Source: Lophium mytilinum | Taxonomy: Eukaryota | Reading direction: 5' to 3' | Assembly (NCBI GenBank): GCA_010093605.1 | Contig: MU004190.1 | Span: forward strand, 186,001 to 250,000 | DNA: 64,000 nucleotides | Notes under the pieces: generated by a model | The model's input: only the letters and a program-made list of their open reading frames with translations | Told to the model about the DNA's origin: nothing | Databases searched by the model: none | In this document: one piece after another, positions 1 through 64,000 of the stretch | Layout: each line of letters begins with the position of its first letter | How positions within the stretch are numbered: position 1 is the stretch's first letter | Made by a program: the position numbers and the translations under genes

Positions 1-693
1 TATTTCTTGGAAAACCCAAGCTCGAGTGAACCATTCATTTCGGAAGATGCGGATGAGAGCGCCGTGAGCCTCCGCAACGTCGGGCTGCTTGAAGGACTTG
101 ATCAGCTTCTCTTGCAGAAGGTGCACTGTCTCCCTCTTCTTGGACGAGGCTTTGCAGATATCAATCAGCTCAATGAGGTAGCCGTCGATAGGTATGTCCC
201 TAAGCCATACCAACACTCGCTCGCCGTGCCTGTAGATGTCCCCCATAATCTTCACCTGGTGGTTTCTCTCGTTGATAATGGTCTGGTTGATGCAAATTTG
301 ATCGATCCACAGGTAACCGGTGCGGCAATGCCATGAAAGCCAGGGAATAGCTTCGGCAAGATTGCTATTGATGAGCATTGTTTTGAACTTCCCATTCACC
401 CCAATCGATCCAAGATTGAGCTCGCATGCACGAGTAGCATCGCCCCAAACGTATGAGACCGTCTCGAAGGGCGGAGCCTTATGTAAGACGTGGTGTTCGA
501 TGCTATATTCCCATGTTTCATCCGCAGATGATTTGGCGACTCGAAGAAGACGGATTTCGTTCGCGTGTAGAAGAGGGTCGAAAGTGTACCGCAAGGTTCG
601 ACTTTGAGGGCTCGTAGAGGTAATGCTTTTGAGGGACTGTGAAGGCGACTCGAGAGTTTCGGAGGCTCGTCGCTTTCTCGAGGTCGTGGTCAT
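1..693 (-). CDS. Heterokaryon incompatibility (HET) domain protein, 5' part; continues past the window start
   Basis: Manual translation of the minus strand from ATG at 693 (frame absent from the ORF track): ...EIRLLRV...PFETVSYVWGD...YLWIDQICINQ...ERNHQVKIMGDIYRHGERVLVWL...WFTRAWVFQEI, i.e. the SYxWG, WIDxICINQ and WFxRxWxxQE hallmarks of the HET domain. Confidence 0.92.
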   Translation of the reverse strand, partial: MTTTSRKRRASETLESPSQSLKSITSTSPQSRTLRYTFDPLLHANEIRLLRVAKSSADETWEYSIEHHVLHKAPPFETVSYVWGDATRACELNLGSIGVNGKFKTMLINSNLAEAIPWLSWHCRTGYLWIDQICINQTIINERNHQVKIMGDIYRHGERVLVWLRDIPIDGYLIELIDICKASSKKRETVHLLQEKLIKSFKQPDVAEAHGALIRIFRNEWFTRAWVFQEI

Positions 694-1590
694 TGTGTTC
701 GAAGATCGACAACGAAAGAGGTGTCGTGGGCGGTTCTGGTATAGCCTGGTGGGCTGGGAAAGAAGACATTGTAGAAGAGGGAGCCCGCACGCCCTGCATC
801 GCGACGTTGGGAGAGGTGCATGAGGCTGAGGCTGTGCGTGAATGGGTTGAGGTTGAGAGTGGCAGCCTGAATGCCTGAGGCATCATTTCGTGCACAGGCC
901 ATCAACGCCATCCGCCCATCCTCGACTATAGGCATGCATCTTCATCGACAGAACTTTCCGATTGTGCAAACGAACAAAATGATTAGAGTAACTAGGTTTT
1001 AGTGTACGCGTGAGCTACAGACCCAATAATGCCGTTTCTAACCTTAGCCATCCCTCTTCTAACGTTCTTCTACTCTACCTCTAAATCCGCATCGCTATCC
1101 TCATCGTCATCAAGACTGTCCATCTTTCATCTCATTTCTTCTTTATCACTCTCAAACAATGTTCTTGCTTCAGTTATTGATGCGTTCACTATTCTTAGGT
1201 GCTCTGAACAGTCACGGGTCCTCGAGACATCTTCAGCTCCAGCGCCTCTCATGCAGCCTAGCGTAGCTTGCAGAAATCGGTTGCCTAGACTTGCCCTAAG
1301 CCTCAGCTCCCAACTCCTCAGAGCTACGATTTGCCATCAACGCTCAGCCAAGTCAAGAGCGGTGATAGTCCACAGTAATGGTGGACTTCAAGCTGACCCA
1401 ATCATGGGATACTGAATATGCGATTGCACCCGAGCTGAAGACACCAGGGTCTCCCGCAAGGTCGAGGCCCGGTCAAGCGAAAAGATGTCCTTAAAAAGCC
1501 GCGTATTCCTGCTTGGAGATTTAGAGCTGAAGTGAAGACTTCCCGCTCCAGATACTAGAGTGCGGTAAGGTACTTGAGCCTTTCTGTTCT

Positions 1591-3531
1591 ATGATCTCGT
1601 ATGTTGTCATGAACCAACTATCTCCTCCTAAAATCGCATTTCTCTTCCTATCACTCTTCGTGATATCAACAGTTGCGCCCGCCTTACAGAACTTCACGGT
1701 CCTACTCCCACCCGGTACCACCAACCATGGAAACCCCGAACTCTTATGCACTCCGCCTGGGTGGACCGACATTGCGACTTTCTACGTGGGCAACTACCTC
1801 ACCCATGCACTGACGGTGGTCCATATGCCAGGAGAAGAGACGCCAAGCTGGATCATAAATGCGCTCGCATCATTACTCTTCCCACCCTTTGGCCTGTACA
1901 GGGGACTTCGTGCGATTTGGACAAAAGCGGCCTTTGCAAAGAGCGATTTGCAGAAAGCGGCAAGATCGGGCGCGTTATGTATGGTGGTCCGGTCGAGCTC
2001 CTGGAGGCCGATTCAAGATACTGAAATGGCGAATGCCATTCTATTGAGTCCAGAAGACCAAGCTCCCGTTGAAAAAGGGACTAAAGCGGAACCTAGAGCG
2101 GCAAGGCCACATCACCAGGACGATGAGCCCAATCGTTCTACTCCTGAAGACACCGAAGGGCTTCTGGCTTCTGATACTGCCCAAGAAACTATCCACCTCT
2201 CAGATATCCCGTTGAAAACGGATGGCCCAGTATTGCAACGAGTACACGTTTGCGTCTTCGCAGCTCCGTGGTCATACTGCCGCTACGAAGGGCCCGAATC
2301 CGCCAACTCTCGCACAGTACGATCGTCACCCGACCTTCCAGAAGGATACAAACTCGTGATAGTCCCACCAGATACGCCCATACGACCTCTGAACGTCGAT
2401 AACGGGGACAACATCATCTCGTGCAGCCACGATTGGGTCACAGGACTAATCGCAGTAGCTCAGGCGATCTTTGCTATCGTAACTCTCTGGCAGTCCCGAG
2501 GAGATCAGGTCCAGCGTTATGGGTACGCTGCTTTTGGCCTCACAGTCGCGCCCTACGCTACTATGTCTTTTGTCAACCTGCTAGGCACGCTCATGCGGCC
2601 AGATTTTGATGCAGTGTATCTAGTGGGCTCGCCGGCCATGTTGGAGGCACGGTCACGGGTAAAGGGCAGCCCGGAGGGATACTTCCCAGGAACGGTCGCG
2701 GAGCTAGAGGTTGATGAGACGTTCAACTTCCAGTCTCACAACGTAAATCCTAGGATGCGGTTCATGAAACACCCGCTTGAATTCAAAGCTTCCAATGGAA
2801 TTTTGGAAGTACACTCACCAGAACTGAACGTGCTGTATGGAAGCGCTGTCAAAGAAACCGAGATGCCGAAGAGGTGAGTTCGAAAGCTTTCAAATCAAGT
2901 CCCAGACCCACACTAACATGTCCTACCCAGCACCACCACAACCCAAACCACCGAAATCTCAGAGACCATTTCCGCAATAGTCCTCCAAGCGCGCAAAAAG
3001 TGGCCCGGCTACACCAACAACCCCGAGCGGCCCCTCCTCCTCATCCCCTCCTGCGACCCCTTCCGCTACCTCCAACGCGACCAAACCCTCTACACCCTCC
3101 CCCTGCCCCGCTGGAGAGGCTCCCAGCGCGGCTGGGACATCAACTGGACCCTCGACGGCCACAACTCCCTGCTCCCCTACAGCAGCTCCTTCGTCGAGCG
3201 GGCGCGCTGGTATGGGTTCTTACTCGGCATGTTGCCGCTGGCCATTATCGGCGGCATATCGCGCTTCCGTGGTGGCTCGAGTAGTGTGACGCAGCGAGCT
3301 TTGACGATGTTGTGGGTTAGTTGGGGGGTGGCTATAGGGTTCGCGAAGGCGGAGAGTACGAGGGGAGATGTGATTGAGTTGGCTAAGGAGAAGGGGAGGC
3401 TGAAGAAGTGGAAAGTTTTGGGTTTGGAGCTGTTGCTGTTATTGCCGATTGGTGCGCCGGCGGTGGCTGGGTTTGTGGTCGTGGGGTTGATGCTGAAGGA
3501 GTTTGGGGTTTGTTTGGTGCTGCCATCTTAA
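1591..3531 (+). CDS. Uncharacterised multi-pass membrane protein (2 exons)
   Basis: ORF 1591-2877 joins the frame ending at 3531 through an intron at about 2874-2930 (GTGAGT...CACTAAC...CAG); N-terminal hydrophobic segment and several transmembrane stretches. Confidence 0.7.
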
Positions 3532-4590
3532 CTATCTAGTGCTTGGACCGCTGGCACTTCAGGCAGCGTTTTCTCTCCATCTTCTGTCTTTCAAACCTAC
3601 TTTTTAGCGGATTTCTCTGTTGTAATTGCCATAAGGCGCAAGGGGGGTTTTGCTTTCTCATAAGTTCGCAGCGGAGCTGCTCTTGGGTTGAAATCCACTC
3701 TCCTCGGGTTTCTTCCTCTAGACTCATACAGGCTCGCTTATTGAATCGACTGGGGACGATCTAGATGAAGCCATCGGTGTCGCCGCATTCATCTTTATCC
3801 TGCCGCGAAGAACTGTATACCGATTCTGCAAGCGACTGTACATGCAACTGCACTGGTTTAAAGAGAGCTCTGACGTGAACCCGGGTAGCCCTGTAGTTCC
3901 TGGCCATACTAATAGCTCGAACCGGCTCCACTTTGTACAGGTTAATCGGGTTTCCTGGGTTTCTTTGGGTTTATTAGGCTGGCATATAAACAATTTCAAA
4001 CCGTCAGTACCTAGTAGTCGCACATAGTGCCCAACTGCAGGCTCTGCCAACCCGCTGTTTAGAGCGCGAGAGAGCTCCAATGCACGAACTAAGGTCCTGC
4101 CCGGTAATCACCCAACTCACCCATTACAATTCCTTGCGAAACCAGGTTCCCCCGTTTTTCGGTTCAGTACCTATCCGTCCTGAGTGGCTGGTAAAGAACA
4201 AATTCTCACGGAAAGATGGCACGTTTCAACTCTCGCCTCGGTCGGACGTTTTTCTTTTTTTGCATCGCCACACCTTACCGGGCGCAGCAAGCCAGCTGGC
4301 AGGTGAGGCAGACTGATACAACGTTTTGCGGTGACCACCCATATAATTAATTCCCTCGGCCGATACCATTTGGCCCACTGCCTCTTCTTCAACTATGACG
4401 AATCTTTCATCGCCTCAGCCTTGACGCAAGAACGGTGTAATGCGGAGTGGCTGCTGCCTGCATGTACGACGCGAAAATTCAAGCTTTGATCGATAGCTCC
4501 TCTCAATCAACACCACCATTTCTCTAAATCCGCAACCCTAACAGTTCGCGCGAACTAAAATAAAAGCTTCACCGGTATCCAACTGTAGCC

Positions 4591-7500
4591 ATGAACGGCA
4601 TTCCCTCCACGCAAGACAACAACAGTCACCTCAAGAGGCGACACCAGGAGGACGACGCGGACAGCGGTCCTAAGTTTCTACACCTTCATAACCAATCTTC
4701 AATTCTAACGAATCCGTTCAAAAGAAGTCGCAATAACTCGGAGTCCTCCTTTACATCCTTGCAGATTGGAACCGAGGAGTCCACGAAATCTAGAAATCCT
4801 CGAGCTAGTCCCACCAGCCTCGTTGGTCGTACAGCCTCTCCGGCATGGCGCCCGAGCTCAATTTATCATGATGAGATTCCTCCGGACCATACGGCTCCTG
4901 GAGAAACTCTGACAATATTGTCTTCAAACGGACCCCCGAAGGTTGGTTCAGAGAATCTAATTCATTTCGCGGCCGACAAAGACAGCACATTCCCACCAAT
5001 GGTTTTTGAGAATGGGGAACCACACTGGGAAATCAATATTCCTGGCGTCATTACGGAAGATGACAATCTTTTCGTCTCACATCCACGCGACAGCAACTCT
5101 GCATTGGCACATGACAATATTCTGTGGCCCTTCGAGGCCCAGGAACAAAATCTGGAGAATAAAGATCCAGCCACACATATGCCGCCACTTGCTGAGGTTG
5201 ATACCTGCTTTGGAGCGGTGAGTATACGATTCAATAATACGGAAAAGACACTAACTCTGGTCAAAGATTGAAGTAGGGAATTGCGCAATTCCACCGGAAT
5301 TCTCGAACCAACGGAAAAAGAAGAGAGAAATTGATCTTGATATTAATGGCCGTTTAGTCACACTACGGGATCCAGAATCTCGAGAAAATGTGTGTACTCT
5401 TCACCACGATGCAGCACTTCTAATCACAACACTTGCCAATGAATATGGAGTAACTTTTGATGTTGCTATTAAAGACTGCAACAGACTGTGGATTACTTTG
5501 TATGGTTTTCAAGAGAACAGTGACACCGTGGGAGATTTTCTCGCGGAGAAAGAGTATTTTCTGCAGGCACCAGACGACTACAATAGATCTGTAAGATACT
5601 TCAACCCGCAGATGTTACTACGGCCAGTGACGGATTTCCAGGCGTATTTAGACATAGAGTCAGAGACTCCTTCGAATCAGACTCTGCCAATGGACACCGC
5701 TACAGAATCAAGAATCTCTGCAGTCCTAGATTCTGCGTCTGGTCCCACCAAGTTCAGTGAGGTTCAGGTCAGCAATAAGCTTGAGACGGAACTAATGGTG
5801 TGAGTTCTTGTTCTGAAACTTAGTATCTCTTTCATGTTATACTAATCGAAGTGATGTAGTCACCAGAAGAAGGCTCTTGCAATGATGGTTGAAAAGGAGA
5901 GGGGAAATATAATCAGTCCAGAGTTTCCGTCCGTGTGGCTCGAAACCAGAGATCTTGCCGGTAAACCAAAGTATAACACCGGACTTGTTCATTTATTCAA
6001 GAGACCTTTATTGACCACGTTCTAGATATCAAAACACTATCACGAACTCATCTCGACGACAAGATCCCTCCGTATGTTTGGGTGGCATCCTAGCAGATGT
6101 AGGTTGTGGGGAATTTCACATGACTGCTTCAAAAGCTGACAGGGCTGTGTAATTAGGACATGGGTCTAGGTAAAAGCCTGACTGCTTTGGCCTTGATTGC
6201 GGGCTCGATGCAAGAATCAATATCCCCTTCCAAGGATCAGTCAACATTAAACGATAGCACCTTGATTGTTGCACCCTTGTCCAGTGAGTGATCCTAGTGG
6301 ACGGTTGCGTCTGACTGCTATATATGTACGAGACTAAAATACTAACAGCGCTTCCAAACTGGGAAAATGAGATAGCGAAGTAAATCACTTATCTACATGA
6401 TACATACAAGCACTCATTCGCTAATAATTCCTATAGGCACTTCAAACCGAAGTCCATTACGGTCACAGTCTATCATGGCCCAAAACGGGCTCAGCACGTT
6501 GCGTCCCTTCAACGCAGTGAGATCGTTCTCACCACGTATGATATTGTGAAGATGGATTCGTTCCAGACTTCCAGAGCTAAAAGCAATGAGCTGGGGCCGC
6601 TTCATAGAGTCCACTGGCGTAGAATCATTCTCGACGAAGGCAAGAGCCACTTCCTCATTTATAGGACTGAATTAACTCATTCTTCCATGTAGCACATATC
6701 ATAAGAAATCAGAAAACGAAAATCTTCCAAGGAGTGGCCACGCTGCAAGCTCGACATCGATGGTGCCTTACAGGAACACCGATACAGAACAACATTGAAG
6801 ACCTAGGAGCACTCGTGCAGTTCCTTCGAGTTGCGCCTTTCGATACACCTGCAAGCTTCAAGAATATCTTCCTGACGCCAATAATAAAGGAACAAGCCGA
6901 CGGTTGGATGAAGCTTACTTCGCTTATCCGGGCCATTTCCCTTCGCCGTACAAAAGAATCAGAAAGAATCAACCTACAGCTTTCCAAAGTAAATGAAGCT
7001 CTCCAATTGGTAAAGTTAGATGCACGAGAAGAGACCATCTACAATACCATCAAGCGATCATTTAGTCTTGGAATCGAATCATCTAGGTTGAACGATTCCG
7101 TTCTTCAAACCATTCTTCGACTTCGACAAGTCTGCAATCATGGATCCGATCTTTTACCCATAGCCATCCAAAATTGGTTGGATTGCGCTCTGAAATCTGC
7201 CGATATTCCTCCTGGCGACATTTTACGGATCCAGCCTTGCGAATGCTGCGATGACATAATGGAAATCGAAAATGACTTCGAACACCTGTTATTGTGTCTC
7301 CACTCAATCTGCTCCCGGTGTCTCATGAATACAAGAGATGAATACCAACCAGATGTCAAGATCTGCCCGATCTGCTCCAATCATAGTTCCCAGGGACATA
7401 TCAGAGAAAAATCAATGACCAACACAAGCACATACACACCGTCGTCGAAAGTCAAAGCACTCTTACAAAACTTAGCAGCGTCTGGACTTGACTCCAATGG

Positions 7501-8240
7501 CAATCCCGTAAAAAGGTACCGTGCCCATTGGCCCAAATTCTTATCATTACTGACGAGTTTCCAATCATCATAGTGTCGTCTTCTCTAATTGGACGAGAAT
7601 GCTCGATTTATTAGAGAAGGCTTTTGAAAGGAGTCGATTTACATATCAAAGAATTGACGGCACAAAGTCGCTGCAACAAAGAAGGGAGGCACTTACGAAA
7701 TTCAAAGAAGATTCGTCCTGTAGAGTTCTTCTGGCTACTTTAGGAAGTGCCGCGGTTGGGTATTATGCCTACGTTCGTAGCTGTAGTGTCAGGACTAATT
7801 CCCAGCTAGACTTGATCTTACCGCTGCTAGCCATGTTCACCTTGTAGAGCCTGGGTGGAACCCCATGCAAGAACGGCAAGCTCTCGATCGGGTTAACAGA
7901 TGGGGTCAGAAGAACCCCGTAAAGGCGTTCCGATATGTCGTCGAGACAGAAGATTCTGTCGAAAAAGTAGGTTAATTGCCTGCAGCTTCCAACTTTTGGC
8001 CCGTTCGCACAATATTGGAACCTAATCTTGCTCCAGCACATAGTCGTTGTGCAGCAACGTAAATTGCAGCTCATATCTTCCTCGTTTGGAGATGAGAAGA
8101 CAATTTCAGAGGAGCTGAAGCATAGTATCAATGTAAGTGTAAACACTAATTCTTCTTCTTTATGTCTCTTTCACCATATTTTCTACGACAATGTTCTAAT
8201 TAAATGACCATAGGAATTCGCGAAGAGACTCGGTGGCTGA
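4591..8240 (+). CDS. SNF2-family helicase/ATPase with RING finger (Rad5/Rad16-like), multi-exon
   Basis: Motifs across exons: HQKKAL, GGILAD/DMGLGKS (I), ILDE|AH (II), WCLTGTPIQN (III), ILRLRQVCNH, RING-like C-x2-C...C-x-H-x2-C-x2-C...C-x2-C, RIDG, GLDLTAA, EPGWNP, QALDRVNRWGQ (VI). Exon boundaries approximate. Confidence 0.88.
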
Positions 8241-8296
8241 AACATAATTTCTCAAGCTCTGTAGCAAGGAGACTCGAATTCTACAAGATACTATTA

Positions 8297-11200
8297 CTAA
8301 CCTCTGTCCTCGGAGGGTTCCTCTTCTTGAACAAAATCATGATCTGGAGTAATATCTTCACCGGTCCGTATTTTCTGCACTAACTCATCCCAACTCATCC
8401 CGAAATACGTTTCTACCCTCTTCATGCCCACCATCTCCTTGATTGACTTTGCGACGCCCCCTTCTTGCGCTTTTTCATCCTTAATCGAAGGATAAGGATC
8501 TGCGCCTGCCCGCAGGAAGATTGGTATAAAGTCGTTGGGGCCCCAACGCACCGCTGCACATAACCCGCTATCCAGGTCTTTGTGGTAGGATTCAGGAAGA
8601 ATGGGATCACCGCCGCTTTCCAAGCAGGCCATCAATGCCGCTTTGTTTTTAAAAATTACAGCACACCTTATACCGTCACTGTAATCCCTTGGAGAGATGA
8701 ATCTAGACATGTTCCCCCAACGCTCTGGGAAACCACTCTGACCATTCTGACTTGTCGCGGTCGACTCTATGGCTGATGAGAAGAGCCCATCTGGCCGCAT
8801 CGTAACTGCGAACTCATCCACGAGGATCTCTAACGTTTTGTGACTAAGTTGTTCGAAAGCGGCTTGTATTGCCCTGGTCTTCTTTGATTTCCTCCTAGCG
8901 TACGGTATTGATATGCCTCGGGGGTACAGGAATCTCCTTCTGAAGTCCGGATGTATCACTCCCCCATCACCGGTAGGACTAGTACCGTTCCTCACCAGAG
9001 CTCTGAGTGTGGTGAAATTTTCGAGAAGAATTGAGACCAATAATGCATTCTCCAGGATGGTTGAAAGCGCCTTTGTATTCAGTCCGGTTGATCCACTGAC
9101 GCCCAACTGTTTACCCTGCAAGATCAAGTAGTCGATCAAGTCGCCCGACCCTTTCCAAGCTGCCAGTTGGAGGAGCAGATTGAAGTCGACATCTCGACCC
9201 TGCTCCGAAATAACAGGGATAATATTGCGGGTCAGTTCGAGGTCATCACTTAGAATTGTGTGTTCTAGCATCGCTGACAACTCCCTGGCAGTCAGCCCGC
9301 TCAGTTGAACGCCTGGTTGCAATCTGTCTCTGGGGTTTCCATGATCGGGATGAAAGGCGACACGGTGTTTTTGCAGATCCTCTTCGTACTGAAACCCAAG
9401 GCTAGCATATATGCAATTGGATGCCGGGCATCTGTTCAGCCTTCGATGCGTCTGTTCGTGACTGTCTCGTTCTACGATGCTGGAAAACCCGTTGTGATGA
9501 AATTGGCAGAATCTCCATTTGCATTTGAAGACTTTGGTGCCATAGAGCTTAGATAGGATCTGGCAGTCGCATTGCGTTGGGGACGAGGAGTGTTCACAGT
9601 TTTCTACCATGCTTCCTAATGCCACTTCAAAACGTTCCACGGCTAAGGACACCGCGGTGGGATCCTCGTATATCCAGTCCTCATCTACAGACCATGTCAG
9701 TGGACCTCCCTCGGTCAACGTCTGGATTAGGGATGTCTCACCATCCGGCGTTGTATGACCGTATCGAAGTCTGTCCAAGAATTGAGCTGAAGCAGCCAAT
9801 GAATTTTGGATAGTTGGTGCACCACTGAAGTATTGGAAGTCTGCTAGGAAAAAGCTTGAGCTATCGGACTCATCAGTCGTGGCCGTATTTCCTCGTTCTT
9901 TATAGAATCGAGCTAGAAGACGGTGTATCAAGTCGGCTCTTTCGTCCTCCAGCGTTGAATTTTGAGTCAATGCCCTTACGTGCTCTAACCAGAAGTCTGC
10001 AGCATACCGAAACAGGATGAAGTCTCCTGACAGTATTCGACTTTGCAAATTCTTTTCGTTCTGGTTGGCGAAATCAGCAGAGAAGATTTCGTCGAAGCAG
10101 TTGAACAAGAAAAACGTTAGACAACTTGATATTGCCTCAAAATGTCCGTCCATACGGCTCAAGAAGTTGTCGCTCTGCATCCCAAAGAGATACCTGTACG
10201 AGTATTTCGTCAATGCTGTCTTTTCTAATGTGTACAGCGTGCTGGAGGCCTTCACTTACTCGAATGCTGTGAAATGCACGAACCGAACCACACCGTCTTT
10301 CATCTCGATGACTGAACCGCATGCTGCGTTGATATCTAGCCATAGCTTCCTCTGTTTTGTGAAGTCTGTCATCAAAGAGTCAATGAGAAGGGCCTGCAGC
10401 ACTTCGCATTCAGTAAGTGGGACCTTGGCGCACCCAACCCACTGCAAGATTCGCTTGGCAATTGGATTGCCGTGAATGCGAATCAGAATGCGTTTGTATC
10501 TAAAAATAGTCAGAGAGAAGATCGGAAACGAAGAGAAGGGTCTCTATTTACGCTTGGTCAAGACCGTTGGGAAGGTTTGCCAGTTCTGCCCGTATGCTGT
10601 TGAGGTCTGGCTGGGATTTTGCAATCCCGAGAACTAGTTTAGCATATAGGAACATTCCTATTTATTCATTAATAACTTAGCACATTTAGAGGCACATTCA
10701 CGTAGTTGCTCACCCTTTGCTCTTGTCACGACTCCGTTCAGGCTGGCTGCTATCTCAGAACAGTCGGAGTCATCAGCACCAAGAGCCCTCAGCTCTGCGA
10801 ACCAACCCTTCGCCTCTGACTGAACATAACCTCCAATGTCCGGTCCATTATTCTCATCCACTCTTACAGATACCATTTTATCGTTGAAGGATCCCACGAT
10901 GTCACTCTCTGATCTCGCGCTTAGGAGTAATTTGAGGTTCTCACAACCTTCAAGCGCTTCTAGTAGCATCGGCGCGAGTTTTCTTCGTTTGTGATCGTTG
11001 ATTTCGTCAAGGCCGTCGACAACGACGAAAAGAGAACCAGAATCTTTCGCGATATTGAGGAACAGCTCTTTGACGAACTTGGAATCGCTGGTAAAGTCTT
11101 GCCTCTTGTTAGTGTAGGCGTCCCAGACTATTGGCACCAGCTTGTCATGGTCAGCATTGATAGCTTGAATGATGAGCGAATGTAGAATAGGAATTGGATC

Positions 11201-12438
11201 GCCGAGAAACTGTGAGTCATGAGACAGAAAGACAAACAACACGAGCCGGCCTTCGTTTCGTAAGTGATGAATAACATTAGCAGTTAAGTTTGTCTTGCCT
11301 GAAGCGTGAATTAGCTTGGTCTCTACCGTACCTTTTGCAATCACGTTGATAAAAGACCGATCGTCTACGAAGGAACACTCACCAGCGCCAGGTATGCCCC
11401 GAATCCACAAACCTTTTTCACTAAATGCCTTAGAATTGAGCCATGACTGGAATGCGAGGCTGCTGAAAAACCACTCGCCTGACCCCGCGGAAGTTGCCTC
11501 GATGGAACTATGCAGCTTTGAATGGCACGAAACGCTTGTCATGATGTCAGAAAGTATCTTGAGGCGCATCTGATTTTGATATTTCTTATCATCCTCGTGC
11601 TTCTGTAGGGTGATTCGGCGATGGTGATACGCCTGGAGAACATGCTCGAGTGTCACATTGCTATTCATTATCATCTTGTGATTCTCAATATTTCCTTGGA
11701 TGGCGGCTAGTTTTCTTCGAAAGGTAGGCCACAGCGCTTCGAGTGCCATGTGGAGACCTGTAGAGTAAAGGTATTAGTTTCGATGGCTGAGGGAGCAGTG
11801 ACATATAATGCTGTTCTTACCCTTTTTATTGAAGAAGTTCAACATCTCCATATGCAGGTCAAGAATATCGCGATAGAAGAGACACATCATGCTCTTGACC
11901 TCGTTGTTCTGATCAAACATTTTTGACTCAGCATATTTTCGGAATTGCGGGAGCATGGCCCCAACTTCTTTCAAGACACCAAGTAGCTTCTGGAACGCGG
12001 TGGCGACTGAACTGGCAAACTATAATATATTTGTCAGACCAGCTAAGCAAAGCAAGCATCTTTACCACCAAAATGAGACTAGAGTACTGACCTGGAGGAT
12101 CATCTTCAGAGGCCCCTAAATGGAGTTAGTGCCGATGCAATTTTTGCAATAACCCCTACACTCACCCAAATCAAGCAAATGAATTCAGGTTTCAGCTGAG
12201 CGAATGTGTCCATAGCGCCGATATAGTCTCGCAGGCCCTCTATGTAAGGCTCAATTCTCCTCAAGGCAACCAAACTTTTTGACTTCGACTGAATTTTCTG
12301 AATCTTCTCCACCTCGTCATACACATCTTCAATGGTTCCAAATCTGAGGAATTGATAGCTGAGCGGATTCTTCAGTTCGGAGAAGAAATCCCGCCTGGCA
12401 TCACTGAATGCATCCTCAAGCCATGCATTAGACGCCAT
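8297..12438 (-). CDS. NLR-like NACHT NTPase with N-terminal helical domain, C2H2 zinc fingers and degenerate ankyrin repeats, multi-exon
   Basis: Start MASNAWLEDAF at 12438; Walker A LWIRGIPGAG|KT after removing intron 11299-11382; Walker B FVVVDGLDE; VRFVHFTAFE|YL; C-x4-C...H-x3-H fingers (CKWRFC...HEQTH, CPASNC...HRVAFH); C-terminal LQLAAWKG and FLRAGADP ankyrin-like segments. Confidence 0.85.
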
Positions 12439-12559
12439 CTTGACCTTTTGAACTCTAATAAGAGGTAGGCATTTACGACGACAGCGTGTGAATGTAATAG
12501 ATACGGACAACTGCGTGAGGACTGGAGTGCTTGAGACAGACAAAGTCTGGGCTCGAGAC

Positions 12560-12664
12560 GTAGGAAGACTAGAGGTAGGAAGGGTAAAGGTAGGAAGGGT
12601 AAAGGTAGGAAGGGTAAAGGTAGGAAGGGTAAAGGTAGAAAGAGTAGCGGTAGGAAGAGTAGAG
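12560..12664. repeat. 15-bp minisatellite (GTAGGAAGGGTAAAG), 7 units, 4 perfect
   Basis: Perfect copies at 12575, 12590, 12605, 12620; degenerate copies at 12560, 12635, 12650. Confidence 0.95.
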
Positions 12665-12963
12665 CTAAGTATATGTCGTATGAAAGTCCTAGCAAAACCG
12701 CTGAATTAGGGTGTAGAAGTGAGGCAATTCCGTGAGGCACATCGTAAGGCACCCCCGCACTGCACACCGCGAGGCGCACCCCGCAAGGTACACCGCAAGG
12801 CACATAGCAAGACCCACCGGAAGGGCGAGCAGCCTTCTCAGATGAACGGACTTGAAAACATACATCTTATGGCTGGCACTCATCGCGCACCGCTCTCGTT
12901 ACTTTCCCATGAATAGTATGAGTTCTAGTACCTGAATACGTACCTACCTAGGTAAGGTAAGTA

Positions 12964-13299
12964 CAGTAAAATCTCGGTATAGAGTTTTCGGGGTATATTA
13001 ATATACTCTATAGAGTGATATATTGCGGCTGACTGTACGTTTTTGCATGAGGAATAGTAATATCCTGCTTGCTATGGTATCATAAGCCCCCGCTCACCAA
13101 TATCACACTCACCAAAGGAGAATTTTGTATGGGCGAGTGGTCCGTGGCACCTCTAATTCCCACTGGGACCCCTTAATCTTGTTGTTTTGGGCGGCATTGG
13201 CTTACAATCACTTACTCGTGACCCTCGATACAGTAATACTCTCTATACAGTGATACACCCTCGGTGAACAACCCCCATCACTATGCCGAGGTTTTACTG
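12964..13299. mobile_element. Non-autonomous Tc1/mariner-pogo-type element (MITE), about 336 bp
   Basis: Left end TA|CAGTAAAATCTCGGTATAG; right end read on the minus strand TA|CAGTAAAACCTCGGCATAG (17/19 match); TA flanks on both sides; no ORF inside. Confidence 0.75.
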
Positions 13300-13672
13300 T
13301 ATTAATGAGCCCCCATGCCTCAGCCACACCTGATCATCTCACACGTAAATTTGTTAGGAGACATGATGATCCAACGCCACCTGAGCACTGCACCTTATTC
13401 CGCAACCACTGCAAGATACACCTCCACCCCTAGTATCCTAATATCATGAGAGTACAGAATCGATACTAGTTCTTCGGTAGGTATTTCCAAATATTCTATT
13501 CTATTAGCCATCACTCCAAAATCCCTCGTTGCCTAAAATCAATTCCCGCACATCTTCTAATCATCCCAAATTCACCCCCATAAAGCCTCTCCAACCCCCC
13601 GTTCCCCTCTCCATCTTCACAGACCCGATTCCTATTCTCTCCCATCTCCACTCCCCTTCACCTCTATCCACA

Positions 13673-14736
13673 ATGCCCCCACCCCTCCTCCCCCCTGCCC
13701 CCCTCACCCTCCACGTCCTCTCCGACCTCCACCTCGAAACCCCCCTCCCCTCCCACCTCTACCAGACCTACAACCCCCTCCCGGGCGGGTGGGCCGGCTG
13801 CACCCACCTCTGCCTCCTCGGCGACACCGGCCTTCTCGCACACGCCCCCCTCTTCACCTTCCTGCGCCGCACCCTCCTTCACAACCCCCGCCTGCACATC
13901 CTCTACGTCCCCGGCAACCACGAATTCTACGACACCTCCATCCCTGCCGGCCTCACCCTCCTACACGCCTTCGCCGCAGAGGTCGCGAAAGACGGCGAGT
14001 ACGGCGCGGGTAAGCGGTTCTGGGTACTTGACCGTGCGCGGGTGGATATCGGCGCCGTGACGGTGCTGGGGTGTACGTTGTGGAGTAAGGTGTCCGCAGA
14101 GGAGGCGGGGGAGGTGGCGGGGCGGATGAGCGATATGCGGCGGATTGCGGGGTGGGATCTCGGACGCTGGGGGGAGGCGCATGAGAGGGATTTGGCGTGG
14201 TTGAATGGGGCTGTGGGGGAGGTTGAAAGGGAGGAGAGGGGGAGGAGTGTGGTTGTTTTGATGTAAGCCGGTCAAGGGCGTGATGGAGGCTGGATAGTTG
14301 TGCTGATCGAGTCCCCCCCACTCTTAGGCACCATTCGCCGACGACGTTGCCGCAGGCGGTGGATACGCGGCATGCGGGTGGGGGGATGTTGTCGGCGTAT
14401 CATACCAATCTTTCCACGGAGTTGTGCTGGACGAGTCCGGTGGTAAGACTGTGGGCGTTTGGGCATACGCATTTTAGTTGCGCGTTTGAGGAGCCGCTGA
14501 CGGGGAAGTTGGTGTTTGCGAATCAGAAGGGGTATGCGGGGCATGAAGGGGTGGGATTTGATGCAAGAAGGTATGTGGAATTTGAGGAAGGGAAGTGGGT
14601 TGTTAAGACCTCAAAAGCTAGGAGGAGGGCGGGGGGAGGAGGTAGCGAAGAGAATGTCGAGAATAAGAAAAGGGAAGATACGAGAAAGAGCGTGGAGAAG
14701 AAGAAAAATGAGAAGACGAGTTGTTGTGTAAGTTAA
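13673..14736 (+). CDS. Calcineurin-like metallophosphoesterase (2 exons)
   Basis: SDLHLE, LLGDTG, PGNHEFY, GCTLWS, HHSP (across intron about 14263-14327), FGHTH, NQKGY motifs. Confidence 0.9.
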
Positions 14737-14950
14737 TTGTAGCTGAGATCTATGCTATCTCTGCTTCGACTTAGGTATAACTTTTATGAGTTGCCGAGAA
14801 TCCCAGAATGCTCAAGTTGTGAACGTATTATCGCTATGCCTCCCTGAAACCGACCTGAACCCATGACCGCAGTTTTCGTCAAAGCTTATACTCCCTTCTT
14901 TCCCCAGATCCCATTCCTCTCACTCAAGGCGACGTGATCTTTCGGAGATC

Positions 14951-16402
14951 TTAACTTCCATCTCGACCCACATCCCTTGAAAACGTCCTCATCAAGAACC
15001 TTCTCACCCCAATCTTGCGCTTGTCATCCGCTGCCCTCGTCGCATCCTGGACATACCATGCCGCCCCCACCAGCCCCGCCGCTATGGCATACATTGTCCC
15101 CGCATACAACTGCGCAACCGCATACCCCCCTCCAAATCCCTCCACAATGGCTCCCCCAATTGGCGGCCCCATAAGAATTGGGATACTCGTCACAGCGGTA
15201 CACGTTGCCATCCTAGCACCCAGCCCATTTCGCTTGAGTATTACACTCGCGGCTGCCGGAATGAAAAGTGCATACATGGCGTGCCAAAAGAAGCCGTAAT
15301 AGGCGGCAAACGTCCAGAGCGCGGTTTCGCTATCTACGATGAGCCAGCCGAAGGTGGCGGAGGCATTGAAGAGGATGCAGACGGTGAATGCTGGAAGGGG
15401 CCCGAGGATCTGTTCGGCCAACCAGGACATGAGAATGCACCCAATGATGCCGCAGGCGTTGAAGAGGAGAAGTGCGTTGAAGTTGGAGGCTGTGGAATGG
15501 TGGAGGGCTGATTTGTCGAAGGATGGTATCTATGAGAATAAGTGGATTTGACGACTGTCAGTGGAGGAAGGAGGGGCTTACGTAGAATGGAACGAAGCAG
15601 CTGACTAGAAAATTGAAACTAGCGCCAGCCACGAAGAGGGCAAAGTCCAGGCGTTTGAAGGCGGAGAAGTCGACGAGGGGGCTGGGAAGAGGTTTTTCTG
15701 AGGCTTGGTATGGGCGAGCGGCTAGAATGATGAAGACATTGGTGGCAGTCAAGATGTAGCCTATACCTCGTAGATAAGGCCCAATGCCATATGACGGGAT
15801 GATCGCTTTGCCTAGCTGGAAAACGTGAAGTTAGTATCTCCATGGTAACACTTGCGGACCACGTTTAAGAAAAATAGAGCACTTACTCCAATAAACATTA
15901 AAGCACCGACTGGGACGCCCGTCGATGAGATGGCAATCGCAAGCATCTTTCTTCTCTCAAAGTGCGTCGCAACAACCCATATACACGGTGTATATGCCAA
16001 CCCACTCCCCAGCCCCATTATAATCCCCTGTGTTACAAACACCGGCCAGTACCCCTTCGCCGCACTCGCACTGAAGACCCCCACAACCTGCAAACAAGCC
16101 CCCACTATTACCGCAACACGGAAGTGCCCAGTATCCACGAGCCTCCCGCTGATTATGCTGGCAATCGAGACGACGAAGATCGGGGTGGAGCCGATCCATG
16201 ACACCTTAGATGCGGAGGTGTGGAGCAGCTCGGGGTAGTAGATCTGGAAGACGCCGAAAGAGGTGAGGAAACCGAAGGAGTTGATGGCGGCGAGGAAGCC
16301 GACAAAGATTTGGAGGCAGGCGATGCTGCGTGTCTTTAGGGTTGTCCGGCGGTAGTCGTCTTGCGATACGAAGATGTGCGAAGTGGCGTCTTTGTTGTGC
16401 AT
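14951..16402 (-). CDS. MFS monocarboxylate-permease-like transporter, multi-exon
   Basis: FGFLTSFGVFQIYY, SWIGS, GRLVDTG, QGIIMGLGSG, GPPIGGAI motifs over ORFs 15812-16402, 15558-15752 and 14951-15430. Confidence 0.85.
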
Positions 16403-16859
16403 CGTCGGTGGCTAATCGCAGGCAGCCGCAGCGTGCGATGAGAGCGTAGCAGGTGGAAGGGGTTCAGATTGCTTGGGTGCAAGGAGTGTGGTTGAAGTTG
16501 GAGAAAGATGAAGTTGTGGAGCGAAGGTAAAGGAAACGGCTCCGCAGTTGAGGAAGTCGCGAAGCTCCGCGATGGAGACGCAGTTTCATAGCAAGATTTC
16601 TGAGAATCCGAAAACGATACCGATTATTGATTTTGGCTATCCTCTTTGGAAAGGGATTGTGCTGCATAATAACCTACTTGACCTTGTTTGGGGTGCTCCA
16701 TCGAGGTGTCACATATAAACAAACTTACCTCACATCGAGACTCTCACAACAGTATCAAAGCGCCCCAAGCAGTCATGAAAGTAGGATCAGCTAACCTATA
16801 GCTCTCGAAAATAGCAGACCGAGCCAATTTTACACTCGCTTGACAGTACTAGACCATTG

Positions 16860-18209
16860 CTACAACTTGTAGACCAATTTGACTCCACTCACCTTCCCAT
16901 TCTTCAAATCATCCAGGCCCTGCAGAATTCCAGTCAACCCACCCTCCCGCACCTCCGCCGGATGCGCCTTTAGCTTCCCCGAGTTCAGCAATCCCTCCGT
17001 ATCCTTCCAGAACTTGACTCCGAACTCGTAATCTTCGACCCCTTGCTCCGGAGTTTTGGTCATAACACCGAAGATGGTGTACGCCAAAGTCATAGTAACG
17101 CTCACGTCGTCTCGCCCAAGTGTCTTCACAGGCAACAGCGAAGAGTACTTCCCACCGGACGGGCCGATCGCCGCCGCGGATATCTCTGGAGAACCAAGTT
17201 CGGAGATAGTGTCGAAGACAAGGGAGATCCGGCCTTTGGTAGCTTCACGGATCTTGGCACCGACGTCTGGTTCCTTGTAGTCGAAGACTTGGTCTGCGCC
17301 GAGACTGCGGCAGAGGTCGAAGTTTCGGGGCGACGCGGTAGCGATGACTTCGAGGCCAGAACTGGTTGATGTGAGTGACAAAGCCATATTCAGAGGAAGA
17401 GTGTAACTCACAGCTTCGCGTACTGAATGGCCAGAGTACCGGTTGCGGTGCTACCGCCATATATCAAGATGGTAGTCGGCTCCTTAACCTTCTGGGGCGG
17501 AAGAGGTAGACCGAGAGCTTGGTACAGGCCTTGTCCTACGGTGGTAACGCCAACGCCCAAGGTAGCACCCTCTTCAAAAGAGACGGAATCGGCAATCTTG
17601 ATCTGTAGGTTGCCCTTCGCAGCGATGATATCGGCAAAGGCGCCATCAATCTTGTTGGGGTCCGCTGTTGCCATTAGCTCAAATACAAGTTTGCATATGC
17701 AGCGTCTCGTCACATATTTGCGCACGCTCCCTCGAAACTGCTGGGAGGCCTCTCCAATGTAGGTGTAATTCCGACAGGACGTCGCCATCTGAGGTGTCCC
17801 GGCGAGTATCATGATTGCTCAGGATGATGAGCGTCCATCCTGCTTAGACTTTCAAGGATACCCCGAAGCCCTGAATAGTGATGGGAAAGTGTGCAAAGGC
17901 CTATGACGAGACGCTGTAGGTCCAAAATGAGCATCCTGACTTACCGCCACGGGTCATTCCCGCAACTCTGTCGCCAACCTTGAGGCCGTTCGTGACAGCG
18001 CTTCCGACCTGCTCTACAACTCCGGCATAATCGCAGCCGGCGATGGCTCCTGGGGTGTAGCGGGTATGCAGGCTCTTCCAGTCCGTCGGATTGAGTGCAA
18101 CAGCTTTGTTCTTCACGAGGATATACTCATCTCTCTGTTCTGGAACGGGGATAGTCACGACTTCGGCAACGCCTGCAGACTTGTGGACGATAGCTTTGCG
18201 GGTGGCCAT
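16860..18209 (-). CDS. Medium-chain reductase, trans-enoyl reductase-like (TOXD/LovC type), 3 exons
   Basis: [49 protein letters not shown]; introns 17665-17944 and about 17362-17411. Confidence 0.9.
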
Positions 18210-18413
18210 GGTTGCTGCTCGGGAGATAGAGGAGTATTGTCTGAACATGAAGAGGCGGCTTTAGTGTATTTACACAACTATGTAGGCGGAAGGAATGCTT
18301 ATATATCAAGATGTCCGGAAGGAGTAATCGGGATTACAAAGCAGTGAGGGGCCATTGTCTACTACTGTACTATTGCGCATGGCCGTATAGCATGTTGGCT
18401 CGGCGATTGCCGA

Positions 18414-18497
18414 TTAGACGCGTCAGATATGTCCCAAGCGTTAGACGAGTCAAATACGTCCCAAGCTTCCAATTAGACGCGTGAAATACGTCCCAAG
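18414..18497. repeat. Three imperfect 25-bp direct repeats (TTAGACGCGTCAAATACGTCCCAAG consensus)
   Basis: Copies at 18414-18438, 18441-18465 and 18473-18497, upstream of the enoyl reductase. Confidence 0.9.
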
Positions 18498-19213
18498 ACT
18501 TTATGGCAACGCCAAGGAGGTTGGGGCTGCACGACCTGGGAAGACTTTCTCTTCACAAGAAGCGGTGAATCATAACTTCTATCTCAACCTCCTGCTTTAT
18601 CAATATCTCAGTTTCTTGATTCCTGTCCACGGTTTTTAGCTCAGCTGAGTGTTGTCCTCGAGGTTACGTCAGAAATTGAGGACCAAGGGATCGGATACTC
18701 GCTGCGTACTCTATTCGACACCACAACCAAGCAAAAGAAGGCAAGGTTTGTTCTCGCTAGATGTGAGAGATGCGCATCACTAGTCTCCCAAATACTCAAC
18801 GTTCAATGGGGAAAACTCGGGGCCTTTGCTGATGAAGGCAGGAAGGATGGGGTGGAGTTCCTTCAGTTTCGGAGCTCCCGGACCGTCGTCATAATACGCT
18901 AGGATTACAGTGCGAACCGAGGCCCTTTTTCTTTCTTGTCAACATCTAGAATGTTGCTCCGCCTGTCTTGATACCTGCCTGGTGTAGACAACAGTTCATG
19001 CTTCACAAGGCAACCGGACAAAATCATACCACCGCATAAACACCAATCGCCACTATCCATCCTGCATCTGCAAGATAGACTGATAGACGAACCCTGCAAT
19101 CCTGAGACGACCTCATTACATCATATATAGCCTGAGCACTACTTTCAACATCAAGCTCCAACACAACCCCAACACCACCACTCAACCACCAAACCCCCAA
19201 TCTACCCACCACC

Positions 19214-20001
19214 ATGACCTCCGCAGTTCTCGCCGGCAGCACCGGCCAAGTCGTACGTCTCCCCTCCCATCTCCAACCTACACGACTTCCCATCTCCCAA
19301 CCAGCTGTCCACCACTCCCACCAGCTCACCAAACAACTAACCTCCCTCTCCAGGGCACCCACATCCTCACCGCCCTCCTCGCCTCCCCCTCCACCACCAC
19401 CGTCTCCGCCTTCACCCGCCGCGACCTCCCCCACTCCTCCTCCCCCAAACTGCACCCCCTGCAATCCACCTCCACCGACGCCTGGCTCTCCCTCTTCCCC
19501 CCGAACGCCCACCTCTTCCTCTCCGGCCTCGGCACCTCCAAAGCCGCCGCCGGCTCCTTCGAAAACCAATACAAAATCGACCACGACCTCAACCTCGCCC
19601 TCGCCACCGCCGCCCGCGCCGCCGGCGTCTCCACCTACGTGCTGATCTCGGCCGCGGGCGCGAGCTCTGCGAGCCGCTTCGCGTATCCGAAGATGAAGGG
19701 GGAGCTGGAGGAGGCGGTGACGGCGTTGGGGTTTAAGCATACGGTGATTGTGCGGCCGGGGATGATTTCGGGGGCACGGGAGAGCGCGGGGGTGGCGGAG
19801 GTGGTGTTGAGGGGGGTCGCGAATGGGTTGGGAAGGGTGTGGAATGGGTTGAAGGATCCGTGGGCGCAGGATCCCGTGGTGATTGCGAGGGCGGCGGTGA
19901 GTGCGGGGTTGGAGTGTGTGGAGGGGAAGCATGGGGAGGGGGTGTGGGTGGTGGGGATGGGGGATATTGTGAGGTTGGGGAGGACGGAGTGGAAGGAGTA
20001 G
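19214..20001 (+). CDS. FMP52: FMP52-like NAD(P)-binding Rossmann-fold protein (2 exons)
   Basis: MTSAVLAGSTGQV|GTHIL...LSGLGTSKAAAGSFENQYKIDHDLNLALA...YPKMKGELE...IVRPG; intron about 19253-19353. Confidence 0.85.
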
Positions 20002-20561
20002 GGGTTTGGTGGGATAGGGAGGGGATGGATAATGGTAGTGGAGGTGGGAGGACTGGAGGCGTGGCGGGGAGATACCCAACGGCTATCAGTTTTGGTGTTT
20101 TCGGGATGCGTTTTATTTTCTACTTGAATCATGTGTTGCTGGGAGTGTTATGACGGTTGTAATTGCACGTCTAGCTGGTGGATTTGATTCATGATGATCC
20201 ATGTCTTCAATTCTGGTCCAGGGACCACGCTCTACAGCCCCCTCATCCCATCCGTGGTTTTACAGTGGTACATTTTACAGCGACAAGTCTCGCAATCGTC
20301 GGGACTAGCAAAAGCTCAAACGCCCCGTAAATGATATAAACAAGAACCAGAAAGTGTGAGTTGAGTGAGAAAAGTTGAACACGGGCGTTCAGCAGTCATG
20401 AGACCGGATGCCGGAACTTTAGGCAGACTCCGAAGTCCAGAACAAGAGGATCTCTTGTAGAGAAATGCTCATGTTCGATCATTCCAGCATCCGTGACCAG
20501 TTGCATTATATCCAATCCACCCACATTCGACTCCATTATGTATGCCGCAGTCTCACTAAAT

Positions 20562-21326
20562 CTATGCCACCATCATACCGCCACTACCAACTTCTGATTG
20601 CTGTGGGGGTGGTGGAGGAGGCTCGAGACGTGTGTTTTCTGCCATCATGCGTTGGAACCCGATCCCGACGCCTTCGATGACGGCGAGAAGGATTGCACAG
20701 CCGATGGCGCCGTTCCGGACGGCTCGTGGCCCTCCGCGAACGGCGAGGGAGCCGCCAGTGAAGAAACCGGCGATGATGGCATTCCAGGGATCTTCTTTCT
20801 GTCTATCCGCGAATTTGTTAGGCCGTGGAGAAGGTGGTAGCCGGGGTAGCGGGGAGAGAGTTATAGACGCACCGAATGCCCTTAACCGCACAGTCGAATG
20901 TTGAGAAGAGACCACCCCATACGCCAAAATTGCCTCCTAGTACTGGCGCTCGCGCTTTTATGGCCGTGATGGCTGGGTTATAACGTCAGATTGTGAGGAG
21001 GTTTCGGGGACGAGGGGCGTCATACCGCCTATCCGTCGTTCACCGTAAGGGCTGTTTCGGAACTGTACAATCGTGAGCTCATGGTGGATTTGACTTTGTA
21101 AAAGTACGTACGCCTTTTATGCCGTGCCATACTGGAGAGTTGTTAGCGCTTTAGGTCGGGTATCTGGTAGTTTGGGATTTAACACGGACCTGAGCCACCG
21201 ATTGCCTAGAGGATTATTAGCAGGAGTTTCTGGGGCGCGATTGTTTCCTCAACTTACTCCCATACAGAATGCGCCTCCGAAATCACTTAGCGCCACCCAT
21301 GGGCACGGGTCTCGTGAGTGATCCAT
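20562..21326 (-). CDS. TIM17: Mitochondrial inner membrane translocase subunit Tim17, multi-exon
   Basis: [23 protein letters not shown] ... [23 protein letters not shown] ... [16 protein letters not shown] ... [12 protein letters not shown]. Confidence 0.95.
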
Positions 21327-22919
21327 CTCTTGCGTTGGAGGGAGGGCCGAGGTTGAGGACGTTCACGACGTCGCGGAGGTTACAGGTCCGACGGGGATGC
21401 GTTGCGCCTGGCGTGTGGAGTAGAAATGAGATGGCGAGATAGCGGCGGCGACGATTGGACGTGATGGGGCGGATGGAGATGCGTGGATGATGTCTTCGGC
21501 GGCATCCTGGGAACTTTTTTCGAGAGTCGTGATTCCTTGGCAGTCTACACGTGATCTAGATTTCTCCGCTCTTCAACTTCATTCCATCCCAACTTCAAGT
21601 CTTCCCCTGAAAACTGCTCCGCATCAACGACATCGAGATCAGCAAACACGCTCATCTCAACAGAGTTATTCTTGAGGCTGGGGCTAGTGCCTAACTGCGA
21701 GTCTGAGAGCCGGAGTGCCAGCCCAGGACGAAGATCGAGAAGATGTGACTGCTCACCTAAAATCGTCCCAAAAACTTGGCGCCTCCTCCGGCCTGGGAGT
21801 CTAATGCAAGGCGTTACCATCCCTCGAGATACGGAGATAGCAAAAATGTTTTCATTTGTCGAAGAGCGCCTCAATTTCCGGAAAAGTTTGCCTCAGGAGC
21901 ACGGCGGACGGTCCGGCCGCCATCAATACGTATCCATCCGGGAGCTTGCAGGACACGAGTCACAGCTATTTATGGGTCAAGGCTAACTCCAGTTCTTGCG
22001 AAATGCCGCAATGGGCGCATCCATTGGAACAGTGATATTCCTTATAACATTTGCACCAAGTTGAACATTCTGACATGTATCTCTTTACAATTTGGTTCTG
22101 AGCTTCCTCTCCTTCTTATCTCTCGCCCCCTATGACTCACCTATGGTGTGATTGCAGGACAGCCAACTGTCGCACTCGGAAGCACGACCGCTGGCAGATG
22201 GGCGCCTTCCACTGGCTTCATTGGTGTACTGATATTCTGTCACTTTTCATCTGCAACCGAGTTCCCGAGCCCGACCAAGGTCTCTTTGAAGAGTGTTCTA
22301 GTCTCATCTCAAGAATGCAAGAGTGGGAGCTGTTCTGTATCGTTGCTTGGTGTTAGCTCCAAGGTGGTCTGGTACCTCCCTCGCCTGCATCGAATGCTGG
22401 AGAACAATGTCAAACCACATCCTGCACGTGACTTTCCACACATTGGACACGAGCACTTCATCCCCTTCTTCTTGGGCTGTGTTGCGAGAGCTTTTAGTCA
22501 GACAATGCTGCTGGACACCGCTCTTGGAAGAGTTTGGTATTCTTCTGCGAAGCCGCTGCTCTATAAAGCTAGCTATTCCTCCAACCTTTCGTCCCATCTC
22601 ACTTCAGAGCTTCCAATCTTCACTGTCTTCTCATCGTCAGCGTCAGCCCACCTTCCATTGCTGCCTGTTAAGCGAGGCTCCCCTTCACCTCTTTCTTTGC
22701 ATTACGTCAGCACTCGCTTCACCTCATCTTCAACCTCTTATTTTCGTTCCTCGCTCCACGTCTTCCTTTCCACCACCTCCTCTTCCTGCAGACCCTTGGG
22801 TGTCTGCTTCTCTGCGGTTTTCGCTCACGCACAGCCCGGTACGTCCTCTCTCCCACAAAAACAGTGCAGTCGATCGCTGTCATCAAGCGCCTTACACTAA
22901 CTCGGACTTGCAGCGCAGA

Positions 22920-25749
22920 ATGGTCACTAGGTCTCAGAAGGCGCCCCAGAGGGCAAAGAGCTCACGAACCCGCGAGTTCATCGACGTTGACGCAGTCGCT
23001 GGGGATCAGCCTAGTTCGGGCGAAACCACTATCCTTGACGACTCCACCTACGTGGATCCAGAACCCTCCACCCAGGACAACGTGGGCGAGTCCGCAAGCT
23101 CTTCTTCGACGGCGCAGAATAGTGGTGCCGACACTCATAGTAAGATGTCTCCCTCCCGGGTTCTCACATATGCGCTCTAACACCTCATGTTTCTAGCGTT
23201 AATTAAGCAAGAGGCTCTTGCACAGCTCCACAGCCACGACATGGATACCATGTCCCGCCGCCCGAAGGAGCTAATCAAGGCGCTAAATCGCCTTTCCGAG
23301 CTTGGGCTTCAGAATTATGAAGTTCCATTACCAAACATCGTGGTTCTAGGGGACCAGTCGGCGGGAAAGTCTTCCGTTATTGAAGCGATTTCCGAAATCA
23401 CGGTCCCTCGAAGCTCTGGCACATGCACTCGCTGCCCCCTCCTGATCAAGTCTCTTGTGGATGATGAGCCCGGTGCCGTGTGGCGGTGCAAGGTAGACTT
23501 GCACAGGAACTTCGAATACTATGGCAAGACGTTTCCCCGGTCCATGGACAAAGATGTAATTTTCAAGCCCTGGGTAGCCAACGCCACTCCAGTTGTCGTA
23601 CCGTTCATGAGAGTGGACAACAAAGACGATCTACGCGACGCGATCCACCGGGCGCAGCTTGCTCTTTTGAACCCCGGCAAACCTTCGGCAAGCTACGCTT
23701 CTGGTCCAGTTCAAGCTATTGGAGACAGCAACGGCCTCCAATGCGAATTTACTCCAAATGTGGTGTCCATCGAGATCTCCGGTCCGGGGATGATCAATCT
23801 GTCATTCTATGATCTACCCGGAATAATCAACCAAACCGAAGATGAGGATAAGCCATGGCTCGTTAGCATTGTCAGGAACTTGGCCTGCAAATATATCGAG
23901 TCCCCGAACACGATCGTCTTACTTGCAAAGTCTATGGAGGTCGATCCTCAGAATTCCAGTGCGGCGAGATTAGCCCAGGAAGAGGGCGCGAATAACCGGT
24001 GCATTGGTCAGTACTCCCAAATCAGAACGTCGCCATAATTTCTAAGCCATACATACTAATATGTCAGCAGGTGTACTCACTAAACCGGACCGTATTCCCC
24101 GCGGCGATTCCGTCGTCATGTGGCAGCGAATGCTTAGCGGGGAAGCCTTCACGCTGCCACTTGGCTACTATGTCACTAAGCAGCCGTCCCAAGCAGATCT
24201 GAACCGCGAGACTGTGACCCACGATAGGGCACGTCAGCTTGAGAATAATTTCTTTGCATCCGCAAAGCCCTGGTGTACCGACTTTGCTAAATTCAAGCAC
24301 CGTTTTGGTACTGTTGCTCTGCAGAAAGCTTTGTATGATGAACTTGTTGGTCGCATGGTTAAAGGCCTGCCCAACATTCGCCAGTCCATCCGCGCGCAGA
24401 TCAACGATTTGGATGAAGAGCTCGAGAACATCCCGGAGCCCCCGACTCAAAACGCACAAGCTGCGGTCAATGAGCTAGTGCAGTCATTCGCAAACCAAGT
24501 GGCGAAACTGATGGAAGGGGAGCACCCATTCAACGAATGGCGTCTAACGTGGAAGAGTCAGCGACAATCGTTCCTGAACAACCTGACAACGATGCGACCG
24601 ACTCTGCGTATCCAAGGGTCTCTGGATACTGGGCTGTATCCGAATCAAATTGATTTAACCGCAGATTCGGATGATGATGAACAGTCGCCCTTGCCTTTGC
24701 GCATCGCTGCCACGCCTGTCGTCACTCCCTCGAAGCGTCGCAAGGTAGAGGAACCATCCACGCCGAGACAGACAATGCCACGACAACAAGCTCCGAAGAC
24801 CCCGACACACAATAGGGACCAAGCCCCGCCAAAAGTTTTCGAGTTGGATGACATTTGTAAAGCCCTCAACGACATGTCATCTTCTGACATTCCTAGGGAG
24901 GTTGACTCGAAAGCCCTCGACTTCCTCATTCTGGAGTCCCTGCAAGAATGGGATAGGCCTACGGACGCCTTCTTCCAGTCATTGGATAGAGCTTTGCGGG
25001 TCCAGCTGCGAGGAATCTTCGACCAAACCTTCGGAGCGTGGCAAACTAGCGAACTCTACAAAAAGTCGTGGGAGATTATCGATCAGTTCTTGAAGTTACA
25101 CATGACCGAGCAGCGCGAGACCTTGGCAATGCATGCGCTTAACGTTGAGCGAGAGAAGCCTTTCGCCGGCGATGACCAACTTTGGGATCACCACATCTCC
25201 GAAGCCTTAGTCGCACTCCAACATGCGCGCACCATGAGACGACTCACGATATACGCCAATGAAAAGGCAGATGTCACTGGGAAGGAAGTCAAGCCATCAG
25301 AATTGGCCGGGTTGAAGTCGAAACCAGAGGTGGCGAAGATCGTCACGAACGACCCGTACCGTCGCGAGGTCGAAGTGATGGCGAAAATCCGAGGTTACTA
25401 CAAGATCGCGTCCGTCCGATTCTACAGCAACATCTGTCTGAGCCTGCAAAGCAAATTGTTCAAGATGCTTCGACTGTCTTTGCGCCACGAAATTACGATC
25501 GGTCTGGGTGTCTTCGCGGATGACGGTAAGCCTCCTCATTTCCTCTGTTTTACCTTTCGTACTAATTTAGCAAAAGGTCGCGACCGCTGCAAAGTACTTC
25601 TCGAAGAAGATCCACAGCGAGCCGAGCAACGACGCGTGCTTCTCAACAAGCGCCTGGCCCTGGTCGAAGGTCAAAAATGTCTTGATGACTTGTTGGACAA
25701 GTACAAGGACGCGAATGACGATGACGTCGACAGCATGGAGATATGCTGA
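22920..25749 (+). CDS. Dynamin-superfamily GTPase (fungal Mx-like), multi-exon
   Basis: G1 GDQSAGKSS, G2 GTCTRCP, G3 DLPG, G4 GVLTKPD; C-terminal GED-like region (MAKIRGYYKIASVRF...LLEEDP); introns about 23139-23197, 24008-24070 and 25526-25576. Confidence 0.9.
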
Positions 25750-27663
25750 GCTATGGTGACCGGACAGATCTTGTTTCGCCTCGGTTCTTCCATAGCTCTC
25801 GCCTGTTCTTGCGAATAGCTTGTGATCTTCATGGATGGTAAGATGGACGATGTGCTTCAGGAACCTCGCAGGAGACCTGGCTGTGCTATCCATTGGCATA
25901 CGAGATCCCGTATCATGGCCTATCTCTTTCACTGTCAGTTCTTGTGGTTGATGGCTCTCCCTTTTAAGGTTGCGCTTTCAATGCTGGTTCATCTGCTGCT
26001 TTTCTTTCCAAAATCTGGGTTTCCTTGGCTACTTTTCCTCTTCTCCGACGAAGGCTTGGGTTGGATCGCGATTGGTCTGGCATCGCCCCGCGCTCTGAGC
26101 ATATTGCGTCGCTGTGCACGATTACCAAGCGCTGCGCATCGGAAACCTGTCTCGAGCTCAAATGTCTCAGCGCTAGGATCAACAGGCCTCAATGTTGGCT
26201 TCCAATTTCCTTTGCCTATCTCGGTGTTTCAGAATTGGTCTCATGGCCAGCTTTTGGTAGTCACCAGCAATGATGACACTTTCCCTAATCTTCTGACTTT
26301 TGAATACTCGAAGTGACTAGATTACTGCTTGAAACATCGTGTGTACTCCTACTACTGACTCCCAGCGTCAAAGTTACTCAATCGCGAAGCATGAGCAACG
26401 CCGCTCCTCGTGTCTTCATGACTGTAAGGTAATCTATTTGCATATGCTTAAGACGTACTAAAACTCGCAGCCCAGAAGTCCGAAATCGACTATAGTCACT
26501 CGCATTCCCTCCTCCCATCCCTCCCCGCCATCTCTGGTGCCCTCATGCTCCGCACCGCCGCCGAGACGAATCCTACCACCGCGGTAACTGCCAAAACTCC
26601 CTCCGGGTCTTCCGTCGCAGACATAGCCGCGTCTACCACGATACCACCGCTGATACATCAATCAACCTTCCCGACGGCAAAAGCTTTCTCCAGGGCCCCA
26701 GGACGAATAGCGGCCGCGCCGATTCGGAGCTCGACGATTGGGAGTTTGGTAGCATAATCGCGCCCTTTGCGCCTTGAGGCAATGGACATAGCAAGAGGAG
26801 GATGCCGCGGAGTTCGGTACGGGGAGTTGCGGAAGTCTGAGTTCAGGGGGGGAAGCTGCCGTGCGGGAGGGTTGATTGGGGGTCTGGAGTTTGTTCTTGC
26901 ATGGGAAAAGGAGAGCAACACCTCTCGTCGTGTGATTGGTAGGGTGATGAGAATGTATGGGTTAGAAAAGCAATTTTGCCTTCGTCAATACCGTCCCCAA
27001 AAAGCTGCCATGTCTCTGTTATCTTCTTCATACTTTTTCCTACTAACCCCTCTGCTTTCTTTCTCACACATTCCACGTGTAAGACTTCTTCGACGCTTTG
27101 CCGATAGGCGCAACCCCCCTTCACCAATCTTGATACCCTTGTTTAGACGGAGTGGAAACGATTGATAATCTATATGAGAAATCTCACGATGAAGCAAGAG
27201 GCGCTTCAGACTTTGGTCTTTTGCGACGAGTGGTTGGCTATGCCCATCGTCTTAGCTTGTATTTTCTCTTTTCCTGGTAACATTACATACTTAGTTTTTA
27301 GCTATGACTTCTTTCTTTTGAGGTGTTTCCATGTCTTGAATCAGCTCCGTTCAAAGAGCCTTACTCCAGCGTAGACATAACTCCTCTTCCGCGAAATCAA
27401 GTCTAGCATCTTGACTCCACATCGGTGACTCTCAGAGGCGGAGATGGCACATGAGACACTCTGACTCGCTTATGAGATGTCAATCGTCGAAGGAGTGATT
27501 CCGAGAGCATCAAAGTGCTCTGACTGAAATGGGGTTGCCATTCTCTATAAAACCTAGGCACCCTACCTATCTTCTCTCTTTAACATCCCTTACGAACATT
27601 CAAATACTTAAGCACCACTTCTCCATTCAACCATTTACAAAGCCAAACGAACAACTATTCACG

Positions 27664-28312
27664 ATGAAGGCATATCTTATCCTCATCGCTGCTCTCTTTT
27701 CCGCGTCTGCCTTTGGCCATCCGGGTAACGGTGGGGCCTTCAAAGACGGGAAAGCGCATGGGCATAACCACGGTCATCATGGCCGTAACATGAAAGCGGA
27801 CTGGATTCCTAGATTTGGAATGCCATCATGGGGAAAGAGGGAAGACGACCAGGACAAAAACGTGTACTATCTCGCCAATTGTAGCAATGCCAATCCCTAC
27901 TACCTCCTCCTCTACAGCGACTTCAGCAAGTCGTACGACCCTAAGAACGAACCCACCTTCCGCGAAGCTCTTCAATACGTAGTCGATACCTTCAAGTTAG
28001 CAGCAAGCTCCGGGCATCAAGACTCTGGCTTCGAGGCCACCTTTAAAGACTTGGGTGCGAGTTGGTATGGGATTGATAACGGGAGCCGGTTGGGGTCTGG
28101 GAAGGATCGCTATGGTCCCTTGTATTGCTACAAGGATACCGGTCGGACATTATGGCAAGGGAGCACAGAAACTGAAATATGTTATGCGTGGTATTTCTGC
28201 TGGCGGAAAGGTCGTGGAACGGTAAGATAGAATTTTGTACTGAGTTGCAGTGACCAAGTGAGACATTGATTGTGCTAACTATAGACAGCCTAAAATAACT
28301 AAGCCGGGGTAA
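27664..28312 (+). CDS. Small secreted 4-Cys protein, array copy 1 (His-rich pro-region, KR site)
   Basis: Signal peptide MKAYLILIAALFSASAFG; GKR|EDDQDKNVYYLANC ... CYKDTGRTLW ... CYAWYFCWRK; intron from 28222 (acceptor 28284 or 28288). Confidence 0.8.
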
Positions 28313-29073
28313 TCTAAATGAAGGATTGATGAGGACTTTACTTGATGGCTCTTCGCATCATGAGGCCAGGTTTCGATACTCAGTAGAGCTGTACTTGCTA
28401 TCTTTTCGTTGGAGGGATGCTTTGTACCATCTTTGTCTTTCATAGAGTTTTGTCAAATTGTAGTCTCGAAGATGCTCTTGTTAGAGTAGTACCCCAGGTT
28501 TCAAATATGCGGTGATGAGGTATCGTCCCCTGAACGCAGGAAGGAGCCGCATGCATGCACTGTTTAATTCTTTTCTTTCTCTCTAGATAGTTGCGTAGCC
28601 TTATTACCATATTCCAGTTTTCATAGACCTGTTACGTTCAGCACAAGATTCAATTGACCAAGGCGGACTGATCCTTCTGACTGTGCCTACCATTTTTAGT
28701 CTTTGACGAAGACTCCCTCTCGGAATCTTAATAATTTTCTATTTTTCACCGCCCTACACTTTTAAAAGAGTCATTTCGATCTGACTGCTCTTTCTTCGAT
28801 GTGAAGGTAGTGCTGGTTCGACCCAGACCGGTGACTCAGGATCGGGATCGTGGCATATACGACGCACCGAAACCGCGATGAATTATTGACTAGCAAAAAG
28901 ATCTTGCAGAGGCGGGAAGAACCGTTATGACTGTATTACTGTAGCTGTCGACCATAAAAAGGTGTGCAAACCACAATCTTCTGCTTCTCTCTACACTTCA
29001 CACATCCACAATAGCACTACCCTCAGCTTTACCAACAAACACTCATAATCATCAAACATTACGACGAGGAAAT

Positions 29074-29703
29074 ATGAACCAGCAATTCCTTTTCATCCTT
29101 TTCCTGTGCCTCGCCGCTTCCGTTCTTGCTCTCCCTGGCAAACCTCGCCATGAGAGCAACCCTACGCACGAAAGTCACGCATTCGACTTCTCACGTCTAC
29201 AGCAAAGACAAGTCGACAGGGGATTCAACAACGTGTACTACCTCGCCAATTGTGCTGGCGGTTCGAAAGTGGCTTTTTACGAAAACATGGATGATTCTCA
29301 CGATCCCAGCCATCAGCCTGATATTACCCAAACGGCCATTGGCAGTAAAGGTCGTATAGACGCGTCGCATTTGATGGTGGTATGGGAGGATAACACAATA
29401 AAGATGTTGGAAGACACATCCAGAGATTTCGAGGTGCATATCAAGAAAATAAAATGGCATAAGGAAAAGGCAGCTATACCTGCGGGGGGTGGCGCAGATC
29501 GAGACGGGCCGTTGGCATGTTTCAAGGATAATGGAAGGAATCTTTTCCAAGCAGTCAGAGGGGACAGATGTAGCGCCTTCTACTTTTGTTGGCGGAAGGC
29601 TCATGCTCAGGTACGTTCTCTCTCTGCAACTTATGCTTTGTGAGGGGTTTATACTAAGCTGTAAAAGCCCGTACCGACGGAACCTGGGGAGGTTCATGAG
29701 TGA
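29074..29703 (+). CDS. Small secreted 4-Cys protein, array copy 2
   Basis: Signal peptide; LQQR|QVDRGFNNVYYLANC ... CFKDNGRNLF ... CSAFYFCWRK; intron 29611-29667, last exon PVPTEPGEVHE*. Confidence 0.8.
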
Positions 29704-30401
29704 TCCTTCGGAGCCTAAGGTTTTTGGTGGTCAATTATTTCTGTTCTACTCTTATAGACTTTGTTTTTATTGCAGCATTTATGCTGGGGCGGCCAGGTGA
29801 GAAGCACTGGTATTGTCGGGTTCTGTATGCGTGTTATTCTTCATACCCTCTTAAGAACATCATTTTCTTATTGTATATTATTCAGTTCTTCTGTTTCAAC
29901 TAGAAAATCTTCAATTTACTGAAAGTGACCGCGAGACATTGACGATAAGAACGGCAAGGATAACGATGACTAGGCCACCCTCAGCCTCCCTCACAAATGG
30001 AAAAGCAGCATCCCTTTCTTCTACTTTGAATAGCTGCATAATTGACACTCTATGTCTCACTGCCGAACACTATTCGAAAATTCTATTCGTGACTCCTTTT
30101 CCCCCGCTATGAATGTAATGCCAGATTGACTGTACGAACGTGATTCTCAGATTTGCAAACGTAGCATGAAAGATATACTAGTGTAACTAGACATGAGTCT
30201 GCAAAAGAATCATGCCGATATGAGCAAGATGTTTATGACTACGAAGGTCTTGGTACTCCCTATAAAACATAGACGCTATGCTTCCAACCAAGTCTTCTAA
30301 CCTCAACGGCCCGCAAATAAGTCTCTTGCCTCGACATCATTGAAAACCTTTACTACCTAAATTCTTTCTCAACCAACGAAACCAAACAACCCTTCCACTC
30401 G

Positions 30402-30981
30402 ATGACCATCATGATCTGGTCTATTCTCATTTTAGCATTTCGGCTGCTGGCCTTTGCTTCCGCATCCCCGCTGCCTAGCCCTAGTGGCACCCCTCTCACA
30501 CCTCAGGAGATCGCGAAGAACGTATACTACCTCGTCAACTGTCCGTCCGGAGCCAGGATCGCTTTTTACGACAACATAGACAACTCTCAAGGTGGCGAAA
30601 CTCCATTAATCACGTACAACGTGTCTGCTTCAGTACCAATCGACCATACTCAACAAGTATACTGGGGAGGTCAGACCTACTTTACCGATCCCGACGCGAA
30701 CCAGTTTCGAGTCACGGTCAAGGGAGATTGGTCCATGTATAACTACAAGAAAAGTGTAGGGGGAGGCAGTGATGGGAGGGGACAGTGGCTATGTTTTGGG
30801 GACAATGCAAGGATGCTTTGGACAGATACGTCCGGGAAATCCTGGCAGGATGAGCCTGGTTCAGCCTGTCAAACTAGATACTACTGCCGGCGAGAGGGCT
30901 ATGATTCAGTAAGACCTTAACCCGGCTAGATTTGTCGTTAAGACAAGGCTAACTTCACCTTAGGTTCCTCCACAGCCTTAA
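30402..30981 (+). CDS. Small secreted 4-Cys protein, array copy 3
   Basis: Signal peptide; KNVYYLVNC ... CFGDNARMLW ... CQTRYYCRR; intron 30909-30963, last exon VPPQP*. Confidence 0.8.
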
Positions 30982-31649
30982 TTGATTGTGATGGATCAAC
31001 TGCTGTTTTTGTTTAGCAGCAAGTTTGCTTACATGGGGTGGAGTTATGTTCGACTGGTGGAATTACACTGTTTGTCCCCATTGTTTTCCATTGGCTATCT
31101 TCTATTGGTGGTATTAGATTGTTTGTTTCTATGTATTTTCTACTGTAAATCTTTGATTCGCGGAAAGTGTTAAGCTTGAGTTCTGATATGCACAATGACC
31201 GCAACCCCACGGCTCCTACAAAGCCACGATAGATGAAACTGTTCCAACCTGCCTCCGCTAAATAATGAAAATAGTGTGGTCATCTTCCCCTCCGGACAAC
31301 CTGCAGAAATGAGAGTCGGTGCCTCACTAATATACACTATTTGTATGCTCATTTCTGACTCCTTTCCCCCAAACGTGAACGCTGAATGGAGTGCTCGCTT
31401 GACTCACCTGGATAACTCTTACAATTGCAAATCTGGCTTGGAGAAAGCCTAGTCATCTTCGCACTGTCAGTCGTCAGAAGACTAATGCCGGTATGGACAA
31501 GTCATTATGACTTTGACGGCCTTTCCGCTCTCTATAAAGCCAGGTGCTACCTTCCTCTTCTGCCTTCAACAACTTGCAACCATATTCGATCACCACAAAC
31601 CACGATTCTAAACTCCAACAATACCAAAGTACTGAAACCGCTGTCCAGG

Positions 31650-32180
31650 ATGAAGATCTACTTCGTACTCATCACTGCTCTTTTCTCTGCTTGTGCCTTC
31701 GGCCTTCCTGGTGATGGAAAGCGCTGGAACGCCAAAAAGCGCTATACGCAGAATCAACCTCCACATCATGACCCCACTTCCCACTGGCCTCGCAAACGCA
31801 TGGATGACACGCTCAAGAACAACGTCTACTATCTCGCCGACTGTATTCCAGGAGGGTCGGTGATCGCTTACTACGGCGACATAGACTGGTCTCAGAAGGG
31901 CGTATATCCTGACTGTTTTGGGTTTCCGAAGGACTCTCCACAATGGGGAAATGACACTCAGATCGGGGCCGCTGCCGGCGATAGGCACATCACGATTCCC
32001 CCGTGGAAATGGGTATGGGATTCAGCTAAAGTCGGAACTCAAGCGGGAGACCTTCATGACGAATTCGGAGGCCAGAAAGGAGACTGGCAGTGTTATCAGG
32101 ACAATAAAAGGCTGCTGGTAATTTTGCCGGGGGACAAAAAGTGCCAAGCTCGGTTTTGGTGCAGGCGAAAGGGGCTTTGA
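31650..32180 (+). CDS. Small secreted Cys protein, array copy 4
   Basis: MKIYFVLITALFSACAFG; RKR|MDDTLKNNVYYLADC ... QKGDWQCYQDNKRLL ... CQARFWCRRK; predicted 3'-UTR intron 32185-32239. Confidence 0.8.
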   Translation: MKIYFVLITALFSACAFGLPGDGKRWNAKKRYTQNQPPHHDPTSHWPRKRMDDTLKNNVYYLADCIPGGSVIAYYGDIDWSQKGVYPDCFGFPKDSPQWGNDTQIGAAAGDRHITIPPWKWVWDSAKVGTQAGDLHDEFGGQKGDWQCYQDNKRLLVILPGDKKCQARFWCRRKGL

Positions 32181-32716
32181 AACGGTACGTCTTGACCCTG
32201 TTATAAGTCGGTTCTGAATATCTGCTTATTGAATTGTAGCATCGCCGCATCCTGTGCATCACACTTAGGCAGTAGTGCTAGCGGAGAAAGCTTCCACTTG
32301 ATAGGCTACCTCTTTAGCCGGAGTTTTGTTGCCAGCTAGAAACTTATGTTGTTTTCCTAGAGTTTTCTTTTGTTGCAACCTTCCTCGCCATGCAAGCGAG
32401 GTATTAGGGTTAATTTTGTTTGGTGGCTTTAGGATGTCAGTTTCATTAAATCTCCTGGAGCGGGTCCTTTATTCAGCGAAGTGTTTCATGATCAAGCTTT
32501 GATGTCCAAAATGACCGCAACACCATGACTCCCACAGCGCCAAGCTGTACATGTGCTATGACTGTTCCTACTCCAACCTCCGCTATAAAGTGAGAATATC
32601 ACACTGCTTCCAAACTTCAATCAATCGCTAGGAAATCTCCCTAATTTCAGAATCTAGCAAGCAAGCAGCACACCATACACATATCCATTGTCCGAGCTTC
32701 TATCAAACTTTCAAGT

Positions 32717-33181
32717 ATGATGGAGGTCTTGCTCATTGTCATCTTAGCATTCAAGCTCCTTTACACCTCTTCTGCATCGCCGCTCCCTGATAGCCCACTC
32801 ACTCGCAGAGCTGAGCCCAACAAGAATGTCTGGTACCTCTCCGACTGCAATGGCGGTGCAACCATCGCCTACTACGACAACATAGACAACACTCAGCAAG
32901 GACAAGCACCCCTCGCCGCAGATTTTGTCTATCTAAAACACCCAGTGAGCTGGGGAGTCGATGATATCCAGTCCAAATTTGCGGAAAGGAGCGTTACAAT
33001 CCCCGTTTGGAAACAGACATGGATTCCATCCCACGTCTTACTACCCGGACGTCTTCAAGACAAATTCAGGAACCAGAAAGGGGATTGGCAATGTTATCAG
33101 GATACGGGAAGGTCGCTGTGGAAGTTGGATAACGTTGGAGACTGTAAAGCTCAGTTTTATTGCAAGCGAGTAGTCCTTTGA
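32717..33181 (+). CDS. Small secreted 4-Cys protein, array copy 5
   Basis: Signal peptide; LTRR|AEPNKNVWYLSDC ... QKGDWQCYQDTGRSLW ... CKAQFYCKR; predicted 3'-UTR intron 33186-33239. Confidence 0.8.
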   Translation: MMEVLLIVILAFKLLYTSSASPLPDSPLTRRAEPNKNVWYLSDCNGGATIAYYDNIDNTQQGQAPLAADFVYLKHPVSWGVDDIQSKFAERSVTIPVWKQTWIPSHVLLPGRLQDKFRNQKGDWQCYQDTGRSLWKLDNVGDCKAQFYCKRVVL

Positions 33182-33741
33182 AATGGTGAGACTTGCCTCT
33201 TTGACGTTAGCTCTTGGATATGTGCTCATGATATCGTAGCTTCAGGTGCACCTCACTGGGACAGTAGCTGTTAGACGAAGATGAAGGAGTTTCCATCGAA
33301 TGTGCTACTGTTTCTAGAGCGAGATATGTTGAAGGCCATAGATTTCTTCTTTCTCTTATGGTATCTCCTTTTTTCTGATCTTCATGGCAATCTGGCAGCG
33401 TAGGCCATAATTCAGGCTCTTTGAAATGTGCTCAACCTCTATGAGTCTATAATTCGAGTTTTTCCAACCGTGATTCATTCTCATCGTCGTTTTCGCCGAT
33501 GATACCTCAAGAAGCGCGAAGTGGCCGCAAGATCATGACTCTAGAAACTTCGAGCTACTTATGAGTGGTCTAGAGTCTTCTTTCGCTATATAAGGGGGCA
33601 GCATATTCCTCTCCTTCTCTTTCTTCAACAAACCTCACTCCAGTTCTCGAAACCTGCTATCCACCTCACAATCACACAACCAGGCTCTCTATCGATTCTT
33701 CAAAACCGGTACCATACCAATCAGACACACTCAATACCACC

Positions 33742-34283
33742 ATGATTTGGTCTTCCGCTGTTCTGGCTCTTCAGCTATTGGCCACTTGTGATGCATCGCC
33801 GCTTATCCAGCATGATGGATGGAACGAGAACAATGACAACGTTTACTACCTTGCGAATTGCAAACTCGACTCGAAGATCATGTATTATAGCGATATCAAG
33901 ATCTCTTATACAGACGAACATCGGGCCCAGACCACCACCGACCAATACAGGCCTCCCTTCCCCGGGGGGTGGGAAGGCAAAACCATTCTAGCATGGGGAC
34001 CCAACCCGACGTCCCGAAACTTCAACGTCACTATTTTTAGCAGGACATGGACGAAAGACAAGAATGTTGGGGCACTGGCAGGTCACGCTACCGACTGGTC
34101 TGGTGGATCGTGGGATTGCTTTCAGGATAACGGGAGGTGGTTGTATAAGGACCCCGAGGACTGTTCTGCTCAGTATATCTGTGGGCGAGCCGGCGTTGCG
34201 TTAGTAAGTCTATTTATGCTTCAGCTCTTAGTGAAATGATGCTTATTCGATTGCAGGCTCCTCACCCAATGCCTAGCTCGTAG
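33742..34283 (+). CDS. Small secreted 4-Cys protein, array copy 6
   Basis: Signal peptide; NDNVYYLANC ... WEG ... CFQDNGRWLY ... CSAQYICGR; intron 34204-34256, last exon APHPMPSS*. Confidence 0.8.
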
Positions 34284-35777
34284 CACCTCGAAAATGACTG
34301 GGCATGCTCTTTCTTTACCATAGACTGCCTGTACTCCCTGCATTCTTTTGGTCGATTCTGTAGTCACTGGTTAGCTTTTTGCAATGCGAACTTCCGAACT
34401 TGTCGGCGAGGACGGAAACGGCGGTGAAAACCAGCGCGACCCCCTTTGTTTTCCTTACCTTTTTGGTCTGGTAAATTTGCTTTGTCTTTCTTTTCCTGCT
34501 GGTATATTCTTCGAATTCTTGGAGCGTCGGCAACATTACTGCGTTCGAACCCACTGGTACTACATGTGTGACTCTTTAATGAGAAATCTAACTGCTGACT
34601 CCGTGCGTTGACTTATCCACCTTATTCCTCAGAGAACAACACTAAGTAACGAATCCCCCTGAGCTTCGCCGCATTGCTTTCATCACATTCCTCAGACTAA
34701 CTAACAACCACATCACGCTTGTGAAGATGACAAGCCGAAGACCTCAGAACTAATCTATTCAACTGCAGAGTCAGAACTGAGATACCGAAACCACAATTCC
34801 CGCTCAAGCTCCGGCGTATCTAACATCGCCTTTCCTTTATGCTAATACTTCCCCTCCTCTTCGCTCCCTCTTCATGCATGACCTCGACCGCTTCTGCGGG
34901 GGATAATTAGAATTGAAGGCCGGTCTCCCAGCCTTTCGAAGGTGCGAGTTCACGGTGACGCTGTTTTCCAAGAAGACTTTTTCCCTTCTCAAACTACTCT
35001 CCGCGCTCTCGCAATCATCTACCTCACTTCCAGGACCGAACGGCATAACCACCTGATACCCAGCTTTAAGGAAGAGCGCATTCAAGTTGAAGGTCTCAAC
35101 AGTCGCTCACTAAAGTGACTTCGAGATAAGGAACAACGTGCATCTAACTATCAAAGTAACGTAGGGCCGGGGACTATCATTAGTTGATAGGGATGGGTCG
35201 CACCCGAAAAAGGCCGCACAGCACGTGACTGGCGCGGAATTGGAGGACATTGGTGGAGGTATCCTCCGCAGAGTTTATCGACGAATATCACGGATTGGCA
35301 GACATGGATATCGCTAATAAAAATGATCAGAGTATGGCGTATGCACGGTTTATTGACAATAGTGTAATTGTGGTGATGCGAATGAATATTCACTTCGCTC
35401 ATGGCTCGGTCGTTCGCTGCACCTGATGAGTATATGAAGGGTTTGGGGCTATAAGTTAGCCCTTGTCGATGGAGGTCTCTTCTGCGAGGGTAAATAGAGT
35501 TCGCGTATTCTGTACTGAGACGCCAAAAGACCTCCAATTTCACGGGCATGAGCACCAATGAGATCTCAAGTCTGGAATGAATATGTCCAAGAACTTGTGG
35601 TTTTATCAGGCTAGTTGAAAGTGTCGAACCTCTTCCCGTTCAGATCTATAACATCCTATTAAGACACTTCGCCCATTGCCAGAGATGTTCACACTAGCCC
35701 ACGACAAGGTACAAATTACCCCGTACATCCCCTACTCCACATGCTCTCAATCTGAACAAACCACTCGTGAAAAAGAT

Positions 35778-36974
35778 TCACAGCTTCGACATAATATGGC
35801 CCTTCTCACTCCCGACCACCTCCCCAACCAACCCCCTCACATCCAACGCACATCCGAATGCCAAGCTCCAACCACTACCCCCGTGTCCATAGTTGTGGAC
35901 AATTCTGCTCTGTCTATCCACTCGCACATTCCCCTTGCGGAACGGCCGTAGTCCCTGTGCAAGCGGGTATTCCTCGATCAGCTTCGCCTTCTTCAAGGCT
36001 GGCAGGAACCTCTCGCACCGCTCCCGCATGCGCTTGATAACCGGGGAGTCGAGGGTCAAGTCCAAGTTCGCCTCGTTTGGCTGCGCGATGCCACCAAGCA
36101 GGAGAGTATCTTCACCACGCGGGACCAAGAAGACAATCTCGTGGTCCTCGTTCGAGTCAGCGGAGATGCTCAGCGCGGCGGTGAGCTTCGGGAAGTCGGT
36201 GCCATCGTTGCGGACGCGGAGAAGAGCGCCACGTAGGGGGTAGCAGATGCTGCCAGTCTCAAGGCTCGTGGAACCAAGACCAGAGGCGTTGACGATGGCC
36301 GCGGCGGAGAACAGGGCCAAGAGGGCGTCCTCTTGCTGCGTCAAGTTGCCGGTGACAGTCCCCAAAAGCATAGTGGCGCCTTTCGATTTCACGAGGGAAG
36401 TGAGCCACGCCATGGCGCGGTCGGTGTCGATGACGGGCGCCAGGTGAGAGTAGCACTCCTTGATGGGGAAGGACATGTCGACGCCCAGATCGTAGAGAGC
36501 GTCGTTGTCGCGGCGGAAATCTTGGATGTCGGTGGCCATCATTTCGGCTAGCTTCGCGGCCTGGACAGGGTCCTCGGCGATTGGATTTGGGAAGCACGCG
36601 ATTGAAGTCTTCATGGAGACGCCGGTGGCGGCGGAGTCGAGTCCGGCGAGGGCAGAGTAGCAGTGGTAGGACTCCATGCACCAACGCTTCGAAGACTGGA
36701 GGGATATCGGGTCCGTATGGGCGCCGCAGACGGCTGGTGGGTACTCCCAGAGGGCACCCGCGATTTGCGAGGTCAGGCGGGCTGACTCGTTGAAGGTGGC
36801 ATACTGGCTGGCCAGGATGGTAACTGGGTAGCCGGCATCGAGGAGAACCCAGGCGCTTACGAGACCGGAGACGCCGCCGCCGATGACTAGGACACGGGGA
36901 AGAGTGGGCTCCCGCAGAGGTGCTGGGAGGGGGGTAATGTCTTCCCACATGCGGATGTGAGTTTGGGGAGACAT
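35778..36974 (-). CDS. FAD-dependent oxidoreductase, D-amino acid oxidase family, intronless
   Basis: VLVIGGGVSG (FAD binding), IVNASGLG, PLRG, GLRP, IVHNYGHGGSGWSLAFGCA; C-terminal SKL peroxisomal signal. Confidence 0.9.
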   Translation of the reverse strand: MSPQTHIRMWEDITPLPAPLREPTLPRVLVIGGGVSGLVSAWVLLDAGYPVTILASQYATFNESARLTSQIAGALWEYPPAVCGAHTDPISLQSSKRWCMESYHCYSALAGLDSAATGVSMKTSIACFPNPIAEDPVQAAKLAEMMATDIQDFRRDNDALYDLGVDMSFPIKECYSHLAPVIDTDRAMAWLTSLVKSKGATMLLGTVTGNLTQQEDALLALFSAAAIVNASGLGSTSLETGSICYPLRGALLRVRNDGTDFPKLTAALSISADSNEDHEIVFLVPRGEDTLLLGGIAQPNEANLDLTLDSPVIKRMRERCERFLPALKKAKLIEEYPLAQGLRPFRKGNVRVDRQSRIVHNYGHGGSGWSLAFGCALDVRGLVGEVVGSEKGHIMSKL

Positions 36975-38535
36975 CTTGTTGTTTGGGAGAATGGTGGTTG
37001 TAGGGCTCTCCGGGAGAGACAAGTGTGTGTGGATGAGGAACAATGAAGGGGAAGAGGGATATAAATAGGGAAGGATCGCTTCCGGACATTCACATACACC
37101 TTGATAGTTTCGTAGGATCTCGAAACGCCGTCTGAGGGCATGTAGCCAATTTCCACGTGGTGAAATGCGGCCGACTTTTGCGCCTATCAGGTTCCCTGGT
37201 ATACTTTGAGGTGAATCGACTGTTACAAGTTTGGCGTACGCACTTGTTAAGAGTGTCTTACGATGCGGTGAAAAGGGAACTGATCAGTGAGGCTAAACGG
37301 GTCTGAATTTCTAAATACCTAAAGAAGTGTTAGTGCATTTTTAGGGAACTCGATGGGAGTCTTTAGGTGGACTAGAAGCACACCTGCCTGCCTTGCAATC
37401 TCATCGAAGCGGGAAAAATTCTTGAAAGCCGCTTATCTCATGTCTGGGAGCCTACAAATCGTACCAAACGTTTAGGCGCATATCGTTCCCTATTTTGCAG
37501 AGCGAATCAAGCCGCTTACTAATGTGCGAAGCTGAATGAAGCAACGTCAATTCCTCGGAAACCCAATATAAGGCTCGAAGAAGGTTGTCGACATACTCAC
37601 CAATTGGGGGGTGTAACCATACAGGGTATGTCGTTCATTCCATCCCGCAGCACACCTGTCCAAGATCTGCGTACCTCGTTTGTATACTAGTTTGCTAATA
37701 AGTTCTATCGTATATAGCACTTCGGTCAATTTGAAGACCGCTCTCACTGACGAACTGTGTGTCTTACATCTGACCAGATTCTCGTAAGGATGTTCAAGTT
37801 CGTATAATAGTAGTAGACAATGTATTTACACCTACAATGAGGCCTTTCCTGTGTGTTCACGCCGCCAACCTACCAAAGAAGTCGAGGCAAAATGATGCAA
37901 GATATGACATGATCTCGCTTACCGCTTTGGGAGTCGGAGAGTCGGACAATCTCTCACCGTGCTTGTTTGCTCAACGCCACGCTTCGAGGGATCAATGCCG
38001 TCGCGTTTGCTCCTGATATTGCACCTTGTATTGTTAGCAGACATGTCCCATCAACAATAGCCTGCGATGCATACTTCTGGAGTAGTTTAACCGGAACAGA
38101 GAATCACTCACGCTTTCTTTGCCAATTTGATCTGTACCTGCGCTAGTCCGTTTACCTAGCTAGAGATTAAACGCACCCTCGAGATGGTAGAGTGTTCTTG
38201 AGTGGTTGAATTTGCGCCATGGTTTTGACGGGTTGATAAACCTTGCTTAATCCTGCCAAGTAAAGGCGAGTAGGAAAATGATGTAACACGAAAGTCTGAC
38301 ATAAGATAGCAAAAAAGTACTGAACGCAAAAAATTGATACAAGCATGAAATGTAGCAGTCCCATGAAATTAAGAACTACCGCAAATAGAACCAATGATTG
38401 TACGCTTCGCAACTGTTTGTAAAGACCAAGAAAAGACGTGAAAAGATCGCCCTGGGACACTTTGGAGACCCCTGCTGGCACTCGAAGCATCTGCCCCTAC
38501 CTGAAAAGAAGCGCCACAATACAATACTCACTCAC

Positions 38536-40518
38536 TTATCCCCGCACCACAACCATGACGCCTTTACTCCCCTCCCGATATAACGGTGTAACTCCATCCC
38601 CCACAATCTCAATATCCCCGTGGGTAGTGTCATGCAACTCTAACCACCCCACGTCCCCGTTCCCACTTACCTCTCGACTCCCATATTTTCTAAAGACCGT
38701 CGCTAGTGCGAGATACAACTCTGCATAGGCCAGATTAATACCCACGCATTGCCGCGTGCCGCGCGAGAAAGGCACAAGGTATCTATCAAGCCCTGAATCC
38801 TCAAGCCACCGCTCAGGACGGAACTGGGCTGGATCTTTGAAGTAGGTGGGCGAGTGGTGAATGAGGAGACCGGTCATGGACAGGGGGATGCCGGGGCGGA
38901 GGACGGATTGGTTTTGCGTCGGCTGTTTGTCGGGGTTGGTATTGGGGATAGTGGCGGTGTAGATGAGGGTTTCGTGGGCGATGCGTTGCAGACGGGTGCT
39001 GATGCCGCTGCTGGTGCGGAGACCTTCTTTAATGACGGCGGTGAGATAGGGGAGTTGTTCGAGGGCTGTGAGGGTAGGAAGGCGAGAGGGGTCTGGTATT
39101 GCGAGGGCGAGTTCATTTTTTAGCTTTCGAAGTTGGGCGGGCTGTGAGAGGAGGTAGAATGTTATGTCTGAAAGTGCAGCGGCTGTAGTGAGCGTGCCCG
39201 CAATGACGGTCACCTGGCCATCTTGCCAGAGGCGCGCAGGTGTTTTCTCTCGTGCGGGAAGGTCGCTGTTAAGGATTTCGTGGAAGATGGTGGTTTGGTT
39301 CTCGTATTTGGGGTCGCCGCGGTGGGACTGGATCTCGGAAACATGGCGAATGATGTCCTGATGGCCGGCGAGAGTGTGCATTAGGAGTGATACGTGACAT
39401 CAACGATCACAGAAAACTAGAGAACGTACTTTGTTGAGTTTGATATACGTTGCCATCTCTGAATACGCAATCGTTTGCGCCTTGTCTGGAAGAACTTTCA
39501 TCAAGGTCAAGATCCATGGAAACTGCTTGATGAAGTGGCCTAGTTTGGCGCCTATCTCACCAGCTATCTTGAAGCTGGGATCAAAGTCGGGTGCATCCAT
39601 ACGATGGTCGCTGCGGCCAAATGCATACTCCATTGCAATATCTGAAAGCGTGAGAATGGAACGTAGAACGAATCTGTATGTAACGGAAACATTTGTACCA
39701 TTGGTAAGTGCTGCATATGCCAATGAAATGACCATCGGTTCCTCAGACTCTTGAAAATCTCGGAATCTGCCCATGAGCTTGTCAAGCACTTCAGTAATCC
39801 GGGGCTGCAAGCTTCGTACTTTTGACTTCGAGAAATATGGGTTCATAGCTGCCCTTCGCATGCGATGCATATCATGACCAGGTGTACCGAAAGCGGCTTC
39901 GGGAAGGCCTGATGAGTTTGTGAAGAAAGTCCATTTGTCGCGTTTTCGCGTTGCTCCGGTGTAAACTTCATCGTAGTAGTCCGCGTCTTGAATGTGGACT
40001 TCTTCTGGATTAATTCTTATGATTGAGCCGTACTTCTCATGCATGTTTCGTATCTTCCAGACATATTGCCCGCCGCACGTGACATCGTAGTAGAACTCAT
40101 ACCTTCATCTACGTGGTAAGCTGACGCTGCTTCTAACATTGCTAGACAATGGGAAGATGCTTAATACGCGCGATGTTACAAGCTGGTCCAATCGGGCCTT
40201 CCTTCTTACAAGTGCAGACTTGACGGCACAGGCCGCCGCTTAGCATGCTTTTACAAAATTGCTTAGAGAGATAAGAGAAATGTGATGAGTATAGACCATA
40301 GGGAAAGAAGAGTAGAGTAGAGTGGTCTCATAAATTTCTTCGTCTTACCAGTATGTGAGCTTTGCTAGAATTGGACCTGGTACTTCGCTGGCGGGGCTGA
40401 GATAGAGGCGATAGAAGCACAAAAGCAAGACGTAGACTATAGAAAGAACGGTGGCTGTGTAAATCCAGAACACAATTTGAGCAGGCTCCATTACCAGCAG
40501 GCTAAAAGCCGCCATCAT
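38536..40518 (-). CDS. Cytochrome P450 monooxygenase (trichodiene oxygenase-like), multi-exon
   Basis: N-terminal membrane anchor, PGP, KYGSIIRINP, AGTLTT (I-helix), KEGLR (ExxR), FRPERW, FSRGTRQCVG heme motif. Confidence 0.92.
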
Positions 40519-40677
40519 CGCAATTATGTTGATGAAGGGCAGAAGAGATGTCGCTGTGATAGAGAAGCCGTGGTCCAATGAGAAGCAAGGTATTTGTAGG
40601 CGCATTTCGTGGTCTTGGCGTTTTGGGCGATCTTCAATTTTTCCCCTCCATCAGATTCTCAACTCCTGTAGAAAGCC

Positions 40678-42384
40678 ATGGCAGCATCACCACTTGCAGG
40701 TGCCCCTGTACTTTCAACACCGGATACCCATATATTCGAAGACCCTACGCCTCCGATAGCCTTTTCAACGCTTCCTAGGCTGTCCGACGAGCAGCTTGCT
40801 TTGACTTACGAAATAGCGCGCACTGTCGCTGAGATCAGAACCGGAAAATGGAAGCGCATAGCCTTGCAATTTCCAGATCGCATGCTTGTAGATGCACCGC
40901 GGGTGTTCGAGTCGCTGAGGCAAGGCCTGAAGCAATCCCGACTGCAAAACCGGAGAGTCACGGAGGAGCCTTGGCCAAATGGACATACTGTGGACGATGC
41001 TGCTAAAGCATTGGCGGGCACAACAATATCAGGCAAGGATGAGGTCGCCGAAAAGCTCTTCATCCTTGCAGACACCTCATACGGAGCGTGCTGTGTAGAC
41101 GAGGTCGCAGCAGAGCATGTTGATGCGGATGTAGTGGTCCACTACGGGAGATCGTGTCTGTCTCCGACCGCTCGACTTCCAGTTATATACGTTTTCACGA
41201 CCAGACCACTATCCTCGGACTTAGTTCTCAAGACTTTCAAACAAACATACCTGGAACGAGAACAGAAGATCATACTAATGGCAGACATCCCGTACTCGAA
41301 CCATATTCCAGAACTTGCTGAAAAGCTACGAGGCGAAGGATACACAGGAATCTTCACCACGTCTATCGTCCACAACCCTTCATCCCCTCTACCAAATCGA
41401 ACTGTTCCAGCTGACGTGGTTGAATCAAAGGATGCGTTGCGGGAATACCGACTCTTCCACATCTCCGAGCCTCCAACCTCATTACTCTTGACCCTATCCT
41501 CTCGAGTCGGTGCTGTTCACATCTTTCCTACCGACGGAGCCAGTAGCGAGATTCCTAAAGCATTGCTTGCCTCCTCTGCGATGACATTACGGCGACGGTA
41601 CGCCCTCCTCACGTCGCTGAGCACAGTATCGGTCTTTGGAATCTTGATAAATACGCTTTCTGTTAAAAATTACATGCATATGCTGGACCACGTTAAGCAG
41701 GAGATCGCGGCGGCCGGGAAGAAAAGCTATACATTCGTAGTCGGGAAAGTCAACGCAGCCAAAGTGGCAAACTTCAGCGAAGTTGGAGGCTGGGTGGTGA
41801 TAGGTTGCTGGGAAAGTAGCCTGATGGAGAGCAAGGACTTCTGGAAGCCTGTTATTACGCCCTTTGAGCTCAGTCTGGCGCTGAAGGGCGACACTGAGAG
41901 GATATGGACAGGCGAATGGAGCAGCGACTTCCAGGGTCTTTTAGAGCAGAAGGCCGTCCAGCCAGAGGCACCTTCGGATAGCGACCAGGGAGAGATAGTT
42001 GGTGAAGTCGAGGCGGAGGACTTCGACTCAGAAGAGGAGTCGGCGCCGCCAGAGTTTGATCTACGGATGGGCCGTTATGTCTCGAATTCTCGACCTATGC
42101 GATCATCGAATTCCACTGGCCAAAAGCAGGTGGGTCAAGGGCAGGCAATGTCGGCGAAACAGTCCTTAGTCAAGCGCGCCAACGGGGACATCGCGCAGAT
42201 TGGTGGGGTGGTGTCGCCTGGAGCTGAATATCTGCGCTCTCAGCGGACGTGGCAAGGACTAGGAAGCGATTTCGAGGCTCCTAGGGACGGTGAGAATGCT
42301 GATGCGGCTGGTGCTCCGGTGGAGATAGGCAGAAGCGGTATTGCTCGGGGGTATGTGGTGGGCGATGATAGGTCTGAACGGTGA
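40678..42384 (+). CDS. DPH2: Diphthamide biosynthesis protein 2
   Basis: RIALQFPD, ILADTSYGACCVDEVAAEH, VVHYGRSCLS, GILINTLS, VVGKVNAAKVANFSE, GRSGIARGY. Confidence 0.95.
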   Translation: MAASPLAGAPVLSTPDTHIFEDPTPPIAFSTLPRLSDEQLALTYEIARTVAEIRTGKWKRIALQFPDRMLVDAPRVFESLRQGLKQSRLQNRRVTEEPWPNGHTVDDAAKALAGTTISGKDEVAEKLFILADTSYGACCVDEVAAEHVDADVVVHYGRSCLSPTARLPVIYVFTTRPLSSDLVLKTFKQTYLEREQKIILMADIPYSNHIPELAEKLRGEGYTGIFTTSIVHNPSSPLPNRTVPADVVESKDALREYRLFHISEPPTSLLLTLSSRVGAVHIFPTDGASSEIPKALLASSAMTLRRRYALLTSLSTVSVFGILINTLSVKNYMHMLDHVKQEIAAAGKKSYTFVVGKVNAAKVANFSEVGGWVVIGCWESSLMESKDFWKPVITPFELSLALKGDTERIWTGEWSSDFQGLLEQKAVQPEAPSDSDQGEIVGEVEAEDFDSEEESAPPEFDLRMGRYVSNSRPMRSSNSTGQKQVGQGQAMSAKQSLVKRANGDIAQIGGVVSPGAEYLRSQRTWQGLGSDFEAPRDGENADAAGAPVEIGRSGIARGYVVGDDRSER

Positions 42385-42773
42385 CCAGCGAAGATTCTTG
42401 GAATTCACGGGCCTAGTGAATGAAACGCGATCGCGATCCTTGGGCGGCGTTGGCGACTCGATAGCAAGCGCCGTTTGTTGTTTCATTCTGCCTCGCCCTA
42501 TTGTGATGCTAGACAATATGATTCTGAAGTGAGAGGATAGGCACATGCCAAGCACGCCCGTGTTCTAATCTATCGACTCACCTCCAGGCAGGCACACGAC
42601 AACCTCAACAACACACGCCCGACACCGCCTGGCCATATACTGGCGTCCCCCGGCCCTCTCTCTCTGCATGCCGCTTCTGTATGTTGCCGCCCCTCCTCCG
42701 CCGCGAAGACTGCCTCCCAGGCCCGCAGCTTGCTAAGAAACTTCGCCTGCAGCCAGACGGAAGCGTCAACACC

Positions 42774-45700
42774 ATGCCCGGCCAGCTAGCCATCTCACCT
42801 CTCTTTGGGGCTCCCGCCGGCAGCAGAGAAGACGTATCCAAATCTTCAATACCTTCAAGATCCCCAACAAGTAGCGAGAAAACTTGCCCGGAAGCGCCTC
42901 TCAGCCTCTTTGAGGCCGTTGTCACTGCTTTCCCGCCCGTCCTCGAGTCGTTGCTCTCACAACTGCCAACAACATCAATATTCGACTTATACCATACCTC
43001 TCCTCACCTTCGCGAGTTTCTACAATCATATCCGTTAGCATGGAAGACACTGTCGTTCCGCCTACCTCAGCCGCCTAACCAGGCTATAGCAACCCCGGGG
43101 AACGAAACACCGGATGGCCGAGAGAGGCAGTCGAAAACTTATGCTCTCGATGCCTTGCTGATGGAAGTAGTGGTGCCGTTTGGAACCCGACTACGCAACC
43201 TAGACCTATGCAATACCGCCGTCTCTGGCGTGGCCCTAATCGCAAAAGTGCTTCAACCGCGCATCGAAACGCTACAGCACCTCTCCGTCCGTGGCTGCAA
43301 GAATGTGTCCATCAAATACCATATTGTCCCCTTCCTAGAGCCGTACACCCAAAAGGACTCGCCATGGGCTAAGAGAGGGGATCTGGCTTTGAAAAGCTTG
43401 TATGCATACCGCTGCCGGCACCACCGTCGGAGACCCTACCTTCCATCTTCCTTAGGCCGGAGAGACTCGGACTCGGATCCAACCCATCAACTAATCGAAA
43501 TATGTCATAAGCTTGGAATCTGGACCGATACTGCTTGGTGCCCCACTCCTGGTGGGAGATGCTTCAGGCGGAAGGACTATCATAACGGCCGTGGTGGGCC
43601 AGGGAACACGGAAGTTTGGGTGCCATTCGACAGGCTATGGCGGTCTAGCAACCGCATTGGACCCGCCGATGAAAGCGCCCCTGTTGGACACTCGGATGGA
43701 AGGCTATGGGAGCTTTGCGAGGATGGCCAGGACGGGGAGCCGCTTGGGCCTGAAAAGGGGCCTCCAGGGAAGGAAGGAAAGGACGTTCCCGCACATCTAC
43801 GCCGAAGCCACCAACTTTTTGTGGACGATTTGAAATGCTCCCGGTGCCACGACCCCATACACGAACGGTGCGAGCAGTGCAGCGTACGGATGCACTGCAT
43901 GGGCTGCCGCAAGACACTCTGTGCCAGCTGTGCATTCAACAGGCCAGTCCCTAGGAAGCGTACCAAAACCCGACATACAAACATCATGCTAGGCACCATT
44001 GCTCCGATGACCTCGATATTTTCCTCATCGTCGACGTTGGACGATGTCAAGGAGCAATCTTCGAAAGAGAGGTTTTGGTGGGCACCGGGCACGGTCCGAT
44101 CCCCAAATCTCATGCATGAGCCTGCCGGTGATGATGACTCGGATTCCGACGATGGAATATTGAATCACATCAACAACGGAATGGGTCCAGCGCCGATAGC
44201 ACCTCCAAAACTCAATATGCACTGGTGTTGCATGGAGCCCGTATTCTCAGGAGGAGGTGGCATCGCCTTCGTAGGACCCGGCCTTGCTGGCAAGGGCGCA
44301 GACAAAATACGAGCAGCACCTCTCCCCCGCATTAAGAAGTACGAGGACCCCGACTTCACATACCAGCTCCGTTCGTTCGATCCTCTCCGAGATTTGAAGC
44401 AGAGTGGGCTTTACACACACCTGCTTAACGAAGATCTGAATGTCATAGAATATCTAAAGCAGGACAGTCTCGACCTGCAGGCGTCAACGTGCCCACGGGG
44501 CCTCTGCCAAGAGTGCTACCAATCGTTCCGATGGAAAGTCTCGTGTAAAGCGTGCAAGAGTCCGCTTTGCAAAGAGCACGATTTCAGGGCTCTTAAGATT
44601 CGAAAGTGCGGATACCGGGATCTGCATGTTGAGCGCGACTACGTGCGGAATCATAAAGAGCTTCCACAGTTCATTATCCCGCCTTTCAGATCTGCGGCCC
44701 CGTCATCCAACAAGGCCGAAGAAATAATTGACGACAATGAAAGCTTTACTTCCGGCGAAGCAATGTCTATAAACGCTACTGACCTCGATATCGAGCCAGT
44801 AGTCTCCGGTTCGCTTTCTCAATCTCAAATACTGCCACCAAATCCGATATCGCTCGCACCAGCTGCTCCACCAGCTATGTCCGCCTCTACATCCGCCCAT
44901 TCTCACCAGTCGACTACTCCCAACGATATCCCTTTCACAGTTCACGTTTCGGTACCGGTCACTCCTTCTCGTCCACGTTCGTTGAGTGCGTCAAACTCCC
45001 GCAGCCGTAGCGCAGCATTGTGGCCACACTCTCCCCGCCCGGTAGCTTCTACCTTGATAAACATGATACCTCGACCAGGTAATCCTCGACATCCCGTCCA
45101 ATGGGAAGGCTGTGGGTCGTATTACTGCCCTGCTACGAGACATTTGGGGGACAACAGGCCGCGATGCCAGGAGCTTATCAGAGAGTGCGAGGACTGTCGA
45201 GTGTTGGTTTGCAGTGTATGTTTGCAGTTTCACTTTCTGGCTCCCGTCCACTTAAGAATATGGCTAATGTATCTACTTGGTGTCTAGACCTGCGCATCTG
45301 CTAATCCAGAGTGCACCTGCTCGTTTTGCTCCGTCCACTACTTCTGCCCGCATTGCAACGGCAAGCCGGAAATCCAGACACAGTGCGTGCTCGAAGAAGA
45401 GCTCGAGGTAGCCCGCGTCAAAGAAGTCAAGATGAAGGAGCGGCTGGTGCGGGAGAAAGAGCAGCGCGCGGTTGCGGATAAACTTGCTGAAACTTTATTA
45501 GAGTTCTGGGAGGGTTTACTGGGAGATGTGGCTGCTGAGACTTTCAGTGAAACCTCTGAAACCACCTCCTCTCCAGAAACGACTTCGAATTTCATACCGG
45601 AAGGAAGTCCGGACTTCAGCATCCCGGCTGTGAGTGCCTCGTCGAGTCCCTCAGCGACAGAGGAAACATCCGGAGATGTAGTAGAGCCTCCTCCTGTTGG

Positions 45701-45818
45701 TCAGCCATCGATCGCGGTACCAGTCTTGGAAGACGGCGTGGCGGACGACGAAACGGAAGCGGCGACGTTAGAAGTCCTTGACGAGCTCATTTCTAACGGC
45801 GAGCTGGTGCTGATGTGA
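42774..45818 (+). CDS. Hypothetical protein with F-box/LRR-like N-terminus and many Cys-x2-Cys clusters (2 exons)
   Basis: 868-aa ORF with LRNLDL and LQHLSVRGC segments and several CxxC clusters; intron about 45217-45288 joins the frame ending at 45818. Start codon uncertain (42681 or 42774). Confidence 0.75.
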
Positions 45819-46789
45819 AGAGGTACGCATTCGAAAGTGATTTCTGCATCTTGCATCCTATACATGCTGCAATCTGGTTTTCTTTTGGTCCAGCGTTCCG
45901 CTCAGCAGTCATGGGCGGAGGAAATCGAAGCACGAGCAGATTTATGAGATGTTTCCGGAAGATAGGCGACGGGCACCGTGTCACGACTGGTCACGGCTCT
46001 CGAGCATACGGTCATTTGCATTTGGAGTGGCTAGCATTTTTCTTTCGATTCCCTTCACTTCTTTTTTATTTCCGCTTTCTTTTTTGATGGAACGGGATGG
46101 AGGTGGCCTACGGGCTGCGAGAGGTGTTAGGGGGTTTGTCTATGGTATTGGCTGGGTGCGGTGCTAGGCTTCTTGGAGACTGAATCCTCGTAAGACCTCG
46201 GGGGGCAGATTTCGAGGTATATACTTATGAGGATGGCATAGGCCGTGATAGCTGAGGCATGGAGAATGACATTAGTAGTGATTCTGGACTGGCATTGGCG
46301 ACTTTGAGTTGTGAGTCGTCGTTTGATATGTTCGACTGCGCTTGAGCTGCTTGGCATGATTTGAGGGATGAACAGCATTCACATGGTAAGCCAGACCGAA
46401 ACCCGAATGAGATGACTGCTAATCTTTGCAGTTCGAGTCATGCCATCAACAAACTTGCCGTGTCTGCTCGCCAGTCCTGCAGATTGTAGTGTTCGTAGCC
46501 TCTCATGATCGTATGATCGGTACCCGGAAGAATTGTCTGAAGCAACGAAAGAGCCTCGAGTCAAGTGCAGGACTTACTCTGTCATAAGCATCACAAAATG
46601 TCTTGATTTGGAAAGATCTCATTGCCTATTATAGTATAGACGTCCTCTCCAGTTTATATTGGTAATGTGGAGCCATTTGTCAGCTACCCTTGCAGGTCGG
46701 TATACGATGGTCAGTATACGATATTTAAGTAAACCAAGTAGGCGGTATTCCATTTGGACCACAGGAATTTCCAAAGCCCATAACTCAAA

Positions 46790-47851
46790 ATGCACTTCGC
46801 TTACAATCTCTCCGCCGTCTTCAAACTCTCCACTCTCTTCATCACCTCCTTCACGCCCCCAACCCTCGCCTCCCCCGTTTCCTCATCCAACCATGGCCCG
46901 TCCCCCTCCCCTGTCTCCCTCCTCCACCAATTCCCCCCCGGCGTCTGGGCCGAAAACCTCGCTACCACCTCCACCAACTCCCTCCTCATCAGCCTCATGA
47001 GCAGCCCGGACCTCCTCCTCTTCAACCCCTCCACCCCCTCCATCCCACCCACCCTCCTCCACTCCTTCGCCCGCAACGGCCCCTACGCCTCCCTCCTCGG
47101 CCTCGCCGCCACCACTCCCAATTCCTTCGCCGTCGTCGCGGGCAACTACTCCTTCACCGCCGGCGCCATCCCAGGTACCTTCGCCCTCTTCACCATCACC
47201 CTCCCGCCCGCCTCCGCCCCCGACCAAGCCCCCGAAATAAACCTCCTCGCGAACCTCCCTGACGCAGCCTTCATCAACGGGCTTATCTACCACGCCTTCC
47301 CGTCCCCAGCCGTGCTAGCCGGCGACTCCGCCCTGGGCACCGTCACGCGCGTCGAGCTCGCGACCGGCGCCGTGTCGACGCTGCTCGAGGTAGATGCGTT
47401 CAAACCGTGTGCGGGACCGCCAAGGGGGGAGGGGATCAACGGGTTCCATATCCAGGGCCAGACGCTGTATTTCACGAACTCGGGGTGCAGGACGTTTGGG
47501 ACGGTCCCGGTGAGTAGGGATGGGCGGGCAGTGGGGGAGGCGAGAGTTGTGGTCAGGGAGCCGGCGCCGTATTTCTTTGACGATTTCACGGTTGATGAGA
47601 CGGGGGTGGCTTATGTAGCGGTTTCGAATGGGAATGCGGTTGCGAGGATTACGCCGGATGGGGAGGTGAGGGTGGTGGCGGGGGGTGTGAATTCGACGGA
47701 GGTGGCGGAGCCGACGGGGGTGGTGTGGGGGAGGGGGGACGAGGGAAGGGTGTTGTTTGTGAGTACTGGTGGTGGGTTGGGGGATCCGGTTAATGGGACG
47801 ACGGTTGTTGGGGCGCAGGTTTTGAGGATTGGGGTTGAGGGGGGTTGGTAA
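46790..47851 (+). CDS. Secreted SMP-30/gluconolactonase-like six-bladed beta-propeller protein
   Basis: Signal peptide; WAENLA, FINGL, DSALG, GINGFHI, LYFTNS, FDDFTVD, PTGVVWGRG, LFVSTGGG. Confidence 0.8.
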   Translation: MHFAYNLSAVFKLSTLFITSFTPPTLASPVSSSNHGPSPSPVSLLHQFPPGVWAENLATTSTNSLLISLMSSPDLLLFNPSTPSIPPTLLHSFARNGPYASLLGLAATTPNSFAVVAGNYSFTAGAIPGTFALFTITLPPASAPDQAPEINLLANLPDAAFINGLIYHAFPSPAVLAGDSALGTVTRVELATGAVSTLLEVDAFKPCAGPPRGEGINGFHIQGQTLYFTNSGCRTFGTVPVSRDGRAVGEARVVVREPAPYFFDDFTVDETGVAYVAVSNGNAVARITPDGEVRVVAGGVNSTEVAEPTGVVWGRGDEGRVLFVSTGGGLGDPVNGTTVVGAQVLRIGVEGGW

Positions 47852-49240
47852 GGTGTGGGGGGGTTTGGTGTTGTGGGTTTGGTGGCAGGTTGAGAGGGTG
47901 GGAGGGCTGGTATAGGGTGTCTGTTTAGAGGATACGGTAATGAAGAGGTTTTGACGCTGCTTGCACATTAGAGGGGTGGAGGCGGTGGATTGGAAGAGTC
48001 GAAAACGAGGTGAAGATAGTCTGAAGGATGCGAAGCTAATCATGAGTTGCCTTGTAGGGGGGGGGGAATTAGACAACGGAGCTTTCTTGGGACGAGCAAG
48101 GTGCGAATTGAGACACTGCCGGCCTGATTCTGGCAGCGAGGTTGAAGGTCCAGGGGTGGTAGCATGGTGCCATGCATTTGTCAGATAGTGATAGATTCGA
48201 GTCTAATCTGCAGTGTTAGTCGCATAGGTTTGGATAAACGTCATGGTAAAGGGGCTGTTGGGAACTTTACAATTATTCTAGAGCTTTCTCTACCCTCCTA
48301 CAACGTCCTTACTTTCTGCACGTGTGCCTCTAAAGGATCACGTGTGCGTATTGATGCACGTGATACCACCATTTCTTCTATTACTTAAACAAGGCACAAA
48401 TCTTTCTACGTCTGCTTCCTTAAGGGCTTGGGGGAATGAAACAAAATCGCACTGCACCTGTCCCATGTGTGAGTGCAGTAAAAACTGCAACCACGTCCTT
48501 TTGATGGAGGAATGAGCAGTGTTCTTGAAACGCTTGGTAGTAAACAGGAGCAACTGCCGATGTATGGGTACTTTGTGGGTGTTCTACCTTTTTAACTTGA
48601 TGATGCGCCGCATGTTCAGCTTATAGAGGTGCGGTGCAGGCCCAGGCTGTGCAAATGCGTATTTAACACGCACTAAATTAGCATCTTTGTCTCAAGTTGA
48701 CAATCATCATCACTTTGCGTGCAGTACCCCAACTCAACTCCACACATGAGACATCCAATAGCCCCGTTTTACCCATCGGGTTCCTCAGTAGCGCTTGTTG
48801 CACCCAATCCAACCTCCTCCATTACTCCTGATAGTGTATCGTATTTACACTCTCCCCCCACCACGACCCTCGATCGGCCCAAGCTACGAACACCATTCGC
48901 AAGTCGAAGTACGAGTTTGTTCATACATCAGGGCCGTGACAGATGGTGCAACATGCGAGGTGCTGAAGCGATTTTTTGCATGGTAGGTCCGAGAACGACG
49001 TGTTGAACACACCAACGGAGGACTCTGGGGCTGTAAGGTTGGGGGCTTGGGGGCTTATATAGGGCTTTGCGGGCAGTAGAGGAGAGGCTGGCAAGCAGGC
49101 ATATGATAAGCACGTGATGTGGAGAATGTGGAGGTTGTTCTGCATAATCTTTGATCATTCACTCTGCCAACGGTCTCACTGGCCGCTTAAGCCGCTGGCT
49201 TGCAGTCGATATGTTATATATACTCCCATGACGCCAATCC

Positions 49241-50013
49241 CTAAAGCATCGCCGCCGCGATCGCAACTAAAGCTCCTAGAAGGCCCGCCGAAACATCTCT
49301 CGGCGGCGCAAACCCAGACGAAGCCGTTATGCACGGTTCTGCTGCAAGCGTAGTGGCCGCACTACCCGTATTGGCAAGCGTCGTGTCTATCGAAAGCGTC
49401 CGTGGCGCGCCTGACGTGATCTCAGACGCTATCGAAGTTAAGAAGCCAAGAGGGTTCGAACTGCTCGAAGCTGCCGCGGCAGCGGAAGAGTTGGACGGTG
49501 TGGCGGAGTCGGAGGATCAAGTGGCGGAAGTGGACACGGACTTAGTGGTGTCTGCAAGAATAGAGGTTGCGTCTAAGCTCGTGACTGGGGCAACGGTAGA
49601 CGCGGCGGCTGCAATCGAAGAGAGGGAGGCGGGGAGGGTGATGCTAAGGACGACGTCGTATTGCTTGCAGATCGCGTTGACGGTGGAAAGGACGCCTAGG
49701 TGGTATTAGACATTAATGTGCGAGGAGTGGATGTACGCACCTTGGAGATCTTTTGCCTTTGGGCAAGCGTCTATTACGCAGGGTTCCATGCCGCCCATGA
49801 AAGATTGGCTTTTCTTGCAGTGACATTCAAAATCTAGGAGACTCGAGCAGCCGTCGTCGCTGAGCTTTGAGATGAAGCAGTCGAGCTAACGGAAGATCAG
49901 ATCCAGCAAGAGTCGCAATATTCAACTTTCCTTACCGCGCATGCAGGCCCGGGTAGCTGGGCATAAGCGATAGATGCAGTGGAAGGCGCAAGTACAATTG
50001 ATGCGAGCTTCGT
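49241..50013 (-). pseudogene. CFEM-domain GPI-anchored protein gene with ACG in place of ATG and an in-frame TGA
   Basis: Manual splice (introns 49886-49935 and 49696-49740): (T)KLASIVLAPSTASIAYAQLPGPACA|LDCFISKLSDDGCSSLLDFECHCKKSQSFMGGMEPCVIDACPKAKDLQ|GVLSTVNAICK; 8 CFEM cysteines; S/T-rich stalk with TGA at 49517-49519; hydrophobic tail AGLLGALVAIAAAML*. Confidence 0.8.
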
Positions 50014-50676
50014 GGTTCAGTTGGGCGTGAAGTACTGTCTTGCGCGAAAAGGGTTGTGATGTCTAGAAATTCAAGAATACGAACTGAACTGTTTCGAGAT
50101 TGGAAACAAACCTATAGTCAATAAGACGTCATTCCCAAACGTGCTCGAATTTCTATCTCGGCTTCACATGTATTGGCGATCCATGAGCTTCATGAAGCTC
50201 GAGCTGGTCGAAAGTGGAAAGCTTTCCAAGGATAGTTAGGGCTAATTTGTTGTCGGGGAAATTGCCATATCCTCGACTCAATTCGCCCGGAGAGCCCGCA
50301 AAGTATTTCCCCGGGACCTGCATTTTAACGAGTTTCTTCTTGTACGCAATACATATGCGCGTGCCATACAATGCTTGCTCGGTACCTACGAGCTGAGCCT
50401 CTCCAGGGTGGCTCGGCCGCCCACGTTGATGGGGAGTTGAACCGGTCGATCATTCACATGTATTGCCGAAGGAACGTTGGCCTTTAAGGTCGTAAGCGAG
50501 AGTGTACAACTGAGGAAACACTGCGCGGAGGCCAAGGTATATTGGGGTCACTTGCTTACAATGGAGACGCTTAGATGACAGTCTTTCGAATTTGTATCAT
50601 GCCACCTATCATTCCTCTTTCGGATTACCAAAACAGCACTTGTTGTCAACCAGATGTATAGTCTCTCGAGACTGCC

Positions 50677-52017
50677 TCATGTCGTAGTCGCTTTTTCGTT
50701 ATCTGGAGGTGTGATCGTGGCATTCTCGTCCTTCTTCAGATTTGCGAGGCATGGTGCGTGAAAGAGTTTTCCGTCCCAAGCGCCTCTAGCGGTACCGATA
50801 GCGACTACAATCCAAAGCAAGATTACGGCAACACTGAAGATAGTGCCGAGGACCTTGAAAAACTGACTTGGCATCTGGTTTCCAAGTTCGATCGTGCTGA
50901 CCGCATAGACACCGAGAGGGAAGGTGAACCCCCACCACCCCATATTGAACGGAAACGGGCGAGATTTGTAGATCGACGCGAGAGCGAAAGCAAACCAGAT
51001 GAGGCCGAATCCCCACATAATAAGCGCCAAGAATACACCAAGGATGTATACAACGTCTCCTGCAACAGCTAAATCGTGGAAGAAGTGGACTTGAGGAAAG
51101 ACTTCTCGCGAGACTTTTCCGAGATACATTATCGTATAGCCGCCCATTCCAAGGGGACCAAGTGGCAGGAATGACGAAACCACAATCTCACGAGGAGGAA
51201 GTTTGTGAAGTGCCAGCCGTTGGTAGTAAATGACCAGAACTGTCATGGCCAGAGGAGTGGCCATACCCCACATTACATACGACGTGATGAGAGTTCCCAA
51301 TGCATGATCGGGATTCGGGAGCACCTCCGCAATCTCAGCACCGGCGCCAGCAGCAACAATAGTAGCTGCTATAGGCAGCAGCTGTGCAGCTGTGATGCGG
51401 TCCAGGGCTTGTTGATGAGATTGTGATATCAGAAGGAAGGTCAACGACACCGTAACAGCTCCAGCGACGATGCAGTCTATCATCCAGCACACCCAGGCAA
51501 ATGTAACTGCCCAAGGCCCCCAATAGGGGATGCAAAGAAAGATCCAACTTTCTACCAACGTAGCGAATCCCATTGGAAGAGTACCGAGAAAGAGCGAATT
51601 CGTACTGTCGTGGATCATTACCGTCCATATGGCGGGATAAAGCGTGTATCGGAGGATTGAAATGCCGAAAGCTAAAGCAAATAGCAGGGTGTTCAATGCA
51701 AAGAAGACCACAGACATCCAGTACAGCCAATCGCTCTGGAACGGGATGGTGATGAATAGTAAAGAAACAATCCCAGTGCCCATAGTAACGGAGAACCAGG
51801 AAGGGCTGAAATTCCGCACAACCCGTCGCCAGCCAACATCGTATTTAGTCACTTGATCCGGTGGAGGCTCCGTGATTACATCCTGCTCTCCCGAAGGATC
51901 TGAGGTCGTGGCATGGGGGTGGCGATGTGATGATCTCTGGCGAACCAGGCTTGGTGTAGATGCCAAAGCGGGCTTACCTGAAGCCAGGCGTGTGAGATCA
52001 TGATCAGAATCTTGCAT
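50677..52017 (-). CDS. TDT/SLAC1-family transporter (sulfite efflux/C4-dicarboxylate, SSU1-like)
   Basis: NFSPSWFSVTMGTG, SLFLGTLPMG, FLPLGPLG, FNMGWWGFTFPLG; about 10 transmembrane helices. Confidence 0.9.
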   Translation of the reverse strand: MQDSDHDLTRLASGKPALASTPSLVRQRSSHRHPHATTSDPSGEQDVITEPPPDQVTKYDVGWRRVVRNFSPSWFSVTMGTGIVSLLFITIPFQSDWLYWMSVVFFALNTLLFALAFGISILRYTLYPAIWTVMIHDSTNSLFLGTLPMGFATLVESWIFLCIPYWGPWAVTFAWVCWMIDCIVAGAVTVSLTFLLISQSHQQALDRITAAQLLPIAATIVAAGAGAEIAEVLPNPDHALGTLITSYVMWGMATPLAMTVLVIYYQRLALHKLPPREIVVSSFLPLGPLGMGGYTIMYLGKVSREVFPQVHFFHDLAVAGDVVYILGVFLALIMWGFGLIWFAFALASIYKSRPFPFNMGWWGFTFPLGVYAVSTIELGNQMPSQFFKVLGTIFSVAVILLWIVVAIGTARGAWDGKLFHAPCLANLKKDENATITPPDNEKATTT

Positions 52018-52613
52018 AGTGGTTGGGGCTCAGCTATAATCCAAGAAGTCACGTATAATAGAAGCGCAGATGAAAATCAATGATGTTGAAATTTGAGATC
52101 GGAGTCACGGATGTGGCCCACTTTGTAAGTGGTACAGAGAAAGTGGTAATTAAATTACTTCTATCGTAGGTAATCAGTGCCCTCCTTGAATATAGCCACC
52201 CGACTTAACCCCTTCTACACCCCCCTACATTGCCTCCCACTCGCTTTATTTACCGGTCTTGTCGTTGCTTTACTCTGATCCATAGGACTAATCCCCGGCG
52301 TAATCCAAACATGAACCTCCATGGCAATAGCGACGGGCCATTGGCATGCGCCACAACCGCTTATGGTCCTCCCTCTTTGCATTGCAGTCAATGGTGAAGT
52401 AGATAGACTGTTTCCTCAATTCGCCTCAAGTTCCGCGCCCCTCTTCCCTTATCGATTCTATCAGCACGTCTCAATGCCACGGACCAGCTTGCGGATTATG
52501 GCATTGCCGGTTTTACTTATCTTCATACCTTCCCATAATTAAGATAGAAAAAAAAAGCATCTTCGTGAAGAACACGACTTGTATAATAGCGGTATTAAAG
52601 AGCAAAGAGATGC

Positions 52614-52620
52614 AAAAAAA
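52614..52620 (-). terminator. Pol III oligo-T terminator of the tRNA-Ile gene
   Basis: T7 run on the minus strand 8 nt after the discriminator base; a second T run near 52548-52556. Confidence 0.8.
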
Positions 52621-52628
52621 GACAATTC

Positions 52629-52765
52629 TGGTCAGTACGGGGGTCGAACCCGCGACCTTGGCGTTAACATGTTGATATTAGCACCTGTGGTGGATTAGTA
52701 CAGGTGTTGGTTCATTCGAGGAAGGTGAACACATACCACGCTCTGACCAACTGAGCTAACCGACC
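52629..52765 (-). tRNA. tRNA-Ile(AAT) with two introns: 52-nt GT-AG intron (52685-52736) and 11-nt canonical intron (52665-52675)
   Basis: Spliced sequence GGTCGGTTAGCTCAGTTGGTCAGAGCGTG|GTGCTAATA|ACGCCAAGGTCGCGGGTTCGACCCCCGTACTGACCA folds into a full cloverleaf (acceptor GGTCGGT/ACTGACC, D stem GCTC/GAGC, anticodon stem TGGTG/CGCCA, T stem GCGGG/CCCGT); A and B boxes intact. Confidence 0.9.
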
Positions 52766-53080
52766 TGATTGGTTGAATTGTTGGCTCGTCAAAAATTTTC
52801 AGACTATAATGTGTCATTGCTCTACCCCTGTCCCTCCTTGCCATGGATGATACACAACCACAGCCATGGTCCATGTCAGTTTTCTCTTGGTACGGCTACC
52901 TACCATAATTTCAGGGTATCAGTGCCACGGTTTAGTAAGTCTCGACGCGGTCGGCAACGTTGCCTTTTATTCGCTACCGAAATTCCTTTTCCACCTACCT
53001 CAAACGTCCATTTTTCTTCTTCGTGCTCTTCTACTCTCCTCTTTCTCACACCGTCATCCTTCATCGATCATATCAAGACA

Positions 53081-53763
53081 ATGCTTCCCATCTTAGAACT
53101 CCCGAGAGAGCTGCGAGATATCATTTACGAGGCCGTTATGGACTCCGACATCGCGGATCCCCCCTTTCAACAACGACGCGATCCAACACCCCAGGTCCGT
53201 CTTACTGGCAACTTCACTATCGCGCTACTCCATCTCGTATTGTAACTCCGGCTGCGAATCTTCTTCTTCTCGCCAATCGCCAGATTAACCTCGAAACGCG
53301 AGAAGCAATCGAGCGTAGGAAGCGCCAGCGGCGTATGGAATACGAACTGGATGTGGTGCTCATGCCGAGGTGGAGAGTGTTTCCAACAATACCTACCCAC
53401 ATCGATGCTCTCGACGTACACATCGACATGAACATCATGAAAGACATGGATAAGGGAGACCAGAATGCATTTTGGAAATTGCGGGTCATCGAACTTGCTA
53501 AGTTCATTCAATCACTGATCAGGAACGGTATCAGAAGCACTCCACGTCGCAACATTACCATAGGAGTCATGACTATTCATATCCACTTCGACGCTGGACA
53601 ATATGTACCAGCACATCTATACGAAACCCTGAGAAAGCCTTATGTGGACGATCCTAACATAGGTAGGGAGTGGTGTTACTGGCAGCGTAACTTTAACGAG
53701 CTGTATACACATATCAATAGTGTTCACATCATCGTCAACGGGAAGCTCGTACCCGAAATCTAA
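53081..53763 (+). CDS. Hypothetical protein with F-box-like start; frameshifted or carrying a weak intron
   Basis: MLPILELPRELRDIIYE in one frame and LLLLANRQINLE in another. A GT-AG intron 53195-53283 would restore frame but has no clear branch site and would remove most of the LLLxNRQ motif. Confidence 0.45.
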
Positions 53764-54275
53764 ACTACCAGCACCCCGACGGGGATGCTGTTTTAGGTCG
53801 AGCCGGGCATCTCAATCTGAGGTTAATGTTTCAGGGGGATGGACATGCGACTCGTTGCATGACGTTGCTTGACTATGGACCAAGATGCCTCGGATTCCGA
53901 GGACTTTGCTATTGCTACGCTACCTCTTGGTTCATATTGTGTTGGGTGGATGTTGTCTAGATCATTCTCACTGGCCGCTATGAACTGAATGCGCTTCATT
54001 TGCTCTTTTTTGAATTCATTCGCTCCGTTATCATTTTCCGCGAGGCTGCATACACAATGTTTGACGCTTTACCACCGTCACAAAACTTTCAGGCCCTTTC
54101 GATGCCCTTCTGGAATCAACATATGGAGTACTAAACCGCCATGGTCGTCTGCATCAACTCCAAACTTTATCATCATCGCTTTTATTCACTCTGGACGGCA
54201 GCAAAACCGCTTCACATTTGCGCGATACCACGATATCATCGATCAAACTTGAGCGAACATCCTCGACCAAACGGC

Positions 54276-55151
54276 ATGGACGATAAGAGTATTGAGGATA
54301 TCAAGAACGATATTTGGGTTATCAAGAATGATATCGGAGCAATGAAGAATGATATCGATGCCATGAAGAATGATATCGGAGATATCAAGAGCGATATCAT
54401 TGCAACATTGGTTGGGATCGCTGAGAACCTCCAGGAAGCACATACAGCGCGAGCACAAGGACCAGTCCATCCAGACCAGTCTTTTGTTTCCATCCCACCG
54501 TTGTTGCACCCGGTTACGAGCCCGCCCCCAGTTTCGTTCATGCCACAGTCGCAAGCACTTGGGCTACCGACAATAGATATCACGCAAGAGGATGCTGCTG
54601 AGCATCAGAACCCACCAAATGCTGCAGAGCAGGGCATTGACAACATGGCAATCGGGAGAAGCGCATATATTGAAGAAGATGGCGCAACTCCGGACGACAC
54701 TGAGAATATTACACTCGAGACCCCCGAAAGTCATACCGACACGTCGACGGGGATGACTCTTCTGGCCGACCCTCTGGGCAGCCCTACAGTGGCATCTGCA
54801 CGGAAAAGCTGTATCCCCGCGCCATCTCCTGCGGCACAGCCAATTTCACCCGCTTATCAGCTATGCGTAAGAGGAGGCATAATAGACAATCCTGACGCCC
54901 GCGCCCTAGGACCGTTTTGCCCAAACGGAGGTATAGAGGAATGCCACGTCTATGGCTGCCCCATGATACACAGCGACAAAGACTGTCGGAACCAGCATTG
55001 CTTCCAGCACCCTTGCACCTATCGACACTCACAGGGGCAGCGAGGGTACATGTGCGGATGGGAAGTGAATTGTCCTTGGTCATTCTGCGCGTTCCAACAC
55101 ATCCCAGGTCAGCGCATGTCTCAAGGGATTAGAGTGCATCATGATGGTTAG
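54276..55151 (+). CDS. Hypothetical protein: N-terminal heptad repeats, low-complexity middle, C-terminal CCCH-like zinc fingers
   Basis: IKNDIWV-IKNDIGA-MKNDIDA-MKNDIGD-IKSDI (21-nt repeats 54300-54400); C-x4-C-x4-C-x3-H and C-x5-C-x4-C-x3-H patterns near the C-terminus. Confidence 0.65.
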   Translation: MDDKSIEDIKNDIWVIKNDIGAMKNDIDAMKNDIGDIKSDIIATLVGIAENLQEAHTARAQGPVHPDQSFVSIPPLLHPVTSPPPVSFMPQSQALGLPTIDITQEDAAEHQNPPNAAEQGIDNMAIGRSAYIEEDGATPDDTENITLETPESHTDTSTGMTLLADPLGSPTVASARKSCIPAPSPAAQPISPAYQLCVRGGIIDNPDARALGPFCPNGGIEECHVYGCPMIHSDKDCRNQHCFQHPCTYRHSQGQRGYMCGWEVNCPWSFCAFQHIPGQRMSQGIRVHHDG

Positions 55152-55728
55152 TGGGGTCTGAGAGTATATCGAGCCTATACGTGTGATACGGGCTTGTAAT
55201 CTCTGGAAGAAATGGACTAGACTGAGCGCTTTGAAGTTTTATTGACGTTCGTAGTTTTATATTGGTAACATGAATGAATAGTGGCTTCAATATCACGAAG
55301 ATCTAAATGAAGAGTACCGTCGCCGTCTGAATAGTTGTATCAGTTTCGAGCACACTGCCCACCGGCTTGTAAATAGCTAACTGAATGACCTAAATTTACT
55401 TTGACTCGCTTATTGAACTTATGAGGTTCCATGAAACCTTATATGCGGGATAGCTGCGCTAGGCTCCAACCCTCCGCGAGGTTATCGCTAGTGCTCTGAT
55501 CGTCCAGAGTAGTGCTAGGCTCAGTATTTATTTTTCAAAATAGTCGGAAGAAGCTATTGGTCGAGCAGATTCAGCCTGACCCCCGCCACGTCAAGTTGCA
55601 TGCAGCCACCACGATCAGGCTGAGATACAACGATCAGGCTGAGATCTCGGCACATGACCGTCCAGCCCGTTATCAACCATCCGGTGAGATCGAACCCTCT
55701 TCTTCGGTCCCCACCCAGATAATTAGAA

Positions 55729-56913
55729 ATGTCTCTTTTCAATTTCTTGCTGAACGCACGAACTCGTTTGGCCGGCATCCAAGCTAGACGTGCTTGGGGA
55801 GACGACGGAGGTATCGACCTCGAAGCCAATCCGCCACTAGACACAAGAAAGTGGCCCAAGGCTGAGCAGCCGCAGCCACAACCAGGCTCTAGAAGCTTGT
55901 TACATTGGTAAGCAGTGCCATCATCCATTCAATGCCAGCTTGCACACAGGCCAAAAGGCTAATAACCTCGATTCAGTGGCAATGAGCTCCTCGACATCAA
56001 AGTTGGCAGATCCAGCAAGGCTCGACGTTGGCTGATTCACGAGAGGCTCATCTGCCGCTACTCGGAGCACTTCCAAAACGCAGCCCAAACGCTCACGGTC
56101 CGGCAAGGCGAAATCAAGACGTTTGACCTCAGCTACGCCGATGCGGGTGCTTTTGCTCTGTTTGTCGACTGGCTGTACAACGAAGAAGAGAAAGACGGCT
56201 CTGGCTTCGCTGCGGACGCGGACATCTATCGCGACAGCTATGCCTGGCGGACTCAATGCGGCAAAGCGTGGCTTCTGGCTGACTACCTTCGAGCAAGAGT
56301 GTTCGCGCGATACGCCCTGGGCAAGGTCATTCAGAATGCCAACTGGATCAGCAAACACACAATGGAACACGAATTCCAAAGGGTGCCTAATTCCCCATTG
56401 AAGCACTTCGCTGCGCAATGGGTGGCGTGGAGGGCTACTCACGACAAATCCGTACCGTGGTGGTGGTGGGGCTCCCAGAGGAGCCATGATCTGCAAGCCA
56501 ACATGAGGATGAAAGGGCAAACGCCCCAACCACTGCGCGGACGAACTGTGGGCGACCCTCGATGGTTCGAGGTGGAGCACTGGTACAGCCGTTGCGCTGG
56601 AAATCTGACTTCTCCAACCCCCCAGCCCTGTCGCCATGGGCAAGCTCCTACTCCCATACGACAACCTCCGCCAACCGAAGCGCAAGAAAATCTACTTAAC
56701 CCGTGGCCCCCGGGCCAAAGGATCAAGTTGTACACTGGCAACGAAAGATTCGATCGATTTCTCTCCGCTTTTGCGTACAAGCGGGTCCTGGTCATTGTTG
56801 TGTTGGTCCTCGGGATCGGAGTGATCTTTCCAGCCGTCTACGCTACGCGTAATACTTGGGACCCTCCGCCTGACTACGAGGAGGAGGACGATGATGGGTG
56901 TGTAGTAATGTAG
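55729..56913 (+). CDS. BTB/POZ-like domain protein with C-terminal transmembrane helix (2 exons)
   Basis: Intron 55908-55976 (GTAAGC...GCTAAT...CAG) gives DIKVG...IHERLICRYSEHF...FALFVDWLY...AWLLADYL, a fungal BTB pattern, continuing into ORF 56299-56913 with VLVIVVLVLGIGVIFPAVY. Confidence 0.75.
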
Positions 56914-57928
56914 ACTTGCGAGGTCGTAGGCTTCTCAATTGGTTGACGAGAGTTAAGTCGCTTGTTGCCCATTTTCGCGTTATGCTTCGATCTTACGGCT
57001 TACCCCTATGAGCTTCTTTGCTTTGAGGCAGAGTGGTAAAGATAAAGAATGGCCTGGATTCTCCATTATTGTGGGCTTGTTCCTCCCTAGGGATTTTGGA
57101 TGTAGTCTAGTAATCAGGCTTAAAGGTTGTTACTAGACAACGAGTTAAGTGTTTTTGGTTTAAATATAGGAAAAGCGAGATCTTAAATGAAAAGTGTATT
57201 TTGCACGGACTGCGCCCTGTTTAGTGCTTCTACGGCTGTAAGCCTCCAGGGCATAGTGTTTCCATACAGGCGAGGCTGCGAGGGATTTTCTTTTCGTACG
57301 AGCGGGCCTTATCGTCAACGTAGAATCGACGGGCCATGAATTGCTGCTAGAGGGTCGTTGGCTTTCATGCAAAGATGACAATCTACTGACCTGCGTGAGA
57401 GACAGTTGCACGGAATCGACAATCGGCAGGGCTGAAAGGGCCCTTGGTACAACACATGTGTATTCTGAACCAAAGGGGCTGCATGTGACACTGTACAATC
57501 AACATAGCAAAAACTAGTCTTAGAAATACGCAAATACGACACTCGAGAACGATCTCCGCCCTCGAGGCTGAATTTAGTCTCGCTTATCTTGCACTGCCGA
57601 ACTAAGGCTCGCTTACTCATGAGGTTCTATGTATTGTACACAGGACATCGCTTGAGAAAATTTGAGGAGCTGCTGTTCAGCAGACGTTCAAATAAAGTGG
57701 ACCTCGGAGTATAGTCTCAATCGGGGTATACATCCATTAGCCAATCGCGATAGTCTGACGGAAACATGACTCCCGACGACACTAGACTAGCGTACTAATT
57801 AATCAGAACAATAGGGCGCACGGCAAGTTTTATAAACATAAGCTGCTCCCGCAAGACCCAAAAGTAAGCAGAAGAGACAAAGCTCAAATTTCCCCCGTTC
57901 TCCCCCACTCTTCCGCAATACCGCAAGA

Positions 57929-59374
57929 ATGAGCCAAACCGAGCTCCAAACAATCACAGCCTCCCACCACAACTCTAGGTCTCACCCCTCCACTCCTAAT
58001 ATCCAACCCCAAAACGAGATACGCCCCATCTCCCACACATCTCTCCAAAGCAATGCCGGAACCCACGAGACCCCTCGCCGCCTCTCCGACGACGAACGCC
58101 TCCAAACCACCGCCGAAACCCCCGACTCCACGAACGTGACCACCGCCATCCCCGACGGCGGCCCCGGCTGGACCATCGTCGCCGCCTGCAGCACCATGAC
58201 CTTCTGGTTCAACGGCTACAGCACCGCGTGGGGGGTCCTCCAAACCGCCCTCCTCTCCTCCTCCCTCTCCGCCACCACCCCGGCGACCATCTCCTTCGTC
58301 GGCACCCTCAGCATCGGCATCTGCGTCGCCTTCGGCCTCTTCAACGTCAGAGTCATGCGCCTCTTCGGCGCGCGCAACACCGCCCTCTTCGGCATGCTGC
58401 TCTTCGGCGCCGGCCTCATCGCCGCCAGCTTCACGACGACTAATCTCGGCGGTATGTTCGGCACCGCCGGCGTCTTGTCCGGGGTGGGCTCGGTCTTCCT
58501 CTACGGCATCTGCAATATCCTCCCCACGCAGTACTTCAGCACGAAGCTGGGGCTCGCGAATGGGTTGGTGAAAGCGGGCGGCGGGCTCGGGGGTACGGTG
58601 CTTTCGCTCGCGGGCGACGCGCTGATCCGCCATGTCGGCATCGCGTGGACCTTTCGCATCCTCGGGCTGCTGATGCTGGCGACGGGATTGCCGGCGGCGT
58701 GGCTGGTCAAGGAGCGCGAGGGCGCGAGGTTGCGGAGGAGCCAGTTTGTTGAGTGGAGCATGTTCCGCAGCGTGCCGTTCACAGCCGTCTTCATCGCGGC
58801 GTCGCTGGCGACGTTCGCGTTGTTTGTGCCGCCGTTTTTCCTGCCGCTGTTCGCGAAGTCGATTGGGCTGAGCTCGTCGACGGGGGCGGGGTTGGTGGCT
58901 GGGTTTACGTTGTGCACGACGACGGGGAGGTTGGTCGCGGGTCTGCTGTGTGACAAGATTGGGCCGGTTAATATGTTTCTGCTCACGATGCTGCTGAATG
59001 CGGTGAGTATGCTGGCGATTTGGCCGGTGTCGAGCACGCTGGCGCCGCTGATTATCTTTGCGATGCTGAATGGGGTGGCGAATGGGGCGTTTTTCACGAC
59101 GATGCCGACGGTGGTAGGCACGATGTTTGGGCCGGGGAGGGCGGCGGTAGCGATGTCTATGGCAATTACTGGGTGGACTGGCGGATATGTGATGGGTGCG
59201 CCGATTGCTGGGTATTTGCTGCAGGCGGCGGGAGGGAAGGTGGATGGGGGCGTTCAGGGGGTGGAGGTGTATAGGCCTGCCATCTATTATGCGGGGGGTG
59301 TCGCGTTGGCGTCGAGCTTCATTGTCTTGATTGCGAGGTTGGCGATGGATAGGAAGATTATCAAGAGAATGTAA
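57929..59374 (+). CDS. MFS monocarboxylate transporter (MCT-like), intronless
   Basis: IPDGGPGW, AWGVLQ, QYFSTKLGLANG, CDKIGPVN, GAPIAGYL; about 12 transmembrane helices. Confidence 0.92.
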   Translation: MSQTELQTITASHHNSRSHPSTPNIQPQNEIRPISHTSLQSNAGTHETPRRLSDDERLQTTAETPDSTNVTTAIPDGGPGWTIVAACSTMTFWFNGYSTAWGVLQTALLSSSLSATTPATISFVGTLSIGICVAFGLFNVRVMRLFGARNTALFGMLLFGAGLIAASFTTTNLGGMFGTAGVLSGVGSVFLYGICNILPTQYFSTKLGLANGLVKAGGGLGGTVLSLAGDALIRHVGIAWTFRILGLLMLATGLPAAWLVKEREGARLRRSQFVEWSMFRSVPFTAVFIAASLATFALFVPPFFLPLFAKSIGLSSSTGAGLVAGFTLCTTTGRLVAGLLCDKIGPVNMFLLTMLLNAVSMLAIWPVSSTLAPLIIFAMLNGVANGAFFTTMPTVVGTMFGPGRAAVAMSMAITGWTGGYVMGAPIAGYLLQAAGGKVDGGVQGVEVYRPAIYYAGGVALASSFIVLIARLAMDRKIIKRM

Positions 59375-59632
59375 GTGGAGGTGGATACTCTCAAGCTGGA
59401 GCGGCAGCATAGTGAGTGCTTCAACGAGAAAAATAAGCAGGAATGATCTTAAGATCGACTTCTTTTCATTGTGAGCCCATTGATAAGGAGATATGAAAGG
59501 GACTACCTAACCTTCCATCTCTAACTATGTCTTTCGAGGAGCTTTTGTGTCTCCTTCCAAGCTCTCTCTCTCTCTCTATTCAACGATGTTCGGCGGCATA
59601 GTCTGTGGAGTAGATATCGCGCTGCGATGCGT

Positions 59633-61808
59633 TCAGAGTCTCGCAGGTCCCTTGGTGACTTCTTTTTCCACCACTGCTGCCAGAGTCCCTTCAGCAACGT
59701 CGTCCCCGTCTTCAGCCTCCAGCACCCAAGCTACGCGACCACTACTCTGTGCGCGTACTTCCAGCTCCATCTTCATCTGTTGGATCACACACACTACATC
59801 TCCTTCCTTTATCACGTCGCCTTCCTCTACCGAAACCTCCACTAACTTGCCGGGGAAAGGGATGACGACATGAGATGGGTCCGCGGGATTATCACTGCGA
59901 TGATGGGAGCTCAGAGCTGAAGACGAGGCTGTCGTACTCTTGAGAGTCATAGTATAGGGCGTAGACTTTGACTGTGTGCCTGGTATGATAGAGGGCGTGG
60001 TGAACGTGATTTCGGCTGAGAGAGAAGCGGGAAACTCGTTGCGTAGGACACGAGTCAGTTGGAGGTGATGTGGTGGAGTGGCTTGGACAGCGTTGTGACT
60101 TTCCTCGCGATGAGCGCTTTCAAGGGTAATTGACCAGGCGTCGCCTTTCCGGAAGAGAGTGCTAGACTGAGATATAGACAGCATGGAAGAAGCGGCATTA
60201 TTTGCAGTAGATTGATCAAGAAAAGAGCGATTAGATACGGTCAGGCTCTGATTTTGACCGAGCTTGAGGATAGCTTGCTGGTATTTTTCAAGCCATTGGG
60301 TGTCACATCTTCCGTTCGAGAAGTCGGGATGGGATACTATACCTCGAAGGATGTCCAGATTAGTTTTGACGCCAACGATTTGCGTATCTTCAAGAGCACG
60401 CTTCGCTTTACGAACTGCATCCGGCCACGTGGCCGCAGTGATGATCAATTTCGCGAGTAGGCTATCAAAGTCGGCGGAGATGACCGAAGAGTAGTTATTA
60501 ATGAGATGTGTGTCGACTCGAATTCCGTTACCTGTGGGAAAACTGAAGGATTTAATTTTTCCAATGGATAGAGACCAGTCGGCTTGCACGTTTTCTGCCG
60601 TGACTCGCAGTTGAATAGAGTGGACAGCAGGCGGAGACTCGGGTTGGCGAATCATATCGGAGAGTCCTGAGTTAGCTAGTGAGACTCCCTGGGCTAACAA
60701 GAGCTGTATCTTGACGAGGTCCGTCATTGACATTGACTCGGTTATTGTATGTTCGACTTGTAGTCGCGGGTTGACTTCTAGAAAGTAGTACTCCTTGGTA
60801 TCAGGTTGTACTAAGAATTCGAAAGTACCAAGCGAGAAATATTGGATCTAGACTTGATGAGTAACGAGGCAGGCGAAGTCAGAGCGTCCGGGCTTCGTAC
60901 CTCCCGTGCCATTCTTAGCGCATCTTGGATGACTTTAGCAACAAGTTTCCTATCCGATATAGAACTCGGCGCAATCTCTACCACTTTCTGATACCGTCTT
61001 TGGATACTGCATTCTCGCTCCCAAAGATGTTGGACGTTCCCATGACCATCGCCAATAATCTGGACTTCCACGTGACGAAAACCATCGACTGCTGCTTTCT
61101 CCGCAAAGACTTGGCGGGACGGGCTCTCGTCAACAGCTCTCTTCACAGCCGCGGGAAGTGACTCTTCATTGCGGATAAGACGAATACCTCGTCCGCCTCC
61201 ACCGTCAACAGCTTTCACCACGATAGGATAATCGACGGAAGAAGCAAAAGCTCTGATTTCGTCAGCATTATTGGTTGATCGCTGCAACGCTGGTGACACC
61301 GGGACATTGCCTGCGTATCATAAGCTCTGCTCAGCAACATATCGGAAAAAGACTTCAGGAACGAACATTGATCAGCAAGAAGCCTTGCTCTAAGCTTGTC
61401 TCCAGTATTCCCGAGAATGCCCCACCCGGGTCCAATCACCACAGCACCAGCTTCTTCCCACATCCGCCTCGAGAACTCCTCGGACTCGGACAAGAAGCCA
61501 TAGCCTGGATGGACGGCGTCTATTTGGTGCTTTTTGGTAAGGTTGATGAGGTCTGGAATGCTTAGGTACGATGCTGCTGAAGGGAGCTCGATGGCTTTGG
61601 CAGCTTTGACCGCGTGGGATGCATCTCCAGATGTGTATATCGCATATGTCTCAATTCCTAATTCTCGGGCGGTTGATATGATACGTGTGGCTATCTCGCC
61701 CCTAGGCAAAAGGTCATTCTTGAAGGCTTTTGAAGGTTGAGATATTGTGTTTACTCACCTGTTGGAGACTAGTAGCCTTTTGATAGGCCGTTGAGGAGGT
61801 CGAGACAT
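59633..61808 (-). CDS. Biotin carboxylase plus biotin carboxyl carrier domain (acyl-CoA carboxylase alpha-type subunit), multi-exon
   Basis: RLLVSNR|GEIATRII, HPGYGFLSE, KAVDGGGGRG, RECSIQRRYQK, FLEVNPRLQVEHTITE, FDSLLAKLI; C-terminal QQMKME biotinylation motif. Confidence 0.92.
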
Positions 61809-62241
61809 TGCGACGTTGAATGAAAAGTATAAGAGGCGTATGTATTTGGGAAAAGAAAATCAAGATGACAATGGACCCGAATGACTCGACTCAGATATCT
61901 CGTGATTGAATATTTGGTAAAAGTGGGACGGTAGATGTAATGACAATGCTCCAATTTGACATGAAGAAGCGACAAGAAGACAATTAGGCATGGGAGTAAT
62001 CCCATAGTTATACTCAGATCACATCTCGGAAAGAATATGGGTAGGGCGTCGTTGATGTTGTTACATGGAGAGGTGTAGTTCCAATGGCGGGGATCTGAAA
62101 GATGCCTCGGTTCCCCAGCTTCTCCACGCTTCACGTCCCACCTCGACTTGCCTCCATCAAAACAACAATGTAAAAACTCGCTCTTGCTCCCCTCGAGGAG
62201 CCTCCGATTCATACGACAAAGCATCTGAAGGGGTATTCACG

Positions 62242-64000
62242 ATGGGTGAAGACGACAACGACGAACCGAAGACCCACGACGCGTCAAAGACACGCAATAC
62301 GACCGCCGCAGAACGACTCGCTCAAGTCTCCTCCCATGTATCCCAAAACTCTCCGAATACTCCCAAAAGACGTCGACGAAAAGGCGCGGAATCCGACCTA
62401 CCCAAGGACTATTCCGATATCCTCGGTCAGCTCGATACTCTGAGGAAGATCGCTGCGACGCCAGATCTGAACAATAGAGGCTATGTGAGGCAGAAACAGG
62501 CCGGGAAACTATGGGTTAGGGAGCGTGTAGAACAGTTGCTGGATCCTGGTAGTTTCCGGGAGGTTGGAAGTGTCAGTGGTACTGTGACGTGGAAGCACCT
62601 GGGTGGGCTAAAGGAAGAGCCTGTGGAGTTCGTGCCATCGAATAATGTCCAGGGTAGGATTGCCAAGACTTTGAGAGCATATCCATTTGCAATGGCTCAT
62701 TATAATAGGATTTGGAAAACTTCGAGGTCGGAAGATAGTGTTCACGGCTGACGACTTTTCTATTCGAGCTGGACATGCTGATGGTGCATTGATGGAGAAG
62801 ACCGTGCGTATCCTCTTCGAGTTTCGTATACATATGCATACAGAATACTAACCTTCAAACTTAGATATACATGGAAAAGCTTGCAATAGCACTCAAGCTG
62901 CCAATAATCAAGCTCGTGGACGGCTCATCCGGTGGTGGTTCCGTAACTACTATTAAAGCGACCGGGTTCTCCTATGTTCCACCTCTGCCATCATTCACTC
63001 AGGTCGTTCAGCAATTGAATGCCGGTATACCAAATCTAGGTGCTGTTGTAGGCCCAGCAATCGGACTAGGCGCTGCTCGAGTGGTTGCATGCCACTTCTC
63101 CGTCATGGCGAACGACGTGGGTTCACTATTCAATGCCGGACCCCAGGTAGTCGCCGGTAAGCAATATACTTCACTCCCTCAATCACACGACAATTACTGA
63201 CACTGCATAGGCGCAACATTCGAAGAAGGGTTGAGCTTCACCGATCTCGGCGGTCCCGCCATGCATTGCACCAACGGCACAATTGACAACCTCGCACCCA
63301 ACGAAGCAGGCTGTTTCGAACAGATTCGGACCGTCCTTAGCTATCTACCAGACTGCGGCACAGCAATGCCTCCGGTCATACCCTGTGAAGACCCGACAGA
63401 TCGCATGTCACCTGAGCTTCGCTCCATCATCCCCCGCAAACGAGAGCGAATGTACAACCCCCGGAAAATCATTACCACGATAGTCGACAAGGACAGCTTC
63501 TTCGAGATAGGCTCTCTGTGGGGTACGACTGCTATCGTCGGCCTCGCAAGACTCGGTGGGCATCCTGTTGGCATAGTCTCCTTAAACTGTGAAGTCAACG
63601 CCGGCGCCATTGACGCACTAGGCTCGCAAAAGGTCACGCGTCTTTTGAAATTTCTCGATGTCTTCAACCTCCCACTCGTCCAATTCGTCGACGTCCCGGG
63701 ATACGCTATTGGTACCATAGCCGAGCGCAGTGCTACTATGCGCCACGGCGTCGCCCTCGGCCTCGCCTACTATAGCACGACAATGCCCATTTTCAGCGTT
63801 GTCGTACGTCGCGTATACGGCGTTGCCGGGGGCCTCATGCTAGATGCCCGGGATCCTCGCATGCGGGTGGCATGGCCGAGCGGTGAGTGGGGTAGTCTGC
63901 CACTCGATGGCGGGATCGAGGTCGGGCATTCCTATGAACTGAAAGAAATCGAGCGGAAAGAAGGTGTCGAGAAGCGTAAAGAGCGGTATAGAGAGTTGGA
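62242..64000 (+). CDS. Carboxyltransferase (acyl-CoA carboxylase beta-type subunit); continues past the window end
   Basis: GKLWVRERVEQLLDPGSF, DDFSIRAG, LVDGSSGGG, NAGPQVV, DLGG, GLARLGG, FVDVPGYAIG, VRRVYG, AWPSGEWGSLP. Confidence 0.92.

Follow-up and report, generated by a model that had tools for sequence, protein, structure and literature searches.

The question raised by this locus is what six small, highly diverged secreted proteins encoded side by side in Lophium mytilinum do, and whether they are effectors or toxins, as the initial annotation had proposed. The window analyzed here is the whole stretch of 64,000 nucleotides of contig MU004190.1, and all positions refer to it. The reported layout of six same-strand genes, one every 1.0-1.4 kb, was recovered: the open reading frames lie on the forward strand with starts at 27664, 29074, 30411, 31650, 32717 and 33742 (spacing of 1410, 1337, 1239, 1067 and 1025 nt), all six are intact, and they encode proteins of 154-193 aa. 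When the window was scanned in six frames (1541 stop-to-stop segments), exactly these six copies and no seventh were recovered, and an additional L. mytilinum family member (P0046) is located on a different contig. Neither long DNA repeats nor transposon ends were found in the array, the repeats therein being coding motifs and a promoter element, and no RIP signature was detected, as RIP indices across the array resemble those of the flanks.

Copy 1 (27664..28312, 193 aa) has exons at 27664-28221 and 28289-28312 around an intron at 28222-28288, with its domain at 27859-28200, a His-containing pro-region and a KR site. Copy 2 (29074..29703, 190 aa) is composed of exons 29074-29610 and 29668-29703 and intron 29611-29667, and has its domain at 29230-29589 with an LxxR site. 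In copy 3 (30411..30981, 171 aa), exons 30411-30908 and 30964-30981 flank intron 30909-30963, and the domain (30519-30887) comes without a dibasic site. Copies 4 (31650..32180, 176 aa; domain 31821-32162, KR site) and 5 (32717..33181, 154 aa; domain 32825-33163, LTRR site) each have one coding exon, and their predicted introns (32185-32239 and 33186-33239, respectively) directly follow the stop codon, in the 3' UTR. Finally, copy 6 (33742..34283, 162 aa) has exons 33742-34203 and 34257-34283, intron 34204-34256, and a domain at 33838-34182, again without a dibasic site. Five of the six models are letter-for-letter identical to public protein records (P0009, P0013, P0010 and P0014 for copies 1, 2, 3 and 6). 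The exception is copy 4, which was read unspliced here and differs from public model P0015; the unspliced reading was preferred because splicing as in P0015 removes the last two Cys. The intron position is common to all six genes, 21-22 nt 3' of the last Cys codon. In one RNA run of the same species (X1, contigs only), spliced contigs covered both flanks and none lay over 26.4-35.0 kb, a gap that speaks neither for nor against expression of the array.

The domains are 114-125 aa long and 25-44% identical in pairwise comparisons. Seventeen columns of the six-copy alignment are invariant, comprising N-V-x-Y-L-x-x-C, C-x-x-D-x-x-R-x-L and C-x5-C-x-R in addition to Y, W, G, D and G positions, and the shared motifs described earlier hold across the copies. 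The conserved Cys frame also aligns, with just four Cys in each domain (five in copy 4). Aromatic residues are kept in all copies at columns 6, 24, 50 and 115, and in five of six at columns 23 and 116. The most hydrophobic stretch is the N-terminus in every copy (KD11 of 2.1-3.1, versus at most 1.33 elsewhere), in agreement with the signal peptide predicted for each, and the mature domains are without a hydrophobic segment; their net charge is -2 to 0 and their pI 5.3-6.9. The pre-domain sites noted before were likewise found (KR or RR in copies 1, 4 and 5, L-x-x-R in copy 2, none in copies 3 and 6), while the pro-regions said to be His-rich deserve that name in copy 1 (6 His in 42 residues) and are modest in copies 2 (3/26) and 4 (3/32).

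Far from being orphans, the copies belong, as divergent members, to a secreted domain family without a name, approximately 115 aa in length and found in 69 other clusters from Ascomycota, Tulasnella and a few bacteria. A profile search returned 82 matches, three of which were discarded as false (P0034 and P0037, SH3 repeats; P0079, TPR). A profile built from 61 non-Mytilinidiales members scored the six copies at 42-66 bits, versus at most 10.8 for shuffles, a result that is not independent because the family profile was itself built from matches of the six-copy profile. Identity between the copies and other members is only about 25%. That they could not be assigned to a named domain was confirmed: Pfam gave no match below E 0.05 and NCBIfam no match for the six copies, and among 55 family members the four Pfam matches were each to a single member and none spanned the domain family. 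Sequence searches of the PDB gave chance-level best hits (E 0.3 and 0.43), and tblastn against phages and plasmids gave no match. No description of the family, which has no name to search by, was found in the literature outside subscription journals and bioRxiv supplements. Three Atlas clusters of the family count 200, 143 and 129 members. Some secreted fungal members carry the domain doubled (P0022, P0041), and some relatives (P0057, P0067, L012) extend at the C-terminus into a long region that closes with a hydrophobic stretch flanked by Cys.

A functional context is offered by bacteria, where the domain is rare (present in 1 of 401 genomes sampled from the alphaproteobacterial class). In soil Alphaproteobacteria, it lies behind a GH18 domain (PF00704) and a Pro-rich linker, an arrangement seen in 11 of the 14 longer matches; the catalytic DxDxE motif is visible in the fused GH18, whose closest solved relative is 6k7z, labelled GH18 chitinase (E 1e-34). 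The fused domains are 86-100% identical to each other, which indicates one event in one lineage. Within one alphaproteobacterial order, the relevant GH18 occurs in 8 of 244 genomes and ends in the domain in two of the eight. Of the other six, three have a LysM tail confirmed by Pfam (L016 and L021 with four copies, L020 with one), one has a visibly L020-like tail without a Pfam match, one an unassigned repeat and one no tail. LysM (CBM50) and the present domain thus occupy equivalent C-terminal positions on GH18 enzymes that are close relatives, P0118 and the LysM-bearing L016 protein being 50% identical over 310 aa. This exchange suggests that the domain would most likely be a non-catalytic binder of chitin or peptidoglycan, a proposal that we make tentatively and to which we give nearly even prospects of being right. 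A module placed after a linker could also anchor, dimerise or bind protein. The other partners are DUF7888 (E 2e-4, under the cut-off), a tail resembling CVNH or a mannose-binding lectin (E 0.1 and 8e-4, again under the cut-off) and the end of a CAP domain (E 0.049), and this variety points to modular use of the domain. The architecture of the bacterial homologs fits the CAZy view of a carbohydrate-binding module as a separate, non-catalytic domain attached to a carbohydrate-active enzyme, while the six window copies stand alone.

Standing alone is also a habit of LysM, as secreted fungal LysM proteins of the Ecp6/Slp type illustrate, and the present domain likewise occurs alone or doubled in secreted fungal proteins. 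Unlike LysM, it has approximately 115 aa, nine strands in the domain model and four Cys, and it bears no sequence relation: the LysM profile PF01476 (a repeat of about 45 aa) matched neither the six copies nor the 55 members, while it did match sister GH18 tails. Two confident predicted models (copy 5 and a Trichoderma member) are nearly all beta with similar strand order. Foldseek found nothing at E ≤0.001 for either model in the PDB or for the second one among viral models. Against 48,161 chains, VIA-align gave a best Z of 5.7 for copy 5 (Rhs core, rmsd 2.7, 72 residues aligned) and 4.1 for the Trichoderma member (rmsd 5.0, 91 aligned), both lower than the typical background of Z 7-8. The top matches were generic barrels, and ToxA, MAX, LARS, FOLD, KP4/KP6 and known CBM folds did not appear among the best 50 of each search, an absence that neither excludes those folds nor shows a new one.

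These barrels bring in the possibility that the copies are beta-barrels of a lipocalin-, avidin- or dirigent-like kind, catalytic or built to capture a small ligand such as a metabolite, a lipid or a plant defence compound, with a pocket lined by the Glu, Asp, Arg and Asn that the family conserves. The weak structural neighbours are mostly of this kind (Z 3-4), and those four columns are conserved in the family; nevertheless, the Z values fall inside the VIA-align background, the LysM exchange on GH18 is left unexplained, and two conserved polar residues are lost in the array, where all six copies change Glu to Asn and Asn to Asp. Furthermore, the Glu and the Gly of the W-E-G motif are each kept in only two copies. 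We consider this reading distinctly unlikely. The departures at polar positions, together with the low identity to other members, do imply that a ligand site may have been altered or abolished. Alt a 1-like proteins (Alt a 1, PevD1, Tsp1) are likewise small secreted fungal beta-barrels with disulfides, but their identity to the domain is just 5-8%. Barrels of this type scored at background level in VIA-align (Z 3.2-3.9, rmsd 3.8-7.3, 86-100 aligned; Tsp1 3.9, 3.8 and 91; PevD1 3.7, 4.6 and 87; Alt a 1 3.6, 4.3 and 86) and at E 0.19 and TM 0.27 in Foldseek, and the Alt a 1 Pfam profile gave no match up to E 1 for the six copies or E 0.05 for the 55 members.

The effector or toxin proposal was weighed against the same evidence. 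In Dothideomycetes and Fusarium, Kex2-processed pro-domain effectors include the ToxA, Tox3 and FOLD types, and the copies would resemble them in their predicted signal peptide, the putative KR/RR/LxxR processing site in four of six and a predicted disulfide-held beta domain, as well as in gene clustering. They differ in that no sequence match to a solved structure was found, the family extends beyond plant pathogens and the processing site is optional: it occurs in 28 of 67 single-domain members and is absent from two of the six copies. Cationic antifungal or defensin-like proteins of the AFP/PAF type combine a strongly positive charge with 6-8 Cys in roughly 50-60 aa, and the copies depart from them in charge, pI and Cys content (4-5 in 114-125 aa).

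The six genes could still encode secreted antimicrobial or toxin-like effectors directed straight at the proteins or membranes of rival fungi or bacteria and diversified in an arms race. Their fast divergence would fit, as the copies are 40-45% identical to their Mytilinidion resinicola counterparts, versus 89% for the neighbouring housekeeping Dph2, and their terminal branches reach 2.66 against a median of 0.77. The processing sites and the Cys-flanked hydrophobic ends of P0057, P0067 and L012 point the same way, as do bacteria-induced genes of Podospora, which are enriched (PMC4835503) for small secreted proteins and for the site ATGAnTCAT. However, neutral-to-acidic domains argue against a cationic toxin, the mature domains offer no hydrophobic segment, no toxin family of Pfam or NCBIfam was matched, and the sole functional context, in soil bacteria, is that of a GH18 accessory module in a wide family. 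On this balance the initial proposal was not upheld and we regard it as unlikely; the domain is probably a new cell-wall-sugar-binding module, not a classic toxin, and a role in microbial antagonism would be compatible with glycan binding. Mytilinidioid fungi are saprotrophs, which bears on whether the proteins could be effectors aimed at the plant while the fungus lives in conifer bark in a living phase. The anatomy of the proteins is that of effector candidates, and clustered families of such candidates have been described for Venturia (PMC9632046), as have effector genes under TGACTC control for Magnaporthe (PMC10833574); Trichoderma and soil bacteria have family members too, though, and mytilinidioid fungi are described on bark (PMC11514609), which leaves this the most doubtful of the readings. 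It is also very improbable that the copies are redundant duplicates under relaxed selection, some nearing loss. Family-conserved residues are indeed eroded, and Mytilinidion model P0012 fuses two truncated domains, suggesting broken copies in that genus, but every copy retains an open reading frame and the four aligned Cys, no RIP signature is present, and a promoter element has stayed 90% identical between copies while the adjoining spacer is at 31%.

The core promoters that hold this element lie at 27519..27551 in copy 1 (TCTGACT, TATA at 27546; TGACTC at 27412, 27426 and 27462), 28926..28958 in copy 2 (TATGACT, CATAAA box at 28953; TGACTCA at 28832), 30234..30266 in copy 3 (TATGACT, TATA at 30261; TGACTC at 30090), 31506..31538 in copy 4 (TATGACT, TATA at 31533; TGACTC at 31356 and TGACTCA at 31400), 32557..32589 in copy 5 (TATGACT, TATA at 32584; CATGACTCC around 32526) and 33560..33592 in copy 6 (TATGAGT, TATA at 33587; CATGACTCT around 33536), always on the forward strand. 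TGA(C/G)T starts exactly 25 nt 5' of the TATA box in all six promoters, an arrangement present at 6 of the 75 TATA-like sites in the window, which are exactly the six array genes. Every copy has sense-strand TGACTC at most 400 nt from its start, versus 106 of 640 GC-matched windows, and its nine upstream occurrences compare with 1.4 in shuffles, none of 500 reaching nine. TGACTC, the type of site expected in targets of Gcn4/CpcA, BIP1 and IDI-4, is a predicted bZIP-type element in all six promoters. In Magnaporthe, it is a shown bZIP site upstream of genes for small secreted proteins, for a LysM effector and for a chitinase (PMC10833574). The TATA-proximal element agrees with ATGAnTCAT at just 5-6 of nine bases, and full ATGA(C/G)TCAT is absent from the six upstream regions, where one single-mismatch site exists; the passages on BasR in PMC6234034 give no binding site. 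Conservation of a 7-nt element at fixed TATA distance, while spacer and proteins diverged, points to one induction signal, and the array would accordingly appear co-regulated. Neither this element nor the shared intron position was part of the initial annotation.

The six genes are best seen as a rapidly evolving set of copies of a candidate new module for glycan binding, and may be old tandem duplicates of one secreted, four-Cys, nearly all-beta domain that would most likely work as a binder of GlcNAc wall polymers, much like stand-alone LysM proteins. The proteins would be secreted via their signal peptides, with Kex2-type trimming in copies 1, 2, 4 and 5, and held by two disulfides, probably Cys1-Cys3 and Cys2-Cys4; among 80 aligned rows, 70 keep all four Cys and only one lacks precisely the pair Cys1 and Cys3, which is too little to prove the pairing. 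A TGACTC-binding bZIP factor may induce the copies jointly upon starvation or microbial contact, and the products could bind the fungus's own wall, shielding it, or the walls of competitors, with loop divergence giving each copy different ligand preferences. The description of a locally expanded, diversifying family stands, as the six paralogs diverge much faster than the neighbouring gene. In a tree built with a fast algorithm (80 rows, 121 columns, leaving out P0011 and P0012), the copies group with P0016 and P0046 at an SH-aLRT of just 83, and the long branches leave this grouping unsure. It is conceivable, if rather unlikely, that the domain founds a new beta-architecture family of chitin or peptidoglycan binders and that in this wood-inhabiting fungus the copies form an inducible battery with different wall-glycan specificities, serving recognition or shielding outside the cell against microbial competitors; this version brings together the lone domain secreted by fungi from Ascomycota to Basidiomycota, a beta architecture without a close solved relative, and the fixed-geometry bZIP promoter element.

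The Trichoderma cluster of TRIREDRAFT_109370 belongs to the same family and has four Cys, YY, W-E-G and C-x-x-D-x-x-R-x-L. Its 'SSCRP' label is generic, and only expression-table rows, with no characterisation, were found for it. This T. reesei relative, 22-29% identical to the copies, is absent from 11 supplements of PMC3998047, and in the supplement of PMC3599271 it changes by log2 +1.6 after overgrowing Rhizoctonia solani, a post hoc look-up of one among 424 regulated genes that is barely above that paper's 1.5 cut-off. With the LysM exchange on GH18, a widespread unnamed family of fungal secreted proteins gains a testable first function; binding of chitin or peptidoglycan would make it a new CBM family and, if true, would place hundreds of 'hypothetical secreted proteins' in the shielding of walls or in antagonism between microbes. 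For promoter evolution, the array is in addition a natural experiment of unusual clarity.

As proposed in the initial annotation, six same-strand genes (copies 1 to 6) were found in tandem, starting at window positions 27664, 29074, 30411, 31650, 32717 and 33742. Their products share one alignment with 17 invariant columns, four of which are Cys, and have domain identities of 25-44%. In a six-frame scan of the window (1541 segments) these six copies matched, and no seventh copy was found. A hydrophobic leader is present in all six and a KR/RR or LxxR site lies ahead of the domain in four, in line with the pro-regions described earlier; the histidine enrichment also ascribed to those regions was clear in copy 1, but not in the others. 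Every copy has a GT-AG intron beginning 21-22 nt past the last Cys codon; in copies 4 and 5 this intron directly follows the stop, and in the remaining four it interrupts the coding sequence. Except for copy 4, every gene model is identical to a public record, such proteins being labelled at source as Lophium mytilinum hypothetical protein. For copy 4, the splice in the public model (P0015, window 31650-32275) deletes the last two conserved Cys; the unspliced frame (176 aa) retains both, with its stop 4 nt ahead of the shared intron. We prefer the unspliced frame, P0015 probably being a mis-annotation. The array is flanked by a dynamin-like gene on one side, and by genes for an FAD oxidoreductase, a P450 and Dph2 on the other. 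The former, a spliced dynamin-family GTPase gene (window 23187-25749, + strand), adjoins the array upstream, and its introns are visible in contigs of the same-species RNA run X1.

A profile of the six domains, run against 1.84 billion representatives (E up to 0.001), uncovered a domain family extending beyond the window. The 82 matches comprised the six copies, three Mytilinidion resinicola proteins, one further L. mytilinum gene, 69 others, and three false matches, which were dropped. The 69 share the pattern E-x-Y-L-x-N-C, Y-Y, W-E-G, G-x-G-x-N, C-(Y/F)-K-D-x-x-R-x-L and C-x-S-x-Y-Y-C. Twenty proteins were traced by identity; the named ones belong to Trichoderma ("SSCRP"), Tulasnella and Lindgomyces, and the majority are unnamed metagenome proteins. 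When a profile was built from 61 non-Mytilinidiales members, the copies scored 42-66 bits and shuffles at most 10.8, which is a consistency check only, because those members had been found with the six-copy profile. The copies are atypical members of the family: all six have Asn in place of a conserved Glu and Asp in place of a conserved Asn, the W-E-G motif is eroded, and several copies lie on long branches in the tree. In the ESM Atlas, copy 5 and the Trichoderma member share neighbouring clusters, which are unnamed and ascomycete (score 0.92), and structure matching of copy 5 retrieved two clusters of 361-389 aa (TM 0.58 over 111-113 residues). These clusters may correspond to the proteins P0057, P0067 and L012:1092-2234, which are fungal-looking, 340-380 aa long, and have the domain at the N-terminus and a hydrophobic stretch flanked by Cys at the other end; in the two scanned, the C-terminal 230 aa matched no Pfam family. 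The structure prediction and comparison suggested in the initial annotation yielded AlphaFold2 models, built with 67 sequences, for copy 5 (pLDDT 86.7, pTM 0.82) and the Trichoderma member (pLDDT 88.7, pTM 0.80), each showing nine strands with no more than one short helix. The comparison scores point to no particular fold: top rows were generic beta-barrels or sheets (Z up to 5.7 and 4.1, respectively), with Alt a 1, PevD1 and Tsp1 at Z 3.2-3.9.

Diverged small secreted proteins encoded in tandem have been described before (PMC9632046), and stand-alone wall-glycan binders are known as well. No model in Pfam or NCBIfam covers the domain itself, which agrees with the earlier statement that it could not be assigned to a named domain, and no description was found in the literature searched; supplements may nevertheless list members.

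A possible function is suggested by bacterial homologs. In a GTDB genome scan the domain occurred in two alphaproteobacterial genomes, both times forming the C-terminus of a GH18 protein after a proline-rich linker. It is rare in bacteria: in a sample of 401 genomes of the class, one had it. PF00704 was detected in 11 of 14 longer homologs, and the same build was present at most of 10 metagenome loci; all GH18 fusions form one lineage. This GH18 occurs in 8/244 genomes of that alphaproteobacterial order, and the tails of these eight consist of this domain (two), Pfam-confirmed LysM (three), an unassigned repeat (one), no module (one), and a tail like the one with a single LysM, not reported by Pfam (one). 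LysM binds chitin and peptidoglycan. Because sister GH18 proteins end in LysM there, the domain occupies the slot of a chitin- and peptidoglycan-binding module, the same line of argument as the "module walking" applied to wall-binding domains of muramidases (PMC10394673). This position is seen in bacterial homologs only, and from them we would infer its carry-over to the divergent copies. Weaker fusion partners, all under the cut-off, were DUF7888, a CVNH-like tail and the end of a CAP domain. Two further clues, both weak, come from the Trichoderma reesei member 109370: it was listed with a log2 change of +1.6 once the fungus had overgrown Rhizoctonia solani, as one of 424 regulated genes (PMC3599271), and with a level about 3.4-fold lower on deletion of lae1 (PMC4061448). 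Nine of the ten rows labelled probably bacterial clustered in a quick tree (SH-aLRT 92), which is compatible with a single entry of the domain into bacteria. It was also observed that one alphaproteobacterial GH18 subfamily (L016:1480-3003, L020-L023) exchanges its C-terminal module freely among this domain, one LysM, four LysM, none, and an unassigned repeat of ~290 aa (L023:2362-3249) that had no PDB sequence match. In P0024, P0036, P0075, P0115 and P0029, probably bacterial proteins, the domain is joined to DUF7888, three unnamed N-terminal regions or a CVNH-like tail.

Regarding promoters, no 5-mer was more enriched than TGACT in the 400 nt upstream of the six copies (19 occurrences versus 4.3 in shuffles, 0/500 reaching that count), with no enrichment on the reverse strand of these regions. 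Each copy has a TATA box with TGA(C/G)T beginning exactly 25 nt before it. No other of the 75 TATA-like hexamers found in the window has this motif at that distance, the pattern having been defined only after being seen and the copies sharing ancestry. Since the 7-nt element is 90% identical among copies while the spacer (31%) and flank (26%) have diverged, selection on both element sequence and distance is indicated. The M. resinicola model for copy 1 has an over-long N-terminus that can be aligned to the promoter (E 2e-9; peptide level only): Met-Thr falls on the element and Ser-Ile-Lys on the TATA box, a hint that the distance between the two was kept across genera. Further upstream, TGACTC occurs in 6/6 copies versus 106/640 GC-matched windows. 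In Magnaporthe, TGACTC upstream of genes for small secreted proteins is a binding site of the bZIP factor BIP1 (PMC10833574). Among the genes that bacteria induce in Podospora, the IDI-4 site ATGAnTCAT is over-represented (PMC4835503). Among 16 control promoters, only the region upstream of a SLAC1-family gene (52017, - strand; region 51617-52417) had more than one sense TGACT, with three within 400 nt.

Our preferred, still tentative, reading is that the copies would be secreted, some after trimming by Kex2, with a domain held by disulfides that would bind GlcNAc wall polymers, and that the six would be induced together and have diversified in loops. Direct action as antimicrobials or toxins we consider unlikely; the copies are neutral to acidic. 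A small-ligand barrel or an enzyme seems somewhat less likely again. That the copies are under drift is improbable, and a role as plant effectors is the least probable of these explanations.

Lophium mytilinum is a member of Mytilinidiales (PMC12910237). The three related M. resinicola models sit on a contig of equal size to the Dph2 contig of that species, and the accession of one model is five numbers from that of Dph2; judged from these protein records, the array probably predates the Lophium/Mytilinidion split. Best identities to M. resinicola, with orthology assigned by BLAST score only, were 45% (copy 1), 40% (copy 3), 42% (copy 5) and 43% (copy 6), and 89% for Dph2. Since the M. resinicola model P0012 fuses two truncated domains, gene loss there, or broken or mis-joined copies, is suggested. 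Both P0011, another M. resinicola model, and P0012 begin inside promoter DNA.

Elsewhere in the window, an 868-aa ORF with many Cys pairs (42681-45287, + strand) matched no Pfam family at E 1e-5, and a 336-aa ORF (54141-55151, + strand) has a short heptad repeat of KNDI type and C-terminal Cys/His repeats. In addition, ORFs at 8297-11749 (- strand), read by eye, look like a NACHT-type NTPase with zinc-finger and ankyrin-like regions behind it, resembling a fungal NLR-like gene.

Follow-up and report, generated by a model that had tools for sequence, protein, structure and literature searches.

Spliceosomal introns and tRNA introns are treated in textbooks as separate systems with separate substrates. 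The more recent papers that we consulted keep to this division: one from 2025 terms the two intron types unrelated (PMC12530127), and in the accessible portions of a 2023 review of tRNA processing the spliceosome appears as a contrast only (PMC10275265). Introns of the mRNA type are already known from some non-coding RNA genes, namely those of U6, U1, U2 and U5 snRNA and of rRNA (PMC5855946, where the U1, U2 and U5 genes of Rhodotorula and the rRNA genes of ascomycetes are cited as carriers). They are also found in fungal U3 genes, at positions that slide in Dothideomycetes (PMC5832005). The intron of Schizosaccharomyces pombe U6 (Tani and Ohshima 1989, 1991; cited in PMC5855946) is a precedent for a GT-AG, branch-site intron in an RNA polymerase III transcript. 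As to tRNA genes, those of Cyanidioschyzon merolae and of nucleomorphs have introns that are defined by a bulge-helix-bulge and cut by the endonuclease (PMC4090602, PMC3978253).

We report here on a nuclear tRNA-Ile(AAT) gene, found in a 64-kb stretch of DNA (the window), which carries a 52-nt insert of the spliceosomal type together with an 11-nt insert at the position usual for tRNA introns. The S. pombe U6 intron, as it is described in the portions of PMC5855946 available to us, resembles this case in lying in a small structured RNA gene, within a functionally critical conserved stretch, and in having to be removed to give a working RNA. It differs in that the host is now a tRNA, so that nearness to the spliceosome's active site cannot account for the insertion, in that the tRNA-Ile transcript has a second, endonuclease-type intron, and in that the inserts occupy many positions and are spread over several classes of fungi. 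With the introns of fungal U3, snRNA and rRNA genes, the long inserts share canonical signals, lengths typical of the host and interiors that diverge fast (PMC5832005, PMC5855946), and the sliding of U3 introns by a few nucleotides in Dothideomycetes is, on the account given in PMC5832005, the closest parallel. Those hosts, however, are transcribed by polymerase II or I, and none of them has two splicing machineries acting on a precursor of 137 nt. The tRNA genes of C. merolae and nucleomorphs, from what the two sources report, are likewise nuclear, split away from position 37/38, sometimes by several introns, and missed by standard finders (PMC4090602, PMC3978253). Unlike their introns, the tRNA-Ile inserts have spliceosomal signals and, in a loose fold test, no enrichment for the bulge-helix-bulge.

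In 1990, Koehrer, Vogel and Domdey (EMBO J) are said to have had an engineered yeast pre-tRNA, containing the actin pre-mRNA intron, spliced via the pre-mRNA pathway. If so, a fungal polymerase III pre-tRNA can be a spliceosome substrate; the construct was artificial, and tRNA-Ile(AAT) would be its natural counterpart. No prior description of a spliceosomal intron in a tRNA gene was found in the literature searched, most subscription journals being outside its scope. A tRNA as the host of an mRNA-type intron, and two splicing systems on one precursor, would therefore appear to be new.

Anatomy and surroundings of the tRNA-Ile(AAT) gene

An earlier sequence-only reading had proposed a tRNA-Ile(AAT) gene at 52629-52765, interrupted by a spliceosomal-type intron and by a normal tRNA intron. 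A gene of this kind lies exactly there, on the minus strand: the Rfam tRNA model RF00005 aligned over its full length (1-71) with a score of 43.3 bits, against a gathering score of 29, and left 74 letters unaligned within the anticodon arm. The gene is 137 nt long with both inserts and 74 nt long without them. Its parts and flanking elements, all on the minus strand, are the following.

52629..52765, minus strand: nuclear tRNA-Ile(AAT) gene (Rfam RF00005; ARAGORN tRNA-Ile(aat) once the inserts are removed)
52737..52765, minus strand: 5' exon, 29 nt, tRNA positions 1-28 (sequence; A-box/B-box scan)
52685..52736, minus strand: 52-nt spliceosomal-type intron at positions 28/29 (sequence, and homologous genes with the same kind of insert)
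52676..52684, minus strand: middle exon GTGCTAATA, 9 nt, with the anticodon AAT (sequence, spliced alignment)
52665..52675, minus strand: 11-nt short intron at the canonical 37/38 position, in three equivalent frames (spliced alignment, related genes)
52629..52664, minus strand: 3' exon, 36 nt (spliced alignment, stem pairing, B-box scan)
52614..52620, minus strand: run of seven T, 8 nt past the end of the tRNA, at +9 (sequence)
52804..52808, minus strand: TATA-like element TATAG, 43 nt upstream of the tRNA (a weak match from a loose motif list, used without a control)

The 5' exon comprises the 5' strand of the acceptor, the D arm, G26 and the first two nucleotides of the anticodon stem, with the A box at 52747-52758. 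The middle exon, GTGCTAATA, completes the 5' anticodon-stem strand with its last three nucleotides and extends through the loop as far as A37. The 3' exon continues with A38, the 3' anticodon-stem strand CGCCA, the variable loop, the T arm, the 3' strand of the acceptor and the discriminator A, and has an intact B box, GGTTCGACCCC, at 52640-52650, inside the T arm. Judged by its letters, the seven-T run looks like an RNA polymerase III terminator. The boxes and the oligo-T terminator had been read as intact, and so we found them.

The 52-nt insert starts with GTATGT and ends with CAG, and the A of its branch motif TACTAAT is 10 nt from the end, all as had been proposed. Its longest run of T is two, in keeping with the claim that it has no run of four. 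Because GGT is repeated at both ends of the insert, four frames of excision are equivalent, one of them being GT..AG. It lies outside position 37/38, and of the two inserts in this gene only the 11-nt one fits the canonical position of a tRNA intron. Removal of the GT-AG insert had been said to restore the TGGTG/CGCCA stem; with that insert taken out ARAGORN gives tRNA-Ile(aat), and with both taken out the product is a tRNA-Ile(aat) of 74 nt. The earlier description held in all respects that were checked. By our own arithmetic, about 1 in 100,000 inserts of a fixed 52 nt, read in four equivalent frames, would by chance combine GTRNGT and YAG with a CTRAY located 8-20 nt before the end.

Contigs from two DNA runs, which are probably the source of the window, contain this locus and one other. 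The second locus, a paralogous tRNA gene of nearly equal length, shows 3 differences from window positions 52629-52670 and 52746-52767, and between these segments 74 letters stand in place of the window's 75. The two middles gave no alignment at 80%. The flanks of the second locus are different, with a T run in the downstream one. Neither a joint skipping the insert nor a copy without it was seen among these same-genome contigs, which can show presence but not absence.

The signals of the insert had also been likened to those of the mRNA introns in the window. This part of the reading is plausible: a regular expression GT..CTRAY..YAG gave 32 candidates in the window, several of them at the ends of open reading frames, and a single nearby intron is backed by a contig joint. 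This intron, at 52448-52528 and like the tRNA on the minus strand, is 81 nt long (GTATGA..GCTGAT..AAG) and lies 160 nt away. Eukaryotic proteins are encoded in the window, among them ones with diphthamide synthesis and dynamin domains.

Contigs from a putative RNA run include a spliced transcript, 52136-52577 on the minus strand, in which the 81-nt intron is removed and which starts about 50 nt downstream of the tRNA. Since another contig ends at 52046, this transcript is probably the long 5' leader of a SLAC1/Mae1-type transporter gene at 50677-52017. No contig of this run lies over 52611-52845, an outcome that speaks neither for nor against expression of the tRNA gene.

A recurrent class of interrupted tRNA-Ile(AAT) genes

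Related genes were gathered in one scan of metagenome contigs for AGAGCG (D arm) followed, after a gap of 30-60 nt, by GCTAATA; the pattern did not demand GT or AG. The scan returned 108 loci, the majority being bacterial tRNAs matched by chance. A eukaryote-type tRNA-Ile(AAT) with an insert, of fungal origin, was present in 21 of the 108 loci, which reduce to 18 distinct genes once duplicates are joined (L063 with L029; L072 and L075 with L062). L108, where the pattern was absent under the regular expression, was omitted. L086 was excluded from the intact set as a truncated copy, and the window gene was added, giving 18 intact distinct genes. Insert boundaries were obtained by spliced alignment to the exon sequence of the window gene and then slid among equivalent frames; 22 boundaries came directly from the alignment, and the remaining 3, in genes whose exons deviate from the template, were fixed manually. 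By design, the scan detects inserts at positions 26-31 of one isoacceptor only, and gives neither a frequency nor a measure of generality.

The excluded copy (L086:300-683), either a truncated gene or a pseudogene, is a tRNA-Ile(AAT) sequence with a GTTAGT..TAG insert at 26/27. It stops after the T stem, where GGTT runs into a stretch of T.

The 18 intact genes contain 25 long inserts, eleven genes having one and seven having two, with lengths of 44-55 nt. All 25 inserts have GT..AG ends; chance as the origin of the splice signals is thereby removed. The 5' hexamers were GTAAGT (12), GTATGT (7), GTACGT (2), GTGAGT (2), GTATGA (1) and GTTAGT (1), so that GTNNGT fits 24 of 25; the one that departs from it, GTATGA, also begins the intron near the window gene that a contig joint confirms. 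The 3' ends were CAG (13), TAG (9), AAG (2) and GAG (1). A branch motif CTRAY was present in 21 inserts and the looser YTNAY in all 25, the branch A being 9-13 nt from the 3' end in 23 of them, typically at about 11 nt. In addition, a short insert of 8-28 nt interrupts position 37/38 in 16 of the 18 intact genes.

In tRNA numbering, the long inserts are distributed as follows.

Position 6/7: 2 inserts
Position 25/26: 3 inserts
Position 26/27: 1 insert
Position 27/28: 12 inserts
Position 28/29: 1 insert (the window gene)
Position 30/31: 1 insert
Position 54/55: 3 inserts
Position 57/58: 1 insert
Position 62/63: 1 insert

The crowding at 25-31 is an ascertainment artefact, no other region being visible to the scan pattern; the inserts away from it turned up as second inserts of the same genes. 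Inserts at nine positions make up a recurrent gene class, which is broader than the single gene of the initial proposal.

That proposal had also asked for a test of whether the splice signals are kept while the middle of the intron diverges, and this was what the comparison gave. Long inserts in pairs of related loci have identities of 56-67%, the median for shuffled sequences being 50%, and the exons of pairs whose long inserts have diverged to near-random are 97-100% identical. L059 and L070, for instance, have inserts at 6/7 and 27/28 in common, which are merely 67% and 56% identical. The T-loop insert of the closest pair, L029 and L054, is an exception, with 85% identity. Over all 300 pairs of insert interiors, the median identity was 53%, versus 50% for shuffled sequences. 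No second copy of the 52-nt insert was found within the 64-kb window.

An introner, or another multi-copy intron family, was considered and found no support in the sequence examined, that is, the window, the middle of the paralogue (below 80%) and the insert interiors with their median of 53%.

Once the inserts are removed, ARAGORN recognises a tRNA-Ile(aat) in 18 of the 18 intact genes. Each of the 378 stem cells, from 21 pairs in each of the 18 genes, forms a standard pair, and compensatory changes on both sides are seen at 7 pairs, two of which belong to the anticodon stem that the inserts interrupt. From these alignments, the spliced cloverleaf is shown to be under selection. A random insertion into a dying gene is excluded as a general explanation, because exons and splice signals are kept while the interiors diverge.

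Neighbouring protein genes give an indication of the hosts. The window's Dph2 shares 89% identity with its counterpart in Mytilinidion resinicola, followed among the named matches by proteins from other Dothideomycetes. In L070 and L059 the tRNA-Ile gene adjoins the gene for mitochondrial leucyl-tRNA synthetase, the two loci being syntenic orthologues, and the L070 synthetase is closest to Helotiales (Stipitochalara 71%, Hyaloscypha 67%). L029 adjoins a SelO gene for which the best named matches (68-69%) come from lichen-forming classes as well as from Leotiomycetes, and we place it no more finely than in Pezizomycotina. A weaker test makes L007 an ascomycete. These protein matches point to the involvement of at least two classes, Leotiomycetes and, with the window, Dothideomycetes. 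Genes for tRNA-Ile(AAT) with one or two such introns form a recurrent class in several lineages of Pezizomycotina.

Transcription and maturation of the interrupted genes

The best supported account is, with high probability, that of a functional nuclear tRNA-Ile(AAU) gene from a dothideomycete near Mytilinidion, belonging to this recurrent class, whose transcript would lose both a spliceosomal and an endonuclease intron. The spliceosome would remove the 52-nt intron, of U2 type (GT-AG, branch site), which splits the 5' strand of the anticodon stem. This insert is taken as a spliceosomal intron because no machinery other than the spliceosome is known to use GT together with a branch adenosine and AG, and the comparison strongly supports its reading as an intron of the spliceosomal type in a working tRNA gene. 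The tRNA splicing endonuclease and ligase would remove the 11-nt intron at 37/38. The spliceosome would likely act first and the endonuclease second, because the long intron blocks the anticodon stem that the endonuclease reads, and because the spliceosome is nuclear and the endonuclease of yeast, on the mitochondrial surface, cytoplasmic. In the unspliced precursor no cloverleaf fold was obtained.

As to the signs of transcription, the A box and an exact-match B box of the window gene are 108 bp apart, and in the genes with an unsplit B box the spacing ranges from 97 to 122 bp. The optimal spacing is 30-60 bp, which the interrupted genes exceed; this fits the account poorly. A run of at least five T is present within 40 nt downstream in 16 of the 18 genes. 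Inside the inserts, runs of at least four T occurred in 1 of 25, versus 4.8 expected from shuffles (P = 0.026), and runs of at least five in none of 25, versus 1.4 expected (P = 0.23), in both cases a weak depletion. A TATA-like motif is present between -17 and -47 in 13 of 18 genes, an observation of little weight given the loose list and the lack of a control. In L011, L029 (the same as L063), L054 and L073 the B box itself is split by a second GT..AG insert, in the T loop at 54/55 or 57/58, and apart from weak matches at chance level no substitute B box was found in these genes within 2 mismatches. In these fungi the promoter function may rest more heavily on upstream elements, or polymerase II may read some of the genes.

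About 100-150 nt downstream of the tRNA in L029/L063 and in L054, there is a partial tandem duplicate of the 3' part of the tRNA. It begins within the short intron; its T-loop insert has AT instead of GT at the 5' end, which marks it as a decayed copy.

From the A and B boxes, the downstream T runs and the few T runs inside the inserts, we infer that the long-intron tRNA substrate is an RNA polymerase III transcript. Such transcripts have neither the cap nor the polymerase II tail that normally aid the recruitment of the spliceosome, which counts against it. Alternatively, the spliceosome could act on a polymerase II transcript, with RNase P and RNase Z then freeing the tRNA from a spliced long precursor. 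The four related genes whose B box is split and without substitute would fit such a scheme, and the TATA-like elements upstream of 13 of 18 genes, for what an uncontrolled loose motif is worth, would do so too. The spliced transcript of polymerase II type that starts some 50 nt downstream of the window gene, on the same strand, would in turn mean that polymerase II is active nearby. Polymerase III of fission yeast, however, also uses upstream TATA elements, and the window gene has intact A and B boxes and its seven-T run 8 nt past the end. The T runs downstream of 16 of 18 genes and the T-poor inserts argue in the same direction, and we regard a polymerase II precursor as unlikely.

The two other explanations concern the nature of the insert. 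It could be a non-canonical tRNA intron cut by the endonuclease at a bulge-helix-bulge, with GT..AG a coincidence, and introns at such positions are indeed described in nuclear tRNA genes of red algae in the parts of the sources at hand (PMC4090602, PMC3978253). Against this, all 25 inserts combine GT..AG with 5' hexamers of fungal type and with a branch motif whose distance is fixed, features which are useless to the endonuclease. A loose fold test for the bulge-helix-bulge, in which the two cut sites lie in 3-nt bulges with a 4-bp helix between them, was passed by 2 of 25 inserts and 19 of 500 shuffled ones, hence no enrichment, although the same test fitted just 1 of 16 short 37/38 introns; we hold this origin for the least probable of all. 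Scarcely more credit can be given to the view that a random or transposon insertion killed one tRNA-Ile copy, and that intronless copies elsewhere do the work. Decay does occur in the family, as the truncated L086 and the partial duplicates with a spoiled 5' splice site beside L029 and L054 testify. A dead or dying gene would not be expected, however, to keep its exons 97-100% identical next to near-random inserts, all its stem cells paired with compensatory changes, and its splice signals in 25 cases of 25, nor is the insert repeated in the 64-kb window. The same-genome contigs, weak evidence since they show presence only, contain this locus and one with an equally long middle, and no insert-free copy.

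A broader proposition, to which we give even chances, is that filamentous ascomycetes have long and regularly made a tRNA with the help of the spliceosome, and that the window gene is no isolated accident. Transfer RNA genes would then take introns of the mRNA type at many positions, in the acceptor stem, the anticodon stem, and the T loop and T stem, where an insert may split the B box. RNA polymerase III transcripts would be routine substrates of the spliceosome. How much of the essential tRNA-Ile(IAU) is supplied would depend on how active the spliceosome is, and a single precursor would be handled in a set sequence by the spliceosome in the nucleus and the tRNA endonuclease in the cytoplasm.

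Detection of such genes and their use

It had been anticipated that standard finders would miss or miscall these genes, and they did. On the raw window ARAGORN reported no tRNA and, with introns allowed, the miscall tRNA-Ser(gct). Over 19 raw genes, it called none with default settings, and 2 correctly when introns were allowed. Rfam missed all seven intact genes with two long inserts, as well as the truncated L086. Within the 18 loci, Rfam matched the tRNA-Ile genes alone and no other tRNA gene, and a scan of the window and the 18 loci for further tRNA-like pairs of A and B boxes found none. The interrupted tRNA-Ile genes would expose a systematic gap in the annotation of fungal tRNAs.

A natural tRNA that depends on the spliceosome would join the few non-coding RNAs in which introns of the mRNA type are known, and would tie the decoding of AUU and AUC codons to splicing. 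It would offer a natural and essential polymerase III substrate for the study of spliceosome recruitment independent of cap and tail. Intron gain and sliding could also be followed cleanly in it, given an invariant host sequence and positions that differ by single nucleotides.

Two minor observations were made on the scanned loci. Among the bacterial-type loci, the tRNA match ends just past the anticodon arm in L014, L027, L050 and L074, in L017 and L092, in L057 and in L104, as if these genes were interrupted by an integrated element or an intron. In the fungal gene L026, whose own B box is intact, the 27/28 insert contains a B-box-like string, AGTTCGATACT, overlapping the branch motif. The string is reminiscent of fission-yeast U6, which has a B box in its intron, and may be a chance occurrence.
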